Assembly (NCBI GenBank): GCA_964555935.1
Contig: CAZKUN010000007.1
Location: 22,474-86,473, forward strand
Direction: 5' to 3'
Length of the DNA stretch: 64,000 nucleotides
Source: an uncultured Armatimonadia bacterium
Lineage (GTDB): Bacteria > Armatimonadota > Zipacnadia > Zipacnadales > VGFC01
In this document: piece by piece, positions 1-64,000 of the stretch
How positions within the stretch are numbered: position 1 is the first letter of the stretch
How the letters are laid out: every line of letters starts with the position of its first letter
Translations under genes and position numbers: made by a program
Notes under the pieces: generated by a model
Told to the model about the DNA's origin: nothing
Seen by the model: only the letters and a program-made list of their open reading frames with translations
Databases searched by the model: none

Positions 1-55
1 ACCTGATACCGCGTCCCATCCGGTGCAACCGCCAAGGCCCGCTCCCTATCTCTAC

Positions 56-1639
56 CTACGCCGATCCGTTCGCGATCAATAGGCCGTAGTGATAGCTATC
101 TGTCAGCGCCTGCCAGGACGCCCAGATGATGTTTTCGTGCGCGCCAACGGTCATCCAGTGCTCGGTGCCGTTGGTCGACGTGATGGTGACTCTTACCTTC
201 GACGCTGTGCCCTGCTTGCCACTGACAACGCGGACCTTGAAGTCCGTCAGTCGCAGGTCCGCCAGCCCTGGGAATCGGTCGCCGATCGCCTGGCGCACGG
301 CGCTGTCGAGCGCGTGAACCGGGCCGTCGCCGTCCGCAACGCCGCTGACTTGATCGCCATTGATCTTAAGCTGGAGCGCCGCCTCGGAGAAGACCTCCTC
401 AGCGTCGCGCGCCGTCTCTTTCACTAGCACCGTCAGCCGGTTCACGTTGAACAGCTTCGACCGGCCCTCGACGACCTCGCGAGCGAGCAGCTCAAAACTC
501 GCCTCCGCCGTCTCAAACTCAAAGCCCTCGTGCTCGAGTTCCTTCACCCGCGCCAGGATCTCCCTGACCTCCGGCGATTTCTTCGTCATGTCGGGATAGA
601 GGTGCTTGATCTTCTCAACGATCGCCGCGGCTCCCGCCTGGTCTGACAGAATCAGCCGCCGCTCGCCGCCGACCGACGCCGGCGGGACATGCTCAAACGA
701 CTCCGCGATCTTGGAGATCCCGTCCTGGTGCATTCCTGCTTTGTGCGCGAAGGCCGATTCGCCCACATACGGCTGGCGCGCGTCGTGGTCGCGCATGGCG
801 ATCTCCGCCACCATCCGCGATGTGCTCGCCATCCGGTGCAGCCCATCCTCGGCCACCAGGCACTCGTGCCCCATCTTGAGCGCCAGGTTCGGCACCACGA
901 CGCACAGGTCCGCGTTGCCGCAACGCTCGCCGTAGCCGTTGATGGTGCCCTGGACCTGAACGCAGCCCGCTTGAACCGCCGCCAGACTGCTGGCGACCGC
1001 GCAGCCCGAATCGTTGTGCGTGTGGATGCCCATCGGCACGTCGACGGCCTCAAGCGACTGGTGGGTCGCCTCGACGATTTCGTCCAACATCCGGCCGCCG
1101 TTGGTGTCGCAGAGGATGATCCGTTCTGCTCCGCCCCGCTGCGCCGCGCGCAGCGTCTCAAGGGCATATTCCGCGTCGGATCGCCAGCCATCGAAGAAAT
1201 GCTCCGCGTCGTAGAAGACCTGCCGACCGCTAGCCTTAAGGAACGCGACCGAATCCTCGATCATCATCAGGTTCTCATCACGGCTGCATCGCAGAACGTG
1301 CTCGACATGCAGGTCCCACGACTTGCCGAAGATTGTGATGACGGGCGCGTCGCTGCTGATGAGGGCCGCTAGTTGCGGATCGTCGGCCGCCTCGACGCCC
1401 GCCCGGCGCGTGCTGCCAAACGCCGCGAGCTTCACGTGCTTCAGATCGAGTTCGCGCGCCACCGCGAAGAACTCCGTGTCTCGCGGGCTGCTCGGATTCG
1501 GCCAGCCGCCCTCGACGTAGTCGACGCCAAGTTCGTCCAGCAACTGGGTAATCCGGCGCTTGTCCTCAACGCTGAAACTGATGCCCTCGCCCTGGGCGCC
1601 GTCTCTTAGGGTCGTGTCGTAGACTTCGATTCTGCTCAT
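56..1639 (-). CDS. cimA: (R)-citramalate synthase / 2-isopropylmalate synthase family (long form with C-terminal LeuA-type regulatory domain)
   Basis: N-terminal IEVYDTTLRDGAQ HMGL-like motif, HTHND metal-binding motif, about 527 aa with C-terminal dimerisation/regulatory region. ORF track extends to 1687; MSRIEV start at 1639 matches family N-termini. Confidence 0.85.
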   Translation of the reverse strand: MSRIEVYDTTLRDGAQGEGISFSVEDKRRITQLLDELGVDYVEGGWPNPSSPRDTEFFAVARELDLKHVKLAAFGSTRRAGVEAADDPQLAALISSDAPVITIFGKSWDLHVEHVLRCSRDENLMMIEDSVAFLKASGRQVFYDAEHFFDGWRSDAEYALETLRAAQRGGAERIILCDTNGGRMLDEIVEATHQSLEAVDVPMGIHTHNDSGCAVASSLAAVQAGCVQVQGTINGYGERCGNADLCVVVPNLALKMGHECLVAEDGLHRMASTSRMVAEIAMRDHDARQPYVGESAFAHKAGMHQDGISKIAESFEHVPPASVGGERRLILSDQAGAAAIVEKIKHLYPDMTKKSPEVREILARVKELEHEGFEFETAEASFELLAREVVEGRSKLFNVNRLTVLVKETARDAEEVFSEAALQLKINGDQVSGVADGDGPVHALDSAVRQAIGDRFPGLADLRLTDFKVRVVSGKQGTASKVRVTITSTNGTEHWMTVGAHENIIWASWQALTDSYHYGLLIANGSA

Positions 1640-2103
1640 GGATTCGTCTCGCTTACGCGTCGGTGACGCCGGACCAACGGGCAACAAAAAAGCAGCTCAT
1701 CTCTTCTCAGAGACGAGCCGCTTGGTGCGAGGCCCGCGGTACCACTCTGTTTGGCCCGGCGCGTCTGGGCCCACTTGCTCCGCACGGGAGAGACAGCTCT
1801 CCGACACGGCCCTCGGGATAACGGTCGAGGATCCGGCGGAGCCTACTGAAGCCAGTAGCTGGTTCGGTCCGCGGCTCAGGGGTGATATCGGCGAGCGGCC
1901 TATCCTGCCGGGATCTCAGCGCCCCCGGCTCTCTGTAAGGGCCTTCCGCTCCGACACGCCCCATCTCAGCCAATGCGTTCGATTGTAGAGTTGCTTATAC
2001 CACAATACCCCTCGTCGGGCAAGGGGAGCCCCTCGCCGCGCGGAGGTCAATCCGGCTGCCGACGCGAAGCCCGACGCACAGCCGAAGCCCTCGACCGCGG
2101 TCC

Positions 2104-3525
2104 ATGGAGGCGTCCCTGATGCTACCTATCGTGACGATGCTTGTCTGCCTTCTGTTAGCCATCACTGCTGTGGCGGGCGCTGAGCCGCCTAGTGCCGTAG
2201 TGGAGGTCGAGGAAGATGTCTACACCTACGAGCCAGCCGACAACGGCGCCGGGCCGCTGTGGTGCCATGGCTCGACGTGCCTCGTGAGGATCGGCGACCG
2301 CGTGCTGGCTTCCGGTCTTGAGACCATCGAGGGCATGAAGCCGATGAACAACGTCCGCTGGACGCTCTGGACGCGCGATGCCGACCGGTGGCGTTTGGTC
2401 CGCACGGATGAGGCGAACCGCACGCGGGAGCCCGCGCCGATGGCGACCTATGAAGGCGGGCCCGCGTTCCTGTCGGTCAACCCGACCCTCGCCACGCCGG
2501 GCGAGTACGGCGGCCCGGCCGTTCCCCAGATTCTCCAACTCGACGTCGCCGACCCCGATGCCGAGGCGGTAACCCTCCTCCCGACATGGGATGGCGAGCC
2601 GGCGTTTACCGAGCACTCATACCGCAGCTTCGTGGCCGATGGACCGGGCCGCGAGTTGGCGCTCTTCCAGAACATCGGCTACAACCACGTGGAATGGGCG
2701 TTCCGCGATAGCGCCGGCGAGTGGTCCGCGCAGGGGAAGCTCGAGTGGCCATTCGGCGCGGAATACGACAAGCCCCAGCCGATCCGGGTCTGCTACCCGA
2801 CTGTCGCGATGAAGGACCGCGCCGTCCACTTCTGCGGTGTCAGCGACATCATCGAGCCGTATGACAGATGGCGCGAATACAAGGAAGAACTCACCGGGCG
2901 CAAGTGGGACTACGATTTCCGCCGGCTGTTCTACGTTCAATCGGCCGATATCTCCACCGGCGAATTCGGCGAGTGGGTTGAGGTCTCCAGCCGCGACAGC
3001 ACCTGCGGCTGGATCATGCCTTGCGACCTCTGGATCGCGCCGGATGGCGCGGCGCACATCATCTGGAACGAGCGAGCGCTTGATGAGCGGCTCAAGGAGG
3101 AGTTCTTCCCCGAGGAGAAGCAGCGCCACCAGCTCAACTACGCGGTGGTCCGCGAAGGCAAGGTAGTGATGAAGCGTACGCTGCAAGAGGGTGGCGACGG
3201 CTTGCCGCCGGAGACGCCGGGGCGCGGGCGATTCCACGTCACGCCCGACGGTCGCTTGCTCGTCTTCTACCACATGAGTGGATCGAGGCCCGACGGCGCC
3301 GGGTTCGCGGAGAATCGCTTGCTGGAGATCTACCCGGACGGCACGATCAGTTCGCCGACAGTGGTCGATCTAGGCAATCCGTTCACCTCCTTCTTCACCG
3401 CCACCCCACGGGCTGGTTCCGCGCCGTCGGACGTCCTGGATGTGTTTGGTGAGTGCGCCAACACCCAGCGGACGCTGCGCTACGCGCGGATCCGGATTGA
3501 GCCCGCGGGCACGGACGGCAGGTAG
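2104..3525 (+). CDS. hypothetical secreted protein (N-terminal signal peptide), possibly beta-propeller/glycosidase-like
   Basis: Hydrophobic N-terminus MLPIVTMLVCLLLAITAVAGA followed by AEPP. Aromatic-rich, non-repetitive composition; antisense ORFs are Arg/Ala-rich artefacts. Confidence 0.55.
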   Translation: MEASLMLPIVTMLVCLLLAITAVAGAEPPSAVVEVEEDVYTYEPADNGAGPLWCHGSTCLVRIGDRVLASGLETIEGMKPMNNVRWTLWTRDADRWRLVRTDEANRTREPAPMATYEGGPAFLSVNPTLATPGEYGGPAVPQILQLDVADPDAEAVTLLPTWDGEPAFTEHSYRSFVADGPGRELALFQNIGYNHVEWAFRDSAGEWSAQGKLEWPFGAEYDKPQPIRVCYPTVAMKDRAVHFCGVSDIIEPYDRWREYKEELTGRKWDYDFRRLFYVQSADISTGEFGEWVEVSSRDSTCGWIMPCDLWIAPDGAAHIIWNERALDERLKEEFFPEEKQRHQLNYAVVREGKVVMKRTLQEGGDGLPPETPGRGRFHVTPDGRLLVFYHMSGSRPDGAGFAENRLLEIYPDGTISSPTVVDLGNPFTSFFTATPRAGSAPSDVLDVFGECANTQRTLRYARIRIEPAGTDGR

Positions 3526-3591
3526 GTCCCTCGCATCCCGAGGGCGAAGCTCGTCCACGTCGGATGCCATAGGAAAGCGAGCACAGACGCC

Positions 3592-4461
3592 ATGGCCGTG
3601 ACGCAGGTCGATTCGGACTCTCTGCACGGGCTGGGTATGAGGTCCGCCGATGCGGAGGGCATCAGGAAGACACTGCTGCGCGGCCGCGGCGTCATCTTCG
3701 TATGTGGTCCCCGGGGAAGCGGTCGACACTCGGCGATGTACAGCATTCTCTGCTCGGTCAACCACGAATCCCAGAGCCTCATCCTTGGCGATACGTCCGT
3801 GCAAGACTGCCTCGATGGCGTCAGCCAGACGCAGCTTCAACCAGGCGAGCGCCTGGCCGACTGGATGCAAACGGCCATGCGCGCCGACGCCGACGTTGTG
3901 ATGGTCAAGCCGCTCGATACCATCGCCGACGCCATCAGCGTCGTTCGCGCCGCCGGTCGGCGCATCGTGCTGGTCGGCTCGGACGCCGAGAGCAGCCTCG
4001 GACCGCTATGCGAGATGATGGACATGGGCGCGAGCCCGGAGGTGATCTGCAACTCCGTTACCCTCGTCATCGCCACTCGCATCGTGCCGCGTCTCTGCCC
4101 GTACTGCCGCCGCGAGATCAAGCTCCCGACCGAGGTGCTGGCGCCGTTTGCGCCGCTCCAGCAGATCACGCACGACACGCGCGCGTTTGAGAGTCCCGGC
4201 TGTGATTCATGCGCGAAGACGGGTCGTCGCGGCTGGGTTGGCCTGTATGAGGTCCGGGAGGTCGGGCCGCAACTGCAGAGCATCCTGGGCGGGGATTACT
4301 CTCCCAAGTCTCTCACCGACGCGAGCATGTGCACGACCGCGATGTCGATCATGTCCCACGCGCTCGAGAAGTCCCAGGCCGGCCTGGTCGATCTCCGCGA
4401 TCTCCTCCCGCTCGTTAACAGCTGCCCCTTCGACAACGATATCCGCTTCTGGGAGAACTGA
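3592..4461 (+). CDS. GspE/PilB-family secretion ATPase C-terminal domain only, catalytically degenerate (pseudo-ATPase)
   Basis: Aligns by eye to the GspE ATPase core. Walker A is GPRGSGRHS instead of GPTGSGKTT. Walker B/Asp box is DADVVMVKPLD and the His box is replaced. The tetracysteine CPYC...CDSC Zn motif typical of GspE is retained. Confidence 0.6.
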   Translation: MAVTQVDSDSLHGLGMRSADAEGIRKTLLRGRGVIFVCGPRGSGRHSAMYSILCSVNHESQSLILGDTSVQDCLDGVSQTQLQPGERLADWMQTAMRADADVVMVKPLDTIADAISVVRAAGRRIVLVGSDAESSLGPLCEMMDMGASPEVICNSVTLVIATRIVPRLCPYCRREIKLPTEVLAPFAPLQQITHDTRAFESPGCDSCAKTGRRGWVGLYEVREVGPQLQSILGGDYSPKSLTDASMCTTAMSIMSHALEKSQAGLVDLRDLLPLVNSCPFDNDIRFWEN

Positions 4462-4482
4462 CGCCCGAAGGGATGACCTGCC

Positions 4483-5859
4483 ATGGCCGATCCCCTCGCC
4501 GGCCGCGCGGATGAGTATCTACGTCTCCAGGAGGAGCTGTTCGTCCACGAGCCGGACGGGCTGCTCTACAACTGGATCAACTTGCGGACGCGAAAGCCCT
4601 TCCGCGCCGATGAGCTGCCTGACGACATCGTCTATCGCTGTCGTTCAGGCATGCCCGACGCGCTGACGTGGATCAACGGCGAGAACACGATCTGCAAGAC
4701 GGGCTTCTACCTCGCCGCGATGAGCATGGCGTATGAGCTGACGGGCGAGGAGCGCTACCTCGCGATCGCCCAGCGCCAGTTCGGGGCCATCTACACCATC
4801 TTCGAGTTGACCGCCGAGCTGCTGGGAGAGACAGGCTGGATTCCCAAGGCCTTCGGCTGGATCCCCCAATGCGCGTATTCCCACGACATGAATGGCGACC
4901 AGATGGATCCGGTCATGGCCGCGCTGCTTCAGTACTCGCGCGTTGCGCCGGAGCCGGATCGCGGCCGGGCGGCTGAGGTCGTTACGGCGGTCGTCGACAT
5001 GCTCATGCGCTGGGATTACTGCGTGACATTCCCGTTCACTGGGGGGATGTCGGGTGGACGAGGGAGCCTGTGGGACACCCCCAACATCAACGAGCAACCG
5101 GCGTTACTGACGTGGTTGCTGCTGGCTGAGGAGATCAGCGGCGAGTCGCGATATCGTGACGAATACGAGCGCGTGCTCGCGGCGGGGCACAAGGGCAATC
5201 TGCTGAACCTCACGCGCGTACAGATGTCGGCGCTAGCGCGCGAGGCTCGTCTTGAGAACGTAGCGGATCTGGCGCATTTCGCCGGGATTCCCGCCATGGA
5301 CGAGCCGGAGGTGGCCTCTCTCCCGCCTGGCGAGAAGCCCGAGGACTACGTGCTGGCGGGCGGCGGGTGGTACGTCAACGGTCACGCCTGCCGGTACTTG
5401 GCGGACCGAGACGAGCAGCGCGCCGATCACTGGCGCGGGCAGTTGCGCCGCTGGTGGGAGGACGAGATCTCCTGCACCTACGTCGCCGAACACCGTGCGG
5501 GCTACCTCTCCGTCTACCGGAATCCGACCACCGGAAGGCTGCACCACTTCACGCCCCGCATCATCGAGGGGATCCCGCCGATTCGCCGCAACTTCCTGAG
5601 CTGGTGCAAGGGCAACTGGCTGCATACCGGCGATTACTGGGCGGCGATGGCGCTCTACGCCTGGGAGCTGCTTGGCGAGGATAGCATGAAGCAAATGGTG
5701 CTGGGCCATCTCACCCAGGCGACGCCCGAGGACATGGTGTGGATCAAGGACCCGTCCGGCGAGCTGCCGCCGCAGAGCGCGTACCTCGCCGACTGCTTCT
5801 TCGGCCCAAGCGTGTGGCTGTACGTCTACTGGCGCGCGCGCAAGGTGGGGTTGCTCTGA
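4483..5859 (+). CDS. hypothetical cytoplasmic protein (Trp/Tyr-rich, possibly alpha/alpha-toroid glycosidase-like)
   Basis: 458-aa ORF with protein-like composition. Antisense ORF 5233..5880 is Arg-rich artefact. Consensus RBS-like spacing; no signal peptide. Confidence 0.5.
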   Translation: MADPLAGRADEYLRLQEELFVHEPDGLLYNWINLRTRKPFRADELPDDIVYRCRSGMPDALTWINGENTICKTGFYLAAMSMAYELTGEERYLAIAQRQFGAIYTIFELTAELLGETGWIPKAFGWIPQCAYSHDMNGDQMDPVMAALLQYSRVAPEPDRGRAAEVVTAVVDMLMRWDYCVTFPFTGGMSGGRGSLWDTPNINEQPALLTWLLLAEEISGESRYRDEYERVLAAGHKGNLLNLTRVQMSALAREARLENVADLAHFAGIPAMDEPEVASLPPGEKPEDYVLAGGGWYVNGHACRYLADRDEQRADHWRGQLRRWWEDEISCTYVAEHRAGYLSVYRNPTTGRLHHFTPRIIEGIPPIRRNFLSWCKGNWLHTGDYWAAMALYAWELLGEDSMKQMVLGHLTQATPEDMVWIKDPSGELPPQSAYLADCFFGPSVWLYVYWRARKVGLL

Positions 5860-5942
5860 GAACCGCGAAGAGCCTCCCACCCCTGGGAAGCTCTCCTACC
5901 GCATCGGCCGTCCGGATGGGCGTTGCTGGTCGATCGGGCCGA

Positions 5943-6341
5943 TCAGTAGTTCGCGATGACGAAGAAGATGCAGTAGATGGTCGCGTAGCCGAACACCGTC
6001 ACCCACAGCGCCCGGCGCACGAGCCCGCAGCGTTCGAACTTCAGCTTGTTGAACAGCCAGATGGGCATGATGGTCAGACAGGCCTTGACCGCGACGAACG
6101 CCGTCACTCCGCCGGATTCCCAGACCCAACGCATTAACGGGTTGTACTCTTCCATCATCCCGTTCATCAGCATATACACGGAACTGATGGTGTCAGCCAC
6201 CGAGATCAGCACGAAGATGATCATCGGCAGAAGGAGCGTCCTGACTTCGGCGTCAGTTGGACCCTCACCGGTTGTAGGGTTATCGCTCACTCGATCAAGC
6301 ACCGCCGTCGTAATTCCGTCGCTGCAACTCATCGGCATCAA
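5943..6341 (-). CDS. small integral membrane protein (DUF5658-like)
   Basis: Three to four predicted TM helices (LLLPMIIFVLISVA, GGVTAFVAVKACLTIMPIWLF, ALWVTVFGYATIYCIFFVIANY). Confidence 0.5.
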   Translation of the reverse strand: MMPMSCSDGITTAVLDRVSDNPTTGEGPTDAEVRTLLLPMIIFVLISVADTISSVYMLMNGMMEEYNPLMRWVWESGGVTAFVAVKACLTIMPIWLFNKLKFERCGLVRRALWVTVFGYATIYCIFFVIANY

Positions 6342-6453
6342 TGCTCCTCAGACAGAGCTAGGACCTTCAGCATCGTAGTGGGACCCCATAGTCCCCGATG
6401 GGGGAGAATTCCGCATTAAGGCGACCTGAATTGTTTGCAACAGTTGTGCGGGG

Positions 6454-6948
6454 CTAGCCGGTAGCCTCGCGATCCGAGGGCACATCGTCGTCTTCAGGCT
6501 CTGAGGGCGGCGGTCTGGGTGGCTGGGGCATGGTGGCGTGCTGCGCGCGGCCGCCCTCGTGGACGACGTACGCAAGGACGGGGCCATCGAGATCGATGTC
6601 CACCGTACCGTAGAATGCCACTGCCCGCCAACCAGTCGGCGCTCCCGCCGGCATCCGATGGCTAAATACAACGCGCATCGGAGCGCTGTGCAGTGCCCCA
6701 TCGCGTTCAGTGACGATCTCGACGGCGCTGATCTTCGTGGGGTGGGCGGCCAGGCCAACAACCAAGCCGCGCCCAGCCCGCATAGGGATAGCGAACCGGC
6801 CGTCGCCGAATCGCGGCGTAAGGTACTCAATCATCGGCGCCACGGCGAGGGCGTCCGCACGCTTGTCCCTCGCTTGCCACGCGAACAGCCCAACGCTCGC
6901 CGCGACCGCTCCTACAATCGACCACGCCGCCCATCGAGCCCGCCGCAC
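6454..6948 (-). CDS. hypothetical membrane-anchored protein
   Basis: N-terminal TM (WAAWSIVGAVAASVGLFAW) then soluble domain with Pro/acidic tail. Opposite-strand ORF is Arg-rich. Confidence 0.45.
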   Translation of the reverse strand: MRRARWAAWSIVGAVAASVGLFAWQARDKRADALAVAPMIEYLTPRFGDGRFAIPMRAGRGLVVGLAAHPTKISAVEIVTERDGALHSAPMRVVFSHRMPAGAPTGWRAVAFYGTVDIDLDGPVLAYVVHEGGRAQHATMPQPPRPPPSEPEDDDVPSDREATG

Positions 6949-7095
6949 GGCTCATTCCCCCCGTCCGAGATCGGTTACGCCCGCCTTCTCTAGCCCCGAC
7001 CAAAGACCTCCGCCAGCCCATCGCTCGCGGGCAGTGACAATCACATTGGTGAAAACTCGCGGATTCACGGTATACACGTACCAGTACCGAGTGCA

Positions 7096-8802
7096 ATGCT
7101 GCGCTGGGTCGACAGCGTAACAGGCCGAACGCTGACACGCTACTCGCCTCGCAGAAGGAGGCCCGCCCTGACCGCGGACGCCAGAATTGCCCCAACCAAG
7201 TGGCGCATCAGAGGCAGCCTCCCTAAGGTACTGCCGGCCGTGCGGCCGGTCTTCCTCGCAGGGCTCGTTCTCGTCGAGCAGAGCATGACGTCCACGGCGC
7301 TGGTGGTCGCCGCGCTGTACGTGGCGCTCGCGTGTGCCGCCGAGGGCTATCCCGCGAAGGGACGCGGCACCCGATCGGCCATCACCGGGGTGTTCATCCT
7401 CGCCGACATCGTCTGGCTCGTCATCGCCATCGACCACTTCGGATTCATCCCAGTGCTCCTGCCGTTTGGCTACGCCGTCGCAGCCGGCGTGGTTGCGGCG
7501 TGTGTGTCATGGACGCTCGGGATTGAGGTCCCGTTGCTGGCCACCATCATCTACTACTGCGCGGCGCTGGTTTACTGCAGCGTGATGAACCAGGTGCTTG
7601 CAGGAGAGGCGACGGTCTACCTGGCCGCCGCCCTGACGCTGGCCGGGGGCCTGCTGGGATACGTTGGCGGGGAGGTCTACCGCCTCGACCGCAGCCGTCG
7701 CGCCCACGATCGATTGAGATTGCTCAGTTCAGCCGACAGCGAAATGGCTGAGGCCGAAGGCGATGGCGAGCTGTTCGTGACGATCTCGACCGCAGCCGCG
7801 AACATCGCTGAGGCCAGCCGCGTGTGGCTCATGCGCGTCGACGATGAGACGGGCATGATGCATCTAGAGACGCGAGCACGCGACTCGCGCAAGCTCTACA
7901 GCGCCCGATCAGTATCGGCCACCGAGGGCATCGCGGGTGAAGCTGTCCTGAAGGGGCGGGGCCTCATCATCAACGATGCCGCACCCCGTTCGAGACGGCT
8001 GTCAGACTTCGAGCAGCAGTTCGCCGACCACCACGTTATTGCCGTGCCGATTCCCGATGTCGATGGCACGATCGGCGTGATTCTCGCGACCCGCAAGCGC
8101 TCGCAGCCGGGGTTCACAACCACTGAACTCGACCTGCTGACAATGCTCGCCAGCGCCGGGGGCGCCAAGCTTCAGACCGCGCGCCTGCTTCGCCGGCTGC
8201 AGGTCTCCGCGACGCGCGATTCGCTGACGGGGCTGTATAACCACGGCACGTTCCTCGAGGAACTCCAGCGTCAGATCGAGCAAACGGCGGCCCGGAACGA
8301 CCACTTCAGCCTCATCGTCTTGGACATGGACAAATTCAAGCAGATCAACGACACCGAGGGCCACATCGAGGGCGACCGGGTCCTCATGGCCCTGGCCCGG
8401 AAGCTCCAGGATCACTTCCGTCTGACCGACTTCATCGCGCGCTGTGGTGGCGATGAGTTTGCCGTCCTGCTTCCCGGGATGAAGCGTGAGGACGCCCTGC
8501 CGATCGCCGACCGCGCGGCTGCGGCGATGGAGCAGATCGGCAAGGACCTCCGACTTCGCACGCCGACAACGGCGAGTTGGGGGATCGCGTCTTTCCCCGA
8601 CGACGCGCGAACTGACAAGGAACTCTACCGGAAGGCTGACGCCCGGCTCTACATCGCCAAGCGCGCTGGCGGCGGACGCCTCGAGAGCGCGGGCGATGCC
8701 AGCTCTCCGCCCGACGAATCCCGCGATATGTCCCGCGCGCCCGTCAGCCTTGAGCCGACCGACTCGGCCGACGGCACGCCGGCCGTCCGCAGCGCCGGGT
8801 AG
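7096..8802 (+). CDS. membrane-bound diguanylate cyclase (TM region - GAF - GGDEF)
   Basis: C-terminal GGDEF domain with intact RLTD I-site five residues before RCGGDEF. GAF-like central region and multi-TM N-terminus. Alternative ATG start at 7285 (MTSTALVVAAL). Confidence 0.8.
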   Translation: MLRWVDSVTGRTLTRYSPRRRRPALTADARIAPTKWRIRGSLPKVLPAVRPVFLAGLVLVEQSMTSTALVVAALYVALACAAEGYPAKGRGTRSAITGVFILADIVWLVIAIDHFGFIPVLLPFGYAVAAGVVAACVSWTLGIEVPLLATIIYYCAALVYCSVMNQVLAGEATVYLAAALTLAGGLLGYVGGEVYRLDRSRRAHDRLRLLSSADSEMAEAEGDGELFVTISTAAANIAEASRVWLMRVDDETGMMHLETRARDSRKLYSARSVSATEGIAGEAVLKGRGLIINDAAPRSRRLSDFEQQFADHHVIAVPIPDVDGTIGVILATRKRSQPGFTTTELDLLTMLASAGGAKLQTARLLRRLQVSATRDSLTGLYNHGTFLEELQRQIEQTAARNDHFSLIVLDMDKFKQINDTEGHIEGDRVLMALARKLQDHFRLTDFIARCGGDEFAVLLPGMKREDALPIADRAAAAMEQIGKDLRLRTPTTASWGIASFPDDARTDKELYRKADARLYIAKRAGGGRLESAGDASSPPDESRDMSRAPVSLEPTDSADGTPAVRSAG

Positions 8803-8807
8803 GCGCC

Positions 8808-11800
8808 TTACCTGGTCACGACCTCAATCTCCGATAGCCACATCAGGTCCGGCCGGTCCTTCGACCCCTTGCCGGCGGGCTGTAGAATCCGCACCCGCCT
8901 TACTGGGTCGCCCGGTAGCTGTATCGTCACCAGCCCAGCTTCCCCACCCGCCCCAAACGTCTGCCCTGCCACGGCGGCCCAGGCATCGTCGCGCGGCGCC
9001 TCGGCGACAAGTTGCCGCGGCACGTGCAGTGTCTTCCCATCTAGCCCCGCCCACAGACGGATCTGCGTCACCCGCGTCGGCGCCGGGAAGCGCAACTCGA
9101 TCCAGTGCGCGCCCTGGTGCTCGTTCGACGCCCACGCCACCTTCGTCCAGTCAGGGGTCTTTGGGTTGATCTTCCCGTCGGTCAGCACGGTCGGCGTGTA
9201 GCCGCCGAAGTTGCCCTCAACGACGACGATGGTGCCCTGTGGCATCTTGCCGGTGGTCGCTTTGTACTGCTTGGGGCCAGTGGTGACGCGGGGCGCGCTG
9301 AGGGCGACCAATTCAGTCAACCGTGACGCGCGCTGGGGGGGGCGAGCCTTGGCCTCCACGCACGCCTTCGCCAATTCGGTGTGGAAGCGCAGATCCTCGG
9401 CGTCTCGCCGGGCGCGCTCAGTGTCCGCGCCCCAGTCCGTGCCCTGCACGATCTGGTCCATTTCGTCAAGAGCCGCGAACCGCGCGTCCCAGTCGAGCTG
9501 GTCAAATCGTGCGTCCGCCCCGCCGCCGATCTGGGCGCACAGTTCAACCAGACGCTCCGCCTCCGCGCTCGTGCCGGCGAGCGGACGTGGTTCGCCGCCG
9601 CCCTCGAATCCTGGACGCGATAGCAGCCCGTCTTCCGGGGCCTCCGCCAGCGCGACATGCACGTCATCGAAATACGCGGTGCCCGTGTGTCCACCACGGA
9701 ACAGCACGTAGACGTTGATGTTGCGGATTGGTTTCTCGGGCGCGATGGCGATCTCGCCGCGCTCCCAATCATGCGTCCCGGTGGCAAACTCGATCGTCTG
9801 CCCGTAGATCGCCGTGCCGTCGGTGTAGTAGCAGTCCACGTAGACGGCGTAATTGTTGTTCGGATCGCCGGTTACGCCCTCGGCTTTGCTCCACGCGGAC
9901 ACAACGATATCGCGAGGCTCCTCGTGGTTGACCGTCACGGTCTGCGTGGCCCCCGCCGCGCCCGCCTCGTCCTTCTCCACGCGCAGGCAGTGGTCGCTGC
10001 CACGCCCTGGCGACCCAATGCTCGCGCCGGCGCGGTATGGGGCCCATGGCGCGAGTTGCTCGCGGCCCTCGCGGCACGCGGACACGTAGGCGTTGCGACG
10101 CTTGGCGACATCCGCAGCGCGACGCAGCGCCGCGCGGGCCTGGGGGATGGGGTAACCGACAGCCCAGACCTGAAGGTCCTCGCCGGTCATCTCAGTGGCG
10201 AGCGTCCCTGCGATACGCTCGACGCGGCCGGTCAGCAGCTCCACGCCTAGCAGAGGCGGCTTCGGATCCGCCTCGCCGCGGTACGGGATGTCGTCTAAGA
10301 CAACGCGCTGGGCCTGCGCCTCCGCCACGTCTGCCCTGGGATCCGTGGAAAGCGTGAGGTACTGCAAGTGCTCCTCCGCCAGATCGCTGCCGGTTGAGAT
10401 GTAGTGGGGCGCTTCCATCGGTCCGAATGACTCCACGAACGCATCGCCCTCGGTGATCTGGCCAATTGGCACGGCGTCCCAACTCGCTACGAGGAGTTCT
10501 CTCGCCACCGGCATGTATCGCCTGAAGAGCGCTCGGTCGCGGTCGTACCACTCCGGATGCACCCAGTAACTAGAGCCTGGATTCGCGCCCGACGGGGTGA
10601 TGTCGAAGAACCCGAAGAGAATCGCGTATGCGGTGCATCGGCGCATGTATGTCTCGAGCTGCGCCTGCGTGATCTGGTCGAAGTCGCCCTTCACGAGTGT
10701 GCAGAATGGCTTTGAGCCAAGCAACCCGCGAATCAGCCGACACGTGTCGCGCCGCAGGTAGATGCTCATCTCCGCGCCCGGGACGTCGATGTACGGGCCA
10801 ACGAACGGGAACGAGGCGAGGCTTGAGTCGTTGAGCATCGTCTTCTTTCGCACCGGCGTCAGCCCCGGTATGTTGAGCTGTTCGTGGATGTGACGAGCCC
10901 ACTCGACGCTGCTCCACAGGTTGTAGTTGACCGGGCGGCCAAGCGTCCCGTCCCACAGCAGCAGATGGTCAGCCGCCCTCAAGTGCTCGGGCGCGTAATC
11001 CAGCCCGGCGGCGATGCCGTCGTAGTAGACGCCATCGATCCCCGCTGGCCATTCCTCCGCGTTGACGCGCGCCAGGAGTCGATCAGCCATCGCCTTACCG
11101 TACGGGAGGTCGGGATCGACACACGCCTGACAGAAGAAGTCGCCATACGTCCGCTCCGCCCGGTAGGCGATTCTTCCCTCCGCCGTCTGGATCCCGCAGG
11201 TCTCCCACGTGCCCTCAAGGCCCGTATGGCCCTTGGCGACCACCTCGAATGCGGCGACGACATCCTCGTATGACGGTTGCGGCTCCGAGCCGCGCTCGTA
11301 TCCATCGACATTCGCGAACTCGCCCGCGCAGTGGAAGTAGACGAAGGTCTCAGCGCCGAGATTATCGTCAAACGACGCGTTGGCTCCACCCTCCTGGAAT
11401 CCGAAGCCGAACTCGTCGACATTCTGGATCTTGCCCAGGTCGGCGAACGGCATCCAACCGCCATAGTCGCGCCACCCGAGCGGACCCGATGCCGACCCGC
11501 CAACTCGGTTCGTCCGCGCTAGCGCCTCCCGCATCGACCGGCCCTCGGCCGCAGGCCCCGCCACGTATATCAGCTCAAACTCCGCCTCGCGGCTAGGGTC
11601 GGTGAACTCGCTCAGTGCCAGGTCGACCTCCGCCGACAGTCGCGGAGAGTCGCCGCCGACCGCGGAGAATCGGACGAGCGCAAGTTGCCTCATATCCCTG
11701 GCAAGCGCCAGGTACTCGCCGCCCTTCTCCACGGCCCCCAGTGGATATGTCGAGTAGCGTCCGTATTCGGGCTTCTCAGCCTCATCATCGAAGTACGGCA

Positions 11801-12203
11801 GGCCTGGCAACCCGCGCAGAGCCGTCGTGTTCGACAGCGGCTCTTCCCCGAGCGGCGCCGCCGTATCGAGGTCGTGCATCCACGCCCACTCGCCCGGCGC
11901 GAGCGGCAGAGACAGCCGCACGGTGAGGCCCCGATCCACGCCCGAGGTGTCGGCCAGGCGGACGCGAATCTGGGTCGGCCGGCCAGCCGCTTCCTCGTCC
12001 GGCGGAGCGTAGATGACGGACAGATCCAGCCCGCTCCCCTCCGGCGTGGCGCTGAGTTCGCCGCCATCGGTGAGCTTTGTCGCGGAGTCAGATATGCTGA
12101 ACGCCTGCTGCTCGGCGACGTCGACGATCGTCCACTCAAGGTCTGTCGGTTGCGCGAACGACGCCGTGGCAGCGAGTATCAGGCTGAACATGAGCGCCTC
12201 CAT
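8808..12203 (-). CDS. large secreted protein with CBM4/9-like module and C-terminal F5/8 type C (discoidin) domain
   Basis: Signal peptide MFSLILAATASFAQP. Internal segment resembles CBM_4_9. C-terminus resembles a discoidin domain (GAHWIELRF...IRLW). Start trimmed to MEALMF at 12203. Confidence 0.7.
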   Translation of the reverse strand: MEALMFSLILAATASFAQPTDLEWTIVDVAEQQAFSISDSATKLTDGGELSATPEGSGLDLSVIYAPPDEEAAGRPTQIRVRLADTSGVDRGLTVRLSLPLAPGEWAWMHDLDTAAPLGEEPLSNTTALRGLPGLPYFDDEAEKPEYGRYSTYPLGAVEKGGEYLALARDMRQLALVRFSAVGGDSPRLSAEVDLALSEFTDPSREAEFELIYVAGPAAEGRSMREALARTNRVGGSASGPLGWRDYGGWMPFADLGKIQNVDEFGFGFQEGGANASFDDNLGAETFVYFHCAGEFANVDGYERGSEPQPSYEDVVAAFEVVAKGHTGLEGTWETCGIQTAEGRIAYRAERTYGDFFCQACVDPDLPYGKAMADRLLARVNAEEWPAGIDGVYYDGIAAGLDYAPEHLRAADHLLLWDGTLGRPVNYNLWSSVEWARHIHEQLNIPGLTPVRKKTMLNDSSLASFPFVGPYIDVPGAEMSIYLRRDTCRLIRGLLGSKPFCTLVKGDFDQITQAQLETYMRRCTAYAILFGFFDITPSGANPGSSYWVHPEWYDRDRALFRRYMPVARELLVASWDAVPIGQITEGDAFVESFGPMEAPHYISTGSDLAEEHLQYLTLSTDPRADVAEAQAQRVVLDDIPYRGEADPKPPLLGVELLTGRVERIAGTLATEMTGEDLQVWAVGYPIPQARAALRRAADVAKRRNAYVSACREGREQLAPWAPYRAGASIGSPGRGSDHCLRVEKDEAGAAGATQTVTVNHEEPRDIVVSAWSKAEGVTGDPNNNYAVYVDCYYTDGTAIYGQTIEFATGTHDWERGEIAIAPEKPIRNINVYVLFRGGHTGTAYFDDVHVALAEAPEDGLLSRPGFEGGGEPRPLAGTSAEAERLVELCAQIGGGADARFDQLDWDARFAALDEMDQIVQGTDWGADTERARRDAEDLRFHTELAKACVEAKARPPQRASRLTELVALSAPRVTTGPKQYKATTGKMPQGTIVVVEGNFGGYTPTVLTDGKINPKTPDWTKVAWASNEHQGAHWIELRFPAPTRVTQIRLWAGLDGKTLHVPRQLVAEAPRDDAWAAVAGQTFGAGGEAGLVTIQLPGDPVRRVRILQPAGKGSKDRPDLMWLSEIEVVTR

Positions 12204-12303
12204 TGGGGGGTGGATACCACTTCTCCCCCCGATTCCCATCGCCTCCTGTCATTCTCGTGCAGGCAAGGTGGGCGGCTCGCGTCGAATACTCAGGCCGTGT
12301 GAG

Positions 12304-14628
12304 GTGATCCACGTGGACGGCATCGACAGGACCTACCACTGCGACGTGCTCGTCATCGGTTCAGGCGTCTCCGGGTACTGCGCGGCGATCCAAGCCGGGC
12401 GCTGTGGCGCGAAGACGATCCTGATCGAGAAGGACGAGGTGCTGGGCGGCAACTCGGGCCCGAATCTCGGCGTCGGAATAACCGGCGCGGACCGCTACAA
12501 CGACTACGCGGGCGAGACGGGGATCATCCAGGAGCTGCAGGAGGAGGGCTGCTGGATCGACGCGATCACCCACGTCTCTCCCGGCTCGATGGGCTACACG
12601 ATCCACCGTCGGTTCGAGGCGGTCGTGCAAGAGCACCTAAAGCGCGCCGGCGTCACGATCCTCAAGCGCCACTGCGCCCGCCGACCGATCATGGATGGCG
12701 ACCGCATCGCGGCGGTCGTCTGCGAGGACAGCGCGGCGTTCCAGACAGCGCGCATCGATGTGGGCGGCTTCGTCATCGAGGGCTCGGGCGACGGCGAGAT
12801 CGCCGCGTTGGCGGGGGCGGAGTTCGACTTCGGCAGCGAATCGCGGGACGAGTTCGGCGAGCGTTCGGCTCCGGAGCAGCGGACGAACCAGGTCCAGGGC
12901 ACGAGCCTCGTCGCCATCGCCCACCCCACGGGCCGCGACATCCGCTTCGTGCCGCCCGCCGGGACGCCCGAACACGTGCCGCGCGTCTGGCATGGGCGCA
13001 TGTCGAGTTGGCTGAGTCACCATGACGGATGGTTCGCGCCGGGCAAGGATCTGTTCTTCCTGTACGTTACCGAGACCGGCGGGCACATGGACACCGTGCG
13101 CGACGACGGCGACATCTACGAGATGCTCCTGAGGCAGCTCTGGGCCGAGTGGGACCACATCAAGAACGGTCCCCACGCCGAGGAGGCGCGCGAGTGGGAT
13201 CTGCTCTGGGTCAGCCCCAAAGCCGGCAAGCGCGAGAGCCGCCGGTTCATGGGCGACTACGTGCTGACGCAGACGGATGTCGAAGACGGCGTCCGGTTCG
13301 CCGATGACATCACCTACGGGGGCCACGATCTCGACGATCATATGCCGCTCGGCGAGGGCAGCAATATCTTCGCCCATAGCATCCCGCCGCTCTTTGGCGT
13401 GCCCTACCGCTGCTGCTATTCGCGTAACCTCAGCAACCTGTTCCTGGCGGGACGGCTGATCAGCGCCACTCACATCGCTCACTCCAGTACGCGCATCATG
13501 CGGACCGGCGCCGCGATCGGCCAGGCGGTCGGGCTCGCAGCCTCGCTTTGCCTGGAGCACCACTGCACTCCGCGCGCGCTCGACGAAGAGCACATCGACG
13601 AGTTGCAGCAATCACTCATCGCCCGCGACGCGACGATCCTCGGCGTGAGGCGTGAGGACAGCACGGATCTCGCGCGTTCCGCGACGGCTTCGGCGTCGAG
13701 CGAGGTCCGCTTCAACGACCAGGAGCCTGGCACGCTCGTGCCGCTGATCGCACGGGCGGGTGTGGTGCTGTGGGACTGGCCGGAGAATCTCAACACGGTC
13801 AGCCTGTTCCTCCGCAACGATTCCGACCAAGCTCAAGAGCTGCGGCTGAGGATCCTGAGAGCGCGTCGCGAGGGCAAATGGATCGTGCCGGATGACTGGC
13901 ACCAGTTCCATTGGAACGACCTGCGCGACGAGGCCTTCGCGGAGATTCACTCGGCGACTGCGGAGTTGCCCGCCGGACACCACGGCTGGTTCGAGATCGA
14001 TCTCGCCAGTGTCGAGCTGGGCGAGAAAGACGCGGCGAGTGATGACGACCGGGTGCTGATCGCGCTGGACCAGAACGCCAACGTGTCCTGGGCTGTGGCA
14101 ACGCGCCGGAGCGAGATCGCGACAATGGTCGAGCACAGCCATCACCGCCCGCAGTGGGCATCGATGAACGCGATGGCGACGATGCGCCTCGACCCCGCGC
14201 CGTCGGTCGGCGAGGCGACGAATGCCATCAACGGCCACCACCGCCGCACCAGTCGAGCGCCGCTGAACATGTGGATGTCTGATCCCGAGGCCGGGCTGCC
14301 GCAAGAACTCATCCTGGAGTGGCCTGAGGCCCAGAGCTTCGATCAGGTCACGGTTACCTTCGACAACCTCGCGCGGCTCACGAGCGAGAACCCGTGGCAC
14401 AGTGGGAGCCGCGTCGTGCCGTTCCTGGCGAAGGCGTATGACATCAGTGTCTGGGCGGATGGCGAGTGGGCGGAGGTCGTGAGTGAGGACGACAACTTCC
14501 ACCGTCGGCGTACCCATCGGGTTGGTCCGATCCACGCGAGCAAGCTCCGGCTGCGCGTCCTGTCGACGCATGGCGAAGGGTTTGGCGCGAGGGTCTACGA
14601 ACTGAGCGTGCATGATGCGCAGAAGTGA
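12304..14628 (+). CDS. FAD-dependent oxidoreductase (FAD_oxidored family) with C-terminal discoidin-like domain
   Basis: Rossmann dinucleotide motif DVLVIGSGVSGYCAAIQAGRCGAKTILIEKDEVLGGN. C-terminal about 150 aa discoidin-like. ORF-track N-terminal extension overlaps the upstream convergent gene, so GTG 12304 (or 12313) is used as start. Confidence 0.75.
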   Translation: MIHVDGIDRTYHCDVLVIGSGVSGYCAAIQAGRCGAKTILIEKDEVLGGNSGPNLGVGITGADRYNDYAGETGIIQELQEEGCWIDAITHVSPGSMGYTIHRRFEAVVQEHLKRAGVTILKRHCARRPIMDGDRIAAVVCEDSAAFQTARIDVGGFVIEGSGDGEIAALAGAEFDFGSESRDEFGERSAPEQRTNQVQGTSLVAIAHPTGRDIRFVPPAGTPEHVPRVWHGRMSSWLSHHDGWFAPGKDLFFLYVTETGGHMDTVRDDGDIYEMLLRQLWAEWDHIKNGPHAEEAREWDLLWVSPKAGKRESRRFMGDYVLTQTDVEDGVRFADDITYGGHDLDDHMPLGEGSNIFAHSIPPLFGVPYRCCYSRNLSNLFLAGRLISATHIAHSSTRIMRTGAAIGQAVGLAASLCLEHHCTPRALDEEHIDELQQSLIARDATILGVRREDSTDLARSATASASSEVRFNDQEPGTLVPLIARAGVVLWDWPENLNTVSLFLRNDSDQAQELRLRILRARREGKWIVPDDWHQFHWNDLRDEAFAEIHSATAELPAGHHGWFEIDLASVELGEKDAASDDDRVLIALDQNANVSWAVATRRSEIATMVEHSHHRPQWASMNAMATMRLDPAPSVGEATNAINGHHRRTSRAPLNMWMSDPEAGLPQELILEWPEAQSFDQVTVTFDNLARLTSENPWHSGSRVVPFLAKAYDISVWADGEWAEVVSEDDNFHRRRTHRVGPIHASKLRLRVLSTHGEGFGARVYELSVHDAQK

Positions 14629-14642
14629 TTGAGAGGCAAGCA

Positions 14643-15743
14643 ATGACATCACGCGAACGCATGATCACCGCCATGTTGAACGAGCAGCCGGACATGGTGC
14701 CCGTCGCGCCCGATACCTCGAACATGATCCCCTCCCGGCTGACTGGGAAGCGGTTCTGGGACGTGTATCTCTACAAGGATCCGCCGCTGTGGCAGGCCTA
14801 TATCCACACCTGCAAGCACTTCGGCTTCGACGGCTGGCTACCCAGCATCGGCGCGCAGACGCGCATGCAAAACGTCGCAATCGTTAAGCGTACCGATGAA
14901 CGGATCGTCGTTCAGCCCTATTCCGAGGCGAACGGCAAGCGCGCCTGGGTCCCGCTGGTTCACGTTTACTACGTCGCCGACCCGCCGACCCACAACGTCC
15001 CTTGTGAGAGGATCGGCCTGCCGCGCGTGCCGGAGACTTGGGAGGACTTCGTCGACGAGTCGGAGGAGTTGACGGAGGAGGAAGCCCTGCGCGCCGCTAG
15101 AGAGTTGATGGGGGACGCGGGCGTACTTGGGATGAATGTCGGCATCCCCGGCCTGCACGGGGAGGCGGGGATCTACGAGTATTACGATGACTACACGACC
15201 GTGAAGGACCGCGCGCTGGCGCACGAGCAGACCGTTGAGGAACGCGCGCGCCAGGTCTGTGAGATGGGGCCTGACTTCGTCTTCATCGGTTACTCGGGGT
15301 GTCTCACGTTCCAGACGCCGGAGATGTTCCGAGACCTCGGCCTTCCGAGCCTTCAGATCATCACGCGCGTCGCGAAGGAGTATGGCCTCCCCAGCCAGAT
15401 TCACTCCTGCGGGCCCGAGGCGGCGCTGGTGGAGATCGCCGCGAAGGAATCGGACCTCACGAACATCAACCCGCTTGAGCGCCCGCCAATGGGCGACTGC
15501 AAGCTCGATGAGATCAAACGCGACTTCGGCGCGGACATCAGCCTCATGGGCAACCTCCACACGACGGAGGTCATGCTCCACGGGACGCCCGATCTCGTGC
15601 GCGAAGAGAGCAAGTGGTGTCTCGATGTCGCGGCTGAGGGTGGCGGGTTCATCCTCTCGACCGGCGACCAGTGCGGGCGCGATACTCCGGACGAGAACAT
15701 CCATGCCATGATCGAGGTGGCGAGAGAGTGTGGGAAGTACTGA
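14643..15743 (+). CDS. uroporphyrinogen decarboxylase (URO-D)-like family protein (MtaA/CmuA-like methyltransferase fold)
   Basis: URO-D-like length and conserved pattern. RBS gagagg 5-6 nt before ATG 14643. ORF-track GTG 14625 overlaps the upstream stop. Confidence 0.7.
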   Translation: MTSRERMITAMLNEQPDMVPVAPDTSNMIPSRLTGKRFWDVYLYKDPPLWQAYIHTCKHFGFDGWLPSIGAQTRMQNVAIVKRTDERIVVQPYSEANGKRAWVPLVHVYYVADPPTHNVPCERIGLPRVPETWEDFVDESEELTEEEALRAARELMGDAGVLGMNVGIPGLHGEAGIYEYYDDYTTVKDRALAHEQTVEERARQVCEMGPDFVFIGYSGCLTFQTPEMFRDLGLPSLQIITRVAKEYGLPSQIHSCGPEAALVEIAAKESDLTNINPLERPPMGDCKLDEIKRDFGADISLMGNLHTTEVMLHGTPDLVREESKWCLDVAAEGGGFILSTGDQCGRDTPDENIHAMIEVARECGKY

Positions 15744-15828
15744 CGGGGCGTAGGGCAAGAGAACTCCAGGCGCAGGCCGACCGGCCTGCGCCTGGTCGAT
15801 TCATGTGCCACGCGGAACGAGCGTTGGC

Positions 15829-16227
15829 TTAGAGCGCTTCGAGCGCCTTCTCCGGATCATCCACGCCCAGCACTGCCACGCCCTCCGCGGCCGTGGGCGA
15901 GACGCTGCAGTAGACGTAGTTGATGTTGATGTCCGCCGCCGTCAGCTTGGCCGCCAGATCGCCCAACGCGCCCGGCTCGTTGGGGATCTCGACCACGAGC
16001 ACCTTCTGACGCGTCGGCGACATCCCCGCCTTCTTCAGCGCCTGATTGGCCTTCGTGATGCTATCGGTGATGATGCGCACGATTGCGGCGTCCGTGCCAT
16101 CGGCCACCGAGATCCCGAGGATATTCGCGCCGGCCTTCTCGAGCGTTCGCGCCAGTCTCTCCAGCTCGCCCGGCTTATTCTCCAGCATGATCGTGAGCTG
16201 AGATGCGTACGGTCCCTTCGCGGGCAT
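15829..16227 (-). CDS. tandem ACT-domain protein
   Basis: Two ACT-like beta-alpha-beta-beta-alpha-beta repeats (LTIMLENKPGELERLARTLEKAGANI; VLVVEIPNEPGALGDLAAKLTAADINI). Confidence 0.7.
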   Translation of the reverse strand: MPAKGPYASQLTIMLENKPGELERLARTLEKAGANILGISVADGTDAAIVRIITDSITKANQALKKAGMSPTRQKVLVVEIPNEPGALGDLAAKLTAADININYVYCSVSPTAAEGVAVLGVDDPEKALEAL

Positions 16228-16257
16228 AGAAGTCTCCCTCCTGGGTTGGCCCGACCG

Positions 16258-17925
16258 CTAATCGGCGATCGGCAATACGATCCGCGACGGCTGCGTGCTC
16301 GTGTGAATTAACGTCTGGCGCGCCACGCGCAGTTCCGCGTCCATCAGGTCATTCGCGCCCGTGTTGTGGTTGCGGTCGAAGTCTGGGAAGTTGCTGCTGG
16401 TGATTTCCAGGCGGATGCGGTGCCCCTCGGCGAAGCGGATGGCCGTGGGAGTCATCCGGATGCGGAACTCGCACGCCTCGCCGGGGGTGAGCAGCTCCTC
16501 CACGTCATATCCGTTGCGGTGTCGCGCCCTGACCATGCCGTAGGAGACGTCCAGCGCGGGGCCGTCCGGGTCCTCGTCGACCAGTCGTACGAAGAAGTCC
16601 GTATCCGGCGCGCTCGACGCGGCGTGAAGCACTACCTCCGGGCATCCTGCGATCTCCAACGCCTCCGTCAGCGGGTCGGTCCGGTAGTTGATGATGTCTT
16701 GTCGATGGTCGAGTTGGCGCCGGTCGGACGCCCCCGCGAAGAGCGCCCGGTTCCAGAGCGTCGGCACGGGGTCGTTCGGATCGTAGTCGTACTCATCCGG
16801 AGGCTCATCGCCCGGCGCCTCGCTTGAGAGCCCCGCCTCGCCGCGCAAGTACAGCGTCGTCTCGTCCGGTTCTTCCGGCGGCCACGTGTCGGCATTCCGC
16901 CACTCGCCCGCGCCCATCACGAAGTACCGCACTGCCGGCTCGCGGTCGATGCCGCTGTCGATTCCCTTCAGCCAGTGATCGAACCACTGGATTGTCATGC
17001 CGTCCTTGTCGATCGCCGCTTGCGGCCCATAGTCGATCTCGCCGACCTTCCGCGCGCCAAGGGATACGTGGTTCCACGGGCCGATGACGAGCTTGGTCTG
17101 TTCGCGGGCCAGAGCCGTGCGCCCGTTCTTCTGCATGCCCGGCAGGTGACCGACCGTCCCGCCGCAGTGATCGTACCAGCCACTGAAGTCGAGGTTCGGG
17201 ACATCAATCTCAGCATGCGCCTCATCGAACCGCCACGCCCGCCGGTTCGGCTCGCGCAACCAGCTCTCGGCTTGCTCAGCGAGGCGCTTTGGGAAGTACT
17301 TGCAGATGTCGATCCACGGCATGAACCCCAGCCAGCGGCCGTGCTCCAGCTCCTCCCAGATCGCCGAGGCCTCCGCCGGGGCGTGTGGCGGCGGCAGCCC
17401 CTCGCGCTTGCGCAGATCCGGCGCGATGGTCGTCATCCACCACCGGATGCGCCGACCGGGCCGGAACGCGCCGGGCCAGTCGACCTCTGTTAACTCCACC
17501 GGGATCGAGTTCGCGCACATCGCCTTCAGACTTGGGGGACGCAGCCGCGCCGCCTGCCACTGCATCCACGCGTTGTAGGAGACGCCCATCGTTCCGACAT
17601 CCCCGTTGCAGTAGGGTTGATCCGCCAGCCACTCGATCGAGTCGTATCCGTCTTGTCCATCCAGCGTCTCCTCGCTGAAGATGGTGAACTCGCCGTCGGA
17701 CGCATAGCGCCCGCGGGTGTCCTGGCTCACCACCACATACCCGGCCCGCACGTATCGCTCGAAGCCAGCCGCCGGCTTGCCGTAAGGCGTCCGCATGAGC
17801 AGGCCCGGGAATTGGCCCGGTGAATCCGGTCGAAATACGTGCCCTCGCAGCACGACTCCATCTCGCATAGGCATCTCGACATCGGTCTCGGTGATGATCC
17901 CCAGCGCGCCGCTCGGCTGATCCAT
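16258..17925 (-). CDS. CocE/NonD family alpha/beta hydrolase (X-Pro dipeptidyl-peptidase S15-like)
   Basis: LLMRTPYGK, GYVVVSQDTRG and GVSYNAW nucleophile-elbow region, plus C-terminal beta-sandwich domain. Confidence 0.8.
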   Translation of the reverse strand: MDQPSGALGIITETDVEMPMRDGVVLRGHVFRPDSPGQFPGLLMRTPYGKPAAGFERYVRAGYVVVSQDTRGRYASDGEFTIFSEETLDGQDGYDSIEWLADQPYCNGDVGTMGVSYNAWMQWQAARLRPPSLKAMCANSIPVELTEVDWPGAFRPGRRIRWWMTTIAPDLRKREGLPPPHAPAEASAIWEELEHGRWLGFMPWIDICKYFPKRLAEQAESWLREPNRRAWRFDEAHAEIDVPNLDFSGWYDHCGGTVGHLPGMQKNGRTALAREQTKLVIGPWNHVSLGARKVGEIDYGPQAAIDKDGMTIQWFDHWLKGIDSGIDREPAVRYFVMGAGEWRNADTWPPEEPDETTLYLRGEAGLSSEAPGDEPPDEYDYDPNDPVPTLWNRALFAGASDRRQLDHRQDIINYRTDPLTEALEIAGCPEVVLHAASSAPDTDFFVRLVDEDPDGPALDVSYGMVRARHRNGYDVEELLTPGEACEFRIRMTPTAIRFAEGHRIRLEITSSNFPDFDRNHNTGANDLMDAELRVARQTLIHTSTQPSRIVLPIAD

Positions 17926-17940
17926 GGTGGAGTCCCTCCC

Positions 17941-17983
17941 AGGAAAACGCAGACCGGGAGAGGCCTTCGATGGCCCCTCCCGG
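17941..17983 (-). terminator. ileS rho-independent terminator candidate
   Basis: 12-bp stem with one mismatch (17954..17965 / 17972..17983, loop TTCGAT). On the minus strand it is followed by GCGUUUUCC. About 30 nt after the ileS stop. Confidence 0.45.
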
Positions 17984-18010
17984 TGAACCTTCCGATGCGA
18001 TCGAGCGCGC

Positions 18011-21000
18011 CTAGGCTTTCGCCAACTGCACCACCATCTCCATGTCGTTGAGGGTGATCGACTCGCCCTCGGCGGCCTCGACGATATCCAGTGCCTCGGC
18101 CAACGTTTCGCCCTGGATCGTCTCGGCGTACTCGGTGCAGACGGACGTCAGCCCCTCGTCGCCGCTCACCTTCAGGTGGATGCGGTCGGTGAGGTCAAGG
18201 CCCGCATTCTTGCGCAGGACTTGGATCCGCCGCACGATGTCACGCGCGAGACCCTCGCGGACCAGCGCCTCAGTTAGCGTGACGTTTAGCGCGATGGAGA
18301 CCTGTCCCGCCTCGGCCGTCATTATGCCTTCTCGGTCGACTGATTCGATCTCCACCATCTCCGGCGTGATCTCGGCGGTCTCGCCGCCAACGGTGATCGT
18401 GATGTTCTCGCCCGTCGCCAGCGGCTGAACCTCGTCCGCGCTGAGGTCGGCGATCACTGCCGCGGCCGCCTGTGACTTCTGTCGGAAGACAGGTCCGAGG
18501 GCGCGGTGGTTCGGGTTGGCCTTCACGGTCTTCAGCTCGCCAAGATCATCGACCAGCTTGATGTCCTTCACGTTGACCTCGTCGACGATGTCGCCCCGGA
18601 ACTTCTCGAGCCATGGGCGGCTCTCCTCGGGCATGACGACGAGCAACTCGCTTAGCGGCTGGCGCACGCGCATCTGGGCGTCGTTGCGCGCCGAGGAAGC
18701 GAGGTTGATGACCTGCTGGATGTCTTCCACCACCGCCTCGAGTTCACCGTCGATGAGATCCGGTCTCGCCACGGGGAAGGCCGTGTGGTGGACGCTCTCA
18801 GGCGCCGATTTATCCACGCCCCGCACGAGGGTCTGGTACATCTCCTCGGCCATGAACGGCATGAACGGCGCCGCCGTGCGGATGAGCGTGCAGATGACGT
18901 GGTAGAGAGTGTTGTATGCCGCTTGCTTGTCGGGGCTATCGCCAGCCTTCCACATCCGCCGGCGGCTGCGCCGGATGTACCAGCGAGAGACGTCATCCCA
19001 TAGCGCCTCGATGGCGTCCGCGGCGCGACGCACCTCGAAGGTCTCGAGCCCCTTGCGGACGTCCTCGACGGTCCTGTACGTGCGCGAGAGGATCCACTTG
19101 TCCGGCAGCGTCAGCGCCTCGGTCGGCGGCTCGTCGTACTTGCCGAGAGTCGGCTCGTCGACGTTGGCGTACATGATGAGGAACCGGTAGGAGTTCCAGA
19201 GCAGCGTGAGACGCCTCACGATATCGCGCCCGATGCCGAAGCCAAATCGCTGCGGTTGGTCGGTGGACTGGGTCAGGTACGACCAGCGCATGACGTCGCC
19301 GCCCATCTTGTCCTGCGCGTCGTCGAGCCAGATCGCGTTGCCCCAACTCTTGTGCATCTCCCGGCCGTCCTCGGCCAGCACTTTCTCGTATGTCAGGCAC
19401 TGCTTGTAGGGCGCGCGGCCGTCGATGGCGACGCCCATGATTAGCAGCGCGTAGAACCAAAGCCGGATCTGCTCCTGCATCTCGACCACGAGATCCGCTG
19501 GGTACCACGTATCAAAGAGGTCCCTCGTCGTCAGGTACCCCAGGGTCGAGAACGGCACGATCCCCGCGTCGAGCCAGCAGTCGCCGACCTCCACCACGCG
19601 GGTGACCTCGGCGCCGCACTTCGGGCAGGCGATCTTCACGTCGTCGATCCACGGGCGGTGCAGTTCGGGCAGATCATCAACCGGCGCGGTCGCGAGTTCC
19701 TTCAGCTCATCGAGGCTGCCGATGACGGTGATCTCACCGCACTCGCACGCGTAAAACGGCAGCGGCAAGCCCCAAAAGCGCTTGCGGGAGATGCACCAGT
19801 CGCCCATGCCCTCCAGCCAGTTCGCCATCCGCGCCTGAGCGTAGTCGGGTTGCCATGCAACCGTCGCGTTGGCGTCGAGAAGCTGCTGGCGGATCTCATC
19901 CACGCCGATGAACCACTCGTCGACGAGCCGGAAGATGAGTTCCTCGCTGCAGCGCCAGCAGTGCGGATAGCGGTGCTCGTACTGCTCGGTCTTGTAGAGG
20001 TAGCCCTTGGCTTCCAGGCTCTCGAAGACCGTCTCCGCGACCTCGCTGACGTACGCTCCGGACATGTCGCCGAAGGTGTCGAGGTACAGTCCCGCCTCGT
20101 CCGTCGCACCGATGACGGGGAGGTCGATCTCTTTCGACAGTTCGTAGTCCTCGAGCCCGCATCCGGGCGCGACATGCACGACGCCGGTTCCTTCAGTGGC
20201 CTCGACTTGATCCCAGACGACGACCTTGTGTTCGATGCCGTCCTGCGCCGCGATCTCGTCGAACGGGCCGCTGTAGGATCTGCCCGCAAGCTCGCCACCC
20301 TTAACGACTTCGACGACCTCGTGCTCGCCCTTGAGTATGTCGAGGCGTTCGGTGGCAACCCATAACAGCTCGTCGCCCTGCCTGACTTTGGAATACTCGA
20401 GGTCCTCGCCGACCGCCAGCGCTACGTTCGCCGCGAGGGTCCAGGGCGTCGTTGTCCAAACCAGGATCTTCTCTTCGCCGCCATCCAGCGGCAGCTTGAT
20501 GAAGACGGCGGTATGCGTGGTGTCCTTGTACGAATCGAGCATCTCGTGCTGGCTGAGGCTTGTCCCGCAGCGCGCGCACCAGGGCATCGGGCGATAGGCG
20601 CGATGCAGCCAGCCCTTCTCAAAGCAGCCCTTCAGGAAGTGCCAGATGTACTCGATGTTCGTGTCGGAGAGCGTGTAGTAATCCTCGCCCCAGCTCATCC
20701 ATTGGCCGAGTTCGATGGATTGCTCGAGCTGCAGCTTCGAGAACTTCTCCACCCGGGCACGACAGGCGCGGGAGAACTTGTCGAGGCCATACTCCTCGAT
20801 GTCTCGCTTCGTCTTTAGGCCGAGTTCCTTCTCGACCTCGACTTCGACCCACAGACCGTGGCAGTCGAATCCGTTCTGATAGCGCTGCTGGAAGCCTTGC
20901 ATGGCCTTGTAGCGCAGGTAGACGTCCTTGTAGGTCCGGCCGCGCGCGTGATGCACGCCCATCGGATTGTTGGCGGTGATGGGACCGTCAATGAACGAGT

Positions 21001-21124
21001 GGATAGGCCCTTCCGCGTTCTTCTCAAGCAGCTTCTCGAACGCGTTGGTCTCCTCCCAGAACTTGAGCGTGTCAAGCTGGGTCTGCCTGAAATCGGGCTC
21101 ATCCCTGACGGGGTTGAACAGCAT
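18011..21124 (-). CDS. ileS: isoleucine--tRNA ligase (type 2, about 1037 aa)
   Basis: Class I aaRS HIGH region (PMGVHHARG), KMSKS variant (MHKSWGN), CP1 editing domain and Zn-binding Cys cluster. Clear IleS family. Confidence 0.95.
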   Translation of the reverse strand: MLFNPVRDEPDFRQTQLDTLKFWEETNAFEKLLEKNAEGPIHSFIDGPITANNPMGVHHARGRTYKDVYLRYKAMQGFQQRYQNGFDCHGLWVEVEVEKELGLKTKRDIEEYGLDKFSRACRARVEKFSKLQLEQSIELGQWMSWGEDYYTLSDTNIEYIWHFLKGCFEKGWLHRAYRPMPWCARCGTSLSQHEMLDSYKDTTHTAVFIKLPLDGGEEKILVWTTTPWTLAANVALAVGEDLEYSKVRQGDELLWVATERLDILKGEHEVVEVVKGGELAGRSYSGPFDEIAAQDGIEHKVVVWDQVEATEGTGVVHVAPGCGLEDYELSKEIDLPVIGATDEAGLYLDTFGDMSGAYVSEVAETVFESLEAKGYLYKTEQYEHRYPHCWRCSEELIFRLVDEWFIGVDEIRQQLLDANATVAWQPDYAQARMANWLEGMGDWCISRKRFWGLPLPFYACECGEITVIGSLDELKELATAPVDDLPELHRPWIDDVKIACPKCGAEVTRVVEVGDCWLDAGIVPFSTLGYLTTRDLFDTWYPADLVVEMQEQIRLWFYALLIMGVAIDGRAPYKQCLTYEKVLAEDGREMHKSWGNAIWLDDAQDKMGGDVMRWSYLTQSTDQPQRFGFGIGRDIVRRLTLLWNSYRFLIMYANVDEPTLGKYDEPPTEALTLPDKWILSRTYRTVEDVRKGLETFEVRRAADAIEALWDDVSRWYIRRSRRRMWKAGDSPDKQAAYNTLYHVICTLIRTAAPFMPFMAEEMYQTLVRGVDKSAPESVHHTAFPVARPDLIDGELEAVVEDIQQVINLASSARNDAQMRVRQPLSELLVVMPEESRPWLEKFRGDIVDEVNVKDIKLVDDLGELKTVKANPNHRALGPVFRQKSQAAAAVIADLSADEVQPLATGENITITVGGETAEITPEMVEIESVDREGIMTAEAGQVSIALNVTLTEALVREGLARDIVRRIQVLRKNAGLDLTDRIHLKVSGDEGLTSVCTEYAETIQGETLAEALDIVEAAEGESITLNDMEMVVQLAKA

Positions 21125-21368
21125 GGTCTCTCACCGATCCTGCTCAGAAGTGTGTTGGCGCGTCGAGCCGCGTAGCGACGGGCTTCCAGCCCGTCGGCCG
21201 TGCGGTATCGCCTCGCATTGCCAAGTATACGTTGGGAAGCGCCTCAGGGGCACAGTATATTTCCGCGCCGATTACGAGTCAACCGGGGTCCGCCGCCCCA
21301 CGCGGAAGGTCCATACCCCCATTCACCCGAACCTCCCGCCGCTGTCGAATGCCCTTCTGTTGAGGTCA

Positions 21369-21938
21369 ATGACCATGCGCAAGGTACTGCTTGTGATCGG
21401 CGACGCCGCGGAGGTCACCGATACGTTGTACCCCTACTTCCGCGTCCAGGAAGACGGCTACGAGTGCGTCGTCGCTGCGCCGGAGAAGCGCGTCTATCAT
21501 CTCGTCCAGCACGACCTGCACCCGGACTGGGACATTACGATCGAATCGAAGGGCTACAACTTCCCTAGCGACATCGCGTTCCGCGACATCGACTGCGACG
21601 AATATACCGGCCTGATCATCTCGGGCGGGCGCGCGCCGGAGTACTTGCGCTACGACCAGGATCTCATGGCCGTCACGCGCCACTTCGCCGAGACGGGCAA
21701 GCCCATCGCCTCCGTTTGCCATGGCATCGAGATCATCGCCGCCGCCGATATCATCAAGGGCCGGCGCGTCACGACCGTCGCCAAGTGCCAGTATGACGCT
21801 GAGTTCTCCGGCGGCATCTACGAGGACAGCGAGGTCGTCGTCGACGGCAACCTCGTGACCGCCCGCACGTTCTGGGACAACGCGCCGTGGATGCGCGAGT
21901 TCATGAAGATCCTGAACGCCGCCCGCGACGCTTCGTAA
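21369..21938 (+). CDS. DJ-1/PfpI family protein (class I glutamine amidotransferase-like)
   Basis: VLLVIGD N-terminus and nucleophile elbow IASVCHG. Size about 190 aa. ATG 21369 (MTMRKVLL). Confidence 0.8.
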   Translation: MTMRKVLLVIGDAAEVTDTLYPYFRVQEDGYECVVAAPEKRVYHLVQHDLHPDWDITIESKGYNFPSDIAFRDIDCDEYTGLIISGGRAPEYLRYDQDLMAVTRHFAETGKPIASVCHGIEIIAAADIIKGRRVTTVAKCQYDAEFSGGIYEDSEVVVDGNLVTARTFWDNAPWMREFMKILNAARDAS

Positions 21939-21956
21939 TCACGTAGGAGTGACACC

Positions 21957-23153
21957 ATGGAACCACTGAACCTGATGCTTATCGGAGCCGGAATGATGGG
22001 CGCTCGCCACCTGCGCGGGCATGCTGAACTCGAGCGGACGAAGCCGGGCAGCCTGAAGCTCCGCGCGATCTGCGAGCCGCAGGAAGACGTCGCCGCCTCC
22101 GTCGCCGCCGAGGCCCAGGAACTCTTCGGCTACGCGGTCCCGACCTACCCGTCGACAGATGACGCACTCGCCGCCGAAGACGGCATCGAGGCGGCGGATG
22201 TCGTGACCGGCAACCGCTCGCACGACCCGATTGCCGTGCCACTGCTCGAATCGGGCATCCATGTCATGATCGAGAAGCCGCTCGGGCTCACCATCGAGCG
22301 CGCTCAGCGCATCATCAACGCCGCTCGCGAGTCTGATCGCGTGCTGGCCGTCGCCGAGAACAACCGGCGCGATCCGATCAACCGCCTCTGCCGACACATC
22401 ATCGAGAGCGGCCTGATCGGCGAGCCACAGCTCGTAATCCAGGCGCAGGTCAACGTCGGCCGCAACATCCTCGCCTCCGTCTGGCGTCACGCAACGTCAA
22501 TGGGTGGGTTGGCACTCGACATCGGCATCCACCAGGGCTACATGCTGGAGATGCTCCTCGGGCCGATCGACACGATTTACGCCCAGAGCCGCCAGGTCTG
22601 GCCGACCCGTTTGGACCCCCAGAAGAACGAGATTCCCGTGGAGTCGGATGATGTCTTCACTGCCACCGTGCTCTTTGAGAGCGGCGTCCGGGGCACGTGG
22701 ACGATGGACTTCGCCGGCGTCGGCAAGGGCATGTATCAGCGCGACGTCTTCGGCACGCTGGGAACGCTTGAGACCACCTCCGGACGCTCGGGCAATCCGC
22801 CGAAGGTGAAGCTCGAGGGCGAGGAGTTGCAGGGCGATGCGCTGCTCGAGCGCGTGCCTGAGTTTGAGCTGAACGAGATCGACACGGCGCTCTGGGGCGG
22901 CAAGCTCGCGAGCTACTCCCAGGAGGGTCCGATCACCGACCGCAAGCTGATCGCCGCGGAGCTTGATGACTTCATCACCTCGGTCCGCACGGGCTGCGAG
23001 CCCGAGGTGCCGGGCGAATTGGGAATCCGGGGTGTCGCCATCATCTATTCCCTGCTCGAATCATGCGCCAGTGGCTGCCCCGTGAGAGTGGATGACGTGC
23101 TCTCGGGCGAGGTCCGTTGCGTGCAGGATACCGTCGAAGCCGCCGGAGGCTAG
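21957..23153 (+). CDS. Gfo/Idh/MocA family oxidoreductase
   Basis: N-terminal Rossmann LIGAGMMGARH, EKP motif (IEKPLG). aggag RBS 8 nt upstream. Confidence 0.8.
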   Translation: MEPLNLMLIGAGMMGARHLRGHAELERTKPGSLKLRAICEPQEDVAASVAAEAQELFGYAVPTYPSTDDALAAEDGIEAADVVTGNRSHDPIAVPLLESGIHVMIEKPLGLTIERAQRIINAARESDRVLAVAENNRRDPINRLCRHIIESGLIGEPQLVIQAQVNVGRNILASVWRHATSMGGLALDIGIHQGYMLEMLLGPIDTIYAQSRQVWPTRLDPQKNEIPVESDDVFTATVLFESGVRGTWTMDFAGVGKGMYQRDVFGTLGTLETTSGRSGNPPKVKLEGEELQGDALLERVPEFELNEIDTALWGGKLASYSQEGPITDRKLIAAELDDFITSVRTGCEPEVPGELGIRGVAIIYSLLESCASGCPVRVDDVLSGEVRCVQDTVEAAGG

Positions 23154-23167
23154 GCCGAGACCAACAG

Positions 23168-23971
23168 ATGCTATCGCTCGTCGTCACCACATCCCGGGCG
23201 GAGAACCCGCAACTGCATCCCATCTGTCAGATGTGGGCTGAGCGGTTGCGCGTCCCCTTTGTCATCCGGCGGGATCGCTCCGTCGCCGCGATCTGTCGCG
23301 ATGAGGGCGTCGACGGTACGCTGGTGATCTCGGTCGACCGGCCGCCCACGTTCCTCTCAGCCGACCAAAGCATCCGGTACTACTACCACCCGGGCATGGC
23401 GCTGACGCGCATCCGCAACATCGTCCGCGGCATGGGCGATCCGATGGTTCGCGCGATGAAACTCGGTGAGGGAGACAGCGTCCTCGACTGCACGCTCGGC
23501 CGGGCATCGGACGCGCTCGTCGCGGCGCACGTGGTGGGCGAGACCGGGCGCGTGGTCGGGTTCGAGGCCTCGCCGGTGCTTGCTGAGCTGACCATTGACG
23601 GGCTGAAAGTCTACGAGCCCACCAAGGCAGCGCTCGCGCCCGTTTTCCGCGCCATCGACGCGCGCTCGGGCGATGCTCGCGAGTTCCTCCGCGAGTCCGA
23701 TGACGGGAGCTTCGATGTTGTCTACTTCGACCCCATCTTCGGTGATCCGGTAGACGCCTCGTCGCAGATGCAACCGCTGAGACCGCTGGCGGACCCGCAG
23801 CCGCTGGCGCCCGAGACGGTCGTCGATGCCCGCCGCGTGGCGCGGCGCTCCGTGGTCATTAAAGAGCGCGTCGAGGCCTCGCTGTGGGCGGAGCTGGGCA
23901 TCGTTGACATCTTCCGCGGCAACAAGAGCACCATTGCCTACGGCGCGCTTCCGGCCGTGGGCGCAGACTGA
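23168..23971 (+). CDS. class I SAM-dependent methyltransferase, RsmJ (16S rRNA m2G1516) -like
   Basis: Matches RsmJ/YhiQ blocks by recall: VLDCTLGRASDA, VVGFEASPVLAELTIDGL, VVYFDPIF. Start at MLSLVV (23168). Confidence 0.65.
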   Translation: MLSLVVTTSRAENPQLHPICQMWAERLRVPFVIRRDRSVAAICRDEGVDGTLVISVDRPPTFLSADQSIRYYYHPGMALTRIRNIVRGMGDPMVRAMKLGEGDSVLDCTLGRASDALVAAHVVGETGRVVGFEASPVLAELTIDGLKVYEPTKAALAPVFRAIDARSGDAREFLRESDDGSFDVVYFDPIFGDPVDASSQMQPLRPLADPQPLAPETVVDARRVARRSVVIKERVEASLWAELGIVDIFRGNKSTIAYGALPAVGAD

Positions 23972-23980
23972 GAGGCAGAA

Positions 23981-24265
23981 ATGGCTATTCGCGCGCTTCT
24001 GATTCATCCTGATGATCACGTTGCGGTTGTCACTGAAGACGTCGCTGTTGGCGACGCGGTGCTCGCCGAATCGTCCTCGGGATCCATCGAGATCACCGCT
24101 ACGATGGAGATCCTCGCCGGCCACAAGATCGCGGCGCGCGCCGTCGCGACGGGCGAGCCCGTTCTGAAATACAGTGAGAAGATCGGCCTCGCGATCCAGG
24201 ACATCGCCGTCGGCGACCATGTCCACATGCACAACCTCGCTAGCGACCGGGTGAAGGTGGACTGA
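23981..24265 (+). CDS. SAF-domain protein (UxaA/altronate dehydratase N-terminal small-subunit-like)
   Basis: 94 aa. IHPDDHVAVV...GHKIAARAV..GEPVLKY...IAVGDHVHMHNL pattern of SAF domain. Confidence 0.6.
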   Translation: MAIRALLIHPDDHVAVVTEDVAVGDAVLAESSSGSIEITATMEILAGHKIAARAVATGEPVLKYSEKIGLAIQDIAVGDHVHMHNLASDRVKVD

Positions 24266-24304
24266 GCGCCGCAGCGAAGGGCCGACGCCACAGGAGTTCG
24301 ATCC

Positions 24305-24544
24305 GTGCAAGATGAGTTGCCGTTTGACATCCCAGAGCCTCAGAAGCGCAAGCGCCGCCCGCGCCGGAAGCGCCGGGTCGTCTCGCCCAAGCGCGTGCCG
24401 GTGCAGCTCGCCATGTTCCGGGTGCCCGATCTCACGAAGTGCGGCTTCTGCGGCGTCGCCGTCACGGTGCTCGAGGAGATGGCCGCTTGCCAGGAATGTG
24501 GGGGGATAATTACGCGCCCCGAGCCTGATGACTTCGACGACTGA
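24305..24544 (+). CDS. small highly basic protein with C-terminal CxxC...CxxC zinc-ribbon and acidic tail
   Basis: 79 aa. GTG start with aggag 9 nt upstream. KRKRRPRRKRR stretch, then CGFCG...CQECGG, then PEPDDFDD. Stop is 12 nt before the radical SAM gene. Confidence 0.5.
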   Translation: MQDELPFDIPEPQKRKRRPRRKRRVVSPKRVPVQLAMFRVPDLTKCGFCGVAVTVLEEMAACQECGGIITRPEPDDFDD

Positions 24545-24556
24545 CGGAGGCCCCCA

Positions 24557-25600
24557 ATGCCCAACCCCGAGCCCGATCGAAGCGTCCCCATCGCGGAAGT
24601 CATCGAGCAAGTCGGCGTCGCCCGCGCCATCCAGATCAAACATGTCGCCAGTGTCCTCTACACCTATCGCTGCACCCTCCGCTGCCGCCACTGCCTCTTC
24701 AACTGCGCGCCTGATCGGCCTAACGTCCACGTCAGCCTGGAGGACGGGCTTGACTTCCTCCGCCAACTCCACGCGACAGGCCGCTGCATACACATCGCCG
24801 GCGGCGAGGCGTTGATGTACTACCACGAAGTGCTGGAGTTGTGCCGCGAGGCCGACAGGGAAGGCATCGCGCCGCACTTCATCGAGACGAACGCCACCTG
24901 GTGTGTCAACGGGGACGTCGCCCGCAAGCGCCTGCTTGAACTGCAGGACGCCGGCGTGCAAGGACTGCTTATCAGCGCCTGCCCGCACCATCAGCACGAG
25001 TGCCCGCCGGAGCGTTTCCGCACGTGTTACGAGACGGCCGTTGAGGTCTTCGGTGACCGCAATGTTGCGTCGTCTGACGTGCCGATGGAGACGCTGCGCA
25101 ATTACCACGAGATAGCCATGGACGACGAGAAGCTAGGCGAGTATGTCCGGCTCAACAACCCCTGCCTGGTCGGCCGCGCGGGGGAGCGCCTCGCGCGGTA
25201 CCTGCCGGAGCGGCCCATCGACGACCTCGCGCATGACAGCATGTGGAAGGGCGCCAGCGAGGATGCATCGTGTCGCAAGGAGTTCGACGGGCACGACATG
25301 TGGGAGATCCACATCGACCCGTACGGCAACTACCAGACTTGCTGCGGGATCATCTTCGGGAACACCAAGAACGAATCCCTCGCCGAGGTCCTCGAGCGTG
25401 GCGTCCATACCGCGAATCCTCTGACGGCCGCCGTCCACGCGAAGGGGCCGATGGGTCTGCTTGAGATAGCCGTCGAGAAGGGCTACCAGCCCCGCGAGGG
25501 CTACCAGCAGAAGTGCGGCATGTGCTGGGAGATCCGCAAGTTCCTCCGGCCCTTCTATCCAGACATCCTTGGCCCTGCTGAGATCTACCAGGGCGACTAG
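24557..25600 (+). CDS. radical SAM enzyme with SPASM/twitch-like C-terminal region
   Basis: CxxxCxxC (CTLRCRHC). C-terminal IDPYGNYQTCCG resembles the SPASM v-D-P-x-G-x-v-x-P-C block. Further Cys pairs (CGMC). ggagg RBS. Confidence 0.8.
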   Translation: MPNPEPDRSVPIAEVIEQVGVARAIQIKHVASVLYTYRCTLRCRHCLFNCAPDRPNVHVSLEDGLDFLRQLHATGRCIHIAGGEALMYYHEVLELCREADREGIAPHFIETNATWCVNGDVARKRLLELQDAGVQGLLISACPHHQHECPPERFRTCYETAVEVFGDRNVASSDVPMETLRNYHEIAMDDEKLGEYVRLNNPCLVGRAGERLARYLPERPIDDLAHDSMWKGASEDASCRKEFDGHDMWEIHIDPYGNYQTCCGIIFGNTKNESLAEVLERGVHTANPLTAAVHAKGPMGLLEIAVEKGYQPREGYQQKCGMCWEIRKFLRPFYPDILGPAEIYQGD

Positions 25601-25672
25601 CGCCCTCCCTTTCGCTCCCCAGATGGCACTGCTGCCGCTCCCAGGCGTTGAAGGTTCTGTGGAGGCGTTACC

Positions 25673-26905
25673 ATGAAACACCTGCGGCGCGCGTTCCTCG
25701 TGGCGGCGGCGATCTTTGCGGGCACGATGCTCGCGGCCGACCCGATCGAGATGGCTGGCGGCCGACGCCAGCGCATGAATGGCTATGTCGTTCTTCACCT
25801 CGAAGGCACCCCAGAGCAGATGGGCCGACAGCACGGCCTCTTGATGAAGTCCGAGGTCCAGCGGATGATTCGCGACCTGCTGCTAAAGGGCGAGTGCGAT
25901 ACCGAGGCCGAGCATCGCCGGCTAGTCAAGGGCGCGATGGTGATGGAGAAGTACCTCGGCCGCGAGTACCGTCAGGAGTTGCGGGCGCTGGCCGACGCGG
26001 CCGACGTCGAGTACGAGGACCTCGTTCTCGCTCAGCTCTTCGGCGACGTTCAACGCGCGAGCAAGAAGAGCTACTCCACGTCCTCCTCCAGCGACGATGA
26101 CTTCAGCGGCAGCGACCCCTGGCAGTGCACGTCCTACGCCGTCTTTGGGCCCGCCACAGCGACCGGCGAGTGCATCGTCGGTCGCAATATGGATTTCTGG
26201 GACCAGGGAGTCAGCGAGTGGGGCGCCGTGCTCATCCACTTCAAGCCTGACAATGGTATCCCGTTCGTCACCACCTCGTGGGCCGGCATCGTCAACGGCT
26301 GGACCGCGATGAACTTGGAGGGAGTCGTCAGCGCGAACAACAGCTCCTTCGACGGCAAGTCTGACTCCCTCGAGGGCATCAGCACCTGCTTCATGGTCCG
26401 CAAGATTGCCCAGTTCGCCCATGATGTCGAGGAGGGCGTGCAGATCATCAAAGACACCCCTCGCTCCTGCGGGACGAACATCATCGTCGCCGGTGGGAAT
26501 CCCGCCAACGCGGCGATCGTCGAGTTCGACCACGAGGAAGTCGCCGTCCGCTGGGCTGAGAATGGCGCTATTTGCGCGGCCAACGATTTCGAGAAGCTAT
26601 ACCAACGCGAGTCGGCAACCGGCTACACGTCGTACTACTCGCGCGCGGGTCGGCTCCGCGAACTGATCGAGGAGAACTTCGGCGAGATCACCCGTGGCGA
26701 CAACTTCGCTGCCGCCGAGGGCGTGCCGCTGCGCTACATCAACCTGCACTCGGCGCTGCTGTTTCCGAAGGACCTCCGCTTCAACGTCTCGATGTCGCTC
26801 AAGCCCGCGGCCGACCATTGGTATCGGCCCTTCCGCCTCACGCCCAATGGCGTCGAGCCCGTCCCCCTCGATGAGGGATGGAGGGAGACGCTGCCGACTC
26901 CGTGA
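25673..26905 (+). CDS. secreted C45-family Ntn-hydrolase (acyl-CoA:6-APA acyltransferase-like)
   Basis: Signal peptide. Internal nucleophile context WQCTSYAVFGP...GRNMDFWD typical of autoproteolytic C45/AAT-like enzymes. Confidence 0.65.
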   Translation: MKHLRRAFLVAAAIFAGTMLAADPIEMAGGRRQRMNGYVVLHLEGTPEQMGRQHGLLMKSEVQRMIRDLLLKGECDTEAEHRRLVKGAMVMEKYLGREYRQELRALADAADVEYEDLVLAQLFGDVQRASKKSYSTSSSSDDDFSGSDPWQCTSYAVFGPATATGECIVGRNMDFWDQGVSEWGAVLIHFKPDNGIPFVTTSWAGIVNGWTAMNLEGVVSANNSSFDGKSDSLEGISTCFMVRKIAQFAHDVEEGVQIIKDTPRSCGTNIIVAGGNPANAAIVEFDHEEVAVRWAENGAICAANDFEKLYQRESATGYTSYYSRAGRLRELIEENFGEITRGDNFAAAEGVPLRYINLHSALLFPKDLRFNVSMSLKPAADHWYRPFRLTPNGVEPVPLDEGWRETLPTP

Positions 26906-26916
26906 ATCTGGGGTCC

Positions 26917-27855
26917 ATGACACCTCGCGAGCGCGTTCTGACAGCGTTGGCTCACGAAGAGCCCGACCGCGTCCCCCACAACCTCCGGCCCTCCCATGAG
27001 TTGCTGACGATGCTCTCTGAGCGCGTGAGTGAGGTCGATTTCTCCGAGCACTTCGCTCACGACGTCCGCTTCGTACACATCCCCCTCGCTCCCAAGCCCG
27101 ACGACGTGCCCGACATCGACTGGGCGCCCGAGCCGTCGGCCGAGGCCATCGCCGAGGTCGCCAAGGTCGTCGATGCGTTCCACGAGCGGGGCTTGGCGGT
27201 CTGCGGTGGCTACGCGTGCGGCGTCTACGAGCAGGCGAAGCACTGGCTCGGCGACGAGGCCACGATGATGGGGCCACACGACGACCCCGCTAAGTTCGGC
27301 GAGTTCCTCGACCGAATCACCGAGTGGAAGGCCGCCGTCTATGGCGGCTACGCGGCGGCGGGCACGGACATCGTCTGGATGGGCGATGACCTCGGCTCGC
27401 AGCGCTCGCTCATCATGAGTCCCGAGCATTACCGCGAGTGGTACAAGCCTCGCCACGAGAGAATTGCGGACTACATCCGCTCCATCAGTCCCGACGCGAA
27501 GGTCGCCTTCCACTGCTGCGGCCACGTGACGCCGCTGGTCCGCGACCTCATCGAGGTCGGCATCGACGTGCTTGAAGCCGTCCAGGCCGAGACGATGGAT
27601 ATTGCCCACCTCAAGCGCGAGTTCGGTGCGGACATCTCGTTCTGGGGCGGCGTCGGTGCGCAAAGCGTCCTCGCCCGCACCACGCCCGAGCAAGTCACCG
27701 AGGGCGTTCGCGAGACGCTCCGCATCATGGCGCCCGGCGGTGGCTACATCGCGGCGCCGTGTCACACGCTGACCGACGAGGTGCCGTGGGAGAGCGTCAT
27801 CGCCTTCCACCAGACCATCACCGACCACGGCACGTACCCAAATCCGGGAGGATAG
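26917..27855 (+). CDS. URO-D-like family protein (paralog 2)
   Basis: MTPRERVLTALAHEEPDRVPH N-terminus and overall URO-D-like architecture. Start at ATG 26917. Confidence 0.7.
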   Translation: MTPRERVLTALAHEEPDRVPHNLRPSHELLTMLSERVSEVDFSEHFAHDVRFVHIPLAPKPDDVPDIDWAPEPSAEAIAEVAKVVDAFHERGLAVCGGYACGVYEQAKHWLGDEATMMGPHDDPAKFGEFLDRITEWKAAVYGGYAAAGTDIVWMGDDLGSQRSLIMSPEHYREWYKPRHERIADYIRSISPDAKVAFHCCGHVTPLVRDLIEVGIDVLEAVQAETMDIAHLKREFGADISFWGGVGAQSVLARTTPEQVTEGVRETLRIMAPGGGYIAAPCHTLTDEVPWESVIAFHQTITDHGTYPNPGG

Positions 27856-27858
27856 CCC

Positions 27859-29007
27859 ATGCCCGAAACACTCACCCACCGCGACCGCCTGCTCCGCTCC
27901 GCAAGGGGCGAATCGGTTGACCGCGTGCCCATCGATCCGCCGATCGCCTTCGACCGCATCGCGTGGGACGAGAAGGGCTCAGACGCGGCGCCGCATGGAG
28001 ATCCGCTGTGGGTTGAGGTCGCGGAGCGGTGCGCCGAGCACTGCGATGTCTTCGTCGGAATGCCCGCGTGCGGCGCGCTGTTTGATCGGCGCTTCCTCCT
28101 CACGCCGGGCAAGTTCATTGAGCGCCTGCCGGTGGAGAAAGAGGGCGAGTGGACCGTCATCAGGCACGTCGTCCACACGCCCAAGGGCGACCTCACCACC
28201 ACCGACAAGATCCAGGCCGGCGTCTCAACGGGTTGGTACACGGAGCCGCTGGTGAAGACGCCCGATGACGCCGAGGCGCTTCTCAGCGTTCCCTACGAGT
28301 TCACTCCCGTCGACCTCTCGCCGGCCAGGAGTTACGTCGAGAAGGTCGGCGACCGAAGCGTCGCCCACATTGGTGTCTCGACACCCCTTGTCAGCGTCTC
28401 GCGGCTGATGCACTTCGACGAACTGCTGCTGTGGTGCCATACCGAGCGTGAACTCGTGCATCGACTGATCGACACGATGACCGAGCGGATCGAACTGGGG
28501 CTGAGGTACGTGCTCGACGCGGGGCTGGGCGAGATGATGTGGCTCGGCGGATCAGAGCAGGCCACGCCGCCGATGATGGGGCCGGAGATGTACGACGAGT
28601 TCGTGACCCAGTACGACAGCCGGATCATCGACCTCATGCACAATTACGATGGCTTGGTCCATGTCCACTGTCACGGGAAGATCTCGGGGATTCTCGACCG
28701 TCTGCTCGACATGGACGTCGACATGACCGATCCTGTCGAGCCGCCACCTGATGGCGACATCACCATGGCCGAGGCCAAGAAGCGTTGCGCCGGCCGCATG
28801 ACTCTGATGGGCAACATCGAGTTCCGCGAGCTTGAGTTCTCCTCACCCAAGCGCATCCGCGAACTTATCAGGACCGCCATCCTCGACGGCGGCGCGGAGC
28901 GGACGTACCTCTACCCATCCGCCACGCCGATCCAGGCCCTCACGCCACAATACCGCGACAATGCCATTGCCTACATCGAAGCCGGCCTCGAGTTTGGCGC
29001 CTCGTAG
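27859..29007 (+). CDS. URO-D-like family protein (paralog 3)
   Basis: LTHRDRLLRSARGESVDRVPIDPP N-terminus typical of the URO-D/MtaA-like family. 3-nt gap after previous gene. Confidence 0.7.
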   Translation: MPETLTHRDRLLRSARGESVDRVPIDPPIAFDRIAWDEKGSDAAPHGDPLWVEVAERCAEHCDVFVGMPACGALFDRRFLLTPGKFIERLPVEKEGEWTVIRHVVHTPKGDLTTTDKIQAGVSTGWYTEPLVKTPDDAEALLSVPYEFTPVDLSPARSYVEKVGDRSVAHIGVSTPLVSVSRLMHFDELLLWCHTERELVHRLIDTMTERIELGLRYVLDAGLGEMMWLGGSEQATPPMMGPEMYDEFVTQYDSRIIDLMHNYDGLVHVHCHGKISGILDRLLDMDVDMTDPVEPPPDGDITMAEAKKRCAGRMTLMGNIEFRELEFSSPKRIRELIRTAILDGGAERTYLYPSATPIQALTPQYRDNAIAYIEAGLEFGAS

Positions 29008-29038
29008 GGGCGCGATTCATCGCGCCCTGCCTTCGTCT

Positions 29039-31630
29039 CTACTCCACGCTCACGCTGCCGTGGACTGTGAAAGCCTCGATCAGGCGGCCCGTGTGCCACC
29101 CGATCGCGTAGGCGGCGAACTCCACCGCGTATTCACCTCGTGGCAGGTCGGCGTTGTCCTCGGGGTGGTAGCGGAATCGGGCCCGGCTCTGCTCGGTGAT
29201 GGGAGCGCCGCGTCGGAGCACGTGCGCGTCGTTGATCTGCCCACGCAGGGCGATCTCGGCCTTGCTTCCGTCCGTCGCAGTTCCTACCACCGTCAGCGTT
29301 GAGTGACTCCCTTCGGCGTACCATCCCCGTACGGCAGGCGAGTAGGCCGAGGAGGCCAGTACCCTCTCGCGGTCCACCGGCACGTAGTAGTGGACGCCGC
29401 TCTTGCCTTCCATAATTTCCTGAGCATAGTCAATGCTCGATTCGCCGAGGGCGAGCTTCTTCGTGCTGATGAAGGCGGTCGGGTCGCCCAGCTCTCGCCA
29501 TTGGTTCGGGTCACGCCCAGGAGCGGCCGTCGGCGTGCTGGTCAGAGCCTGGTAGTACCTGCCGTCCCGGCTGTAAGTGTGGCCGAGTTCGATCTCGAGG
29601 CTCGGCGTGTAGCGATGAATGCGGCCGTAGTAGTCCTCCATCGCTCCTTGCAGCGCCTCCGGCTCGAGGTACCCGTTGGGCACGAGGATGGCCTGCATGT
29701 CCCGAAGTCGCAGGGCTGCCTGGCCGAGGTCGTGGTCCTTGCCGACAATGATCGGTGGCGGCATTTCACGCTCGAGCGGCTCCAGCGCGCGGCTGTCCAG
29801 CGTCACCCGCGTGTCGCCGTCTCCGTAGTTCAGTTCGGCGCGCGCGTGTGACGTCGCCGCGTCCAGGTTGATGTGAAACTGGTTCATCACGCTGTCGTTC
29901 AGGCGCGTGTCGGGAAGCGGGAAGCTGAGGACGTTGCCGTCGGCGTCGGTCACGTCAAGCGTGCAGCGCGAGGCGGCCAGTTGGGGGCTGTGCCCGCGGA
30001 TGGTCTCCGGGCTGAACACGTTGCCCCAGTTGCCGTGGAGCGCGGGGTAGATGTAGGAGGTGAGCGCGTGCTCCGGCTCTGGGTCGTACACGCCCACGAG
30101 TGTCATCACGGGCACGCCGATCTTGTCGGGCTTCGGCGTGGGGGCGTCGAGTTCGACCATCCGCTGGCTGTCGGGATCCCAACGGCTGTAGCCGGTGGAG
30201 CTGGCGCTGTCGAGCACTCCGGATTGGGCCGTGATATTGGCCTGGATCAGCTTTAACGAGTACGGCGTGTGGTGGGTGAACACGCTGGTGGGTCCCATGG
30301 GCGCTCCGCCGGCCATGGCATCCCTGCCGAAGAGGTAGGGGATGTCGCCCTCGACGGCTCCGCCATTCCAGGCCACGTTAGCGACGAGACGGTGCTTGAA
30401 CAGGTTGTAGCCCCACCCGCCATTGCGCGCGTGGTTGCTCAGCTCGCCGCCTGGGTAGTGCCCGAGCCCGTGGTCGTGGCCGTACTCATGCGAGTATTCG
30501 TTGCCGGTTGTGGACTGCAGCGTGAGCTGTCCGCCGCCGCCGCTGAGGCCGTGGACCACGAACTGATCCTGCGGATTGCCGTCGTCATCGATCCTCGTGT
30601 AGACGCCTGCGCTCGTGTGGAGCGTTGTTTGGCGGTAAGGACGCGGCTGATCCTGGTTGCCGCCGACAGTCGCGAGCACGCCGACGTTGGCGTTGTTGAT
30701 GCCGGTTGAGACCATCCCCTTGGCAATGTTCTCGCGCATGTCGCCGGCGTAGACGCCCGCTCCTTCGAACGTGCTGCGCTGGGTGTAGACGTTCCCGTTC
30801 GGCAGCACCACCTTCTCAAAGTGGATCGGGAGGTACTGAGCGGCCACGAACTTGGCGATGGGCACGGTCTGGAAGTAGTCGAGCGCGAGCTCCGCGGCGA
30901 TGCTGCTGCCGGGGCGTGACCACTGGTTGGTCGGGACGTTGGCCGGGTCGGTCAACATGCCCAGTTCTATGTTCTGGACCACCAACTCGATGGGAGCGCC
31001 GAACTCAAAGGCGTCAGCCGGCAGCGTGGCGCTCTGTCCGGCAGCGTTTCGCACGGTGATACTCATGCCGGGATGCATGAAAGTCCAGGGGATCACGGCG
31101 TTCCAGGCTCGCTTGTTGAAGACCATCGGCTTGCGGCCGTCGGTGTTATTGAAGTCACTGTGAGCGCCGTTCTCGGGTGGCAGCAGGTCGAGGGTCAAAC
31201 TCTCGCCCCGGCTGTTGACGATGATCGCTTGCAGCTCCTGGTGGTCGGAATCGACGGGGGTGAAGAGAACGTAGGCGCCCCGATCGGTCACCAAAAGCGG
31301 CCGTTCCTGGTCTGCTCGATTCGGGCCTACGAGAGTGCTCTGAAGGAAGGCGATCTCGCCGTTCAGCTCGCCCTCGACATTGGGTGTCAGGGGCAGATTG
31401 GCAGTGAAATCGATGGCCTCGGCCCAGTAGGGCGGTTCGGCCGGCGGGGCCGGCCTCGCTCGGCGCGCTGCCTTGCGTCCGCGGCCACCGTAGGGGCGCC
31501 GGCGTTCCTGGGCGCCAACCCGGCCAACCAGTACACAGCCGGTCAGCATCACGAGGGAGATCATCACAACGCACGCGCGACGCAACGTCGCTCCAATCTG
31601 GTGGTATCGGGGATGCGCGCGTCCGGTCAT
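29039..31630 (-). CDS. secreted zinc metallopeptidase, M66 (StcE)-like HExxHxxGxxH
   Basis: Motif SHEYGHDHGLGH. N-terminal hydrophobic segment (MISLVMLTGCVLVG, possible lipobox). About 860 aa. Confidence 0.65.
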   Translation of the reverse strand: MTGRAHPRYHQIGATLRRACVVMISLVMLTGCVLVGRVGAQERRRPYGGRGRKAARRARPAPPAEPPYWAEAIDFTANLPLTPNVEGELNGEIAFLQSTLVGPNRADQERPLLVTDRGAYVLFTPVDSDHQELQAIIVNSRGESLTLDLLPPENGAHSDFNNTDGRKPMVFNKRAWNAVIPWTFMHPGMSITVRNAAGQSATLPADAFEFGAPIELVVQNIELGMLTDPANVPTNQWSRPGSSIAAELALDYFQTVPIAKFVAAQYLPIHFEKVVLPNGNVYTQRSTFEGAGVYAGDMRENIAKGMVSTGINNANVGVLATVGGNQDQPRPYRQTTLHTSAGVYTRIDDDGNPQDQFVVHGLSGGGGQLTLQSTTGNEYSHEYGHDHGLGHYPGGELSNHARNGGWGYNLFKHRLVANVAWNGGAVEGDIPYLFGRDAMAGGAPMGPTSVFTHHTPYSLKLIQANITAQSGVLDSASSTGYSRWDPDSQRMVELDAPTPKPDKIGVPVMTLVGVYDPEPEHALTSYIYPALHGNWGNVFSPETIRGHSPQLAASRCTLDVTDADGNVLSFPLPDTRLNDSVMNQFHINLDAATSHARAELNYGDGDTRVTLDSRALEPLEREMPPPIIVGKDHDLGQAALRLRDMQAILVPNGYLEPEALQGAMEDYYGRIHRYTPSLEIELGHTYSRDGRYYQALTSTPTAAPGRDPNQWRELGDPTAFISTKKLALGESSIDYAQEIMEGKSGVHYYVPVDRERVLASSAYSPAVRGWYAEGSHSTLTVVGTATDGSKAEIALRGQINDAHVLRRGAPITEQSRARFRYHPEDNADLPRGEYAVEFAAYAIGWHTGRLIEAFTVHGSVSVE

Positions 31631-31775
31631 TGTTTTGGGTCCCTTCGCCGGCGATCTCTCGCGCCGGTGACTGTCGCTTCTTCAGTCTAACCGATCTCTG
31701 AGGAAACTCGAGGAGTTTCCACGACGGGCCCGGATGCTGGGGCTCCAAACCCACAACGGTTGCTCCGACGCCCTT

Positions 31776-32825
31776 CTACTCTCCTACCGGCTTGCTCGTT
31801 ATCAGCCCAATCCCCCGCCCCTTGTCGCCGACCGCGCAATAGTGCATGTAGTGCATGTCGGTCCTTGGATCATGCACCAGCGAGATCTTGTGGGCGTATG
31901 TCCGGTCGATCCCGCTCGGGTTCCCGCCGGCCTTGTAGAGCGGCTCCGGGTGAACGGTCCAACCGCGCAAGTCGGGCGAGAACGCCGCCATAATGTGCGC
32001 GCCGCCTCGCCCCACACCGAAGTAGAACATCACCCAGTGGTCGCCGTCGCGGAAGACCTTGCCGTCCGAGCAGAATGCCTCGTCATACCCGCCGGGCGTG
32101 TTGCGGACAATCGGGTTGTCGGCGTGTCGCGTCCAGTTGAGTAGGTCGCCTGAGGTAGCGAGGCCCATCTGCTCCGTGCCGCCGTTCGCGGCGTTGTAGA
32201 AGTTCAGGAACTCGCCCTCATGCTCCACCAGCCACGGCTGGTAGATGCAGTCCTTCTCCCATTCGCCGACCTCGGGCTCGTGTACTGAGAGGATGTAGCT
32301 CTCCTTGGCCCTGCGCCACGTCAGCCCGTCGTCGCTGCAGGCCACGCCCTCGTAGCCCGGCCGAAGTTCGTAGCCTCCCTGCCGAGGGTAGGCGCCGTAG
32401 AGCGACCAGTAGACGCCGTCCCGCTGCTTCAACACTCGCGGCGAATCGATGTCATACGATTCGTACAGATACGCCCCCAGCACGCGGCCGCCATTGTCGA
32501 ATTCGCCCCCCGGTCCATACCCCATCGCGAGGCGCGGGTCGGTCCAGCTGACAAGGTCGGTGCTCTCGGCCACGAACGACTGGTATCCCTGCCCATCGAA
32601 CCCGATGAAGCTCATGTACCAACGCTCGTCGCCGGGGATCTGATAGACCGTCGGGCAGTCGACCATATGCACGCCATCGAAGCCGGGGATGCCCGGATCA
32701 GCGGGGATCACGTGCTCCGGGTAGTAGTGCCAGTTCCGGTACGGCTCAGACCAGGCGTCAAGTGTCGCCATGTCGATGGCCCCCGTCGGCAGCAGGTTCA
32801 GGAGCAGGGCTGTCGCGAGTCCCAT
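31776..32825 (-). CDS. 5-bladed beta-propeller glycoside hydrolase/phosphorylase-like (GH43/GH130-like)
   Basis: Repeated W/Y/G-rich blades, DNPIV and DG motifs, about 350 aa. Start placed at MGLATA (32825) just past the upstream sulfatase stop. Confidence 0.5.
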   Translation of the reverse strand: MGLATALLLNLLPTGAIDMATLDAWSEPYRNWHYYPEHVIPADPGIPGFDGVHMVDCPTVYQIPGDERWYMSFIGFDGQGYQSFVAESTDLVSWTDPRLAMGYGPGGEFDNGGRVLGAYLYESYDIDSPRVLKQRDGVYWSLYGAYPRQGGYELRPGYEGVACSDDGLTWRRAKESYILSVHEPEVGEWEKDCIYQPWLVEHEGEFLNFYNAANGGTEQMGLATSGDLLNWTRHADNPIVRNTPGGYDEAFCSDGKVFRDGDHWVMFYFGVGRGGAHIMAAFSPDLRGWTVHPEPLYKAGGNPSGIDRTYAHKISLVHDPRTDMHYMHYCAVGDKGRGIGLITSKPVGE

Positions 32826-32827
32826 GA

Positions 32828-34327
32828 TTACGCTCCCGGCGGGCGCGAGTACTCCCACCCCGCATGCAGCCACGAACTCAGCTCCGTGCACAACTCCTGG
32901 TTCTCCGCGCGGTCTGCGATGTTCACGTTCTCGCCCGGATCGTCTTGGTGATCGTATAGCTCCCGCGCCAGCACCCTCTGCTCGTCCTCGATCCACTCGG
33001 TGTACCGATACCGGTCCGTCCGCATCGAGTACCCCATCTTGTTTCGGCCGCGCGGGTATTGGCTGAACGCCGCGCGCTTCCACTCGCGGGTCGGATCGTC
33101 CATCAGCGGCGCGAGGCTCGTCCCCTCAAGGTGATCCGGCAGCGCCAGCCCGGCCAGCTCCGTGACCGTCGGGTAGATGTCTACGAACTCACACAGCGCG
33201 TCCGTCGGCTGGCCCTTCGCCTTCTGGTCGGGCGAGGCGATGAGTAGCGGTGAGTGAGTGCTTGTCTCGTAGTTGCAGTGCTTGCACCAGAGCCCGTGTT
33301 CGCCGAGTTGCCAGCCGTGGTCGCCCCAGAATGCGATGACCGTGTTCTCCCGCAGACCGAGCGCATCCAGTTCATCCATCAGCCGTCCGAGTTGCGCGTC
33401 GATGAAGCTCACGCAGGCGTAGTAGCCGTGGATCAGCTCGCGCGCCTGCTCATCGCTAAGCGGGCCCTTCTTCGGGATCTGATGGTACTGGCGCAGCTCG
33501 CCCCAGGTGTGCAGCGCGATATCGGGCGCTCCCTCGGGGCGGAACGGGTTGTCGGCGAGGTTGATCTCATCGCGCGGGTAGAGGTCCCAGTAGCGCTTCG
33601 GAGCCGCGAAGGCGAGGTGAGGTTTCAGGAAGCCGACGCCCAGGAAGAAACTCTCTTCAGCCTCCTTGTGCGCGCGGAGCGCCTCGATCGCCTTGTCTGC
33701 GATCTGGCCATCGGCGTAGGCGTTGTCGGGCAGGTCGCCGGCTTCGGTGGCGGGGCCGCGCACGCGCTTGCGCTTCTCCGGATCCGTTTCGGCCTTGCGA
33801 AGTCGGTCGAGTAGCGCCAGGTTCTCCTCGGTCACGACTCCGGGGAACTGGTTCTGCGCGACCCATGGTTCAGACGACCATCCAGGGGGATCCTCGCGCT
33901 TGCCATGGTGGTAGATCTTCCCCAGCGACGTGCTGATGTACCCGTTCTCGCGGAAGAGCTGTGGCAGCGTCATGACGTCGGGCATCGTCGTGCGCAGCGG
34001 CGTTTGGAGGTCATGCACGCCCGTCGTGTTCGGTCGGCACCCGCTCAGCACGCTCGCCCGCGATGGCGCGCAGACGGCTTGCTGACAGTACGTCCGCCGA
34101 AACAGCGTCCCTTCGGCGGCCAGCCGGTCGATGTTCGGCGAGACGATCTGGCTGTGCCCGTGACATTTGAACTGCGGCCTGAGATCATCGACCGCAATGA
34201 AGAGCACGTTGTGGCCCGGCCGCTCCCGGCGTCGCGCTTTCAGTCCGCCGGCCATCGCCAGCGCCCCAACGCCGATTCCCGTCACCCCCATCGCTATCGC
34301 CTCCCGTCGAGTGACCCTCGTTGCCAT
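32828..34327 (-). CDS. arylsulfatase family (Cys-type, Tat signal)
   Basis: Formylglycine motif CAPSRASVLSG. Tat-type N-terminus RREAIAMGVTGIGVGALA. Start at MATRV (34327). Confidence 0.85.
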   Translation of the reverse strand: MATRVTRREAIAMGVTGIGVGALAMAGGLKARRRERPGHNVLFIAVDDLRPQFKCHGHSQIVSPNIDRLAAEGTLFRRTYCQQAVCAPSRASVLSGCRPNTTGVHDLQTPLRTTMPDVMTLPQLFRENGYISTSLGKIYHHGKREDPPGWSSEPWVAQNQFPGVVTEENLALLDRLRKAETDPEKRKRVRGPATEAGDLPDNAYADGQIADKAIEALRAHKEAEESFFLGVGFLKPHLAFAAPKRYWDLYPRDEINLADNPFRPEGAPDIALHTWGELRQYHQIPKKGPLSDEQARELIHGYYACVSFIDAQLGRLMDELDALGLRENTVIAFWGDHGWQLGEHGLWCKHCNYETSTHSPLLIASPDQKAKGQPTDALCEFVDIYPTVTELAGLALPDHLEGTSLAPLMDDPTREWKRAAFSQYPRGRNKMGYSMRTDRYRYTEWIEDEQRVLARELYDHQDDPGENVNIADRAENQELCTELSSWLHAGWEYSRPPGA

Positions 34328-34435
34328 GCTCCGTCCCTCCGTGCGTTCTGGCCTTATCTTATTGCGCGGGAGGAAGCGCCGCACCTTCGGCCGAAGTCGG
34401 TGCCATCCGGCGACGCCGCACGAGGGAGCCTCCCC

Positions 34436-35890
34436 ATGAGCGACCGGCCGAACATCCTCCTCATCATGTCCGACCAGCATCACCCGCACGTCCTTGGGTG
34501 CGAGGGCGACAGCGTCGTCCGCACGCCGAACCTCGACGGGCTGGCCGGTCGCGGCGTGCTGTTTGAGAACTGCTATTGCCCTAGCCCTCTCTGCGTGCCG
34601 TCGCGGATGAGCTTCATGACCTCCCGTCACCCGCACCGCAACGAGGTCTGGACAAACGCTTGCTCGTTGCCCTCGGACGTGCCCACCTTCGCCCACGCGC
34701 TTGGCGCCGCGGGATACGAGACCGTCCTCGGCGGGCGGATGCACTTCGTTGGGGCGGACCAGCGCCACGGCTTCGAGAAGCGCCTCATCGGCCAGCTCTG
34801 CTCCGGTCACATCGGCGGCCGCAATCGGGGGATCCTAGACGAGCTGTTTCCCGGAGCGGGTCAGAGCCTCCCGGCCGTTCAGATCTCAGGCCCAGGTCGC
34901 ACCGGTTACCAGGCCTACGATGAGGCCGTCACTGAGGGCTGTACCGAGTTCCTCCGCGACCGCTCGGACGACCGCCCGCTGTGCCTGGTGGCGGGATTCG
35001 TCATGCCCCACTGCCCGTTCATTTGCCCGCCCGATGACTGGGACTACTACCTCGACCGCGTCACGCTGCCCGACGTGCCCGATGGCTACCACGAATCGCT
35101 CCACCCGGCCATGAGGCGCTGGCGCGAAGGCCGCCGCGTTGTCGATCTCACCGATGACGAGATTCGGCGCGCGCGTGCGGGTTACTATGGGCTCGTCACT
35201 CACCTCGACCGCATGGTCGGCGAGCTGCTCGATACTCTCAACGAATCCGGTCTGGCCGATAACACCATCGTCATCTACACGAGCGACCACGGGGAAATGG
35301 CCGGCGAGCATGGCATGTGGTGGAAGAGCAGCTTCTACGAGGGCTCGGCATCGGTGCCCCTGATCGTCTCCGCGCCCGGGCGATTCGCGGAGGGCGCGCG
35401 CATGGCTAACATCACTAACCTCATCGACCTGGGGCCAACGATGGCCGACCTCGCCGGCGCGGACCCAATCCCCGGCGTCGATGGTCGCAGCCTCGCGCCG
35501 GTCCTGCGCGGCGAAGCAACCGAGTGGCTCGACGAGACCTTCAGCGAGCACTACCCCTCACAAGGCTTGCCGCCCACGCGCATGATCCGTAGCGGGCCGT
35601 GGAAGCTCACGCACTTTGAGGGGGAGAGGCCGCAGCTTTTCAACCTCGATGACGATCCGGACGAGTGGAGCGATCTCGGCGAGGATCCGGCCCACGCCGA
35701 TGTGCGGGAGCGATTGCAGGCGCGCGTGCTCGAGGGTTGGTCGGGCGAGCACATGGAGCAGACCCTCGCGGCGCGGCAGCAGGGGAATCGTCTGCTGACC
35801 CAGTGGTACCAACGCCTCCGCCCCGAGGAACCCGAGCAGTGGGTCGCCGATGCGGAAGACAACGTCTACCCCGAGGCGCGCATTCCGTAA
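34436..35890 (+). CDS. sulfatase family (Cys-type), no signal peptide
   Basis: PNILLIMSDQ N-terminus and CVPSRMSFMTS formylglycine motif. ORF-track upstream extension is antisense to the neighbouring gene. Confidence 0.85.
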   Translation: MSDRPNILLIMSDQHHPHVLGCEGDSVVRTPNLDGLAGRGVLFENCYCPSPLCVPSRMSFMTSRHPHRNEVWTNACSLPSDVPTFAHALGAAGYETVLGGRMHFVGADQRHGFEKRLIGQLCSGHIGGRNRGILDELFPGAGQSLPAVQISGPGRTGYQAYDEAVTEGCTEFLRDRSDDRPLCLVAGFVMPHCPFICPPDDWDYYLDRVTLPDVPDGYHESLHPAMRRWREGRRVVDLTDDEIRRARAGYYGLVTHLDRMVGELLDTLNESGLADNTIVIYTSDHGEMAGEHGMWWKSSFYEGSASVPLIVSAPGRFAEGARMANITNLIDLGPTMADLAGADPIPGVDGRSLAPVLRGEATEWLDETFSEHYPSQGLPPTRMIRSGPWKLTHFEGERPQLFNLDDDPDEWSDLGEDPAHADVRERLQARVLEGWSGEHMEQTLAARQQGNRLLTQWYQRLRPEEPEQWVADAEDNVYPEARIP

Positions 35891-35924
35891 GCTCCCGCGT
35901 CTGCGGGCGCGGCGGCCAAGGAAC

Positions 35925-37532
35925 TCACAGTTCCCGCACCGCCACCTGCACCTGCGCGGGGTCGCTCGGCGCGGTGAATACCACCTCCGCGTCCCCGAAC
36001 ACGTATCGAAGCTCGTCCGGCCTCCCCAGACACGGCGCCAGCAGGTCGCGCACGGCTGGGAGGGTGACGTCGTCGGTGACGATCCAGCGCCCGCTGCCGG
36101 TGGGATGCACCGCATAGCCCTCCGGGCCTACGCCGGACAGTTCGCGGGGAGCCAATCGGCTCGTGGAGACCACCGTCAGTCCGGCCTCGGCCAGTGCCTG
36201 CAGAGCCGCCAAGCACTCCGGCTCCACCCGCTTGCCCACCAAGAAGACCAGCCGAGCGCTGCGGTACAGCTCTGGGTCGGCGGCGGTATGGTCGTAGACG
36301 GCCACGTTGTTGGCGGGGAACAACACGCGGTACGGAATTCCCAAAGGGGTGTTGTAGTTGAGTGCCAGCGTAGGGATCGTGCCGTGCGAGACCACGTGCC
36401 ACACCTTCAGCCAGTAGCGCGTCTCCTCATCGGGGACCAGATTGCTCGCGCCGTAAAGGTTGCGCCGGATCCAGGGGCCGGGGTTCTCCTGCCCCCAGTC
36501 GGAGTCCGGGAACCGAACGATGATCACCTCGGGCGCGAACTCCTCGAAGCGAAGCTGCCGCGGGTGCCCGGGCAGGTATTCACGGATGAACTGGCGCGCC
36601 ACGCGTCCGTAGGCGGAGAGTTCCGCCTGTCCGTCCTTCGCTGCGTACAAGCTCCCCTGGTAGCTGAAGTTCTCGATATACGTGCGCTCCGCGCCCGTCC
36701 AGTACGAGATGAGCAGCGCCGAGCGCAGTTCCTCCGGCGAGTGTCCGGGGTAGCCGGGCATGCCCCACAGGTCCACCGAAGTCCAGTGCTGCACGCCGTA
36801 CTGCTTGGCCGCGCCCATCGCCATCGCGAGGGTCACCGGAGTGATGGTCTCCTTCAGGAGCTTCGGCATCTGAACCAGTCCCGCGCGGGCGAATAGGTGC
36901 TGCAGGTCCGGGAGGACGCTCTCGGTGCCGACGACAGGCGTCTGGCCTGGCTCGCCCGCGCGTTTGGCGAAGCCCGGGAACACGCGCTCCATGAGCGTCT
37001 GCAGGTTGAGCAGATTGCCCGCGTAGGCGCCCTCCAGCGTGTCGCCTTCCGCGTCGTAGAAGTGCGGCTCAAAGGAGCGCGCGGCCGTAACCCAGATACC
37101 GTTACAGATCCAGTGTTCGCACTCGTCAAAGCAGAACCCGAGGAAGCGCGGAGTGGCGAGGCAGCGCTGCACGTACTCGGGCGGTGGTTGGAAGAACCCG
37201 CCCGGTTTGCGGTACAGCGTGGGGTCCCCCGGCTCTCGCCCCGACGGCGAGTTCTCCTGGTTGATCAGGAAGCTGTGCCCGTGCTGTGCCGCCCAGCGGT
37301 CGAGGCGATCAACGTCCTCCACCGTTGGCGCGCCCCAAAAGTGGTGCATCAGGAAGTCGAACCCGATTTGCTCGAAGGCATCCTGCGCGACCGGGTCGTC
37401 GTAGATGTACTTCTTGGAGCCGGCCACATCCACTCCCACGGGCATGGGGTTCGCGGCGGGCTCGGCACGCCCCACGCCCGCAACCACGACCACCAACGCT
37501 GCAACGATCAGTACCCAGGGCACGGTCAGCAT
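35925..37532 (-). CDS. hypothetical secreted protein (signal peptide), possibly glycosidase-like TIM barrel
   Basis: Signal peptide MLTVPWVLIVAALVVVVAGVGRA. Aromatic-rich. Antisense ORFs are Arg-rich. Confidence 0.55.
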   Translation of the reverse strand: MLTVPWVLIVAALVVVVAGVGRAEPAANPMPVGVDVAGSKKYIYDDPVAQDAFEQIGFDFLMHHFWGAPTVEDVDRLDRWAAQHGHSFLINQENSPSGREPGDPTLYRKPGGFFQPPPEYVQRCLATPRFLGFCFDECEHWICNGIWVTAARSFEPHFYDAEGDTLEGAYAGNLLNLQTLMERVFPGFAKRAGEPGQTPVVGTESVLPDLQHLFARAGLVQMPKLLKETITPVTLAMAMGAAKQYGVQHWTSVDLWGMPGYPGHSPEELRSALLISYWTGAERTYIENFSYQGSLYAAKDGQAELSAYGRVARQFIREYLPGHPRQLRFEEFAPEVIIVRFPDSDWGQENPGPWIRRNLYGASNLVPDEETRYWLKVWHVVSHGTIPTLALNYNTPLGIPYRVLFPANNVAVYDHTAADPELYRSARLVFLVGKRVEPECLAALQALAEAGLTVVSTSRLAPRELSGVGPEGYAVHPTGSGRWIVTDDVTLPAVRDLLAPCLGRPDELRYVFGDAEVVFTAPSDPAQVQVAVREL

Positions 37533-37631
37533 GCCTCCTGTGTCGGCGCGAATTCGGCGAGTGGTCGCAAGGTTCTGGGGCCATCCGTGCAGTCTCGCAC
37601 CTTGTCTGGTCAGACGGCCCTGTCCCCTCCG

Positions 37632-38348
37632 TCAGATCCGGTAGAGCGGCTGCGGCGGACCCGATTCATCGATCGCCCATGGCACCCACACCAGCCCGAA
37701 CGCGCGCATCATCGTGTCGCTCTTGCGCGGCGGCACGGTTAGTTCCGCCACTTCGAACTCGCTTGGGTCAGGCTGCGCCTGGAGGTCGGCGATGGCGAGC
37801 CGACATTCCTCCTCCAGAGCATCCAGATTCGCTTGCTCTTCGACCAACGTCTCCTTCGCCCTGCCCACGTCGTCGCGTTGCTGCATCGAGCGCCCCGCGC
37901 CTCGCAACGCGCTTGTCGCGCGGCTGACGTTGCGTTGGCTGGTGAGCTTGCGCCCAAAGAGCGCGCCGACCAGCGTCGCCCCAACCGAGATGGTTGCCTG
38001 CAGCGCGTGCTGGTTCGCCTCCGATTTCTCTCTCGAGACCTTATCCTCGGCGCGGCGGATGCGGTCGCGGATCTGCTTGATCTTCGATTCGTACCTTGTC
38101 CGCAGCTTCGCGACCTCGAGGTCGCGCTTCTCTCGCTCCAGGTGGCTCAGCCCCGCGCGGAACGTCCCCTCGTCCTCACCTGGTTTGCTCGTTCTTTTTA
38201 GCGCGGCGCACGTGAGGAGCGTCACCGGCAGGCAGCGGTATATGTAGTCAACGCAGCCCTTCTGCCACGCCTTGTAGCTCTTGGCCCGGCTGGCTGCGGC
38301 CGGTACGGAGCCGTACTCCGCGGCTAGCTGCGCCGGATGGCGATCCAA
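37632..38348 (-). CDS. hypothetical coiled-coil protein
   Basis: K/E/R-rich heptad-like central region (EREKRDLEVAKLRTRYESKIKQIRDRIRRAEDKV), Cys-containing N-terminus. 90 nt downstream of the YjgR-like ATPase on the same strand. Confidence 0.45.
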   Translation of the reverse strand: MDRHPAQLAAEYGSVPAAASRAKSYKAWQKGCVDYIYRCLPVTLLTCAALKRTSKPGEDEGTFRAGLSHLEREKRDLEVAKLRTRYESKIKQIRDRIRRAEDKVSREKSEANQHALQATISVGATLVGALFGRKLTSQRNVSRATSALRGAGRSMQQRDDVGRAKETLVEEQANLDALEEECRLAIADLQAQPDPSEFEVAELTVPPRKSDTMMRAFGLVWVPWAIDESGPPQPLYRI

Positions 38349-38438
38349 GGCGATGTCCTGAGCGTTGATGGGCTGCGCGTCATCCCAAGCTACCGCGCCA
38401 CCTTCATCAGGGACGCTCGCCAGCAGAACGACACCGCG

Positions 38439-40085
38439 CTACTCGTCGAGTTTCACGCCCACTCGCACGTAATGCGCCTGCGCTGAGGCAATGATCTGGG
38501 GCCGGTACATGATCCGCGCGGAGGATGGGGGAGACGCGGCAATTGGGAGGAAGTACTGCTCGACCTCCGCCGGCATGGGCGGGCGATCGTTTGCCGGCTC
38601 CGGCTCGGGTACGGGTGGTGCCGCGGCCGCCGGCGTTTGCACGGGCGCGGGGGCGGCCGTTGTGGGTGTGGCTTGGAGGCCGGCGGTCAACTGCTGGATC
38701 TGCGACCGCGTCAGCGGCCCGCGAAGGTAAGACATCGCCCACCGCGTGTGGAAGACTACGGGCGCCTCCTCGTGAACGTTGTGCATCAGGAAGACGCGCT
38801 TGCCCAGGCCTGATAGCACGTCGTCGATCTGGGCCCGGTTGAAGCCGCCGCCCGCCGTGGCCGCAACGCCCTCAAGGCCATCCAACACTCGCGCCTTGTC
38901 CCGCTCGGTCTGCAGCCGTCCGATGAACCATGTCCCCGTGTTCGCCAGGCCCTTGTAATCCAGGTCCACTGGGTTCTGCGTCGCCAGCAGGATGCCCAGG
39001 CCAAATGCTCTCGCCTGCTTCAGCAGCATCAGCATCGGGCGCTTGCACGGCGGCGTCGCGACGGGCGGGAAGTAACCGAAGATCTCGTCCATGTATAGCA
39101 GCGCGCGCAGGCTTGATGTCCCGGGTTGGCGCCGCACCCACGCCAGCACCTCATTCAGCAGGAGCGTCAGGAAGAACATCCGCTCGGCATCGGAGAGATG
39201 CGCGATGTTGATGATGGAAAGCCGCGGCCGGCCATCCGGCGCGTGAAGCAGGAGGTCGACATCCATCGGATCGCCCTCGAGCCATGCGCTGAAGCCTGGC
39301 GATGCCAGCAGGTTATTGAGACTCACCGCCAGGTCGAAGCGATCCTTCGATGGATACACCGACTCCAGATCCAGCACACCAACGCGGTCAAACGGCGGGT
39401 CTTGGATATCGCGCACGAGCGACGGCAGGTCGAGATCCTTGCCTTCGCTCCACGCGCGGTGCACGATGTTCGAAAGCAAGATGTGTTCGCGGCTGCGAAC
39501 GGGATCCGGGTCCAGCCCAACCAGCGCCAACAGGCCCGATACCGCGCCCTGCACGCGATCGTTGAGGGCCTCGGAATCTCCAGCCAACTCCGGCCCCGGC
39601 GCGCTGAACGACTTCAGCACGTTCAGCGGCACGCCCGTCGTGCTTCCCGGGGTGTAGACCACGGTATCCGAGGCTGCCTTCAGCCTCGCAATTCGCTCTC
39701 CGTCCTGATCCCATTCGGCGAGGCCCTCGCGCCACTGAGTAGCGGTCTCCTTGGCGAAATCGTCGGGCGTCATGCCCGCGCGAGCCGCCTGGTCGTCGTC
39801 GATCCACGGGCGGAAGTCCTCCGGCCGAAGCTCGGGGAACGTCAGCATCAGGTTGCCGAGATCGCCCTTCACGTCGATGACGATCGCCGGCACCCCATCG
39901 ATCGCCGCCTCCTCGAGCAGCGACACGCACAGCCCCGTCTTGCCGCTCCCCGTCATCCCCACGCAAATGCCGTGCGTTGTCAGATCCTTCGAGTCGTACA
40001 GCAGCAGATCATCCAGGATCTTCCCGGCGGTCATATCGTATTCGCGACCCAGGTAGAGCGAGCCCAGCTTCTCGTAATCGTGCAT
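38439..40085 (-). CDS. YjgR/DUF853-type HerA-FtsK superfamily P-loop ATPase
   Basis: GMTGSGKTG Walker A followed by [13 protein letters not shown], matching the E. coli YjgR GATGTGKT...ADVKGDL pattern by recall. Pro/Ala-rich linker near C-terminus. Confidence 0.7.
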
Positions 40086-40118
40086 GCCTGGCTTGATCCT
40101 CCCGCTGGTGTCTTCGGT

Positions 40119-41756
40119 TCACGCGCCTGCGAATGGAATGTCGCCGAACGCCTCGAGGTAGCTCGCGACGTTGCCTGCGCCGGCTCCCGCCACGAGGCTG
40201 AGATAGTCCGGGGTCAGGAAGTCGATGGGGATCTGCGATTCCCACACGACGTCTTCATCATCGTCGAGCGCGAGTCGGCCAAATGAATCGCCATAGTTCC
40301 TCTGCAGGAGGCTGGCGGCGACGCCCGCATACTCCGACGGCGGCGCGTTCGGGCCAGGTGGCATCCCGCCGATCTGGCAGTAAGTGTAGACCATGCCCTT
40401 GTAGATCTTCGTCCGGATTACGACGTCGTTGTCGTATGGCACCTCAAACAGGTTCTCGCCCTCGGTGTACTTGAGGCCCGATTGGTCGAGGAGGCCCTTC
40501 AGTTGGGCGAGCTGCGTTGTCTCGTCGCCTTCGGGGAAGAGGTGCTCGACGGAACTCAGCTCCTGCCCGTCTAGAAGCTGCTGCCAGCGAGCGGCCTCAT
40601 TCGCGCCGGCCATGGCGAGAGACGCGACGTGTCCGGGCGTCACCGCGAAGATCGGCACCAGCTCTTCCCAGTACATCATCTTCCCGCCGTCCGTCTCGTT
40701 CACCGTGTACTTGCCGACGGGCGCGTCGTATGTGAGTCGCAACGCATCGAAGGCGTAACCATCCTGCTCCTCGACGGTGTTGCCTGGCAGCGGCCCCAGC
40801 GACGTGAAGATCCGCAGGAACTCCTGCAGCTCCTGGGCCGCCACTGTCGTGCCGTTGTCGAAGTCCATCGAGTACAAGCCCGGCACCATCTCCTCGTACT
40901 TGAGCCCAGCGTCGTCAAGCAGCCTGGCGACGGGGCTGGTGGAGGTGTCGACCACCAGCGGCTTGGGATCGTCGCTCGGGTCTGACTTGAGCCAGTCGCG
41001 CAACACGTTCGAGGGTATGGCGAGTTTCGTATCGCCGTAGCTCACGCGCAGACGCAGCACGGTAACTGCTATCACCTTGCCGTCGGCATCGACGATCGGC
41101 CCGCCGCTGTTGCCGTTCTCGATGTCGGCGTCATGTTCGATCATCTTGCGATTGTCCCATATCCGGTGCGCCGAGACCGTCCCGCTGCGTATCGACAACT
41201 CGGGCATGCCCAACGGATGCCCGCACGCGTAGACGCGCGACGTCTCCTTTGCTGCGTCGGAGTCGTTGAGTTGCAGGTGCGCGTCCGGAGTCCGGCTGAC
41301 GCGCAACAGCGCGAGATCGAGTTCTTGGTTCTCACGGACGACCTCGGCGTCAACCGATTCTTCCTGGGAGGTTCCGGCGTGAAGCACTAGCCGCACGACG
41401 CGGTTAGTGCCCGTGAGTGGAGTCCCGTCCTCGTCATGCTGGGTCATGCTGATGACATGAGCGTTGGTTACGGCGTAGCCATCGTCAGAGATAAAGAACC
41501 CGCTGCCAGTGCCGTCCCAGCGTTGCCCACCGGCCAAGTCGAGCGTCAACTCAACCAACACGACCGCGTCCTTGACGCGATCGACTGTGTCGTCGGACAG
41601 TTCGCCTGACGACGTGGCAGGGGTCGGGGTGGTAGTGGTGGTCGGCCCCGTGCCGCCGTCATTTGCTGGAGGAACCGTGGGGCACCCGCTCAGCGCGACA
41701 GCGACGATCACCATCGGAACCAGCGCAGCCATCTTCACTGCTGATAAACGCCTCAT
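40119..41756 (-). CDS. trypsin-like serine protease lipoprotein (S1/HtrA-like catalytic domain plus C-terminal unknown domain)
   Basis: Lipobox LSGC. His block AVTNAHV and Ser block GNSGGPIV. No obvious PDZ; about 250-aa C-terminal extension. Confidence 0.7.
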   Translation of the reverse strand: MRRLSAVKMAALVPMVIVAVALSGCPTVPPANDGGTGPTTTTTPTPATSSGELSDDTVDRVKDAVVLVELTLDLAGGQRWDGTGSGFFISDDGYAVTNAHVISMTQHDEDGTPLTGTNRVVRLVLHAGTSQEESVDAEVVRENQELDLALLRVSRTPDAHLQLNDSDAAKETSRVYACGHPLGMPELSIRSGTVSAHRIWDNRKMIEHDADIENGNSGGPIVDADGKVIAVTVLRLRVSYGDTKLAIPSNVLRDWLKSDPSDDPKPLVVDTSTSPVARLLDDAGLKYEEMVPGLYSMDFDNGTTVAAQELQEFLRIFTSLGPLPGNTVEEQDGYAFDALRLTYDAPVGKYTVNETDGGKMMYWEELVPIFAVTPGHVASLAMAGANEAARWQQLLDGQELSSVEHLFPEGDETTQLAQLKGLLDQSGLKYTEGENLFEVPYDNDVVIRTKIYKGMVYTYCQIGGMPPGPNAPPSEYAGVAASLLQRNYGDSFGRLALDDDEDVVWESQIPIDFLTPDYLSLVAGAGAGNVASYLEAFGDIPFAGA

Positions 41757-41907
41757 CTGTATCCGCCCCCCAAAGTGCTACACCGTCGTTTACCAAGCAA
41801 CCCATACCTTGACCACCAAAGTTCCAGCATCCTGCCCAAAACGAAACAGGCCACGGGCGTGAGCCGCGTGGCCTGTCATGGATGCGTGGGGGTCTATTGG
41901 ACTCGCG

Positions 41908-42828
41908 CTAGAAGGTGCGGGTAAGCTGGTCTTGGTTCGCGCCATCCGGATCGGCGACCCAAAGCTGGCGGTCACGCGTGAAACAGATGCGCGTGCCGTC
42001 TGGCTTCCACTGCGGGTAACCGTCCGAGCGACCGTCGCTGGTAATCTGCGTCAAACCCGTGCCGTCCGGCGCGATGCTCCAGATATCGAAGTCGCCCGCG
42101 CGGTTGGACGCGAAGAGGATCTTCGTGCCATCCGGCGACCACGCCGGATGCTCGTCGCGCGAGGTCGACGTGGTGATCTGTGTCAACCCGCCGGTCGTCA
42201 GGTCGACGATCCAGATGTCCGTGTTGCCTGCCCGGTCCGACTGGAAAGCCACGCGGTTGCCGTCCGGGGCGAAGGAAGCCCACTGGTCGTTGGCCGTGTC
42301 GGTGGTGACGGGCGTCTGGGTGGCGGGCGTCGCCAGCGCCAGGATGTAGATGTCGTTGTTGCCGTCGCGGTTCGTCGTGAACAGCAGCCGGTCGCCCGTT
42401 GGCGACCAGGCGGGCTGCCCGTCTGATGCCGGATCGGTGGTGAGTTGGTCGAGGCGATTACGGTCCCCGCCCTGCGCGTTGATGAGGTAGATATCCTCGC
42501 TCACCGAGCGCCTCGAGCCGATCGCGACTGTCGCGCCATCAGGGCTGTACGTGGGGTGGAAGCCGCCCTCGTCCGTGAGGTCGGCGTCATTGTCCGACGG
42601 CGTGAGCGCTGTAACAGAGCCGCCCCGCTCGTTGATTGTGCTGACGTAGCGCAGGCCGTTGCCGCCGAAGCTGGCGAAGGCGACAAGCCCGGTTGGTCCG
42701 AACCCGCAGCGCTCCGACAGAGTGAAGAACGCGACGCTCTCGCCGCTCGAACTGCATCCGGCAAGTACAACAGACGCAAACAGTGGTATAAGGACTATGG
42801 ACGCCAGTACCAGGGACCTTCTCGTCAT
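41908..42828 (-). CDS. TolB-like PD40 beta-propeller lipoprotein
   Basis: Lipobox VLAGCSSS. Repeated PD40 units (P.WSPDG...F.S.R.G..DI...). Confidence 0.7.
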   Translation of the reverse strand: MTRRSLVLASIVLIPLFASVVLAGCSSSGESVAFFTLSERCGFGPTGLVAFASFGGNGLRYVSTINERGGSVTALTPSDNDADLTDEGGFHPTYSPDGATVAIGSRRSVSEDIYLINAQGGDRNRLDQLTTDPASDGQPAWSPTGDRLLFTTNRDGNNDIYILALATPATQTPVTTDTANDQWASFAPDGNRVAFQSDRAGNTDIWIVDLTTGGLTQITTSTSRDEHPAWSPDGTKILFASNRAGDFDIWSIAPDGTGLTQITSDGRSDGYPQWKPDGTRICFTRDRQLWVADPDGANQDQLTRTF

Positions 42829-43198
42829 GAAAGCACTCCCTTTGCCCCGGCTGTCTCGGGGCTGGGCAACGTGTAAGCCGTTAGTGCGCCGTCAGGGATC
42901 AGATATCCTGCCGGGTGCAGTGCGCCTGTTATATGGACATTGCTGAGCGCCCTTAGTTTCGCGCCAGATTATAGCCCGTCCCGTAGGGAGGGTCAAGGGA
43001 ACGTAAGAGCCGCCGGGAGCACTTATCAGAGTAGGAGAACGCCCGAAATGCACTCGCAACATCTCACACAACATCAGGTGGGTCTCCGCCTCCCCCGCAA
43101 CGCGGTGGAGGGCGTCGGGTTGTCAACGCAGGATGGTTGTGCTACTATCACCCGCGTTTGGCGTGGTCGGGGGCCCTTAAGCATCTGGGGGGAATCAC

Positions 43199-44278
43199 GT
43201 GGAGCCTGACCGACCCTTTGGAGACGGAGTTCGCGCCGAGCGGGTCCTGATCATCGACAGCGATCCGGCGGTCCGCCACGCCATCAGGCAAGGCCTCTTG
43301 CGCGATGGCTTTGACGTAATCGAGGCCGACGATGGCTACGATGGACGGGCCAAAGCCCTCTCTGAATCCCCATCGGTTGTCCTTCTTGAGCTGGTCCTGC
43401 CCCGAATGAGCGGCCTGGAGGTCTGCCAGCGTCTCAAGGAGGGGATCACCACTCAGCAGATACCGATAATCGTCCTGACCCAGCGCAATCGCGTTGAGGA
43501 CAAGTTGCGCGCGATAGAGGCTGGTGCGGACGATTACCTCTCAAAGCCCGTCGACGTCCGCGAGGTCTGCGCGCGGATTCGCGGTATCATCCGCCGCTCG
43601 AAGCGCGACCGAGGCGCCAGCCCGCTTACTGGTCTGCCGGGCAACGTCGTGCTCGAGCAAGAGATCGCCGAGCGCGTCGCCAAGCCCGGCCAGCTCGCGG
43701 TTGTTCACCTCGATCTCAACAACTTCAAGCCGTACAACGACTACTATAGCTACAAGCGAGGCGATCAAGTCCTGCGCCTGACCGCCCAACTCATTACCGA
43801 AGCCGCTCGCGGAAGCGGTGATCCGGATACGTTTGTCTCTCACCTTGGCGGCGACGATTTCTTCGTCGTCACTACGCCGGATCGCGCCGACGCCATCGCG
43901 AACCGCGCGCTCCAGGGGTTCGACGCCCTCATCCCGCTGCATTACGACGATGAGGACCGTCGCGTCGGCTACATTACGGCCGCCAACAGACAGGGACTCG
44001 AGCAGAACTTCCCGCTCATGTCCCTCGCCGCGTGCATCGCCACGAACGAGGCGCCCCACATCACCCACCCCGGCCAGATAGCTCAGACGCTGACCGAGCT
44101 AAAGAGCGTTGCCAAGCGTGCCGGGCGCAGTGCCGTGGTTCGCGACCGAAGGGGTTCAGTCCGGAAGGGGGCCGCGCAGCCCGGGGCGAATACTCCCGCG
44201 GATGAGAGTACGCCGGATGGTGCGGACGACTCCGAGCACGCAGCGGCCGAGGCGTCTAGCACGGAGCGAGTTTACTAA
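43199..44278 (+). CDS. response regulator with REC domain and variant GGDEF domain (GGDDF)
   Basis: REC (ERVLIIDSD...D, K of PVD). Output domain has HLGGDDFFVV in place of GGDEF/GGEEF and lacks an RxxD I-site. GTG start. Confidence 0.75.
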   Translation: MEPDRPFGDGVRAERVLIIDSDPAVRHAIRQGLLRDGFDVIEADDGYDGRAKALSESPSVVLLELVLPRMSGLEVCQRLKEGITTQQIPIIVLTQRNRVEDKLRAIEAGADDYLSKPVDVREVCARIRGIIRRSKRDRGASPLTGLPGNVVLEQEIAERVAKPGQLAVVHLDLNNFKPYNDYYSYKRGDQVLRLTAQLITEAARGSGDPDTFVSHLGGDDFFVVTTPDRADAIANRALQGFDALIPLHYDDEDRRVGYITAANRQGLEQNFPLMSLAACIATNEAPHITHPGQIAQTLTELKSVAKRAGRSAVVRDRRGSVRKGAAQPGANTPADESTPDGADDSEHAAAEASSTERVY

Positions 44279-44299
44279 CGATGGGGAGGCCCGGGGTAC

Positions 44300-44713
44300 A
44301 TGGCCAGTAAGATCCTGATGGTCGACGACGAGCGCGACCTGGTCTTTGCGACCAAGCTGTATCTGGAGGCAGAAGACTACGAGGTCCTGCCGGCCTATGA
44401 TGGCGCCCAGGCGCTGGAGCTTCTTGAGGATCCGGCGAACAGGCCGGATCTTATCATCCTGGACGTATTCATGCCGCGGATGTCGGGCTGGGACGTGCTG
44501 CGGATGGTGCGAGGCCGTGACGAGTGGCGCGCCATCCCCGTCATCATGCTCACCGCCGCCGGTCAGGACGCCGACAAGGCCCGCGGTTGGGATCTTGGCG
44601 TCGATTGGTACCAGACAAAACCATTTGACCCTAAGGATCTGCTTGTCGTCTTGGAGCGCGTCATCTCCGCGGCCGGCGAGCAAGCTGACGAAGACCGCCT
44701 TCTCGACCAGTGA
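44300..44713 (+). CDS. single-domain response regulator (CheY-like)
   Basis: ILMVDDE, phospho-acceptor Asp in LIILD, conserved T and K (QTKPF). Confidence 0.85.
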   Translation: MASKILMVDDERDLVFATKLYLEAEDYEVLPAYDGAQALELLEDPANRPDLIILDVFMPRMSGWDVLRMVRGRDEWRAIPVIMLTAAGQDADKARGWDLGVDWYQTKPFDPKDLLVVLERVISAAGEQADEDRLLDQ

Positions 44714-44820
44714 TAGGTTCTCCCAGAGGCACTCGCTCGTCCCTTAAGCGCCCTGCCGCGAATGCCGCGCCGGTCGCCTGATCTGGGGGCTTTGGCATCA
44801 CCACCGGAATCCTCATCGCC

Positions 44821-45663
44821 TTGGCCGCCGCCTGCTGCGTAGCCGTGGCGCACGCGATGGCCAAGGACGTCCTCCACAAGCTTCCACTCACCCAGTTCTA
44901 CGCCGTCAGGACGGGCGCTGGAGCCATCGTCTCGTTCGCCGCCGTGGTTCTCCTGGGCGACCTGCCCGTGCTGCTCAGCATGTCCGCGCCCGCGCTGCTG
45001 ATCGTCTTCGGCGCCGGCTTGCTTGTGCCGCTGCTGGTCAACCTACTCTCGTTCTGGTCGATGCGCCGCATGCCCCTCAACGTCCACGCGCCGCTGTTTC
45101 GCACCTACGTCGTCAGCGTGTTCATCCTCTCGCTCTTCTTCCTCAAGGATGAAGTCTGGACGCCACTCTCCGCTAGCGCGGTCATCGTGACTTTCATCGG
45201 AGTGGTCGCGTTCACAGCGGCCAAGAAGCCCGACCGGCACCACAAGACACCCCTAAAGGCGATCATCGTCTGCCTCATCGGGGCGTTCTGCTTCGCGGTC
45301 GGCAAGATCCTCTGGAAGAAAATGGGGGCCGTCGCGTCGCCGGCGATCATCACCTTCGCCGGCACGATGACCTGCGCGGTCATCTTCAACATCGCCTACG
45401 CCGTCGACCGACCGGAGACGGGCCCGGTTAAGGACCAGCTCATAGCCATCATCTCGGGCATTCTCGTCTTCGTCGGCGGAAACATGCTTGTGATCACGGC
45501 GCTCCAACACGCGCCGACCGCCGTCGTCAGTGCCATCCACTCCACCAGCGCCCTCTTGATCGCCGCGCTCGCCTTCGTGTTTCTGGGCGAGCGATGGACG
45601 AGATGGCAGGCCATGGCGGCGCTCATCATCGTCGCCGGCCTCGTGATGCTCTTCTTCAGGTGA
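44821..45663 (+). CDS. DMT superfamily (EamA-like) transporter
   Basis: About 9-10 TM helices in two EamA-like halves. Starts with TTG in ORF track (an ATG exists at 44857). Confidence 0.7.
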   Translation: MAAACCVAVAHAMAKDVLHKLPLTQFYAVRTGAGAIVSFAAVVLLGDLPVLLSMSAPALLIVFGAGLLVPLLVNLLSFWSMRRMPLNVHAPLFRTYVVSVFILSLFFLKDEVWTPLSASAVIVTFIGVVAFTAAKKPDRHHKTPLKAIIVCLIGAFCFAVGKILWKKMGAVASPAIITFAGTMTCAVIFNIAYAVDRPETGPVKDQLIAIISGILVFVGGNMLVITALQHAPTAVVSAIHSTSALLIAALAFVFLGERWTRWQAMAALIIVAGLVMLFFR

Positions 45664-45666
45664 GCC

Positions 45667-46602
45667 CTACGGAACTTGCAGCGTCCCCACTCGGCCGCCG
45701 TCCATCACGCTAACCGTGCGCGTCGCGGCGTCCCAGCCCACCTCAGCGCCCAGCGCCTCGGCCACGAACCGCATCGGCACGAAGGTCCGGCTGCCCTTGA
45801 TCTCCGGCGGAGCGTCTAGCCTGACGGTCTCGCCATCGACGTGGCCCACCGTGTTGCCGATCTCGATCTCAACCCGGTTGTCGCCGCGCGTCGCCGTGAT
45901 TCGTTTGGCGGCGGAGTTGTACTTCACATCCGCGCCCAGCCATTCGAATATCGCCCTCAGCGGCACCAGCGTCCGACCGCCCTCAATGTACGGATCCGCG
46001 TCTGATGGGATCGAATCGCCCGCGCCCGCCGTCGGCGCCGCCCATCCGGTCGCTCCCGGCAGCAGGAAACTCACCAACGCCAGCGGCCGAGCATCGCGAT
46101 CCGGGAATCGCAGCTTGAATGGGATCTTCTCATCCGTGCCGATGAGGTCGGCCAGGATGTCATGCACGTCCGGGTTCGGACAGGCGAAGTGCTGGCCATA
46201 GAACTCGTACAGCCCGTCGCCCTCGTCGGAGATGCTCGTGCCCGTCAGCGCGATCTCAAACACGGTGCCCGCCGCCACCGGCGTCTTGTCCACGATCTGT
46301 ATCAGCGCGTAAGGCGGCGCAGCCTCGACAGTCCGCTCCTCAATCCTCAACTCGTACGTGAAGCCCCACTCGTAGTTGAAACCCTCAATCTGACCCGAAA
46401 GCGGCTCCGGCGCGCCGCCCCGAGTGGCGCTCGCCAGCAGACATAGCGTCCCGTCCGAGCACTCCTGCTGATACGGCGCTACGTATATTGTCTTCTCAAC
46501 CGCCGCATCCGCCGGCCCTGCCAAGACAAGCCCGACAACGGCGAGGGCAATGGCGAATGCAGTCAGGATCATCGGCAGTCGTGACTTCGCATCGTTGGTC
46601 AT
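45667..46602 (-). CDS. secreted protein with C-terminal copper-amine-oxidase N-terminal-like (stalk) domain
   Basis: Signal peptide. C-terminal LVPLRAIFEWLGADVKY...FVPMRFVAEALGAEVGWD pattern of Cu_amine_oxidN1-type domain. Confidence 0.6.
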   Translation of the reverse strand: MTNDAKSRLPMILTAFAIALAVVGLVLAGPADAAVEKTIYVAPYQQECSDGTLCLLASATRGGAPEPLSGQIEGFNYEWGFTYELRIEERTVEAAPPYALIQIVDKTPVAAGTVFEIALTGTSISDEGDGLYEFYGQHFACPNPDVHDILADLIGTDEKIPFKLRFPDRDARPLALVSFLLPGATGWAAPTAGAGDSIPSDADPYIEGGRTLVPLRAIFEWLGADVKYNSAAKRITATRGDNRVEIEIGNTVGHVDGETVRLDAPPEIKGSRTFVPMRFVAEALGAEVGWDAATRTVSVMDGGRVGTLQVP

Positions 46603-46692
46603 CAGAAATACCTCTGCTGGCGTGCGACACAGTCTGGTGGCTCTGGTTCTCAGAACACCATTCCCGCCCGTGTCGTCACGCCGATCGAAGAA

Positions 46693-49600
46693 TCACTCTA
46701 TCTCAAAGGGGACGTGTGTCGTGGCGCTCCAGTTCCCTGCGTTGTCGCGCGCCCGGATGTGGAAGCAGTAATGCCCGGGCTCAAGGCCCGTGAATTCCGT
46801 CGACGTATCGGTGCCGGTAATCGTCTCCGGCGGCACTGTCGCGTTGTCTGAATCTAGCGCCCAACTATAGCCGCTCACGCCGCTCGCGTCCGACGGCGCG
46901 GACCATCTGAGGCCGGCGCTTTCGGCCGTGCGCGAGTACATCGCGTAGTCGTCGATGATGACCGCCCCATCGGCATTCGGCACCCTCAGGTTCAGGAACA
47001 GCCGGTGCGGATCCTGGTTCGCGCCGACGGCCTTCGCGAGGTCCACCGTTGCTGTCTGCCACTCATCGCTGACGCTGAGGCTCCCCAGTTGCGCCCACGC
47101 CTCGCTCGAGCCGTTGAACGCCGTCGCCATCAGCGCCATCGACCCGCCGCGCGCATTCTCCCCCCGGTACCTGAATCGCAGCATCGGGAAGCGTCTCCAC
47201 TCCTCGCCGAAGTCCTCCAGCATCCCGTAGACAGAGCCACTTCGGTCGCGCAGATCAGTCAGCTCGATGCACCCGGGGCCCGTCGCGCCGCCTGAGTCGA
47301 GGCGTCTCACCTGACAGCTCAGAAAGTTGCCCCACTCGCCGACATTGTCCTCAAACCCGTTCGCGGCCATCACCTCGACGGGCACGTAACTCACCACCGG
47401 AGCCGGCGGGGGCTCCGTGTCGGCCGCGTGGTCGACGGTCCAACTCCATTCCAGCGGCGCCATCTCGTTGCCAGCCAAGTCCCCCGCCGCGAGCGTGCAA
47501 GCAACGGTCGCGCCGTCACTCGCGATCGGCCCTGGCGACGTGAACGAAACCTGCCCAGACGCCGCGTCGTGCGTCAGCTCGCGATCCACGATGGAGTAGA
47601 CCGCCTCGCCCACCGTCAGCCGAATGTCGGCCGGGCTGATGCCTGACCCCTCATCAGTCAGCGTCGCCGAGATCACTCTCGTGCACGCCGCCTCGCTGGG
47701 CGCCGGGCTGACGTTCTGAGCCGTCGGCGGCGCTTCATCGGTCGGCACCTCGGTCGCCGGCACGAGGTCCACGTTGTCGAGCCAATAGCACGTGCCGCGC
47801 CGGTTGCCGGGCCAGCCGGTGCTCGCGAACGCGATCCGCGTCACCGGGAGCGATGCCTGTCCCGGGAATGCCTTCTTCAGCAAGCCCAGCAGATCCACCG
47901 TCGCCGAGTGCCACGCGTCATCCGCCGTCGCCTCGATGTCGCCGATCACGGGCCAAGTGGTGTCGCTGTCAGTGAATCGGATCTGCCGTTTCGATCCATC
48001 GACCTCGACAACGATGTCCACCCGGGCCTCGTCGTCGATGCGGTAATCGAACCGTAGCGTCGGGTAGCGCGTCGCCTCGAATGGCACCCCGGTGAGCTCC
48101 GCGCCGAAAGGTCCGCCAATCTTCGCGTTCTGCACTTCCTCGCACCAGTCGCCGTCGCGCGCCTCGCGAGCAATCCTGATCTCAGCTCCTGAATCCACGC
48201 CCCAGGGCTTCAGCGCCATGTCTTGGGGCGCGTTGTCGGGGGGGGGCGCTGTGGGCCCCGTCCTGAATGCCAGATTGCGGAGTTGGTACGTCGCTCCGGC
48301 CCAGTTGCCGCCGATCCCGGCGTGTAGGTACCCTTCGCGCGAGCGGCTCCCGAAGCGCAGCGCCTCCAGCACGGGCGCGTCGGAGTAGGGGAGGAGCATC
48401 CCGCCGAGATCTACTGTCGCGCGGTGCCACTTCCCATCCGGCTTCGCCTCGATGTCGCCCACTGTCTCGATGCCGCGGATCATTTCCACCGGCCCGGTCA
48501 TGCGCGCGCGGAACGTCCGCCCGTCGACGATGGGAAACGCGTCGATCTTCACGCCTTCGGGGATCGCGTATTCGAATTCGAGGATTGGGGTCGTGGCGAG
48601 GTCGATGTCGCCCGTCGGCGCCTCAACCGCAAACGTCCCTCCCGCCGCCACGTTGGTGATCGTGACGCCCTGTCCGCCGCTCGCCACGCGCGACCCTGAG
48701 CTGATCGATCGCCATCCGGCTTCTGATGCCGAGCCCACTTCCGCGCCCCGGCCATGCTCAGGAGCTTTCGGGCGCTCATAGTACACGCGCGCTCGCGCGA
48801 TTGTCAGTCCGTTCTCCACCGTCCATATCCCAACCGCGCCGCCTGGGAGTGGGGCTGCGTCCTCGTATTCGGCCACCAGCTTCCCGTCGACAAACAGGCG
48901 CGCCGCGTTGCCCGCGCGCTCGGCGCGAACATGCCACCACTCCTTATGGAGCTGGCTTGCCTCCGGCCCGCTGATGACTTGGCTCCCAAGCCCGTCGAGG
49001 ATGTCGGGCAACGTCAGATCAGGCGTCTGGGTGACCACCTCGCCCTGTCGGAATATGCCGCTCGCCCGGTTCTTCCAGCCACCGAGCACGAAGCTGTAGC
49101 CCGTGCCGGGCGTCTCGTTCTGCGCGCAGAGCGTCACGAAGATGTTGCTCGGACCCTGATAGAACGGCGCCCACGGCTGGTCCATCGGGATACCGGCAAA
49201 GAACTCCACCACAACATCGCCCTCGAACTCGTCTCGCGTCCAGATCGCCGCCATCTCGGGGTCGCGGCCGTTGAACCACGCCCACCGTGGCGTGCATGCC
49301 CATCGGCTGCGCACGCGCCAGTCGCCCTGCCCAATGCTCCACTCCGTCGGCGCCGAGCGGAATGCCGAGTCGATCACGTTCGCCGATGCGATCGACAGCG
49401 CTCGTGTTTGAGATGCCGGGCCGGAGAAGCCCACCTTGCCGCCACCTAGCGGCGCGTCGTCCTCGAAGCCCAACACGGTCGCCCCGTCCGCCACCGCCTC
49501 CACGGTCGCGCCGCGCCGGCGCAATCGCAGGTCTGAGGTCCTGGCAACCGAGCCTGTCGCCTTCACCTCGGCGCCTCTGGAGAGTTCCAGCGCGAGCGCA

Positions 49601-50889
49601 TCGCCCTCGCCTGGACTCATCGCCAGCCGGTATCCTGCCTGCGCGTCTGGCGGCGGCTGCGATGTCTGCCCGTCGCTCGGCACGCAGATGTGCAGCGTGG
49701 AGGGCTGCGCGAGGGCCTTTTCGTCAGCGTCCCATATCAACTCAACGTCGCCCCAGAAGTAGCCGGCGTGCCAGGCCGAATCTCCAGCGCGCTTCCACTG
49801 GCTGTTCTCATCAGACCACTCCTGCATGTAGTGGTCGTTGAGAAACGAACTCGTCGCCGCGTCGTCCGCCCGCGCGAGCACGGTACGCGGCGTCTGCTTC
49901 GCCCCGGGGTAGATCGCCACGTCATCGAACGCAACCGGCGTCGCGCCGGTGACGGTCAGCAGCGCCTTGCCATGGGCGAGTCCCGGCGCGTCGGCGGCGA
50001 TCACCTCCACGCCGTCGATCGTGCCCGTCACTCGCCCCTCCACAGCCGAGATCGACATGCGGTGCCACTCGTCGGCGTCCATCCGCCATTCCGACTTGGC
50101 AAGTGCCTTGTCTTTCCCCCCGGTTCGCGCGACGATCTCAACGCGCCCGTTAGGACGCTCGGCGTACGTGAATCGCAGCGCGTGGTAGTTCGCGTTATCG
50201 TGCAGCCCCAGTCCCACCCCAAACGCCGTCGCTTCCGCGTCCGGCCGGACTGACGCCTCGACGGTGTGGTCCTCCCAGAACCAATCGCCCGCCGACGCCA
50301 CGGCGTCCGTCTTCTCCGCGCCAGACCCCGCGAACTGAAACGCGTTTGCGCTGAATGCCGCCACGCCGGTCGCCGACAGAGCCCACTCGCCCGCTTCCGC
50401 CGCCCACGGGTTCTCCTCGTCGTCGCCGCGCATGAAGTCATCAGCGAACACGGCCTCGCCGACGGGCTGGCACCAGATCGCCTCCAGGTCCTCCGGTTGC
50501 CCGTCGACCACGCCCCACGTCCCCCCAACGGGCACGTCGCACTTGCCGCGAGCGATCGTCGTCGCGCCATACGCCACCGACACGCGCCCGTCCCGCACCT
50601 TCAGCACGATGTCGCCCGACGCAACCGGCTTGCGCGACTTGCCCCGCGCCACAACGGCGTCGGCGCCGTCGCGTCGGATGGTCACGGTGCATGAGGTCGG
50701 CTTCAGCTCAAATCCGAGGGAGTTGCTCTCGTCGAGGCGTGACGCGAGGATCGTCAGCCCGGCTCGCTCGTTGACGAGATCTGCCGGGACTACGAGGTTG
50801 TAAGGAGCCTCACACGCGTCGCCCGACAGCGCCGGCGTGGGCGATGCAGCATGAGCGGGCATCAGCAACAGCAGCACGGCGAGAAGCAT
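46693..50889 (-). CDS. giant secreted surface protein (about 1398 aa) with ConA/LamG-like regions and C-terminal fibronectin type III domain
   Basis: Signal peptide MLLAVLLLLMPAHAAS. C-terminal Fn3-like (GYSWALD...LEPGHYCFHIRARDNAGNWS). Long beta-rich body. Confidence 0.7.
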   Translation of the reverse strand: MLLAVLLLLMPAHAASPTPALSGDACEAPYNLVVPADLVNERAGLTILASRLDESNSLGFELKPTSCTVTIRRDGADAVVARGKSRKPVASGDIVLKVRDGRVSVAYGATTIARGKCDVPVGGTWGVVDGQPEDLEAIWCQPVGEAVFADDFMRGDDEENPWAAEAGEWALSATGVAAFSANAFQFAGSGAEKTDAVASAGDWFWEDHTVEASVRPDAEATAFGVGLGLHDNANYHALRFTYAERPNGRVEIVARTGGKDKALAKSEWRMDADEWHRMSISAVEGRVTGTIDGVEVIAADAPGLAHGKALLTVTGATPVAFDDVAIYPGAKQTPRTVLARADDAATSSFLNDHYMQEWSDENSQWKRAGDSAWHAGYFWGDVELIWDADEKALAQPSTLHICVPSDGQTSQPPPDAQAGYRLAMSPGEGDALALELSRGAEVKATGSVARTSDLRLRRRGATVEAVADGATVLGFEDDAPLGGGKVGFSGPASQTRALSIASANVIDSAFRSAPTEWSIGQGDWRVRSRWACTPRWAWFNGRDPEMAAIWTRDEFEGDVVVEFFAGIPMDQPWAPFYQGPSNIFVTLCAQNETPGTGYSFVLGGWKNRASGIFRQGEVVTQTPDLTLPDILDGLGSQVISGPEASQLHKEWWHVRAERAGNAARLFVDGKLVAEYEDAAPLPGGAVGIWTVENGLTIARARVYYERPKAPEHGRGAEVGSASEAGWRSISSGSRVASGGQGVTITNVAAGGTFAVEAPTGDIDLATTPILEFEYAIPEGVKIDAFPIVDGRTFRARMTGPVEMIRGIETVGDIEAKPDGKWHRATVDLGGMLLPYSDAPVLEALRFGSRSREGYLHAGIGGNWAGATYQLRNLAFRTGPTAPPPDNAPQDMALKPWGVDSGAEIRIAREARDGDWCEEVQNAKIGGPFGAELTGVPFEATRYPTLRFDYRIDDEARVDIVVEVDGSKRQIRFTDSDTTWPVIGDIEATADDAWHSATVDLLGLLKKAFPGQASLPVTRIAFASTGWPGNRRGTCYWLDNVDLVPATEVPTDEAPPTAQNVSPAPSEAACTRVISATLTDEGSGISPADIRLTVGEAVYSIVDRELTHDAASGQVSFTSPGPIASDGATVACTLAAGDLAGNEMAPLEWSWTVDHAADTEPPPAPVVSYVPVEVMAANGFEDNVGEWGNFLSCQVRRLDSGGATGPGCIELTDLRDRSGSVYGMLEDFGEEWRRFPMLRFRYRGENARGGSMALMATAFNGSSEAWAQLGSLSVSDEWQTATVDLAKAVGANQDPHRLFLNLRVPNADGAVIIDDYAMYSRTAESAGLRWSAPSDASGVSGYSWALDSDNATVPPETITGTDTSTEFTGLEPGHYCFHIRARDNAGNWSATTHVPFEIE

Positions 50890-50988
50890 TGGCGTGAGTG
50901 ATCTCCGGGCGCGGCGTGCTTGTTCTCAACAAACTGGTCCCCGGAGAGTTCGTTCGCGGTCGTCTCGGACCTTGTTTGTCGTCGCCTC

Positions 50989-52485
50989 CTACACGCTCAT
51001 CCACGCTGGATCGCACACGCGCGCGACCTCGATCGGTGAGGTGATGCCCTCCAACGCCTTGCGGATCCCATCCGCGAAGAGCGTCGTCATGCCGCCCGCC
51101 ACGCCCGCCGCGTGGACGGCCTCGAGGTCGGCCCCCTGGGCGATCAGGCTGGCTACCTCCGGCTCCACGGCCAGCACCTCGAACAGCGCCGTCTGGCGCC
51201 AGAACCCCACCCCTCGGCAGCGCTCGCAACCCGCGCCCTGGACAAACGTCGCGTCTGCCTGCCATTCGAGGCCTCCCGCCTCGGCTCGACGTCTCCACGC
51301 CGACACGGTCTCGTCGTCCACGGGCAGCTTCTCGCGGCAGTGCTCGCAGACTTTCCGCACCAGTCGCTGGTTGACCGATGCGATGAGGCTGTGGCCGAAG
51401 AGAAACGGCTCGATGCCGGCGTCGAGCACCCGCTGGATGTTGCCGAGCGCATCATTGGCGTGAAGCTGGACCAGCACGAGGTGACCGGTCAGCCCGGCCT
51501 CGACCGCCAAGTTCGCAGACTCGCGATCGGGGACATCGCCTATGGCGATGATGTCGGGATCGGCCCGCATGACGCTTTGGAGCGCGTTCGCAACCGAGAG
51601 CCCAGCGCGCGGGTTCGTCTGGACCTGAACGGCGCCCGGCAGAAGGTGATAGACGGTGCTCTCGACCGTTATCACCGCGTTCTCGTCGGACTGGGCGTGC
51701 ATGACCGCGGAGTAGAGCACGGTGGTCTTCCCCGAACCGGTGGGGCCGCCGAAGATGATGATCCCCGTCGGTTGGACCAAGGCCCGCTCGAGCCGCTCGC
51801 GGTCGGGATCGGACATGCCGAGATCGCCGAGGGAGAGATCGAGAAGACTCTCCGAGACGATCCTCAACGATAGCTTCTCGCCGAGCGGAGTGGGCAGCGA
51901 CTGGACGATGGCACTGAGTGCGTGACCGCCGTGGAGCGTCTCCTGGATGCGGCCCATCTGAGCGCTGGCCCGATCGGCAATGTCCATGCCGGCGAGGAGC
52001 TTCAGACGCCCGACCAACGCGGCGAACACATCGCGCGGGAGATCGGTCACGGTTCGGAGCACGCCGTCGATCCGCAAGCGCAGCCGCCCGCCAGAGCGCG
52101 ATGGGTCGAGATGAACGTCGCTGGAGGGGGGCATCACGGCGGCCAGCAACACCCTATGGGCGAGGGAGGCGACGCCGTCGCGGGCGTCGTCAGGGCTGGC
52201 GCCGAGCGGCAACTCCCCGCCCGCCGCTCCCTCGGGCGCCCATCCCATGACGGCCTCGACGGCGGCCTCGACCGCCTCTTCGTCCGCCGGAGAGCCAGCC
52301 GGATCGGGGCTCTCTAGGAATCGCTCAAGGTCGGCCCGGTACATCCGCCACTGCCGGCCCGCCTTGAACGCTTTGATTCTCCCCTGCGCGATCCATCGGT
52401 AGAGCGTCGTCCGCGTCGTGTTGAGGAAGTCCTGCGCTTGCCTGAAGTCCAGCACATCTCCGCCAGCCTCCATGTCCCGGTCCAT
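50989..52485 (-). CDS. GspE/PilB-family secretion ATPase with N-terminal excisionase/MerR-type HTH DNA-binding domain
   Basis: N-terminus LNTTRTTLYRWIAQGRIKAFKAGRQWRMYRADLERFL (HTH_17-like). GspE N2 region follows. Walker A GGPTGSGKTT, Asp/His boxes, tetracysteine CEHC...CERC. GGAGG RBS. Confidence 0.85.
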   Translation of the reverse strand: MDRDMEAGGDVLDFRQAQDFLNTTRTTLYRWIAQGRIKAFKAGRQWRMYRADLERFLESPDPAGSPADEEAVEAAVEAVMGWAPEGAAGGELPLGASPDDARDGVASLAHRVLLAAVMPPSSDVHLDPSRSGGRLRLRIDGVLRTVTDLPRDVFAALVGRLKLLAGMDIADRASAQMGRIQETLHGGHALSAIVQSLPTPLGEKLSLRIVSESLLDLSLGDLGMSDPDRERLERALVQPTGIIIFGGPTGSGKTTVLYSAVMHAQSDENAVITVESTVYHLLPGAVQVQTNPRAGLSVANALQSVMRADPDIIAIGDVPDRESANLAVEAGLTGHLVLVQLHANDALGNIQRVLDAGIEPFLFGHSLIASVNQRLVRKVCEHCREKLPVDDETVSAWRRRAEAGGLEWQADATFVQGAGCERCRGVGFWRQTALFEVLAVEPEVASLIAQGADLEAVHAAGVAGGMTTLFADGIRKALEGITSPIEVARVCDPAWMSV

Positions 52486-52495
52486 TGCCCGGCCT

Positions 52496-52560
52496 CCGTA
52501 CTATCCATAGATATCTATAAGATACTAATAACCTTTATGGGTATAAACGTCAACCCCTTT
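52496..52560. promoter_or_regulatory. AT-rich island with 12-bp perfect palindrome ATAGATATCTAT (52507..52518) flanked by CCATA/TATGG inverted repeats
   Basis: Seen directly. The only markedly AT-rich stretch in the window. 22-65 nt upstream of the HTH-GspE start, in a divergent intergenic region. Confidence 0.5.
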
Positions 52561-52609
52561 CCCACACAGGACAACAGAACGTCCACTGGGAACTCCACCA
52601 CACGCTCAC

Positions 52610-53284
52610 ATGAAGCACCCCAACTCACTCCCACCACCCCCCATGACCGACCACCTCATCGACGCCGATGAGCGACTTCGGCTGCACTGGGCGGTGGTGC
52701 CCGGCGGGTTGGTGGTTTTCGGGTTGCTGGCAGTGGCGCAACACGGGCTGAGCACATTGCTCGGAGGCGGGCCGCCGCGTTACCCGACGGCGGCGATAGC
52801 GCCGGCGATCTTCATGGTCGGAGGGGCGTATCTCGCGGATCAGTTTCTGCCCGCAACGGGGCTGATCGGGAGGTGGGGAGCGGGGATGGGCTCGGGTGCG
52901 CTGCTCTCGTTCGGGGGAGTATCGCTGCTGCCAGCCATCTGCTGCTCGGCCAACGGCAACACCGGCTGGGTTCCGCTCCTGGTGCTGTCGCTCCTGCTGG
53001 GCGCGATGGGAACGATCGCGGGTGGGCTGATGGCCGTCGCGGCCCGAGCGGAGCGGGGGCGTCTGCCGCGGATGATGCTCGCGCCGGCGCTGGCGGTCGT
53101 GCCGTTCATGGTCTTCACGCCCTGGCTCTACATGCTGACGCAGGGAGGGAACACGCCGCTGACGGCGTGGTTCGTGGCGAACTACCAAGCGCTTTGGGTG
53201 GCAACCGGCGCGGGGGTGGTCTGGTCGGCGGCGGTCGGTCTGGTCGCGTCCTTCGGCCTCTGGATGACGGAGCGCCCTCGCTGA
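52610..53284 (+). CDS. hypothetical integral membrane protein
   Basis: Five to six hydrophobic helices, Gly/Ala-rich. Antisense ORF is Arg-rich. Confidence 0.5.
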   Translation: MKHPNSLPPPPMTDHLIDADERLRLHWAVVPGGLVVFGLLAVAQHGLSTLLGGGPPRYPTAAIAPAIFMVGGAYLADQFLPATGLIGRWGAGMGSGALLSFGGVSLLPAICCSANGNTGWVPLLVLSLLLGAMGTIAGGLMAVAARAERGRLPRMMLAPALAVVPFMVFTPWLYMLTQGGNTPLTAWFVANYQALWVATGAGVVWSAAVGLVASFGLWMTERPR

Positions 53285-53354
53285 ATCGAAAGCGGCGAGG
53301 CCAATCGGCCTCGCCGCTTTCGCACTGTAGGAGGGGTTTCAACCCCGACCGCCG

Positions 53355-53984
53355 TTACTCGCCTTGCGCGACCGCCCAGAGGCACCCGCGCTTCAGCATG
53401 AGCTGGAATGTCTCGTTCTTGCACGCCTCGGGGTCATGCCCGAGCGCGATATACACGACCGTGCCCTCGCCCCACGTCTTCGTCCACGCCACCGGCATCT
53501 TGTCGCCCTGCCAGAGCGCCGACGCGAGGATGTCCACGCGCGGATCGTAATCGGTGATGTACTGCTCGTCCTTCACGCAGAACTCGCTAAGACCCTCGGT
53601 GATCGGGTGCTCCGGATCGACCACGCTGACCTGGTAATCGCGATACGCCGGGTGCGTGATGAACCATCCGCCGACCATCGCCCGATACTCCGGGCAACCG
53701 CGGAAGCTGTCTCCCGCCGAGTGGATCCCAAGGTACGCCTTCCCGGACGCGACCCAGTTCAGCAGGCCATTCTTCTGCGCGTCGGATATTTCGCCGACCG
53801 TGTAGTAGAACACGATCAGGTCGTACTCATCCAAGCCCGGCGCCTCCAGCACCGACAGGTCCTCGTCGACGCGCGTGACGTCCAGCTCCTCCATCCCTCG
53901 CAGCACCGGCTCGACAACATCCGCGCAGCCTATCGCATCGTGGATCTCTCCACCGGCAAATAACAGCGTCTTGATCTTAGACAC
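53355..53984 (-). CDS. ThuA family protein (class I glutamine amidotransferase-like)
   Basis: About 210 aa. KTLLFAGG N-terminus and conserved GIHSA and GHD blocks typical of ThuA. Confidence 0.75.
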   Translation of the reverse strand: MSKIKTLLFAGGEIHDAIGCADVVEPVLRGMEELDVTRVDEDLSVLEAPGLDEYDLIVFYYTVGEISDAQKNGLLNWVASGKAYLGIHSAGDSFRGCPEYRAMVGGWFITHPAYRDYQVSVVDPEHPITEGLSEFCVKDEQYITDYDPRVDILASALWQGDKMPVAWTKTWGEGTVVYIALGHDPEACKNETFQLMLKRGCLWAVAQGE

Positions 53985-54152
53985 GGTGTATCTTCCTTTC
54001 TTCCCTCACCCAGGAAACTCGTAGAGTTGCCAGGGCGAGGGTTCCGTATCTTGCAGGGCTTGCCCTTCACCGTGAGGAACGAGCAGAACCACATCACGAG
54101 CACCAAACGCGGCGGCTTTACGTCGCTGTGCGAGTTGACAAGGAGACCCTCG

Positions 54153-55232
54153 ATGGCTGACAAGCTGCGCTGCGGAATCATCGGCACGGGCATGATCGGC
54201 AAGACCCATGTCAACCGCTACAACGACATCGCCGAGGCTGAGATCGTCGCGGTCTGCGACCTCAGGGAAGACGAGGCCCAGCGAGTCGCCGCCGCGAATG
54301 GCATCCCCGCCGTCTACGTCGACTACAAGGAGATGCTGAAGATCGAGGAGATCGACATCATCGATGTCTGCCTCCCGAACGAACTCCACTGCCCCGTCAC
54401 CTGCGATGCGCTCAAGGCCGGCAAGCACGTCTACTGCGAGAAGCCCATGGCCAACAGCGCGGCCGAGGCCCGAAAAATGCTCAAGACCGCCGAAGAGACC
54501 GGCAATACGCTCATGATCCAGCTCGGCACTCTCTTCGGCAACGATGCCCACGCCGCCAAGCGCGTGATAGACGCCGGAATGCTCGGCAAGATCTACTACG
54601 CCAAGTCCAGCTACTACCGTCGCCGCGGCCGGTGCTACGTTGATGGCTACGCGACCCCCGCCTTCGTGCAGAAGGAGGTCGCCGGTGGCGGCGCGCTCGC
54701 CGACATGGGCGTCTACCACCTCGGGCTGATGGTCTGGTTGCTTGGAAACCCGGAAGTGAAGACGGTCTCCGCCAGCACCTTCCAGGAAATCCCGATGGAC
54801 AAGAAGCGCGCCAAGGAGTCCGGCTACAGCGTCGAAGAGTTCGCCACGGGCTTCATCCGCTTCGAGGGCGACATCACCATGTTCTTCGAGGAAGCGTGGG
54901 CCACGCACATGGAGGGCGAGGGCACAGGTTTCCGCGTCTTCGGCTCCGAGGGCGGCGTGCGGGTCGATCCCTTCGCCTTCTACACCGACATCGGCGGCAT
55001 GCAGGCGGACGTCAACTTCAACGTCGGCATGTACGAGGGCCGCGAGGGTCTGATTCAGGGCGATGAGCACAAGGCCATGCGCAACCAGCAGATGAACCTC
55101 GTCTGGCACCTGCTTGGCCGCGTGCCGCTGATCGACACCGCGCCGATCGCCTGCAAAGTCGCCGAGATCACCGAAGCCATGTACAAGTCATCCGACGCCG
55201 ACCGCGAGGTCAGAGTCCCGAAACGGAAGTAG
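54153..55232 (+). CDS. Gfo/Idh/MocA family oxidoreductase (paralog 2)
   Basis: GIIGTGMIGKTH Rossmann motif and EKP motif. aggag RBS 8 nt upstream of ATG 54153. ORF-track upstream extension discarded. Confidence 0.8.
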   Translation: MADKLRCGIIGTGMIGKTHVNRYNDIAEAEIVAVCDLREDEAQRVAAANGIPAVYVDYKEMLKIEEIDIIDVCLPNELHCPVTCDALKAGKHVYCEKPMANSAAEARKMLKTAEETGNTLMIQLGTLFGNDAHAAKRVIDAGMLGKIYYAKSSYYRRRGRCYVDGYATPAFVQKEVAGGGALADMGVYHLGLMVWLLGNPEVKTVSASTFQEIPMDKKRAKESGYSVEEFATGFIRFEGDITMFFEEAWATHMEGEGTGFRVFGSEGGVRVDPFAFYTDIGGMQADVNFNVGMYEGREGLIQGDEHKAMRNQQMNLVWHLLGRVPLIDTAPIACKVAEITEAMYKSSDADREVRVPKRK

Positions 55233-55247
55233 GCAAGAGCCAACCAC

Positions 55248-56531
55248 ATGACAACCGTACTTGATAGAGATAAGGAAGCGCTGAAGAATGTCGAGCTGAT
55301 GATCCTCGAGCAGGACATGCCGAGCGAGAAGCTCGATGATCCGGCGGCGGCGATGCGAGAGGCCGTTTGCTCATCAGGCCTCCCCGCGCGCATCAAGCCG
55401 GGCATGAGCGTATGCATCGGCGCCGGCAGCCGCGGCATCGCCAACATGCCGATCATGCTGCGGACAGTCGCCGAGATCGTCCGCGAGCAGGGCGCGGAGC
55501 CCTTCTTCATCCCCGCGATGGGCAGTCACGGCGGCGCGACCGCCGGGGGCCAGTTGGAGTTGCTCGGCGACCTCGGTGTCACCGTCGAATCGGTGGGGGC
55601 TCCGATTCGGGCGACGATGGACACCGTCCAGCTCGGGGAGACGCCCCAGGGCGTGCCCGTCTTCATGGACAGGTACGCTGCCGCCGCCGATGGCGTCATA
55701 GCCGTCAACCGCATCAAGTCTCACACAGACCATCGCGGCGTGACCGAGAGCGGCCCCACCAAGATGCTCGCCATCGGTTTCGGCAAGCAGCAGATGGCCT
55801 CGCGGGTTCACCCGTACGGCGCCGATGGGCTGACGAACATCATCCCCGCCGCGGCCGAGATCATGCTCCGCGAGCGCCCCGTGCTCGGCGGTATCGCCAT
55901 CATCGACAACGCCTACGCCCAGACCGCCGAGATCCACGTGCTCGAACTCGATGGTTGGCGCGAGGCCGAAATCAAGCTCCTCAAACGCTCCAAGGAACTC
56001 GCCGGGAGCCTGCCGTTTGATGTCATCGACGTCTGCGTCCTGATGCGCATCGGCAAGGAGATCAGCGGCACCTGTCTCGATGCCAATGTCGTCGCTCGCA
56101 TCATGATGGATGGCGTCGAGGAGCCGCCCTCGCCCAAGATTCACACCCTCGCCGCGCTCGATCTCACCGATGCCTCCCACGGCAACGCGGTCGGAATCGG
56201 GCTCTGCGACGTGACGGTCAAGCGCCTGGCTGACAAGATCGACTTCGACGCGATGTACACAAACGCCATCACGGCAACATTCTTCAACCGCTGCAAGCTG
56301 CCGATGGTCCTGCCGACCGACGAGCGCCTGCTTCAAGTCTCTCTCGGCACGCTCGACGACCATCGCCGCGTGGCGCCGAGGCTGTGCATCATCGAGGACA
56401 CGCTGAAGCTCGACCGCCTGTGGGTCTCGCCCGCGCTGGCCGAGGATGCCAAGGACAATGCCAACGTCCGCGTCGTCTCGGGCCCGCACCCGCTCGCATT
56501 TGACGATGAGGGCGCGCTGAGCCTGCCGTAG
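55248..56531 (+). CDS. LarA-like (DUF2088, lactate racemase N-terminal domain) / DUF362-like protein
   Basis: IKPG...GAGSRGIANMP and NRIKSHTDHRGVTESGPTKM resemble the LarA KPG and HxxxxGxSGGxK blocks by recall. No larB/C/E nearby. Confidence 0.5.
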   Translation: MTTVLDRDKEALKNVELMILEQDMPSEKLDDPAAAMREAVCSSGLPARIKPGMSVCIGAGSRGIANMPIMLRTVAEIVREQGAEPFFIPAMGSHGGATAGGQLELLGDLGVTVESVGAPIRATMDTVQLGETPQGVPVFMDRYAAAADGVIAVNRIKSHTDHRGVTESGPTKMLAIGFGKQQMASRVHPYGADGLTNIIPAAAEIMLRERPVLGGIAIIDNAYAQTAEIHVLELDGWREAEIKLLKRSKELAGSLPFDVIDVCVLMRIGKEISGTCLDANVVARIMMDGVEEPPSPKIHTLAALDLTDASHGNAVGIGLCDVTVKRLADKIDFDAMYTNAITATFFNRCKLPMVLPTDERLLQVSLGTLDDHRRVAPRLCIIEDTLKLDRLWVSPALAEDAKDNANVRVVSGPHPLAFDDEGALSLP

Positions 56532-56546
56532 CGAGGAGCGACGAAA

Positions 56547-58127
56547 ATGGTCGCGTGTAGACTATCGATTGCCCTCGCGGCCCTGTCGGTCGCGACCCTT
56601 GCAGCCGCCCAACGCCCGCTGCCTTGGAGGGGACCGGACATGCCCAAGATGACGGGTCTGATCCAGAACCAGGACTGCACCGACTTCTTCGGCCAGCACG
56701 ACGTCGCCGGCGGCGACGGCGGCGCGATGCTCGACGCCTACATCGACACCCTCGCCGAGGCGGGCGTGACGGTGATGATGGTCAACACCAACGCGCGCAA
56801 GACCAACTACAAGAGCGATGTCTGGGAGTCGTTCTGGGACGGCTACGATCCCGAAGGCGCCGACGACCAGCCCATCTTCGCGTCGATTCCCGCCGACCGC
56901 AGGGACGGCTATCGGAAGCTGATCCATAGCATGTGGGCGCTGGACGACCAAGGCGTCGATTACCCCGCCCGGGCCGCTGAGCACTGCCGCGCGCGAGGGA
57001 TCTCGCCGTGGATCACCCTCCGCATGAACGACGTGCATGATAACGACAACCTCGCCCACCCCTTCCACGGCGAGCTGTGGCGAGACGCGAAGTACCATCG
57101 AGGCGGGCCGCCGACTTACTATTCTCGCGGCCTCGATTACGCTCACCCGGAGGTCCGAGAGACTTACCGCACCCTCGTCTCGGAGACCCTTTCGCGCTAC
57201 GATATCGACGGACTCGAACTCGACTTCATGCGCGAGCCATACCTCTTCAAGCCCGGCGCCGAAGAGGAGGGCGCGAAGATCCTCCGCGAGTGGCTGCGTG
57301 GCGTCCGCCGCCTCGTTCACGACGCGAGCGTCCGGCGCGGGCACCCAATCTACCTCGGCGTCCGCGTCCCGTCGCGGATCGATGTCGCCCAGAGCTGGGG
57401 CCTCGACGCCGTCGGCTGGGCGAAGGACGGTCTGGTCGACCTCGTCGTGCCCACGCCCCGCTGGTCGACACTGGAGTACGACATGCCACTGGCCGAGTGG
57501 CGCGAAGCCCTCGACGGCACGGGAGTCACGCTGGCGGGCGGGCTTGAGGTGCTGCACAGGCCGCTGCCGAACGGTCCGCCGGTCCATGTCTCAACCGCGC
57601 AAGCCGCGGGCGCGGCCGCCTCGGTACTTGCGGGCGGCGCGGATGTGGTGTACCTCTTCAACTACTTCGCGCGCGACGGCTCCCACCCGGCGTGGTCGCG
57701 CGAGGATTACATCCGCACGCTGGACGCCATGTCGTCGCTCGTCGCGCTGAACGCCCTGCCCCGTCGTCACGCCATCACCTGGCGAGACATCACCGGTCGC
57801 GACGAGGCGTATGCTCCGCCGTTCCCGGCGGAGGGTGAGACGCTGGAGTTCGCCCTGCCGACCAGCCCGCCGCCACCCGAGGGAGCCTCGGCGTCGGTTG
57901 AGATCACCCTCGCGCAACCTCCCTCCGCGGAAGCCCCGGCCGAACTCTCGGTCAACGACCAGCCCTGCGAGTTCGATGGGCAGACGGCCAAAGGTGACGC
58001 CGAGACGGTTCTGAGATACACTGTCTCTGTCTCGGCCCTCGGCGCCGACCCGCATGACCGCATCACGATCCGCGCGACCGGCGGCAGCATCCGCGTCGTC
58101 GGCGTCGAGATCGCGATCACGCCATAG
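56547..58127 (+). CDS. secreted glycoside-hydrolase-like TIM-barrel protein (GH-like, DUF4015/GHL-type)
   Basis: Signal peptide. Acidic catalytic-type motifs (GLELDFMREP). Aromatic-rich. Confidence 0.55.
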   Translation: MVACRLSIALAALSVATLAAAQRPLPWRGPDMPKMTGLIQNQDCTDFFGQHDVAGGDGGAMLDAYIDTLAEAGVTVMMVNTNARKTNYKSDVWESFWDGYDPEGADDQPIFASIPADRRDGYRKLIHSMWALDDQGVDYPARAAEHCRARGISPWITLRMNDVHDNDNLAHPFHGELWRDAKYHRGGPPTYYSRGLDYAHPEVRETYRTLVSETLSRYDIDGLELDFMREPYLFKPGAEEEGAKILREWLRGVRRLVHDASVRRGHPIYLGVRVPSRIDVAQSWGLDAVGWAKDGLVDLVVPTPRWSTLEYDMPLAEWREALDGTGVTLAGGLEVLHRPLPNGPPVHVSTAQAAGAAASVLAGGADVVYLFNYFARDGSHPAWSREDYIRTLDAMSSLVALNALPRRHAITWRDITGRDEAYAPPFPAEGETLEFALPTSPPPPEGASASVEITLAQPPSAEAPAELSVNDQPCEFDGQTAKGDAETVLRYTVSVSALGADPHDRITIRATGGSIRVVGVEIAITP

Positions 58128-58150
58128 CCGCTCAAGGAGGACGCAACGCA

Positions 58151-58996
58151 ATGGAGTTCCGAGTGAGGCTGGCGCAGATAACGCCGACGCTGGGCGATGT
58201 CGAGGCCAATCTCGAACGGCACCTGGAGATCATCGGCGACGCGGAAAGCGCCGACATCGACCTCGTCGTCTTCCCGGAGATGAGCCTCTGCGGCTACCAT
58301 GTCCGCGATCTCGCGGCGGAGGTCGCGCTGGTCGATGGTTCGCCTCAACTGGGCGCGCTCGCCGCTGCTACCACCAAGACCTCCGCCGTCGTGGGCTATG
58401 TCGCGGAGTCGCTGAGTTACGAGTTGCACGTGGCGGCCGGCTACTTCGACACGGGGAATCTCCTGCACGTGCACCACAAGATCTACCTGCCGACTTACGG
58501 CATGTTCGACGAGCAACGCTACTTCGCTAACGGGCACCACGTCCGCGCCTTCGACGCGCGCCTTGCGCCCATGGGGATGCTCATCTGTGAGGACGTCTGG
58601 CACCCGTCAAACCCCTACATCCTCGCCCACGACGGCGCGCAGGTGATCGTCGTCATCGCCAACAGCCCCGCCCGAGGCCCGCGTGACGGCAGCTGGGACA
58701 CCGCGGAGGCGTATGAGGCGATGCTCCGCACGTACGCCGAGCTGTTCGGGTGCTATGTCATCTTCGTGAATCGCGTCGGCTATGAAGAGGGCATTCACTT
58801 TTGGGGTGGCTCGCGCGTCATCGCTCCCAGCGGCGCTGAGGCTGCCCGCGCGCCACTGGGCGAGGAAGCTCTCGTCGATGCCACCATCGATCTCGAGCAA
58901 GTGCGACTGGCCCGCATCGCCACGCCGCTCCTGGCCGACGAAAACCTGGACCTGACCATTCGAGAGTTGAAGAGGATTCGCGATGAGCGCGCTTGA
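58151..58996 (+). CDS. carbon-nitrogen hydrolase (nitrilase superfamily); glutaminase subunit of split NAD+ synthetase
   Basis: E-K-C triad context: [24 protein letters not shown]. Ends 14 nt inside the next ORF. Confidence 0.8.
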
Positions 58997-59804
58997 CATC
59001 GACTGCCCTCTGGTTGAGCAGACCCTCTGCGGTTTCATCAACGAGGAGATCGGCAAATTCGGCGTGGGCAAGGCCGTCTTCGGCATGTCCGGCGGGATCG
59101 ACTCCACCGTCTCCGCCTACCTTGCCGCGCGGGCTCTCGGGCCTGAGAACGTGCTGGGCATTATCATGCCATACAAACTCAGCAACCCCGAAAGCCAGGC
59201 GCACGCCGAACTGGCCGCCGTCGACCTCGGCATCGAGACGCTGGTTGTCGACATCACCCCAATGATCGATGCCTACTTTGAGGTCTTCCCCGACGCCGAC
59301 AACTCCCGGCGCGGCAACAAGATGGCTCGCGAGCGCATGACGATCCTCTACGATCACTCCGCTCGCCTGGGTGCCATGGTCCTTGGGACCAGCAATAAGA
59401 CCGAGATCCTCCTCGGCTACACGACGATCTGGGGCGACATGGCCAGCGCCATCAACCCGATCGGTGACCTCTACAAGACCCAGCTCTGGCAGCTTGCCCG
59501 CCATCTCAACGTGCCCGCGCCCATCATCGACAAGAAACCCTCGGCCGACCTCTGGGAGGGCCAGACCGACGAGGGAGAGTTGGGATTCACCTACGAGGAT
59601 GTCGACAAAGTCTTCTACGAGCTAATCGACCGCCGCCGCAAGGTTGATGAGATCGTCGCCGATGGCTTCGACCGGGCTTTCGTCGAGAAAGCCTATCGCA
59701 TGGTCCGCGATTCACAATACAAGCGGCGCATGCCTCTCATCGCGAAGCTCTCACACCGCAGCATGGACCGCGACTTTCGTTACTCGCGCGACTGGGGTCG
59801 GTAG
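58983..59804 (+). CDS. nadE: NAD+ synthetase (NadE) synthetase domain
   Basis: PP-loop SGGIDS. NadE blocks GTSNKTE, YGD, P-loop context. Start overlaps the CN-hydrolase stop. Confidence 0.85.
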
Positions 59805-59826
59805 TCGCGCCGACCAGGACTCAGTC

Positions 59827-60096
59827 ATGCCCTTCTCTCGTGACACGTCCCCCGAAGCTCGCGCCATCCTCATCAAGAGGATGCGTGAGATGACGCCAAC
59901 CGAGAAGTCGCGCCAGATGTGGGCGCTCACCCATACAGCGCGAGAGCTGTCACTTTCCGGCATCCGGCACCGTTACCCCGACGCAACCGACGATGAGATC
60001 CGTTGGCGCTTTACCGCTCTGCTGCATGGTAGGGACACGGCGCGGAAGATGTACGGATGGGACCCGGACGAGACCGGAGGCGATCATGACGGCTGA
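59827..60096 (+). CDS. hypothetical small protein (89 aa), translationally coupled to the downstream nucleotidyltransferase
   Basis: ATG 59827. Stop overlaps the downstream ATG (ATGA-type overlap at 60086..60096). Confidence 0.4.
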   Translation: MPFSRDTSPEARAILIKRMREMTPTEKSRQMWALTHTARELSLSGIRHRYPDATDDEIRWRFTALLHGRDTARKMYGWDPDETGGDHDG

Positions 60097-60480
60097 GCAA
60101 GACGCCGCCCTCCGAGTCCTGGAGATACTCGAGGACATGGGTGTCGGCTACGTCGTCGGGGGATCGTACGCCAGCTCTGTGCACGGCGTGCCTCGCTCAA
60201 CGAACGACTTGGACCTCACGGCGGCGAGGTCTCCGATGTTCAGTGGCGCGACGTGCTCCAAGTGCTCGTAGCGCAGGCCAGCCGGCTCGACATGGGGTAC
60301 CTTCATCAGGAAGCACAGCGGATGGGTCTGGACGTTCTGCTCATCGCTGCTCTGGACGAGGCCGAGCAGGCGCGCCAGACCGAATGGCCGGAGCCGTCTT
60401 CGCCCTCATGCCCGACCCGAGGATGTGGTAAGACTTCCGTACAGGTCACCACACCGTTACGAGGGCGCGTGGGCGCATGA
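60086..60480 (+). pseudogene. minimal nucleotidyltransferase (MNT-like) interrupted by a frameshift near 60225-60250
   Basis: Frame 2 encodes GGSYASSVHGVPRSTNDLDL (NTase G[GS]x9-13DxD core) and stops at 60271. Frame 1 from about 60202 continues with a typical family C-terminus DVQWRDVLQVLVAQASRLDMGYLHQEAQRMGLDVLL. Confidence 0.5.
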
Positions 60481-62036
60481 AACTCCGTCGCTTGCTGATC
60501 GCCGCGTACGTCATTGCCGGCGCCTTCGGGCTCGCGGCGACCGTATTCTGGCTGCGTCCGGGGCACGCGGCGCCCGATACCGTCCGATTGGCGCCCTTGG
60601 GCCTCGGTTTCGCGCTCGTGGCCGCCCTCACCACCGCGAACCTCCTCGTGCGCTGGCTGCGCTGGCACCTCCTGACGCGGTGTCTGGGGCTGTCCGTGCC
60701 CACGCGGTTGAGCGTCCGTCTCTACGCGGTCACGCTACCCACGCTGGCCACTCCGTTCTCCGCAGGCGAACTCATACGCGTCGCCCTATTGGCCCGGCAC
60801 CATCCTGGTCGGCGGGTTGGCCGCGCGGCCACGGCCGTCTGGATGCTTGAGCGGCTGTCCGACGTGATCGCCTTGGGCTTCTTCGTGCTAGTCGCGGTTC
60901 AGGCGTGGTCGCTGGTTGCCGCAGGCCTGCTGATGCTGGGAGCCCTGGGCTACCTGCTCCGGAATCGTCACGCGCTTCTCGAGCCCGCGTCGCTTGTTGG
61001 CATCGCCACGAGTACGGTCTTCGCATGGTCGCTGCCCATCGCTGGGCTCTGGGCGATGTTTGCCTTGCTCGGGGAGCCTATCACGGCCGCCGCCGCCGCG
61101 TATGGCTTCTCGAAGGGGACGCTCTGCGGCGGGTTGACGGGAGTGCCGATGGGTGCCGGCGTTGCCGGCTCGGCGATGATCGTCCACCTCCGAGCCGCTG
61201 GAGCCGCGGCGAGCCTGACCCCGATCGCCATCGCCGCATTTCGCGCCGCCACGGCGTGGTACGCCGTTGCGTTGGGGGCCCTGGTGCTCGTGCTGTGGCG
61301 CCGCGAGATCAGCGCCGGAGCCCCGGTTGGGTCGCGCCACTTCGACGAACTCGCACCAGCGTATTCGGAGGAAATCCCCGAGCATGTCCGCGCGCGACTG
61401 CTCGAGCGCAAGACAAGCGCCATGCGTGACGGCTTGGGCGATCTCCCCCCTCAATCCACGCACGGTCTAGACATCGGCTGCGGCCAGGGATGGTACGCGG
61501 AGGCAATGGGCTCTGAGGGCTATGATATGCTCGCCTGCGATGCCTCGTCCGGCCAGATTGGCGCCGCGCGAGCCGCTGATGGTGTCGACGCCGTCGTCGG
61601 CGACGCCACGGCATTGCCCTTTGATGCCGGCCGCTTCGACTTCGCCTACAGCATCAACATGATCCACCACATCGGTGATGCGGGCGCCCAGGAAGAAGCC
61701 CTCCGCGAGGCAATTCGCGTTCTGAAGCCGGGCGGCCGTTTCTTCCTGCACGAAATCAACACGGAGAACCCGCTCTTCCGCTTCTATATGGGTTACGTCT
61801 TCCCGCTCGTCCGCCGGATCGACGAGGGCACCGAGCGGTGGGTCCGCCCATCTCGCCTGCCTGAGGTGGACGGCGCCACGTGGTCGACGCAGGTCCGCTA
61901 CATGACCTTCATCCCAGACTTCGTACCCGCATCACTCATGCCGCTTGCCGCCAGGCTCGAATCTTGGCTTGAGCGTTCGTCGCTGCGCCAGTGGAGCGCG
62001 CACTACATCGCCTGCCTCACGAAGGAGGCGGGTTAG
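60477..62036 (+). CDS. fusion: flippase-like multi-TM domain (lysylphosphatidylglycerol-synthase TM region / UPF0104-like) plus class I SAM methyltransferase (Methyltransf_11)
   Basis: About 300-aa polytopic N-terminus. C-terminal LDIGCGQGWY motif I, acidic motif II (CDAS), VLKPGGRF motif. Confidence 0.7.
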   Translation: MKLRRLLIAAYVIAGAFGLAATVFWLRPGHAAPDTVRLAPLGLGFALVAALTTANLLVRWLRWHLLTRCLGLSVPTRLSVRLYAVTLPTLATPFSAGELIRVALLARHHPGRRVGRAATAVWMLERLSDVIALGFFVLVAVQAWSLVAAGLLMLGALGYLLRNRHALLEPASLVGIATSTVFAWSLPIAGLWAMFALLGEPITAAAAAYGFSKGTLCGGLTGVPMGAGVAGSAMIVHLRAAGAAASLTPIAIAAFRAATAWYAVALGALVLVLWRREISAGAPVGSRHFDELAPAYSEEIPEHVRARLLERKTSAMRDGLGDLPPQSTHGLDIGCGQGWYAEAMGSEGYDMLACDASSGQIGAARAADGVDAVVGDATALPFDAGRFDFAYSINMIHHIGDAGAQEEALREAIRVLKPGGRFFLHEINTENPLFRFYMGYVFPLVRRIDEGTERWVRPSRLPEVDGATWSTQVRYMTFIPDFVPASLMPLAARLESWLERSSLRQWSAHYIACLTKEAG

Positions 62037-62037
62037 C

Positions 62038-63573
62038 GTGCTGAGACGGCTCATACTCGTGCTCGCCTGGGCCCTTGCGATCGCCTGGGCCGTCACCTCC
62101 CTGTGGCACCCGTTTGGCCGCGACCAGGGCATCTTCGCCTGGGTGGGCGACACCATCTGCGACGGCGGCATGCCCTATCGCGATGCGTGGGAAGTCAAGG
62201 GCCCGCTCGCCGTCTACCCCTACGCGCTGACCCAAGCTGTCTTCGGCCGACAGATGTGGGCTATCCGCGTCCTCGACCTCATCCTCCTCGCCCTGGCTGC
62301 CGGGTCGCTCTACCTAATCGCGCGTCGCTTGTCGGGCGCCTTCGGAGGGCATGTGGCGGCGATTCTGCTGGTCATCTGGTACGGCACTCATGATTACTGG
62401 AACACCGCCCAGCCTGATGGCGCGGCGGCAATGCTTATGGTGCCGGCGATCGCGGCTCTGCTGTTGGGGTCCGAGCGCAGGTCGACGATCTGTCTCGGCG
62501 TGTCGGGTATCCTGGTGGCCGCGTGCGTCCTGCTCAAGCCGATCTATGGCGCGTTCCTCGCGCTCCCCATTGGATGGATCGTCCTGACAGCCCGCGGCGC
62601 GCGTCGATCCTCCGGATTGCTCGCATGCGCGTCTGGCTTTGTTGGCACCATCGGGCTCGTGGCGGCATGGTTTGCCTATCGAGGCGCGCTGGGCGACCTC
62701 ATCGAGGTCCAGTTCTCATTCAACCGGATCGTCCACCTCGCTGCCCACAAGCGCACCTTCGCCATGGCTCTTGGCGAGACGCTGGTCCATGGCAAGACCT
62801 ACTACGCCGCCGTCGCCGCGCCGCTCGCGGTCATCGGGCTTGGGTCCCTGGCGCGCAAGGACAGCCCGGCGCTCGCGCTGATCGCCGGCTGGGCTGCGAT
62901 AGCCCTCGCGTGCGTGTTCATCCAGGATAAGTTCTACGATTACCACTGGCTCATCATTCTCCCCCCACTCGCGCTGGTGGCGGCCCTTGGGGTCGCCGCT
63001 GCCGAGGGCCTGATCGAGCGCCCCTCCCAGTCGGATCCGCCCCGCTCACCCGTCGTGTCGCCATGCATCCTGGCCGTCGTGTTGGTCTTCACGGCTGGGC
63101 GCTTGGTGGGCACGGTGGAGCCCTTCGCGCGCGCGATCAAGACCGGCTCCTTTGCCAACTACTACGAGGGATTCGGCGGAGTGGGGGACTTCTCGTACGC
63201 CGCCGACCGCCAGGTCGCCGACTATCTGGGACGCCATTCCGCTGAGAATGACGCCGTCCTGGTGTGGGGTTTCGAGCCGATCATCAACTACCTCAGCGCT
63301 CGCCGAGTGCCGACCCGGTTCGGGTACAATTACCCCCTGACGCGCGGCGCGCAGAACCCATTCAACGAATCATACCGTCGCGAGTTCATGGAGGAACTGG
63401 CCGCATCGCCGCCGCTGTACATTGTCGTCGCCGACCAAGACGCCAACAACCTCATGCCGAAGACATCGAAGGAGTTTCTGCACGAGTTCCCCGAGTTGGA
63501 GTCCTACATCCACGACCACTATCAGCTCGAAGTGACGATCGAGGACTTCGACCTCCACCGCCGATCCCCGTAA
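62038..63573 (+). CDS. GT-C fold membrane glycosyltransferase (ArnT/PMT, GT39/GT83-like)
   Basis: GTG 62038 with gaaggagg RBS 10 nt upstream. Polytopic N-terminus with first-loop D-rich motif (RDQGIFAWVGDTICDGGMPYRD). Soluble C-terminal domain. Confidence 0.65.
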   Translation: MLRRLILVLAWALAIAWAVTSLWHPFGRDQGIFAWVGDTICDGGMPYRDAWEVKGPLAVYPYALTQAVFGRQMWAIRVLDLILLALAAGSLYLIARRLSGAFGGHVAAILLVIWYGTHDYWNTAQPDGAAAMLMVPAIAALLLGSERRSTICLGVSGILVAACVLLKPIYGAFLALPIGWIVLTARGARRSSGLLACASGFVGTIGLVAAWFAYRGALGDLIEVQFSFNRIVHLAAHKRTFAMALGETLVHGKTYYAAVAAPLAVIGLGSLARKDSPALALIAGWAAIALACVFIQDKFYDYHWLIILPPLALVAALGVAAAEGLIERPSQSDPPRSPVVSPCILAVVLVFTAGRLVGTVEPFARAIKTGSFANYYEGFGGVGDFSYAADRQVADYLGRHSAENDAVLVWGFEPIINYLSARRVPTRFGYNYPLTRGAQNPFNESYRREFMEELAASPPLYIVVADQDANNLMPKTSKEFLHEFPELESYIHDHYQLEVTIEDFDLHRRSP

Positions 63574-63733
63574 GAGAGGTCTCCGCCCGCGACGTTGGAA
63601 TACGTGCAGGTGGGCGGGAACGCCGGCCCCAAATCCGGGGCCTTCACAGTGTGAACCGCGTACCGGCACCCGCCGTGAGTTGGCTGGCTGCACCAGCACG
63701 CTCCGCATGGGCCGACTGCCGCGACAGACGAGA

Positions 63734-63766
63734 AAGGGCTCTCCCCGCGCATCGAGGAGAGCCCTT
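63734..63766. terminator. 11-bp perfect-stem hairpin (AAGGGCTCTCC / GGAGAGCCCTT, 11-nt loop) between convergent genes
   Basis: Seen directly. Lies between the GT-C gene stop (63573, +) and the H-X9-DG gene stop (63819, -). Flanking U-richness is only modest on either strand. Confidence 0.4.
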
Positions 63767-63818
63767 GCACCTGTTGTCTGGAGCGACCGGCTCAAGAGTT
63801 CCTGCCAGCACCCGTCAG

Positions 63819-64000
63819 CTACGGTCCGGCGTACTTATTGCTGGTGAGCGTGTCGAACTCCCAGTACTGCACCTTATTTCGGAACTTGACGTGCCCGTCG
63901 ACGAAGACAAAGTTGTTGCCCCCGTTGTGAATGGCATAGGCCGGATTGCCAGCGTGGAAGTTGGTGACCCAGGGAATGCCCCACGTTCTGGGGCAGACGC
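63819..64000 (-). CDS. C-terminal fragment of H-X9-DG (DUF1559) prepilin-like protein; 5' part lies outside the window
   Basis: Reverse translation from the window edge gives ...AIHNGGNNFVFVDGHVKFRNKVQYWEFDTLTSNKYAGP*. H-x9-DG spacing is exact. Stop at 63819-63821. Confidence 0.6.
   Translation of the reverse strand, partial: VCPRTWGIPWVTNFHAGNPAYAIHNGGNNFVFVDGHVKFRNKVQYWEFDTLTSNKYAGP

Follow-up and report, generated by a model that had tools for sequence, protein, structure and literature searches.

Within the window, by which we mean the whole stretch of 64,000 nucleotides that was analysed, an open reading frame on the plus strand encodes a relative of the motor ATPases GspE and PilB (NCBI protein HJN18232.1, labelled ‘ATPase, T2SS/T4P/T4SS family’). 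We refer to the product as pseudo-GspE. The frame begins with ATG and, in line with the intact frame reported by the initial annotation, contains no internal stops; its orthologs are likewise free of frameshifts and stops. The features of the locus are as follows.

3592..4461, plus strand: pseudo-GspE coding sequence, 289 aa and stop; a stand-alone degenerate GspE/PilB C-terminal domain
3706..3732, plus strand: remodelled P-loop, residues 39-47 GPRGSGRHS; family consensus GPPGSGRR; canonical (EpsE) GPTGSGKST
3787..3804, plus strand: Asp-box remnant, residues 66-71 GDTSVQ; canonical (EpsE) VEDPIE
3886..3921, plus strand: Walker B remnant, residues 99-110 DADVVMVKPLDT; canonical (EpsE) DPDVVMVGEIRD
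3955..3993, plus strand: His-box remnant, residues 122-134 GRRIVLVGSDAES; canonical TGHLVxSTLHTNxA
4096..4212, plus strand: putative tetracysteine (CM) zinc-binding subdomain, C169-x2-C172 ... C204-x2-C207
4423..4458, plus strand: C-terminal tail CP-x6-7-FWEN, clade-specific, past the canonical GspE end
4483..5859: 458-aa gene, between pseudo-GspE and DUF5658 in the window genome
5943..6341, minus strand: DUF5658, small 3-TM membrane protein of about 129 aa, with its likely start ATG at 6332

Domain coverage and fold

Only the C-terminal ATPase domain of a GspE/PilB protein is present, as had been proposed from the letters alone. The Pfam profile T2SSE (PF00437) matches with E=7.5e-30 and is covered at positions 120-368 of 370 alone. 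Similarly, the NCBIfam PilB and GspE equivalogs align to pseudo-GspE over their C-terminal ~260 positions only (the last 264 in the case of PilB), with scores of 125, 120, and 116 bits that fall below the cut-offs of 676, 617, and 630. The reading frame opens at the linker between N2D and CTD, and the N2 domain is absent. An unrelated gene for a signal-peptide protein ends 66 bp upstream, and no remnant of an N-terminal domain was found upstream, either in the window or at the orthologous loci.

By sequence, the closest solved structure is that of Vibrio cholerae EpsE, in which residues 145-407 (145 being numbered on the crystallised construct) align with residues 10-272 of the query, with E about 2e-29 and 26% identity across 263 residues. 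The AF2 model of pseudo-GspE has a pLDDT of 91.7, a value owed in part to canonical sequences in the alignment, since family sequences alone give 73.5; in the family-only model the lowest values lie at residues 59-78 and 105-123, the former Asp-box and Walker B segments. A Foldseek search with the model gave TM scores of 0.79-0.81 and an rmsd of about 3 Å to GspE (4pht) and PilB (5zfr/5tsh). Pseudo-GspE thus belongs to the GspE/PilB clade by the sequence and fold of its C-terminal RecA-like domain. The C-terminal domain of GspE/EpsE (V. cholerae 1P9R/4KSR, V. vulnificus 4PHT) is its top match in both sequence and structure (TM about 0.8), and the two have in common the RecA-like core and the tetracysteine CM zinc subdomain; fold and zinc motif are also common to PilB (Geobacter 5TSG/5TSH/5ZFR, Thermus PilF). 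Unlike GspE/EpsE, pseudo-GspE is without N1E and N2E, its Walker A Lys, Asp box, catalytic Glu, and His box are replaced, and its surroundings include no operon of gspL, gspF, or pseudopilin genes.

Catalytic motifs and zinc subdomain

When 11 members of the pseudo-GspE family are compared with 103 diverse canonical GspE/PilB domains, the Gly, Cys, and hydrophobic positions that define the fold are kept and the catalytic positions are swapped. The motif-by-motif comparison with EpsE gives the same picture. In the P-loop the glycine frame is retained, Arg stands in for the Walker A Lys, and the Ser/Thr that ligates Mg has become His (His or Arg in the family), so that the segment departs from GxxxxGK[ST]. 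Position 45 is R in 10/11 family members and K in 95% of the canonical domains; realignment to EpsE (GPRGSGRHS vs GPTGSGKST) reveals no intact Lys, which upholds the Lys to Arg change first noted. The Asp box has lost the conserved glutamates of Mg2+ coordination: its first Glu position is E/H/D in the family, and the second, the Mg2+ ligand that corresponds by motif spacing to PilB E357, is Gln here and Gln or Arg in the family. At the end of Walker B, VVMVGE of EpsE becomes VVMVKP, GE being replaced by KP in place of the hhhhGE pattern. The catalytic Glu is therefore Pro107, and G106-E107 reads x-Pro in 10/11 family members. The pore-loop-1 acidic residues are also missing from the Walker B remnant. 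A loss of acidic Walker B and Asp-box residues had been claimed; this stands for the equivalents of the Asp-box glutamates and for the catalytic Glu, but not for the DxD aspartates before the Walker B strand (D99, D101) or for the acidic Asp-box residue D67, which remain.

The His box, aligned with EpsE, changes from TGHLVMSTLHTN to GRRIVLVGSDAE, and the span TGHLV..TLH becomes GRRIVLVGSD. The earlier reading had one histidine replaced; both (H124 and H131) are gone, and neither is found in any family member. The T411 equivalent in this box is replaced as well, and a family-specific AESSLxPL motif follows. Further family-wide substitutions are T48 to A and the replacement of D68, P69, E71, R141, R166, and R215. 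Compared with PilB, and mapped by motif spacing, the equivalents of T327, E357, D398/E400 (pore loop 1), T411, H413, H420, and R455 are substituted, together with the catalytic Glu and the Lys of Walker A; R271 and R286, the arginine fingers that N2D carries, are missing along with their domain. For the functions that these residues have in PilB we follow a published study (PMC5424180), according to which mutation of single members of these motifs abolishes PilT-like ATPase activity.

These changes bear on the idea that pseudo-GspE is an active NTPase of unconventional chemistry, in which Arg45 would serve for Lys and acidic D67 or D/E109 would act as substitutes. Walker A variants with a Lys-to-Arg change can still bind nucleotide, so a weak or unusual activity is possible. 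In its favour, the P-loop still has its glycine frame, the Walker B strand and D99/D101 are in place, and an acidic residue recurs two positions past the lost catalytic Glu (PLE/PLD). Nevertheless, such an enzyme would have to tolerate the joint loss of Lys and Ser/Thr from Walker A, of the Mg ligand from the Asp box, of the catalytic Glu, of both His, and of N2 with its arginine fingers. In PilT-like ATPases, mutation of single members of these motifs is enough to abolish activity (PMC5424180), and we regard the idea as very unlikely.

The zinc motif has fared differently from the catalytic motifs: CPDC...CPKC of EpsE is CPYC...CDSC in pseudo-GspE, with all four cysteines present, in line with the retention described initially. 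C169, C172, C204, and C207 are invariant throughout the family and fit CxxC-x(21-40)-CxxC, which points to a putative zinc site. This tetracysteine motif is specific to GspE and PilB, and PilT is without it. Zinc is required for the stability of EpsE. Just before the subdomain, Pro166 replaces the inter-chain Arg equivalent to PilB R455. Three further cysteines (C38, C153, and C278) are highly conserved and were considered as a second metal site; with Ser in place of C38 in L022 and P0033, and with C278 clade-specific, a second site in the strict sense is unlikely. The CP-x6-7-FWEN tail, where model confidence is low, is conserved in the core clade and is missing from the Zipacnadales MAG and from P0028-like members.

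Conservation of the family and its gene neighbourhood

Orthologs of pseudo-GspE occur in at least 16 lineages, each intact and 290-292 aa long, with 32-83% identity. The start (MPVT...), stop, and length are constant across 13 protein clusters, and 7/7 DNA copies examined are intact (870-876 nt). For the closest pairs dN/dS is 0.14-0.16. The gene has a GC3 of 0.83, which is normal for coding sequence of the window genome, and the same catalytic substitutions are seen in nearly all members and are not scattered among them. Since selection keeps the gene intact, pseudo-GspE is a genuine pseudo-ATPase and not a broken gene, and the proposal of a non-catalytic paralog under purifying selection is borne out. 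The alternative, a pseudogene in decay or a piece of a longer GspE gene that was mis-called, would account for a C-terminal domain that stands alone with degenerate catalytic motifs. However, every copy shares the same start and length, dN/dS is 0.14-0.16, GC3 is that of coding sequence, and upstream there is either a divergent promoter region or another gene, with no trace of an N-domain; ortholog comparison has already refuted this alternative, and its probability is negligible. At the level of sequence, these data demonstrate a selectively maintained pseudo-ATPase that comprises a C-terminal domain with its predicted zinc (CM) subdomain and in which the residues for hydrolysis and inter-subunit coupling are replaced.

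No part of the protein is more conserved than the P-loop segment (residues 31-56), whose mean entropy is 0.71 bits vs 1.26 for the whole, and for this reason the segment probably still serves in binding. The family is uncommon, and its named members are in Armatimonadota (Ca. Zipacnadia). Two groups of apparent relatives were set aside. The best matches of an exhaustive HMM search, proteins of ~1000 aa, turned out to be canonical GspE proteins in tandem; their score adds up two domains, and they are no nearer to pseudo-GspE than ordinary GspE. Short (273-318 aa) canonical T2SSE proteins were considered as evidence that CTD-only GspE is common; all have intact catalytic motifs, and most of those read begin inside N2 or at the N2D-CTD linker, or have no Met start, so that they look like fragments or mis-called starts.

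Among the neighbours of pseudo-GspE, DUF5658 is the only one that recurs across contexts. In about 10/13 lineages a convergent (tail-to-tail) DUF5658 gene lies 3-180 bp downstream, and the lineages with this pair have 32-60% identity and three unrelated flanking contexts. In the window the two genes are within 1.5 kb of each other, although every other neighbour differs. The exceptions are lineages L013 and L009/L011, which have other genes downstream of pseudo-GspE, and L029, where a DUF5658 of the same subfamily occurs without pseudo-GspE nearby. The link consists of gene order only, in genomes that are themselves fairly related (CimA identity 72%), and, because the genes are convergent, the two are not co-transcribed. 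Little of DUF5658 faces the cytoplasm, namely its N-terminal tail, some 35 aa long, and a short basic loop of the pattern KxRRxxxVRR.

Most orthologous loci have a GT4 glycosyltransferase gene upstream, transcribed divergently, and in most lineages the locus includes this glycosyltransferase, a 9-TM protein of 664 aa, and signal-peptide or exported proteins. In the window genome no terminator-like site was found at 2104-5859, and the arrangement is consistent with co-transcription of pseudo-GspE with its two flanking genes. There was no match to Rfam elements around the gene. A defence or phage origin was considered and rejected: PADLOC defence models matched neither pseudo-GspE nor its neighbours, and PHROGs returned generic GspE-like families only.

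Pseudo-GspE might be a structural protein that is based on zinc or cysteines or is otherwise ligand-independent, with a P-loop kept for folding only and a DUF5658 gene order that is inherited synteny. The invariance of the four zinc cysteines and the high conservation of C38, C153, and C278 would suit this explanation, as would the stabilization of EpsE by zinc, the exceptions to DUF5658 adjacency, and the relatedness of the genomes compared. On the other hand, the pair with DUF5658 is kept in three flanking contexts and down to 32-35% identity, the P-loop is conserved beyond the remaining fold and beyond the usual demand of folding, and the change of C38 to Ser in L022 and P0033 leaves no strict extra metal site. 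We therefore consider a purely structural protein distinctly unlikely.

Possible functions and relation to known systems

GspE/PilB/PilT family ATPases are regarded as obligate hexameric motors, and the initial annotation suggested that pseudo-GspE regulates such a motor or is an inactive protomer of one, naming the HTH-GspE at 50989..52485. In one form of this idea its CTD would take the N2 of a full-length GspE/PilB as one ‘packing unit’ and so terminate, poison, or tune hexamer assembly. The predicted fold is that of a canonical CTD. In PilB/GspE the chains touch chiefly where the N2D of one packs on the CTD of its neighbour, and a free CTD might in principle be bound in this way. Negative dominance has been seen for EpsE variants, for which the authors suggest competition for T2S partners or mixed oligomers. 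In a metagenomic protein, P0042, a similarly degenerate CTD (GPPRSGRS; Walker B ...LLVDPIED) is fused ahead of an N2D-CTD module, and the sister protein P0033, whose Walker A Lys is intact, adjoins a prepilin-like gene.

P0042 was rejected as a Rosetta-stone fusion: its N-terminal domain finds only ordinary GspE (33-37% identity), is equally close to canonical GspE and to the pseudo-GspE family, and has no relatives, so the fusion was probably an independent event. Its identity to the pseudo-GspE of the window is 24%, and as evidence it is at best weak. Armatimonadota have prepilin-like DUF1559 genes in great abundance, so the adjacency of P0033 may be due to chance. Pfam scans of 46 ORFs found no T2SS/T4P partner in the 64-kb window but the orphan HTH-GspE, which lies 46 kb from pseudo-GspE and is 24% identical to it. 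Neither in the window nor in about 13 orthologous contexts does pseudo-GspE adjoin T2SS/T4P machinery genes such as those for GspE/PilB, PilC/GspF, PilM/GspL, or secretin, and no GspF/PilC, GspL/PilM, secretin, or prepilin peptidase gene was found in the window or at the orthologous loci. In PilB hexamers N2D provides the arginine fingers and the principal inter-chain contact, and T411, the His box, and R455 are inter-chain contacts (PMC5424180). Pseudo-GspE is without N2, and, mapped by motif spacing, its T411 equivalent, His box, and R455 equivalent (Pro166) are replaced. The proposed role beside HTH-GspE is thus not supported, and we regard an inactive protomer in general as unlikely.

The reading that we favour, with a somewhat better than even chance of being right, is that pseudo-GspE is a non-hydrolysing, membrane-tethered adaptor or sensor with a P-loop that binds a ligand and with DUF5658 as its likeliest partner. 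Judged by its motifs, pseudo-GspE would neither hydrolyse ATP nor form a hexameric motor ring of the canonical kind. The remodelled P-loop, GPPxSGR[RHQS], may still bind something, perhaps a phosphate-bearing ligand such as a nucleotide or second messenger, without Mg. With hydrolysis and the ring presumably lost and binding presumably kept, the protein would act in the cytoplasm as an adaptor or sensor instead of a motor. It is most likely stabilized by zinc and is possibly paired with the adjacent 3-TM DUF5658, which would hold it at the membrane, and there it might modulate an envelope process. A more specific version is tentative, and we would sooner expect it to fail than to hold: the two proteins would form a two-component, membrane-anchored module, not previously recognized as such, in which the GPPxSGRR loop binds a nucleotide or second messenger (c-di-GMP, (p)ppGpp) and serves as a Mg-independent sensor that steers the assembly of envelope polysaccharide or pseudopilus in Armatimonadota.

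ArlH/FlaH in archaea and TadZ/CpaE in Tad pili are P-loop proteins of a degenerate or atypical kind; they bind nucleotide and organise or regulate a PilT/VirB11-like ATPase without being the motor themselves. Their likeness to pseudo-GspE is one of functional analogy only: they belong to KaiC/RecA-like and ParA/MinD-like families, are encoded inside the operons of their machineries, and are not derived from the motor ATPase. A parallel for regulation may be PilB of Myxococcus xanthus, which when ATPase-deficient still signals exopolysaccharide production (Black et al. 2017, PMC5544727). This is a regulatory output independent of hydrolysis, and most pseudo-GspE members adjoin a locus of glycosyltransferase and membrane-protein genes. 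M. xanthus PilB differs in being an active motor of full length whose N-terminal domain binds c-di-GMP, whereas pseudo-GspE is truncated and, judged by its sequence, constitutively ‘dead’.

In the literature on GspE/PilB pseudo-ATPases, DUF5658, and Zipacnadales we found nothing pertinent to pseudo-GspE, and no description of a natural, conserved, catalytically dead, N-terminally truncated derivative of GspE/PilB/PilT. The practical impact is limited for now; the family does not extend beyond a few lineages of uncultured Armatimonadota. If the P-loop does bind a ligand or partner, pseudo-GspE would be an example of a motor domain turned regulator, would offer a first functional handle on DUF5658, and would provide a natural ‘CTD-only’ reagent for N2D-CTD packing in secretion and pilus motors.

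Domain content and catalytic motifs

The following genes of the window bear on the analysis:

3592..4461 (+), pseudo-ATPase, a stand-alone degenerate C-terminal domain (CTD) of the GspE/PilB type
5943..6341 (-), gene for a DUF5658 protein
50989..52485 (-), HTH-GspE, an HTH_17-T2SSE fusion of 498 aa

The pseudo-ATPase reading frame runs from an ATG through 289 codons with zero internal stops. Its Pfam T2SSE match (E=7.5e-30) is limited to profile positions 120-368 of 370, and the NCBIfam PilB and GspE equivalogs cover it only via their last ~260 positions, with scores of 116-125 bits against cut-offs of 617-676 bits. Among solved relatives, V. cholerae EpsE matches best (E=2e-29): residues 10-272 of the pseudo-ATPase align on residues 145-407 of the crystallised construct. 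The N terminus falls at the linker that joins the N2 domain to the CTD. The sequence 5' of the frame contains no remnant of an N domain; the gene for an unrelated signal-peptide protein stops there, 66 bp short of the ATG. The initial annotation had described a CTD-only protein with substituted catalytic motifs and a retained zinc motif, and both the profile matches and a residue-by-residue EpsE alignment agree with it. The NCBI record is HJN18232.1, 'ATPase, T2SS/T4P/T4SS family [Armatimonadota bacterium]'.

Table. Motifs in the residue-by-residue alignment of EpsE and the pseudo-ATPase.
Motif; EpsE; pseudo-ATPase
Walker A; GPTGSGKST; GPRGSGRHS
Asp box; VEDPIE; GDTSVQ
Walker B and catalytic Glu; DPDVVMVGEIRD; DADVVMVKPLDT
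His box; TGHLVMSTLHTN; GRRIVLVGSDAE
Zinc motif; CPDC...CPKC; CPYC...CDSC

The family, comprising the pseudo-ATPase and its orthologs (residue numbers are those of the window protein), was aligned with the CTDs of 103 diverse GspE/PilB proteins, all <50% identical to one another, and columns conserved in >=75% of these canonical CTDs were compared. The fold-defining P-loop glycines G39, G42 and G44 are retained, as are the fold-defining positions Y50, Q79, D101 and R163, the four zinc-motif cysteines, and G211, G214, E220, K260 and G264. Canonical residues replaced in the family (replacements in brackets) are K45 (R, 10/11), T48 (A), D68 (R/H/T), P69 (S/A), E71 (Q/R), G106-E107 (x-Pro, 10/11), R109 (E), T113 (D), T122-G123-H124 (G/S-R-M/T), T129 (G), H131 (V/I), R141 (E/D), Q162 (T/S), R166 (P) and R215 (V/S/W). 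Besides the zinc cysteines, C38 (directly before the P-loop) and C153 are highly conserved, and C278 of the C-terminal tail is so in the core clade only. A strict second metal site is unlikely because C38 is Ser at locus L022 and in the metagenomic representative P0033.

Key residues of Geobacter PilB and their roles have been described by McCallum et al. (PMC5424180), and were mapped here from spacing in gap-free conserved blocks rather than by structural superposition. On this mapping, T327 (Walker A region, inter-chain backbone contact) corresponds to R41, E357 (Asp-box Mg2+ ligand) to Q71, D398 and E400 (pore loop 1) to T110 and A112, T411 (inter-chain contact) to G122, H413 and H420 (His box) to R124 and D131, and R455 (inter-chain contact) to P166. 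The changes of the Walker A Lys to R45 and of the catalytic Glu to P107 are read directly off the EpsE alignment. The pseudo-ATPase has no counterpart of the PilB arginine fingers R271 and R286, which belong to the missing N2 domain.

Conservation, distribution and predicted fold

Among 5.8 billion proteins searched, 12 clusters of 275-291 aa (ten of 290-291) were 49-61% identical to the pseudo-ATPase and one additional cluster was 99% identical; loci L022, L024-26, L031 and L032 supplied more members. The start (MPVT...), stop and length are all conserved, and the degenerate motifs GPPGSGRR, DVLMVxPLE and GAxAESSLxPL are shared by nearly all members. Nei-Gojobori dN/dS on seven DNA copies (GC3 0.82-0.87) was 0.14-0.16 in the three closest pairs (78-83% aa identity), indicating purifying selection, and 0.24-0.56 in distant pairs, which are close to saturation at synonymous sites. 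The family is conserved and is not a pseudogene; the earlier view that the gene is not decaying stands on the retained ends, the recurrent motifs and these dN/dS values. In a comparison of 16 members that are at least 32% identical, conservation peaks in the segment that carries the remodelled P-loop (residues 31-56), with a mean entropy of 0.71 bits vs 1.26 overall, so the loop has been re-purposed, not abandoned. The former Asp-box region is relaxed (1.45 bits).

A MAG of Ca. Zipacnadales (class Zipacnadia of the Armatimonadota) contains one ortholog. When 185,579 GTDB species, each represented by a single genome, were scanned with patterns, at least one further genome was identified, a lower bound because the patterns demand an exact match. 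In an exhaustive HMM search of 1.84 billion representatives, only four single-domain ones of ~290 aa rose above the canonical background, two of which (P0009 and P0012) are core members. P0028 has GPPRSGRQ, with GE and the Cys motif kept and the His box lost; P0033 has GPPHSGKT with the Lys intact, SE kept and the His box lost. 'Better' hits of ~1000 aa were rejected as close relatives, being tandem canonical ATPases with two domain scores summed.

Such tandem double GspE/PilB proteins, with two N2D-CTD modules per chain, occur in metagenomes (P0029-P0043 range, ~1000 aa; five sequences examined). The first module of P0027 (1047 aa) has GPTGSGTT, and this Lys to Thr change in Walker A suggests that one inactive module may be present. 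P0042 (739 aa) is a fusion of two modules: a degenerate CTD on its own and an N2D-CTD unit that has lost its His box.

An AlphaFold2 model from family sequences only reached pLDDT 73.5 and was weakest in the segments of the former Asp box (59-78) and Walker B (105-123). With a 63-sequence alignment including canonical relatives, whose rows supply part of the confidence, pLDDT was 91.7 and pTM 0.90; this model has the canonical secondary-structure order, with low confidence confined to the last ~10 residues. Foldseek against the PDB placed the pseudo-ATPase on GspE (4pht, 4ksr, 1p9w) and PilB/PilF (5zfr, 5tsh, 5oiu) at TM 0.79-0.81 and rmsd about 3 Å over ~267 columns, with BfpD, DotB and PilT well behind. 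Homology and fold both place the protein in the GspE/PilB clade of the T2SSE superfamily. Every functional hallmark of a secretion ATPase is missing: the N2 domain, intact Walker A, Asp-box and His-box motifs, the catalytic Glu, equivalog-level scores and a machinery context. GspE or PilB would not be a suitable annotation.

Genomic neighbours and possible role

No T2SS/T4P machinery genes adjoin the pseudo-ATPase in the 64-kb window or any orthologous contig. The recurrent neighbour is DUF5658, a 129-aa protein with three predicted TM segments and the conserved motifs ADTVSS, MEEYNPLMRWVW and KxRRxxxVRR. Its gene is convergent, 3-180 bp beyond the pseudo-ATPase stop, in about 10/13 lineages with downstream sequence, and three unrelated flanking contexts share the pair. 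In one (L001, L006, L012, L022, L024-26, L031), the pair has divergent genes for a GT4 glycosyltransferase and a 9-TM protein of 664 aa on its upstream side and signal-peptide proteins downstream; in another (P0028/P0205; L020, L032), its flanking genes encode Lon-like and M16 peptidases; in the window, a single inserted 458-aa gene splits it and every other neighbour is different. Exceptions are L013 (ABC transporter downstream of the pseudo-ATPase), L009/L011 (221-aa unknown downstream), P0033 (a prepilin-like DUF1559 neighbour with G|MTVIELLVV) and L029 (same-subfamily DUF5658, no pseudo-ATPase within 8 kb). As a gauge of relatedness, CimA is 72% identical between compared genomes. Given the convergent gene order and the relatedness of the genomes, the adjacency suggests a functional link but does not prove one.

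The GT4 and 664-aa protein genes overlap, and are divergent from the pseudo-ATPase in most lineages (L022 6534..9796; also L001, L006, L009, L031), often with an FGGY sugar kinase next; the two are absent from the window. The glycosyltransferase best matches the NCBIfam PEP-CTERM/XrtA-system GT, well under cut-off. The 664-aa protein has a ~300-aa soluble N-terminal part and 9 predicted TM segments, and no family match was found for it.

The pseudo-ATPase derives from GspE/PilB, consists of the CTD alone with its zinc motif, and is under purifying selection; it lacks the residues for Mg-ATP hydrolysis, for pore-loop action on the platform protein and for inter-chain coupling. Such a protein would be unable to serve as a motor and probably does not build a canonical ring. 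The strongly constrained GPPxSGR[RHQS] loop is a putative binding site; a plausible ligand would carry phosphate and bind without Mg2+. The tetracysteine site would keep the domain folded. EpsE requires zinc for its stability, and its CM domain faces outwards from the hexamer (PMC5061722). DUF5658 appears the best candidate for partner and membrane tether. Hydrolysis-deficient M. xanthus PilB still signals exopolysaccharide production, a precedent for ATPase-independent output in GspE/PilB-type proteins (PMC5544727).

The initial annotation had instead proposed a regulator or inactive protomer of hexameric secretion ATPases such as HTH-GspE. A cap or inactive protomer accepting the N2 domain of a full-length ATPase is possible, since N2D-CTD packing is the main inter-chain contact (PMC5424180), but no genomic context supports it, and the lost equivalents of R455, T411 and the His box speak against it. 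HTH-GspE lies 46 kb away with 24% identity. The family is a lineage-restricted group of pseudoenzymes with a plausible candidate for a membrane partner. Judged from its sequences, it is a clean, well-supported example of motor-to-non-motor conversion, restricted to uncultured bacteria. ArlH/FlaH and TadZ/CpaE may be functional analogues in other P-loop families. Full-text literature searches found no natural pseudo-ATPase described in the T2SSE superfamily and no work on DUF5658.

Other genes in the window

In HTH-GspE, Walker A (GPTGSGKTT) and the His box are canonical, but Walker B is IGDVPD, with Asp in place of the usual catalytic Glu, and the Asp box is VESTV (ED to ES). This gene, too, is an orphan: none for pili or secretion lies close to it. 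Further features are:

1690..1723 (-), hairpin with 15-bp stem, then a T-run
2104..3525 (+) and 4483..5859 (+), genes flanking the pseudo-ATPase
7096..8802 (+), membrane GAF-GGDEF diguanylate cyclase
43199..44278 (+), REC-GGDEF diguanylate cyclase
14625..15743, 26878..27855 and 27859..29007 (+), URO-D-like paralogs (uroporphyrinogen decarboxylase/methyltransferase-like), two adjacent
38439..40085 (-) and 40119..41756 (-), adjoining genes for a HerA/DUF87-like P-loop protein (Walker A region alone matches) and a trypsin-like peptidase with YbjN-like C-terminus
33148..35461, two divergent sulfatase genes

The flanking genes form an operon-like array with the pseudo-ATPase (gaps of 66 and 21 bp), with no terminator-like site in 2104..5859. 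Their products, the first bearing a signal peptide, have zero Pfam, NCBIfam, PADLOC or PHROG matches, and no homologs of the genes occur at orthologous loci. The GAF-GGDEF and DUF5658 genes are about 750 bp apart, a GGDEF proximity that orthologous loci do not conserve. The hairpin, without an Rfam match, lies upstream of the CimA/LeuA-like gene 56..1639, ~40-50 nt before the likely start of this citramalate/isopropylmalate synthase-like gene on the same strand, and may be a leader or attenuator. The maximal sulfatase ORFs, 32828..34810 (-) and 33905..35890 (+), overlap at their 5' ends, so the true starts must be further in.

Follow-up and report, generated by a model that had tools for sequence, protein, structure and literature searches.

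A predicted EpeE-like radical SAM enzyme in a modular gene run of an Armatimonadota bacterium

The window (the whole 64,000-nt stretch of DNA that was analysed) contains a tight run of genes on one strand, of which six encode a SAF-domain protein, a zinc-ribbon mini-protein, a radical SAM enzyme (rSAM), a C45-type hydrolase and two URO-D-like proteins. The features are as follows.

21375-21938, + strand: DJ-1/PfpI family gene (PF01965, E 8.8e-34), the first gene of the run
21957-23153, + strand: Gfo/Idh/MocA sugar-type oxidoreductase (PF01408, PF22725, PF02894), 18 nt past the DJ-1 gene
23168-23971, + strand: SAM-dependent methyltransferase (PF04445, 42.2 bits), a conserved pair with the SAF gene
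23981-24265, + strand: SAF gene, a 94-aa stand-alone SAF-domain protein (PF08666, 26.8 bits, cut-off 21)
24305-24544, + strand: mini-protein gene, 79 aa, GTG start, basic Zn ribbon
24440-24499, + strand: zinc-ribbon knuckles of the mini-protein, C46-x2-C49 ... C62-x2-C65, conserved in 10/10 syntenic copies and in the wider family
24557-25600, + strand: rSAM gene, 347 aa (PF04055 Radical_SAM, 42.5 bits, cut-off 29.5)
24671-24694, + strand: radical SAM cluster motif C39-x3-C43-x2-C46 (CTLRCRHC, residues 39-46)
25271-25525, + strand: auxiliary-cluster region of rSAM, with C239, C262, C320 and C323 as predicted ligands, C263 as predicted H-atom donor, and E250
25673-26905, + strand: C45 gene, 410 aa (NF040521 C45_proenzyme, 163.8 bits, cut-off 85; PF03417)
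26878-27855, + strand: URO-D gene, 325 aa (PF01208, 86.2 bits, cut-off 23.9), a short divergent URO-D/MtaA-like paralogue
27859-29007, + strand: URO-D-like gene, 382 aa (PF01208, 69.6 bits, cut-off 23.9)

The six ORFs described by an earlier note on this DNA were all recovered with their spacers, domains and quoted motifs, and their coordinates were matched by genes called independently on identical metagenome contigs. Spacers from the SAF gene through the mini-protein and rSAM genes to the C45 gene were 39, 12 and 72 nt; the C45 and URO-D genes overlapped by 28 nt and the two URO-D genes were 3 nt apart. The note had proposed a six-gene operon. The genes do form a tight same-strand run for which one transcript is plausible, but the run (gaps ≤72 nt) starts at 21375, with the DJ-1/PfpI, Gfo/Idh/MocA and PF04445 methyltransferase genes upstream of SAF; the DJ-1/PfpI gene was also called on the identical contig L007. 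Promoter-like sites were found only near 21232-21261 and 21727-21754. No terminator-like sites were found between its genes, the sole + strand matches lying near 28065, within the last URO-D gene, at a count no higher than chance expectation. The closest relatives of the window proteins were Armatimonadota/Zipacnadales and a 100%-identical protein carries the label Armatimonadota, in place of the Planctomycetota lineage assumed earlier.

C39, C43 and C46 were invariant in 32 rSAM family members and were paired by hhalign with C14, C18 and C21 of EpeE/YydG from Bacillus subtilis (PDB 8AI1-8AI6; TIGR04078), the YydG sequence having been confirmed by exact look-up. YydG was also the best match in a PDB profile search (E 3.7e-10), and hhalign of rSAM against YydG gave 97% (E 8.6e-11, 269 columns). 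An AF2 model of rSAM (pLDDT 94) was submitted to Foldseek, where the best matches were 8ai1-8ai6 (E 7e-10, TM 0.53-0.62). EpeE chains took the first nine places, each with a full-length alignment, and the twitch enzymes BtrN and SkfB came next. Residues 253-264 of rSAM are IDPYGNYQTCCG and residues 320-323 are CGMC; a beta-hairpin was predicted at residues 250-269 of the model. C239, C262, C263, C320, C323 and E250 were all invariant in the family alignment and corresponded one-to-one to YydG C206, C222, C223, C289, C292 and D210 (hhalign). Common to both enzymes are the CxxxCxxC and GGE motifs, one auxiliary cluster (predicted in rSAM) at the same four Cys positions, a CC doublet with the second Cys as H-atom donor (C223; C263 predicted in rSAM), an acidic residue (D210 / E250) and a short ORF directly upstream of the gene. 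However, identity is only 15-19%, and rSAM exceeds YydG by ∼30 residues and has an additional pair of helices at the N-terminus in the AF2 model. The single auxiliary cluster of EpeE/YydG is of the 'T-SPASM' kind (PMC13012085), and roles have been assigned to this cluster and to Cys223 as H-atom donor (PMC5682303, PMC13012085).

The SPASM Pfam model PF13186 was missed by rSAM (15.5 bits, from the isolated C-terminus only; cut-off 21.5) and by a similar margin by the crystallised control YydG/EpeE (14.3 bits). None of the NCBIfam SPASM models was matched by rSAM at E ≤ 10, and the hairpin region aligned with SPASM profile positions 8-44 (E 0.022). Among the cluster genes only rSAM matched TIGR04078, at 33.8 bits against a cut-off of 300. 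From sequence and model, rSAM is predicted to be a distant EpeE-like enzyme with a single auxiliary cluster. The SPASM/twitch assignment made earlier was missed by the HMM cut-offs and upheld by Foldseek and hhalign, by which the C-terminus really is, on prediction, an auxiliary-cluster domain of the T-SPASM kind. The suggested kinship with peptide-modifying enzymes was borne out, the nearest characterised relative being a RiPP enzyme.

BtrN (PDB 4M7T) and SkfB (PDB 6EFN) formed the second and third fold-match groups (E 3.9e-5 and 1.5e-4). They share with rSAM a single-cluster C-terminal domain on a G-x4-C beta-hairpin, at TM-scores (0.35-0.56) below those of EpeE, but aminoglycoside or sactipeptide genes are absent here. 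BtrN is a dehydrogenase and is not known to have the H-donor Cys doublet. The N-terminal core of rSAM weakly matched several models of the SPASM RiPP maturases/anSME (PF13186 / TIGR04085), AhbD, NirJ and PqqE among them, under every curated SPASM-family cut-off. The enzyme has five C-terminal Cys only, without CX2CX5CX3C, and would therefore have no second auxiliary cluster, unlike SPASM maturases. We infer epimerase chemistry from the conserved residues only; among twitch enzymes of similar fold, the known reactions include dehydrogenation and thioether formation.

The 79-aa Cys-motif ORF flagged earlier is a genuine gene. Homologues were found at nine other loci (ten copies aligned in all), dN/dS was 0.09-0.36 against six homologues with synonymous sites not saturated, and 1.84e9 proteins yielded 23 representative clusters of this architecture. 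Pfam and NCBIfam gave it no family over cut-off. The Zn ribbon was conserved almost residue for residue with variation confined to the short acidic tail, and a leader/core layout was absent from the alignment of copies and wider family. In at least seven related lineages the mini-protein occurs without rSAM, and a distant homologue in an unrelated bacterium has an RND efflux operon on one side and a ceramidase gene on the other. In all four clade lineages with rSAM, the mini-protein gene precedes it at a distance of 8-98 nt, in L072 even though the other neighbours differ. This order mirrors epeX-epeE, and a single insertion event may account for it.

The HMM check proposed in the note gave PF03417 for the C45 protein and PF01208 for both URO-D proteins. 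Cys152, the C45 nucleophile, was invariant in 27 homologues, nearly all of which carry an N-terminal basic and hydrophobic leader, some with a lipobox-like L-x-x-C. The C45 enzyme is, on these sequence features, a predicted exported autoproteolytic Ntn hydrolase/acyltransferase. It resembles the acyl-CoA:6-APA acyltransferase family (NF040521, PF03417, invariant nucleophile Cys) but differs in its export signal and in having no link to a beta-lactam or peptide pathway. Outside the narrow clade described below, no link to any gene of the set was seen, ∼40 more distant C45 loci being without partners; export and the missing linkage speak against the leader-peptidase role suggested for it. For both URO-D proteins the nearest subfamily was MtaA/CmuA (methylcobamide methyltransferases), but MtaA/CmuA/HemE-type models gave 51-72 bits against cut-offs of 235-244 (71.9 against 235 for the 325-aa protein with MtaA/CmuA). 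A corrinoid protein was not found among the window ORFs scanned, nor was a cobalamin riboswitch. The 325-aa protein is only 39% identical to the 421-aa URO-D holding the same position in relatives. Orthologues of the 382-aa protein (68-72% identity) lie downstream of C45 in L155, L156/L076, L078 and L157. The SAF protein is similar to the N-terminal part of galactarate dehydratase (TIGR03248, E 4e-8), with orthologues (55-63% identity) in L078, L079, L080, L082 and L157; the methyltransferase-SAF pair was seen again in L079, L082 and L091.

A core consisting of the mini-protein gene, then the exported C45, then one or two URO-D-like genes was found in a narrow Armatimonadota clade only, often preceded by the methyltransferase-SAF pair. 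Layouts were mini-rSAM-C45-UROD2 (L155), SAF-mini-UROD-DegT-C45-UROD2-UROD (L157), the same with GH51 (L156 and L078), SAF-mini-C45 (L079 and L080) and MT-SAF-mini-UROD-DegT-C45 (L082). What fills the slot separating mini-protein from C45 varies: rSAM in the window and L155, a URO-D and a DegT-type aminotransferase in six lineages, and no gene in two; in L070 and L072 rSAM follows the mini-protein and C45 was not seen on those short contigs. rSAM and DegT were never found together in this cluster and are alternatives for one slot.

Mere adjacency of six unrelated genes in a densely packed stretch of one strand, with a core that only reflects synteny inherited by close relatives, is unlikely. 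Core conservation was found only among relatives with ≥65% C45 identity, so inherited synteny might still account for it. The absence of partners at the distant C45 loci and at 59 rSAM loci fits such an account, as does the frequency of URO-D paralogues (three in the window alone). However, the outer flanks differ in every related locus, yet mini-protein, C45 and UROD2 keep their order and short spacers, the slot is remodelled with the core unbroken, and the run is free of terminator-like sites between genes. The neighbourhood comparison proposed earlier had a divided outcome: C45 and the 382-aa URO-D orthologue, a pair retained by at least four related lineages with differing flanks, are not random neighbours, whereas rSAM is without conserved partners.

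The rSAM family was found in 59 other genome loci from ∼eleven lineages, at 50-63% identity across phyla, archaea included. No SAF, mini-protein or C45 gene was detected within 10 kb of these 59 loci (tblastn and family HMM), and a family HMM search found a mini-protein homologue at 0/62 other rSAM-family loci; a URO-D gene was near in only ∼7. When neighbours were clustered de novo, any one family was shared by 9 of 60 loci at most, and tight co-directional neighbours span 46 Pfam families, each in at most 3 of 43 proteins. Outside this clade the family is a widespread, strongly conserved, stand-alone gene in changing contexts, unlike EpeE without a conserved precursor or partner gene. Conserved co-occurrence, the absence of which the earlier note had taken as refuting its reading, was largely lacking for rSAM.

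That reading was RiPP-like: the mini-protein would be the substrate of an EpeE-like rSAM, possibly epimerised in its hydrophobic ATVTVL strand or tail, with C45 as processing peptidase and the URO-D-like proteins as tailoring enzymes. It draws on the nearest characterised relative of rSAM being a RiPP epimerase with its precursor gene directly upstream (PMC7026026), and on the same gene order in all four clade lineages with rSAM. A conserved small ORF with a changing enzyme set is also known from RiPP clusters. However, the mini-protein is missing at the other rSAM loci, persists without rSAM, has its distant homologue beside efflux and ceramidase genes, and varies only in its tail. No EpeX-like hydrophobic peptide, EpeP-like protease or EpeAB-like transporter is encoded beside rSAM. 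The cross-phylum identity of the rSAM family is, in our view, unusual for RiPP maturases. Because rSAM and mini-protein each occur apart elsewhere, co-occurrence does not show a 'precursor + maturase + leader peptidase' set. The RiPP reading is not supported and is distinctly improbable; the earlier interpretation as a whole is partly supported.

A further account, in which rSAM is the maturase or activase of a protein encoded elsewhere (e.g. a glycyl radical enzyme or sulfatase) and its position is incidental, is very doubtful. A glycyl radical enzyme gene lies ≤3.2 kb away in five distinct rSAM loci (directly upstream, by 3 nt, in Latescibacterota L003), sulfatase genes lie nearby in the window, L072 and L156, and high cross-phylum conservation would fit a conserved protein substrate. 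Most phyla carrying the family are known to be sulfatase-rich. Nevertheless, 54/59 loci have no glycyl radical enzyme nearby, and in Poribacteria the gene next after this enzyme is a canonical activase (rSAM with two ferredoxin motifs), the family member coming third. The scanned window ORFs contained no glycyl radical enzyme, FGE or anSME, neither glycyl radical enzyme activase nor anSME models were among 15 NCBIfam matches at E ≤ 0.01, and the fold is EpeE-like, not PflA-like (PflA ranked 24th or lower in Foldseek, TM 0.27).

DegT/rSAM pairs are found in aminoglycoside and deoxysugar pathways (BtrS/BtrN, DesI/DesII). A small metabolite or cofactor cluster, with rSAM, DegT, URO-D and methyltransferase as biosynthetic steps and the mini-protein as scaffold or regulator, would suit the frequency of radical SAM, PLP aminotransferase, methyltransferase-fold and acyltransferase-fold proteins in secondary metabolism, BtrN as second-best fold match from a pathway with such a pair, and the DegT gene adjoining the rSAM family in five loci (four distinct), which recalls BtrS/BtrN, but is very improbable given the exported C45 protein, the GH51 arabinofuranosidase inserted in two variants, the alternation of rSAM and DegT in one slot, and window ORFs without core biosynthetic genes (glycosyltransferase, NDP-sugar synthase, NRPS, PKS).

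The preferred reading, to which we give a probability of about 0.5, is that an accessory radical epimerase-type enzyme was inserted into a modular, probably glycoconjugate-processing, clade-specific operon that is not a dedicated RiPP pathway. SAM would be cleaved by the CxxxCxxC cluster, and the 5'-deoxyadenosyl radical would abstract H from a substrate sp3 carbon. Cys263 would return H from the opposite face, giving epimerisation or a close H-abstraction/H-return reaction, and the thiyl radical would be re-reduced by the auxiliary cluster. It is probably not the mini-protein encoded next door that rSAM acts on; better candidates would be an (amino)sugar or similar small molecule, or a substrate shared by many phyla. 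The mini-protein may have a separate function in nucleic-acid binding or regulation. As a unit, the operon would most likely process a glycoconjugate or N-acylated compound, with an exported amidase outside the cell and tailoring or catabolic enzymes in the cytoplasm. The glycoconjugate part is suggested by the types of gene nearby (GH51, Gfo/Idh/MocA, DegT, GH10, sulfatases). Such genes are abundant everywhere in genomes of this type, which weighs against it. We read the locus as a mosaic operon with an rSAM add-on from a widespread, uncharacterised family, and not as a peptide-antibiotic pathway.

The six genes reported in the earlier note were all recovered, and separate gene calls on identical metagenome contigs matched them. 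They had been described as a tight operon; the close same-strand run stands, but its true start lies upstream of the SAF gene, at 21375. All genes of the run are on the + strand:

21375 (start), + strand, DJ-1/PfpI gene, first gene of the run
21957 (start), + strand, Gfo/Idh/MocA gene, upstream part of the run
23168 (start), + strand, PF04445 methyltransferase (MT) gene, upstream part of the run
23981-24265, + strand, SAF-domain protein (SAF)
24305-24544, + strand, basic Zn-ribbon protein of 79 aa (mini-protein)
24557-25600, + strand, radical SAM enzyme of 347 aa (rSAM)
25673-26905, + strand, Ntn hydrolase of 410 aa (C45)
26878-27855, + strand, URO-D-like protein
27859-29007, + strand, URO-D-like protein of 382 aa (UROD2)

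From SAF onwards the genes are spaced by 39, 12 and 72 nt, followed by a 28-nt overlap and a 3-nt gap. Promoter-like sites occur only near 21232-21261 and 21727-21754, and no terminator-like sites were found between its genes. The sole + strand terminator matches fall within the last URO-D gene, near 28065, and do not exceed chance expectation. The domain assignments hold (SAF, PF08666; Radical_SAM, PF04055; C45, NF040521 and PF03417; both URO-D proteins, PF01208), and the rSAM motifs were located at residues 39-46 (CTLRCRHC), 253-264 (IDPYGNYQTCCG) and 320-323 (CGMC). The organism, previously taken for a member of the Planctomycetota, belongs to the Armatimonadota. An Rfam scan of the whole window gave no match and hence no riboswitch clue.

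Elsewhere in the window, at 12013-15743, a third URO-D-like gene (372 aa) and a FAD_oxidored gene (871-aa ORF) share a 4-nt overlap, a further tight URO-D pairing. A convergent StcE-like metalloprotease gene (Peptidase_M66 and TagA domains; 29039-31630, - strand) ends 32 nt from the last stop codon of the run, and 31776-35890 holds two sulfatase genes in divergent orientation together with a GH130/GH43-related ORF. Two ORFs gave no Pfam match: 8808-12239 (- strand, 1143 aa, E<=1e-3) and 56547-58127 (+ strand, 526 aa, E<=1e-4).

The rSAM belongs to the radical SAM superfamily: PF04055 scored 42.5 bits (gathering score 29.5), and C39, C43 and C46 together with G82-G83-E84 are invariant in 32 sequences. 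Its description as SPASM/twitch-like was right in substance, by fold and Cys alignment, although SPASM HMM cut-offs were not reached. Full-length rSAM gave no SPASM match at normal thresholds, no NCBIfam SPASM model (TIGR04085 included) matched at E<=10, and PF13186 was detected on the isolated C-terminus only, at 15.5 bits (cut-off 21.5). YydG (EpeE, the radical SAM peptide epimerase of Bacillus subtilis; PDB 8AI1-8AI6) was used as a crystallised control and also fell below the PF13186 cut-off, at 14.3 bits, so the failure of this HMM has low power and is uninformative. The two-auxiliary-cluster SPASM signature (7-8 Cys including CX2CX5CX3C) is absent from rSAM, and the conserved Cys of the C-terminal domain are only C239, C262, C263, C320 and C323. 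The sequence and fold features of a twitch/T-SPASM domain are present, namely G257-x4-C262, a predicted hairpin at 250-269 and Cys for one [4Fe-4S] cluster. In its crystal structure (PMC13012085), YydG/EpeE has a single auxiliary cluster, seated in a twitch domain of extended form ('T-SPASM'). As modelled, the rSAM C-terminus is a twitch/T-SPASM-type domain with a predicted single auxiliary cluster.

A profile of 32 rSAM family members was searched against PDB sequences, with YydG as the only significant match (E 3.7e-10). The C-terminal-domain profile alone gave no match to PDB sequences at E<=10, and the link to the EpeE C-terminus therefore needed hhalign and fold comparison. Alignment of the family with YydG, whose sequence was confirmed by exact look-up, gave 97% probability over 269 columns. 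An AF2 model of rSAM (pLDDT 94) was submitted to Foldseek; the nine best matches were full-length EpeE chains (E 7e-10 to 5e-9, TM 0.53-0.62), followed by the twitch enzymes BtrN and SkfB.

Family-invariant rSAM residues (32 members) and the YydG residues paired with them by hhalign
rSAM C239; YydG C206; Cys of the C-terminal set, presumed auxiliary-cluster ligand
rSAM C262; YydG C222; Cys of the C-terminal set, presumed auxiliary-cluster ligand
rSAM C263; YydG C223; H-atom donor in YydG/EpeE (PMC5682303)
rSAM C320; YydG C289; Cys of the C-terminal set, presumed auxiliary-cluster ligand
rSAM C323; YydG C292; Cys of the C-terminal set, presumed auxiliary-cluster ligand
rSAM E250; YydG D210; position mutated in PDB 8AI6

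The rSAM thus shares with EpeE an invariant Cys doublet, C262-C263 aligned with C222-C223, and in EpeE it is Cys223 that gives H to the substrate radical (PMC5682303, PMC13012085). Against the YydG equivalog model (TIGR04078, cut-off 300) rSAM scored 33.8 bits over residues 35-158 only, whereas YydG scored 572.5 bits; judged by these scores, rSAM is not a member of the YydG equivalog family. The operons differ as well. The EpeE operon epeXEPAB encodes a short hydrophobic precursor, a membrane protease and an ABC transporter, whereas the neighbours of rSAM are the Zn-ribbon protein, C45 and URO-D genes, and no protease or ABC genes were found in the run. The rSAM is an uncharacterised new branch of the EpeE-type twitch/T-SPASM radical SAM enzymes.

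With 50-63% identity across phyla, the large rSAM family is unusually well conserved. It ranges over Armatimonadota, Poribacteria, Latescibacterota, SAR202, Planctomycetota, the PVC group, Hydrogenedentes, Hadarchaeota and Theionarchaea. Within 10 kb of family members in 59 species-representative genomes, tblastn detected no gene for SAF, the mini-protein, C45 or PF04445, and no conserved small ORF was recognisable upstream of other members. De novo clustering of neighbours gave no family common to more than 9 of 60 rSAM loci. Among the 43 tight co-directional neighbours 46 Pfam families are represented, each at most three times, including metallo-beta-lactamase fold, FG-GAP, GH10, GH31, melibiase, GRE (glycyl radical enzyme) activase and DegT. 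With neighbours this heterogeneous and no conserved partner, rSAM is best described as a stand-alone gene that shifts between contexts. Nothing relevant was found in the literature on this family or on the combination of C45, URO-D and DegT.

Individual comparison loci in other genomes (L numbers) show particular arrangements. In the closest relatives beyond the group of the window (60-63% identity) the gene lies 4-14 nt 3' of a GH10 xylanase-like gene (L001 5692-8077; L073 6703-9038, equal to L011), and in L073 it is followed by a rubrerythrin gene. In Poribacteria it is the third gene, after a GRE gene and a canonical GRE activase gene (L020 6843-11023; L065 6840-11023; L017), and in a Latescibacterota locus (L003 4781-8038) it lies directly 3' of a GRE gene. 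GRE genes also adjoin C45 homologues in L095 and L109.

Eighty C45 loci and three annotated contigs were compared. In relatives with C45 identity of at least 65% the core was kept and the flanks were different every time; no core partners were found at more distant C45 loci (35-57% identity).

Gene order at related loci (UROD, URO-D-like; UROD2, orthologues of the 382-aa protein downstream of C45)
L155: mini-protein, rSAM, C45, UROD2
L157: SAF, mini-protein, UROD, DegT, C45, UROD2, UROD
L156/L076: sulfatase, mini-protein, UROD, DegT, C45, GH51, UROD2, UROD
L078: SAF, mini-protein, UROD, DegT, C45, GH51, UROD2, UROD
L079, L080: SAF, mini-protein, C45
L082: MT, SAF, mini-protein, UROD, DegT, C45
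L072: divergent sulfatase, then mini-protein, rSAM, OMP-decarboxylase/HPS-like gene

The conserved unit is mini-protein, C45, URO-D, in that order. The slot between mini-protein and C45 has three states, being empty, filled by URO-D and DegT, or filled by rSAM. The rSAM is an accessory part of the operon and not its centre, and the surrounding genes are a clade-restricted modular operon, probably of catabolic function. The sulfatase of L072, upstream of the mini-protein/rSAM pair, is of the Cys type. The rSAM orthologue of L155 is interrupted at 6146-6245 by a 100-N scaffold gap with duplicated flanks, an assembly artefact, and its reading as a pseudogene was ruled out on that ground.

Membership of C45 in its family is clear (NF040521 163.8 bits, threshold 85; C152 invariant in 27 homologues). 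An N-terminal leader, basic and hydrophobic and in some cases lipobox-like, is present on C45 and on nearly every homologue, and C45 is therefore read as an exported protein; by inspection, rSAM and the URO-D proteins have no such leader. The URO-D proteins, noted previously as MtaA-like, resemble MtaA/CmuA weakly (51-72 bits, cut-offs at least 235) and are not members, the TIGR01463 scores being 71.9 and 50.9 bits (cut-off 235.4). Among the window ORFs scanned there was no B12-binding or corrinoid partner protein, and a cobalamin riboswitch was also absent. A GH51 arabinofuranosidase gene is inserted in two operon variants and a Gfo/Idh/MocA dehydrogenase gene lies upstream in the window, a context which suggests that the operon processes a glycan-derived or N-acylated compound.

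A competing explanation is that of the earlier note, in which the mini-protein would be a RiPP precursor matured by rSAM. In its favour, all four rSAM-bearing lineages of the clade have the rSAM gene 8-98 nt behind that of the mini-protein, in the order of epeX-epeE. These four rSAMs are 76-100% identical, and one insertion event may account for the arrangement. The expected co-occurrence did not emerge: the mini-protein family HMM found homologues at 0 of 62 other rSAM-family loci, and loci L076-L082, L156, L157 and L159 have the mini-protein but no rSAM.

The mini-protein itself is a real gene, as dN/dS is 0.09-0.36 in five relatives with measurable synonymous divergence. It matched no curated family. 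An exhaustive phmmer search gave 23 representative clusters among 1.84 billion proteins; a word-index protein search gave only 2 and under-reports the family, tblastn and phmmer giving more. Almost all members have 76-138 aa and share one architecture, comprising a Q-L-x-L-D-L-P-like motif, an Arg/Lys-rich stretch, a Zn ribbon (CG-x-CG...x13...CP-x-CG, nearly invariant) and an acidic tail. In terms of a leader/core layout, conservation covers the N-terminal motif and the Zn ribbon, and variation is limited to the acidic tail of 2-10 residues. Since a folded Zn ribbon is conserved residue by residue and is followed by different enzymes in different genomes, the mini-protein, from its sequence, resembles a RiPP precursor less than it does an independent factor of a regulatory or nucleic-acid-binding kind. 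It is probably not the substrate of rSAM.

The N-terminal hexapeptide Q-L-x-L-D-L(P) is conserved in family proteins P0258-P0280 (for example QLSLDLPE and QLGLDLE), and resembles the bacterial beta-clamp-binding motif QLxLxL. The clade of the window has a degenerate version, DELPFDIP, with a second QL[AST][LM]F immediately ahead of the Zn ribbon. One family member, a distant homologue in an unrelated bacterium (L159 7568-9720), was mis-named HypA by PGAP from sub-threshold Zn-ribbon similarity. It follows an RND efflux operon that ends in a 98-aa PII-like ORF and is itself followed by a neutral/alkaline ceramidase gene; the PII-like ORF is again upstream in L158.

A role as GRE activase was raised by a PFL-like gene adjoining rSAM in L003 and L005, and was rejected: a GRE is near only 5 of 59 loci, Poribacteria have a separate canonical activase between GRE and the rSAM family gene, the PflA fold matches at TM 0.25-0.27 only, and the window ORFs scanned include no GRE. 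An anSME function, for which sulfatase proximity might speak, was rejected since that proximity equals chance expectation in such genomes, no anSME model was among the NCBIfam matches at E<=0.01, and there is one auxiliary-cluster Cys set only. [quoted passage not shown]

In the chemistry proposed for rSAM, SAM would be cleaved at the C39/C43/C46 cluster and H abstracted from an sp3 carbon of the substrate. Epimerisation, or a reaction close to it, would result as Cys263 returns H from the opposite face, and the thiyl would be reduced via the C239/C262/C320/C323 cluster. We put such epimerase-type chemistry at slightly below even odds. The EpeE-type Cys set and Cys H-donor, combined with the lack of a peptide precursor, make a stand-alone epimerase possible. 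A bolder reading, held tentatively at a probability of roughly 0.3, is that this bacterial and archaeal family, having no peptide precursor, acts on its own as a radical epimerase or as a related H-abstraction/H-return enzyme. It could act on a metabolite, such as a carbohydrate, or else on a protein or peptide shared by these anaerobic glycan-degrading lineages; in the Armatimonadota clade it would have been recruited into a conserved mini-protein/exported amidase/URO-D operon, where it is interchangeable with the URO-D and DegT pair.

SPASM HMM thresholds overlook the whole EpeE-type branch, crystallised EpeE included, and a small Cys-rich ORF beside an rSAM is insufficient for calling a RiPP cluster. 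Epimerisation is also invisible to plain mass spectrometry, the assay proposed earlier. The mini-protein/C45/URO-D core is a tractable case of operon slot-swapping. If the proposed chemistry is right, EpeE-type radical epimerase chemistry would extend beyond the RiPP operons of Firmicutes, and the auxiliary cluster and Cys H-donor set-up would be present in Armatimonadota, Planctomycetota, Poribacteria, Latescibacterota, Chloroflexota, the PVC group and some archaea, in a family that apparently works without a dedicated precursor peptide. Its substrate could then reveal a new anaerobic route of stereo-inversion for sugars or for a conserved protein or peptide. The main interest lies in a possibly widespread, precursor-independent EpeE-like chemistry in glycan-degrading anaerobes.

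Follow-up and report, generated by a model that had tools for sequence, protein, structure and literature searches.

What does a small cysteine-containing protein do when its gene lies directly ahead of a radical SAM gene? The question is raised by an ORF of 79 residues (24305..24544, + strand; hereafter ZnR) in the 64,000-nucleotide stretch of DNA analysed here, which is referred to as the window and has a GC content of 65%. A preliminary description had placed two readings side by side: a nucleic-acid-binding zinc ribbon that regulates the operon or, were translation to begin at an internal ATG (24413), a 43-residue cysteine-rich substrate of the adjacent radical SAM enzyme (rSAM). On either reading the ORF was taken to be the most likely specificity determinant of the cluster.

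ZnR is a real, full-length gene. It runs from a GTG start to a TGA stop (24542-24544) and translates as MQDELPFDIPEPQKRKRRPRRKRRVVSPKRVPVQLAMFRVPDLTKCGFCGVAVTVLEEMAACQECGGIITRPEPDDFDD, in which every sequence feature described earlier is present; the KRKRRPRRKRR stretch, the CGFCG...CQECGG cysteines, the acidic tail and the 12-nt gap to rSAM were all found. GC by codon position is 0.70/0.45/0.825 in the ORF versus 0.66/0.41/0.85 in the rSAM gene, and the coding pattern is present in both halves of ZnR taken separately (codons 1-36 and codons 37-79). Gene callers predicted the identical 79-residue protein on 15 metagenome contigs. Comparison with the 81% ortholog (P0002, locus L001) gave a dN/dS of 0.095; split by halves, the values are 0.19 (N-terminal) and 0.04 (C-terminal), and the comparison figure for the neighbouring rSAM is 0.125. 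The existence of a family, described below, adds to the case for a coding sequence. An antisense ORF of 583 residues (23357..25108) is considered an artefact of high GC content, as none of the three reverse-strand frames over 24280-24560 has the coding pattern of GC by codon position.

The start site can be fixed by comparison. An AGGAG Shine-Dalgarno sequence read from the DNA (24292..24296) does precede the GTG as had been reported, although the spacing is 8 nt and not 9, a difference in counting. The combination of ACAGGAG, a 7-8 nt spacer and GTG is kept in the orthologs at L001 and L013, the remaining DNA upstream of the start being unalignable among orthologs (34% identity), and a GTG with a GGAG-type RBS is common to five orthologs. 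For the L013 ortholog the gene caller began at the internal ATG and kept 40 residues only; following the frame further upstream gives VSDELPLDLPPREKRKRRRQRGR, with ACAGGAG and GTG ahead of it. The long, GTG-initiated form is upheld by an N-terminal motif and an Arg tract that are conserved in homologs, together with purifying selection on the N-terminal half. The same conservation and selection upstream of 24413 count against the proposed 43-residue peptide, and since position 37, Met in the window protein, is Leu in most members outside the window subfamily, initiation at the internal ATG could not be general.

The protein divides into two parts. Residues 41-72 (24425..24520) are predicted to be a four-strand C4 zinc ribbon: the AlphaFold2 model, built from a 40-sequence alignment, has a mean pLDDT of 76 and reaches about 90 in this region, with strands at residues 42-45, 52-55, 59-61 and 68-70. 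The ribbon follows the pattern CG-x-CG-x3-T-[VIL]-x7-C-x2-C-x2-[IV]-x2-R; P41, C46, C49, G50, T54, C62 and C65 are invariant among 40 sequences, and G47, I68 and R71, along with R15 in the tail, are conserved at 90% or more. Residues 1-40 (pLDDT 67-71, almost no secondary structure) are modeled as a disordered tail that bears a hydrophobic/acidic linear motif followed by an Arg-rich tract. The motif (QDELPFDIP, residues 2-10, 24308..24334; alignments A1 and A2) aligns with the family form [DE]Q-phi-x-[FL]-[DE]-[FLIV]-P, as in MDQIKFEFP and DQLSLDLP, and reads ELPFDIP in the window subfamily. The Arg/Lys-rich tract (KRKRRPRRKRR, residues 14-24, 24344..24376) occurs in every member with the consensus RRKRxRRR, and the linker between it and the ribbon is short and ends phi-phi-x-x-P. 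Within the window protein, QLAMF (residues 34-38, 24404..24418) includes Met37; this segment, as QL[AS][ML]F, is conserved in the window subfamily only (the window protein, P0002, the L013 ortholog and P0154). Beyond the ribbon, the acidic C-terminal tail (EPDDFDD, residues 73-79, 24521..24541) has counterparts in most members (EEE, EDL, DD...) that vary in sequence and length, and it is missing in P0154, P0131, P0139 and P0145. Thus the zinc ribbon first read from CxxC...CxxC agrees with four invariant cysteines and with the predicted fold, and the basic stretch ahead of it and the usually acidic tail behind it are family-wide features. A Tat signal was also considered for the Arg run and rejected, as no hydrophobic h-region follows.

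Homologs are few and were recovered mainly by sensitive searches. When 1.84 billion cluster representatives were searched exhaustively with phmmer, 23 matched at E<=1e-3, most of them 76-111 aa long and aligned over nearly the whole query; a word-indexed search found only ZnR itself and the 81% ortholog, and a profile search added further members. The family now numbers about 45 homologs of 72-111 aa, with the N-terminal motif and Arg tract conserved in 40-44 sequences. Two longer matches were set aside: P0165 (228 aa), which might have been a fusion, was judged to be an ORF that the caller had extended too far in GC-rich DNA, as the family region begins at an internal Met, and P0144 (1255 aa), a eukaryote-like repeat protein, is a chance match. 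All members with a phylum in their source name are from Armatimonadota or Armatimonadia, and tblastn of phage and plasmid collections gave no ZnR match. The named members are called hypothetical protein, save P0127, which NCBI names hydrogenase maturation nickel metallochaperone HypA. Searches of Pfam, NCBIfam, PHROG and PADLOC with the ORF and family members gave no match above threshold; the weak sub-threshold matches of members (HypA, DZR, Zn_ribbon_8, DUF7129) cover the ribbon portion only. The family and its architecture are new to all libraries searched; the fold itself is ordinary. One ZnR copy was found in each locus examined, and the family HMM detects exactly one in the 64-kb window. 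Taken together, the sequences describe an unnamed small-protein family, so far encountered in Armatimonadota only, whose gene is inherited vertically, one per locus.

In this genome ZnR is one of nine co-directional genes on the + strand separated by gaps of at most 72 nt. Upstream lie genes for a DJ-1/PfpI protein (about 21378-21938), a GFO/IDH/MocA protein (21957-23153), the SAM-dependent methyltransferase SAM_MT (PF04445; 23168-23971) and, directly before ZnR, a stand-alone SAF domain (23981-24265). Downstream follow rSAM (24557..25600), a C45/AAT-family gene (25673-26905) and two URO-D/MtaA-like genes (26878-27855 and 27859-29007). The only promoter-like site on the + strand before the operon genes is at 21232-21261, and an Rfam scan of 20000-30000 gave no match. 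Because no promoter- or terminator-like site was found on the + strand between 21800 and 27900, ZnR is co-transcribed with its neighbours, in this genome as just one member of a nine-gene operon.

The rSAM gene itself offers few signs of a peptide-modifying partner. It begins with an ATG at 24557, preceded by its own RBS (GGAGG, 24546..24550) within the 12-nt gap, and encodes 347 residues with matches only to Radical_SAM (PF04055) and Fer4_12 (PF13353), over residues 32-140. With the CxxxCxxC motif starting already at residue 39, there is no space for an RRE at the N-terminus, and the sequence domain scan found no SPASM domain. Relatives 50-63% identical to it occur across Armatimonadota, Latescibacteria, Poribacteria, Planctomycetota, SAR202 and Theionarchaea. 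ZnR precedes rSAM only where the enzyme is 100%, 81% or 76% identical to that of the window (the window itself, L001 and L013). At 62-63% identity (L011, L014-16, L017-19) rSAM is closely preceded by the end of a GH10-like gene, and in L012 (53%) the gene ahead of it lies on the opposite strand; in all of these loci (L011, L012, L014-19) the family HMM found no ZnR copy within 6 kb on either side. Hence the ORF is missing from syntenic rSAM loci other than those of the closest relatives, an outcome that the preliminary description itself had named as refuting its proposal. The search of genome contigs for rSAM returned two loci only, and P0003 is identical to the window rSAM.

Conversely, ZnR occurs where rSAM does not, in at least three unrelated syntenic contexts. 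The first includes the window-like operon of L027, with the order SAM_MT-SAF-ZnR-DegT aminotransferase-C45-URO-D-x-URO-D, in which DegT fills the rSAM slot; identity to the window is 59% for the methyltransferase, 60% for SAF, 69% for C45 and 63% for URO-D, and only 49% for ZnR. It also includes L020, where a URO-D-like gene starts 12 nt after ZnR. The arrangement MT-SAF-ZnR-X-C45-URO-D shared by the window and L027 leaves room for an enzyme-tied role in that lineage. The second context (L021-24, L032-33) is OEP-MFP-RND pump-PG0541-ZnR-ceramidase, an order kept between two members from different 50% clusters. In the third (L025, L030, L031) ZnR is monocistronic; an IU_nuc_hydro/MGH1-glycosidase operon runs divergently on one side of it, and the gene that follows is convergent with it. 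That divergent operon holds DNA-repair genes, RecO and PolX in L025 and HhH-GPD in L031, which lie on the strand opposite ZnR and so form a weak association, counted here in favour of the clamp proposal made below.

Because the surroundings of ZnR change from lineage to lineage, its role is independent of the adjacent rSAM. The earlier suggestion that it is the substrate of this enzyme is contradicted by ZnR genes without rSAM (L020, L021, L025, L027, L030-L032) and by an rSAM that has neither an N-terminal RRE nor a detectable SPASM domain; the suggestion that it determines specificity or regulates the cluster is hard to reconcile with a family spread over unrelated contexts and with rSAM orthologs of 53-63% identity that do without ZnR. 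By these comparisons, ZnR is neither substrate nor specificity factor of rSAM, and on present evidence the enzyme is a neighbour rather than a functional partner.

Four other explanations deserve to be weighed against this background. If ZnR were a RiPP precursor, its full or 43-residue form would be crosslinked by rSAM in the manner of a sactipeptide, ranthipeptide or SCIFF-like system. Proximity speaks for this, as do the adjacency conserved in two further loci, the four cysteines in the C-terminal half of ZnR and the weak NCBIfam matches of rSAM, which include the peptide-modifying enzymes YydG, PqqE and PapB, all far below cut-offs. Yet at least four other contexts have ZnR but no rSAM, the DegT-bearing operon included, and the enzyme keeps an identity above 50% over six or more phyla while ZnR is missing at 63% identity and below. 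RiPP precursors typically have a conserved leader and a variable core; in ZnR the cysteine quartet, P41, G50 and T54 are invariant within a confidently predicted zinc-ribbon fold, and Met37 is unconserved. We consider a precursor role very unlikely. A better, though still improbable, alternative is a regulator or helper specific to the MT-SAF-X-C45-URO-D pathway, be it a Com-like regulator that binds DNA or RNA, a Trm112-like activator of the PF04445 methyltransferase encoded upstream or a LysW-like carrier with its acidic tail. Phage Mu Com activates translation of its downstream gene, and the gaps from ZnR to the gene that follows are short (12, 12, 12 and 21 nt). No internal promoter or terminator emerged from the scan, and the window and L027 share the gene order around ZnR, even with ZnR itself at only 49% identity. 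Against a pathway-specific role, the pump-ceramidase and monocistronic loci contain none of these enzymes, and one copy per locus with full-length conservation argues for orthologs with one function; orthologs in unrelated neighbourhoods also make a regulator dedicated to the rSAM cluster unlikely. For the individual variants, Trm112 (PF03966) does not figure in the top 25 families by number of matches when 25 members were scanned at E<=1, nor among the window protein's own matches, and a LysW-like carrier is disfavoured by an acidic tail that is variable or missing and by the lack of an ATP-grasp (LysX-type) gene nearby.

The remaining two alternatives start from the ribbon. ZnR could be a lineage-specific zinc-ribbon subunit associated with the ribosome or RNA polymerase, comparable to bL32, eS27 or Rpb12/RpoP. 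In a profile search of PDB sequences the best match was Rpb12 (E=0.002, marginal, over the 30 residues of the whole ribbon), followed by eS27, bL32 and uS14 (E 0.05-0.2), and Foldseek comparison of the AlphaFold model with the PDB gave weak matches that are largely ribosomal or RNAP zinc ribbons. The family also has an Arg-rich extension, is distributed like a core gene and is under strong purifying selection, all in keeping with such a subunit. However, the matches are all marginal and typical for any CxxC-x12-CxxC ribbon; the Foldseek hits were generic zinc ribbons only, at E>0.3, with RNAP subunits at E>1. A protein that is acidic at both ends and has a net charge near +2 would be unusual among ribosomal proteins, and no ribosomal or RNAP gene adjoins ZnR in the seven contexts examined, so that we judge a subunit of this kind to be rather unlikely. 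As for the HypA-type metallochaperone implied by the name of P0127, 18/25 members do have weak PF01155 matches (best E=0.001). These are ribbon-only and far under the family threshold, and the window protein has none at E<=1. HypA has an N-terminal MHE motif and an alpha/beta Ni-binding domain; the members in question, of 72-92 aa and with a disordered N-terminus, have neither, their N-termini reading MQDE, MDQ or MKKD, and no context contains hydrogenase or urease genes. A HypA function is scarcely credible, and the name given to P0127 is a misannotation.

This leaves the reading that we favour, to which we give about an even chance: the full 79-residue member of a zinc-ribbon family would be a small adaptor or regulator that associates with nucleic acid in some core process. 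Poly-Arg tracts and zinc ribbons commonly bind nucleic acids, and a short conserved motif within a disordered tail usually serves to dock a partner protein; it is this combination that leads us to read ZnR as an adaptor or regulator. The Arg-rich tract and the ribbon may hold the protein on DNA or RNA, the N-terminal linear motif may dock it to a conserved partner, and ZnR could in this way act on a core nucleic-acid process. One feature speaks against nucleic-acid binding, namely that the net charge is low and that the basic tract might be masked by the acidic ends. With respect to the preliminary description, composition and motif make a nucleic-acid-binding zinc ribbon the most reasonable general reading, whereas its further role as regulator of this operon is unlikely.

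The most specific candidate for the partner, suggested by pattern resemblance, is the beta sliding clamp. The clamp-binding consensus exists as a pentapeptide, Q-phi-xLF, and as a hexapeptide, Q-phi-xLxL, with examples in QLSLPL (Hda, N-terminal), QFKLPL (Caulobacter HdaA) and QVELEF (Pol III alpha) (PMC4564189; PMC3836487; bioRxiv 10.64898/2026.05.27.728225). In the ZnR family, a hexapeptide Q-phi-x-[LFM]-x-[LFIV] (QLSLDL, QLRLEF, QIKFEF etc.) lies within the first 3-10 residues of 28/44 sequences. Four more, including the window protein with QLAMF, are without the N-terminal Gln and carry the pentapeptide QL[AS][ML]F directly before the ribbon. A clamp-like penta- or hexapeptide is thus present in 32/44 sequences versus a mean of 0.7 in shuffled tails, a control that gauges conservation of the motif and not what it binds; the other 12/44 match neither form. 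Gln is the most important residue of clamp-binding motifs, and at the aligned N-terminal position it is missing in eight or nine members, the window protein (ELPFDI) among them, of which P0124, P0125, P0126 and P0145 are also without the internal QLxLF. Overall, it is a tentative and rather doubtful proposal that ZnR forms an Armatimonadota-specific family of clamp partners, which would be some 80 residues long and would regulate replication or repair through the clamp motif, N-terminal or, for the window subfamily, internal, and an Arg-rich/zinc-ribbon DNA-binding module.

The value of the analysis is mainly corrective. A small cysteine-containing ORF before a radical SAM gene resembles a RiPP precursor, and comparative genomics says otherwise; as ZnR is not such a precursor, it gives no grounds for mining the rSAM cluster for peptide natural products. 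The positive outcome is modest: from a phylum that has received little study comes a strongly conserved, unnamed family in which linear motif, poly-Arg tract, zinc ribbon and acidic tail are joined. The correct start codon is now fixed for a family in which at least one ortholog was truncated by gene callers and one was named HypA by NCBI. Binding to the clamp or to nucleic acid is a concrete hypothesis that is cheap to pursue, and if clamp binding were true, ZnR would be a new lineage-specific replication or repair regulator, a functional analogue of Hda and YabA unrelated to both.

Among known systems, the closest likeness in fold is to generic C4 ribbons (Zn_ribbon_8/FmdB, DZR, Zn_ribbon_3, the HypA Zn module and DUF7129), which likewise have two CxxC knuckles 12 residues apart and to which the predicted four-strand fold of ZnR is similar. 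Member matches to these families are weak, none reaching threshold, and the families lack the N-terminal motif, the poly-Arg tract, the invariant P41 and T54, and R71. Rpb12/RpoP shares with ZnR the pattern P-x4-C-G-x-C-G...T...C-x-x-C-G-x-[IV] and a short unstructured N-terminal tail; it differs in being archaeal/eukaryotic and in having neither poly-Arg tract nor N-terminal motif, and the ZnR score is marginal. SCIFF and ranthipeptide substrates are also short cysteine-containing ORFs directly upstream of a radical SAM gene, but the ZnR cysteines form a predicted structural zinc site conserved independently of rSAM, and, unlike SCIFF-type pairs, the ZnR and rSAM families have largely non-overlapping distributions. 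LysW is another small zinc-ribbon protein with an acidic C-terminal tail that is found inside an enzyme operon. It has no long basic N-terminal tail, and the acidic tail of ZnR is unconserved and sometimes missing, with no ATP-grasp ligase nearby. Finally, Hda and HdaA (QLSLPL, QFKLPL) resemble ZnR by pattern, in that they and most ZnR members have a Q-phi-x-L/F-x-L/F element near the extreme N-terminus in a disordered segment; in many ZnR members the motif is trailed by Pro (QLSLDLP), and a small zinc-binding module lies downstream. ZnR has no AAA+ domain and no homology to Hda, and the window subfamily lacks Gln at the aligned position. YabA, a small zinc-binding regulator of the clamp and DnaA, is comparable in kind, although ZnR shares neither its coiled coil nor any homology with it.

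An operon encoding SAM_MT (PF04445), SAF, the zinc-ribbon protein, a variable product, C45/AAT and URO-D is shared, at 59–69% amino-acid identity, between the window (23168–29007) and L027 (6049–13488), a locus that carries the zinc-ribbon gene without the radical SAM gene. In L027, a DegT/DnrJ/EryC1 aminotransferase takes the slot that the radical SAM gene fills in the window. The SAF product is a stand-alone domain of 94 aa (23981–24265), similar to the N-terminal part of UxaA or of galactarate dehydratase, and no large-subunit gene adjoins it in the window; the domain is retained at the equivalent position of L027, where it is 60% conserved.

The radical SAM protein of the window (24557–25600), which returned neither an RRE nor a SPASM match, belongs to a family in which identity stays above 50% across six or more phyla. 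A GH10-like gene (PF00331) ends 4–15 nt upstream of the radical SAM gene in three independent loci of Armatimonadota type (L011 4676–7020, L014 4703–7038 and L017 4692–7077), none of which has a zinc-ribbon gene within 6 kb of the radical SAM gene, and the two look like a conserved gene pair.

A 15-kb stretch in the window holds several paralogs of URO-D/MtaA-like (methylcobamide:CoM methyltransferase-like) type (14625–15743, 26878–27855 and 27859–29007), interspersed with sulfatases, a GH43-like protein, an S15 peptidase and an M66 (StcE/TagA-like) peptidase (29039–31630, minus strand). URO-D paralogs again occur near the small gene at other loci, but appear generally abundant in genomes carrying it. 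At loci with a monocistronic small gene, DNA-repair genes form part of the adjacent divergent operon, namely RecO and a PolX-type polymerase in L025 (1–3850) and an HhH-GPD glycosylase in L031 (2314–2982), which hints weakly at an association with DNA metabolism.

For the L013 ortholog of the zinc-ribbon protein (836–1066), the gene caller kept only 40 aa, starting at an internal ATG (944–1066). The upstream GTG, AGGAG and N-terminal DELPLDLP...KRKRRR are all conserved, which shows the 76-aa form to be the true product. P0127, the family member in L032 (6001–6279), carries the NCBI name 'hydrogenase maturation nickel metallochaperone HypA'. Its resemblance to HypA is confined to the zinc ribbon, so the name is probably wrong and could spread to other records.

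Follow-up and report, generated by a model that had tools for sequence, protein, structure and literature searches.

A gene in the window, as we call the whole 64-kb stretch of DNA analysed here, encodes a protein in which an excisionase-type winged helix-turn-helix (wHTH) is fused to a PilB/GspE-like ATPase core. The host is an Armatimonadota MAG. With a probability of about one half, we interpret this protein as a PilB-like hexameric scaffold that binds ATP, is impaired in hydrolysis and presents a Xis/BldC-type wHTH, and not as a motor of a type II secretion system (T2SS) or a type IV pilus (T4P). In the proposed mechanism, the position of the N1 domain (GSPII/MshEN) would have been taken over by a winged helix of the Xis/BldC/MerR type. 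In the Armatimonadota clade, the parts of the nucleotide pocket that serve binding would persist (Walker A, the His box, the zinc motif and one of the Arg fingers). The other Arg finger appears to have been lost, together with the Glu residues for catalysis and, in the Asp box, for Mg binding; it is this combination of retained binding elements and lost catalytic residues that leads us to read the protein as a hydrolysis-impaired scaffold. The selected function would be six tethered winged helices, most likely DNA-binding, and the gene would have its promoter in an island that is conserved, unusually rich in AT and typical of the family. More tentatively, such a non-hydrolysing hexamer might represent a novel class of DNA-binding factor that acts cooperatively on AT-rich DNA, its own island included, and either regulates transcription under nucleotide gating or organises the nucleoid.

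The features of the locus are collected in Table 1. In Pfam, HTH_17 (PF12728) matched residues 12-59 with 54.1 bits (cutoff 27, E 1.8e-14) and T2SSE (PF00437) matched residues 105-488 with 286.9 bits, which bears out the HTH-GspE fusion described in the initial annotation. No Pfam match to an N1 domain (GSPII, T2SSE_N or MshEN) was found in the 498-aa protein, and HTH_17 stands in its place. The NCBIfam model TIGR01764 ('excise') also matched the N-terminus (42.4 against a cutoff of 28.8), and the equivalog models for GspE (TIGR02533, 334.8) and PilB (TIGR02538, 323.1) scored below their cutoffs of 630.25 and 675.65, respectively. The AF2 model (pLDDT 88.6) consists of the wHTH, a flexible linker, the N2 domain (N2D) and the C-terminal ATPase domain (CTD). 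According to the model and the alignment, the linker contains a conserved helix (residues 69-81) with the invariant W82 at its end, and residues 82-103 are modelled with low confidence and are probably flexible. An identical protein is present on nine metagenome contigs. Several family members carry a basic N-terminal tail, which occurs inconsistently and is absent from the window protein, and is thus no feature of the family.

Table 1. Features of the HTH-PilB-like locus (coordinates refer to the window; aa, residues of the encoded protein).
Feature	Position	Strand	Basis or remark
CDS, HTH_17 + T2SSE protein	50989..52485	minus	498 aa + stop; ORF list, translation, Pfam, NCBIfam
Winged helix-turn-helix, aa 11-59	52309..52455	minus	HTH_17 match, AF2, Foldseek, family conservation
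Linker, aa 60-103	52177..52308	minus	AF2 secondary structure and pLDDT, alignment
N2 domain of PilB/GspE core, aa 104-222	51820..52176	minus	Ungapped alignment to G. metallireducens PilB
C-terminal ATPase domain, aa 223-498	50992..51819	minus	T2SSE match, PDB alignments (PilF, GspE, PilB), AF2
Walker A GPTGSGKTT, aa 247-255	51721..51747	minus	Intact; within FGGPTGSGKTT
Degenerate Asp box ESTVY, aa 275-279	51649..51663	minus	Canonical EDPVE
Atypical Walker B and catalytic position DPDIIAIGDVPD, aa 309-320	51526..51561	minus	Alignments
Tetracysteine zinc motif CEHC (380-383) ... CERC (420-423), aa 380-423	51217..51348	minus	Intact
Shine-Dalgarno GGAGG	52493..52497	minus	7 nt ahead of ATG; conserved in alignment
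AT-rich island	52478..52582		GC minimum 32% over 60 nt; holds promoter-like elements and 5′ leader
Promoter-like element	52525..52553	minus	TTGACG 52548..52553, 17-nt spacer, TATTAG 52525..52530
12-bp perfect palindrome ATAGATATCTAT	52507..52518		21 nt from ATG
1398-aa secreted protein, co-directional, downstream	46693..50889	minus	Signal peptide

No segment of the protein is more conserved than the wHTH. Its elements follow the order beta-alpha-alpha-beta-beta-alpha and are modelled by AF2 with a pLDDT of about 90. The top Foldseek matches were Pukovnik Xis (4j2n), with an rmsd of 1.0 Å over 47 columns and 30% identity, BldC-DNA, RacA-DNA and RdfS, and TraN and MerR N-domains were also found (matching entries: 4j2n, 6ama, 5i44 and 8dgl). 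By both HMM and fold, the N-terminus is therefore an excisionase/MerR-type winged helix, as the initial annotation had it, and not a degenerate T2SSE_N domain. The recognition helix and the wing are strongly basic (R25, R30, K41, R44 and R47), the wing carrying the motif K-x-G-R-Q-W-R, and from the fold and these basic surfaces the wHTH most likely binds DNA. Relatives of the Xis/BldC-type fold assemble cooperatively into arrays on DNA. The first 50 residues match and superpose on Xis/RdfS and BldC/RacA (MerR-like, HTH_17 class), but these are small, independent proteins that form oligomers on the DNA they bind, whereas the wHTH studied here is tethered to an ATPase-like body of ~400 residues that is presumably hexameric.

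The core aligned to PilF, GspE and PilB in the PDB with 33-40% identity over N2D and CTD (E 1e-70 to 1e-77), and the active-site residues were mapped by ungapped alignment onto G. metallireducens PilB (PilB-Gm). Five residues were reported to be completely conserved in PilT-like ATPases, Mg being coordinated by E357 and catalysis depending on E395 (PMC5424180). Three of the five are replaced in the window protein: the Asp-box Mg ligand E357 by Tyr279, the catalytic Glu E395 by Asp317 and the Arg finger R271 by Ile193 in the N2 domain. Around the catalytic position, GDVPD is found where the canonical sequence is GEIRD, with Pro319 for Arg, and both D317 and P319 are invariant across the nine-member clade. 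The second Arg finger, also in the N2 domain, is kept (Arg208, corresponding to R286), as is the His box LTGH..LH with H335 and H342. Compared with PilB/GspE/PilF (PilB-Gm 5TSG/5TSH, T. thermophilus PilF 5IT5 and V. cholerae EpsE 1P9R), the window protein thus has the same predicted fold and retains Walker A, the atypical Walker B backbone, the His box, Arg208 and the tetracysteine, but differs in having HTH_17 for N1, three active-site replacements and no machine genes nearby.

The initial annotation had described this core as complete, with Walker A, Asp and His boxes and the tetracysteine. We located Walker A, the His box and the tetracysteine in the translation, but there is no Asp box as such, and since Asp substitutes for the catalytic Glu, Ile for an Arg finger and the Asp box is degenerate, the core cannot be called complete. 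These substitutions suggest that ATP hydrolysis is lost or impaired in the Armatimonadota clade. Slow hydrolysis may still occur, as Glu to Asp is a conservative change and each clade member retains at least one acidic residue in the Asp box (E275 or D279). It has to be weighed against the scaffold reading that the protein might combine full activity as a secretion or pilus ATPase with DNA binding, control its own synthesis through the palindrome ATAGATATCTAT and regulate or act on the giant surface protein encoded downstream. The fusion itself and the presence of Walker A, the His box and the zinc motif would be expected of such an enzyme, but the replacement of the catalytic Glu, the Mg-binding Glu and one Arg finger argues against it, and together with the evidence from the upstream region and the neighbourhood given below makes it improbable.

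The AT-rich island upstream of the gene is, in agreement with the initial annotation, the only one in the 64-kb window: no other 60-nt stretch falls below 42% GC. Each of the 11 loci compared has an island of this kind within 200 nt on the upstream side of the gene, and in 8 of them it is the sole such island. A promoter-like sequence, TTGACR-N17-TATWWR followed by a TATAAT-like hexamer, is conserved in an alignment of six orthologues. A strict sigma-70 scan called no promoter in the island, owing to the missing T at position 6 of the second hexamer, and the promoter assignment is therefore based on conservation. Across the family, 5- to 7-mers common to eight independent upstream islands showed no excess over dinucleotide shuffles, and this lack of a common motif counts against the scaffold reading. 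In the island of the window, the repeat finder returned nothing relevant. Folding of the RNA of the 5′ leader and of the intergenic region before the giant gene was no better than that of shuffles (z -0.06 and +0.51), and Rfam gave nothing meaningful.

The perfect 12-bp palindrome reported in the initial annotation is present, and its promoter-proximal (left) half overlaps the second TATAAT-like hexamer, TATAGA (52514..52519). The arms of the surrounding CCATA...TATGG inverted repeats are 5 bp long and trivial. The palindrome had been taken for an autoregulatory operator, with its absence from orthologous loci named beforehand as evidence to the contrary; it is missing in all five orthologous upstream regions. 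By chance it is only mildly unusual: when the 97-nt island was shuffled with its dinucleotides preserved, 2.6% of the resulting sequences contained a perfect 12-bp palindrome (p about 0.026). A position just downstream of the promoter-like element is typical for a repressor site, and this, along with the modest improbability of the palindrome in the island, is what autoregulation by an active DNA-binding ATPase would predict; the lack of the palindrome in the orthologues and the occurrence of 18 perfect 12-bp palindromes in the window speak against it. The palindrome appears to be a species-specific part of the island and not a conserved operator.

The gene is an orphan, as had been stated before: no T2SSF/GspF, secretin or pilin (N_methyl) gene is found among the ORFs scanned in the 64-kb window, and no platform, pilin or secretin gene adjoins it in 11 loci (the window and 10 related loci). 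It is likewise an orphan in the loci L014, L015, L016, L027 and L028, of which L014 has a prepilin-type gene 2.3 kb downstream. In the window, the next gene on the same strand encodes the 1398-aa protein, separated by 99 nt with no predicted terminator. This protein gave weak LamG/3-keto-disaccharide-hydrolase-like and weak fn3/Y_Y_Y-like matches; its earlier description as Fn3-containing is not sustained by the fn3 score of 24.4, which is under the Pfam cutoff of 25 bits. Synteny is kept both upstream (NadE, CN-hydrolase, LarA, GFO and ThuA) and downstream (a response regulator and GGDEF pair). An orthologue of the giant protein is encoded downstream in three of four sub-lineages (present in L008/L025 and L010, absent from L005-7), and the closest orthologue lacks it at this position. 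The linkage across three sub-lineages without an intervening terminator would suit an active ATPase that regulates or acts on the giant protein, but the entire neighbourhood is syntenic and the linkage is unspecific. Because it is part of the general synteny and is lost in the closest orthologue, we consider it weak evidence for the functional coupling that had been suggested.

The neighbourhood also bears on whether the wHTH could be a second-messenger sensor, for instance of c-di-GMP, that replaces MshEN and makes the protein a c-di-GMP effector. The N1 position in PilB/MshE homologues is a c-di-GMP site (PMC11656802), both the window and L008/L025 have the conserved response regulator-GGDEF pair a few kb further downstream, and a GAF-GGDEF gene is located at 7096..8802. 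However, neither an MshEN motif nor a Pfam match to MshEN is present, the fold is that of a DNA-binding wHTH of the Xis/BldC type, and the GGDEF linkage belongs to the general synteny and is missing in distant loci of the family. We regard a sensor of this kind as highly improbable.

The window protein is a member of a large uncharacterised HTH-PilB-like family, which is known almost only from metagenomes and comprises at least 72 clusters at 50% identity. Members come from Armatimonadota, Planctomycetota, Riflebacteria and other uncultured lineages. Among the 72 HTH-bearing cluster representatives on which counts were made, the catalytic Glu is kept in 52 and the tetracysteine in 96%. All five universal catalytic residues are kept in only 33 of the 72, compared with an intact active site in 88 of 92 PilB/GspE proteins without HTH, a contrast that is biased because the latter set holds only the best-scoring proteins (within the top 150). 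In the HTH, T27 (71/72), R30 (70/72), G43 (72/72), W46 (71/72) and R47 (72/72) are nearly fixed. In one member, P0018, a single complete ORF encodes both the HTH and, on its N-terminal side, a T2SSF (GspF-type) domain. As about half of the family has a canonical active site and P0018 carries the GspF-type domain, the family may originally have served a secretion or pilus machine.

A present role of this sort was also considered, in which the protein would be an accessory or regulatory subunit of a T4P or T2SS machine encoded elsewhere. The wHTH would then be a protein- or ligand-binding module in place of N1, and the degenerate core could attach to the platform or join canonical PilB in mixed hexamers. 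The strong conservation of N2D, CTD, the zinc motif and the PilB fold is in line with this, as are the canonical active site in roughly half of the family, the domain composition of P0018 and the prepilin-type gene of L014; the HTH surface, near-invariant across phyla, is what a conserved partner would impose. In M. xanthus, PilB acts as a signalling protein independently of hydrolysis, which provides a precedent for a regulatory output set by the nucleotide state and not by pilus assembly (PMC5544727). Unlike the window protein, M. xanthus PilB works as a canonical active assembly motor, is encoded in a pil cluster and has an N-terminus of the MshEN type and no DNA-binding domain. The orphan context in the 11 loci argues against an accessory subunit, and so does the fact that the close structural relatives of the HTH all bind DNA; we consider it unlikely, if less so than a fully active motor.

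PilB/GspE-type ATPases are regarded as dedicated pilus or secretion motors, in which the catalytic site is invariant and the N1 domain provides the docking to the machine. In the HTH-PilB-like family, N1 has been swapped for a DNA-binding fold that is near-invariant across phyla, and catalytic residues have been lost repeatedly. If the scaffold reading is true, the family would show clearly how a secretion motor can become a pseudo-enzyme whose role is related to DNA, and it would make gene regulation in little-known phyla accessible to testing. For practical purposes, the annotation 'ATPase, T2SS/T4P/T4SS family' on genes of this family should not be read as a sign of a pilus or secretion system. 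A winged-helix DNA-recognition domain flexibly linked to a hexameric ASCE ATPase ring is known from FtsK gamma. FtsK is an active DNA translocase of another ASCE family with the winged helix at the C-terminus, so the domain order is reversed in the window protein, for which DNA translocation has no support. None of the papers that we found describes a PilB/GspE fused to an HTH, and a 2024 review on PilB mentions GSPII/MshEN as the only N-termini. Sequence-specific transcription factors do not usually have an HTH surface so nearly invariant across phyla, and a conserved protein or small-molecule partner would account for it as well.

Several other assignments were tried and rejected. An excisionase, or recombination directionality factor, was dismissed because no integrase or mobile-element gene lies nearby; the locus is also syntenic among Armatimonadota relatives. 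PADLOC gave only a weak mad1 HTH match (E 2e-4), which does not indicate a defence system. A query with the N-terminal 104 aa alone yielded one short match, and a scan of genome contigs with exact 8-mer patterns, which were too specific, recovered ordinary GspE genes only. A mobile-element or plasmid origin was discarded as no HTH-T2SSE protein was found in PLSDB, where the sole match with 93% coverage, on Oceanithermus pOCEPR01, belongs to a complete pilus cluster and has the canonical MshEN + T2SSE architecture. The metagenome scan added one further orthologous locus.

The HTH_17 + T2SSE gene was judged to be real; a Shine-Dalgarno sequence, GGAGG, lies 7 nt 5′ of the ATG, and GC3 is 0.85. 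In NCBI, proteins identical to its product and an IleRS encoded nearby carry the name "Armatimonadota bacterium". In Pfam, its product (the window protein) matches HTH_17 at aa 12-59 (54.1 bits against a cutoff of 27) and T2SSE at aa 105-488 (286.9 bits) with no match to T2SSE_N/MshEN, which favors a true HTH at the N-terminus. The initial annotation had called it an excisionase-type HTH, with a degenerate T2SSE_N domain as the alternative to be tested, and the match to the NCBIfam "excise" domain TIGR01764 agrees with this. The NCBIfam GspE and PilB equivalog models score about half of their cutoffs.

Positions of the gene under study, its upstream features and other genes of the window
Feature	Position	Strand	Remark
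HTH_17 + T2SSE gene	50989..52485	-	498 aa
AT-rich island	52478..52582		
Palindrome ATAGATATCTAT	52507..52518		12-bp, perfect
Secreted protein	46693..50889	-	1398 aa
Hydrophobic protein	52610..53284	+	224 aa, divergent
Second T2SSE-family protein	3592..4461	+	289 aa, CTD only
Flanking ORFs, co-directional	2104..3525; 4483..5859	+	~460-470 aa, no Pfam match
548-aa and 238-aa ORFs	37632..40085	-	
URO-D-family paralogues	14625..15743; 26878..27855; 27859..29007	+	
URO-D cluster	24557..29007	+	

In the AF2 model of the window protein (mean pLDDT 88.6), aa 11-58 are predicted with confidence as a beta-alpha-alpha-beta-beta-alpha module, which is followed by a conserved helix (69-81), a low-confidence linker (82-103) and the N2D and CTD of the core. 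Residues 1-100 were modelled separately and compared by Foldseek. This model superposes on Xis of mycobacteriophage Pukovnik with an rmsd of 1.0 Å and 30% identity, and also matches BldC-DNA and RacA-DNA structures, the RdfS excisionase, the HTH domains of a viral DNA-packaging motor entry, and TraN and MerR N-domains. All of these proteins bind DNA, several as cooperative arrays. Within the nine-member Armatimonadota clade of the window protein, no other part is as well conserved as the HTH.

We aligned the core to T. thermophilus PilF, V. cholerae EpsE and G. metallireducens PilB (PilB-Gm). The window protein has ESTVY at the Asp box (canonical EDPVE), GDVPD instead of GEIRD after the atypical Walker B, and Ile instead of Arg in the D-x-R-V-S segment. 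Over aa 161-361 the alignment to PilB-Gm has no gaps at an offset of +78: R271 and E357 are lost (I193 and Y279), E395 is changed from Glu to Asp (D317), and R286 (R208) and H413/H420 (H335/H342) are kept. McCallum et al. (PMC5424180) assigned E357 to Mg coordination and E395 to catalysis and reported a contact between R271 and E357; these three residues are all substituted here. The core described earlier as a complete GspE/PilB ATPase thus has other residues in place of the catalytic Glu, the Mg-binding Glu and one Arg finger, which are defining features of the family, while the Walker A motif and tetracysteine noted at the time are retained, as are the His box and R208. D317 and P319 are invariant across the clade (56-61% identity). 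From these substitutions we infer that the protein probably binds nucleotide with hydrolysis lost or very slow, with the caveats that each clade member retains one acidic Asp-box residue and that Glu to Asp is a conservative change.

About 19 HTH_17 + T2SSE proteins, one of Phycisphaerae origin, were among the best 120 matches of the first homology search. A profile made from 17 proteins of this kind was searched against 1.84 billion cluster representatives, and at least 72 HTH-bearing representatives were found among the best 150 matches. The winged-helix signature is nearly fixed in these 72 (T27 71/72, R30 70/72, K41 68/72, G43 72/72, W46 71/72, R47 72/72), and 96% retain the zinc cysteines. 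In contrast to the non-HTH PilB/GspE domains of the same list, canonical in 88/92, a difference inflated by ranking because only the best-scoring non-HTH proteins enter the list, the HTH-bearing representatives keep the catalytic Glu in 52, E357 in 57, R271 in 59 and the second His-box His in 48 of 72. The five residues reported as completely conserved in PilT-like ATPases occur together in only 33/72, and as an absolute count this degeneracy stands whatever the ranking bias. Of the proteins retrieved first, the more distant HTH members (P0011, P0012, P0014, P0017, P0021 and others) keep EDPVE and GE[IL]R; therefore, canonical as well as degenerate members exist in the family, and the clade of the window protein is a degenerate one. 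Two variants keep canonical catalytic motifs: P0013 carries two Clp_N domains before HTH_17 and T2SSE, and P0018 (L029 598..2418), a complete ORF, joins a GspF-type T2SSF to HTH_17 and then T2SSE. Members with a taxon name come from Armatimonadota, Phycisphaerae and Candidatus Riflebacteria, and nothing comparable was found among PLSDB plasmids. About 15 cluster representatives of ~1000 aa (P0134-P0147) have two tandem full PilB/GspE cores with canonical motifs in each and no HTH; they rank top because both halves score.

The ORFs scanned across the 64-kb window include no T2SSF, secretin or prepilin gene, in agreement with the initial annotation, and none adjoins the HTH-T2SSE gene in ten related loci except L014, where an N_methyl gene lies 2.3 kb away. 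The surrounding genes are in synteny with those of Armatimonadota relatives, with NadE, CN-hydrolase, LarA-like, GFO/IDH/MocA and ThuA genes upstream and divergent, and a response regulator and RR-GGDEF pair downstream. As to the proposed link to the giant secreted protein, L008/L025 and L010 have 46-47% identical orthologues downstream, beyond one extra gene, but the locus of the closest orthologue has an unrelated LamG_3 protein of 569 aa there instead, so that the linkage fits plain synteny. The giant protein has only weak LamG and 3-keto-disaccharide-hydrolase-like matches and sub-threshold fn3/Y_Y_Y matches, most of its length being without family assignment. The hydrophobic protein, probably multi-pass membrane, has no Pfam or NCBIfam match; L005-7, the closest orthologue's locus, has a 222-aa gene without family match at this position, and other sub-lineages do not.

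The window protein clearly derives from the PilB/GspE family, and differs from it also in the N1 domain, equivalog scores and genomic context. Our literature search found no paper describing an HTH-fused PilB/GspE, and a 2024 review of PilB regulation gives only GSPII/MshEN N-termini (PMC11656802). Across the family, the winged helix and the ring's structural elements appear to be under the strongest selection, and catalysis seems dispensable in many lineages. Because of this pattern, and because the gene stands alone, the best fit is a PilB-like protein no longer working as a motor. We propose, with a probability of about one half, that the PilB-like body would form a nucleotide-binding hexameric scaffold presenting six flexible Xis/BldC-type DNA-binding domains. 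M. xanthus PilB is a precedent for hydrolysis-independent signalling (PMC5544727). The main rival, which we regard as unlikely, is that the protein assists or regulates, as a subunit, a pilus or secretion machine whose genes lie elsewhere, and that its HTH is a partner-binding module. This rival is favored by the HTH surface being invariant across phyla, by the half of the family that is canonical and by the GspF-domain fusion.

The palindrome had been read as an autoregulatory operator within the single AT-rich island of the window. The island was borne out, being the only stretch below 42% GC per 60 nt, and is family-wide: 11/11 loci (the window and L005, L008, L010, L014, L015, L016, L024, L025, L027 and L028; eight independent lineages of 64-69% GC) have a 60-nt stretch of 28-35% GC no more than 200 nt upstream of the gene, and 8/11 have no other such stretch in 10-64 kb. 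The palindrome, in contrast, is absent from five orthologous upstream regions aligned with that of the window, and by the criterion given in the initial annotation the operator is not supported. The whole window contains 18 perfect 12-bp palindromes; 2.6% of island shuffles contain one. The reading as an active ATPase combined with a palindromic operator has the least support and is quite improbable. The six aligned regions share (C)CTTGAC[AG], a 17-nt spacer and TAT[TA][TA][AG], preceded by TG in most orthologues. A second hexamer (TATAAT, TATAAA, TAAAGA or TATAGA) follows 3-5 nt further, coinciding in the window with the promoter-proximal half of the palindrome, and then ~20 AT-rich nt, GGAGG or GAGG, and ATG. 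No k-mer motif common to the family islands exceeded shuffles, and the 5′ leader showed no unusual RNA structure or Rfam match. The island reads as a predicted, unusually AT-rich promoter and leader.

The second T2SSE-family protein is far more degenerate than the window protein, with Walker A GPRGSGRHS, a retained tetracysteine CPYC...CDSC, no GE after Walker B and no His box; it may be a further GspE-like module that this genome has repurposed. The 548-aa protein has a weak HerA-like P-loop match (HerA_C/DUF87, N-terminal ~50 aa only) and is followed by the 238-aa ORF without Pfam match, possibly as a two-gene NTPase module. The last two URO-D paralogues share a cluster with one radical-SAM gene and one gene of the AAT family (acyl-CoA:6-aminopenicillanic acid acyltransferase-like), a grouping that is unusual for uroporphyrinogen decarboxylase homologues.
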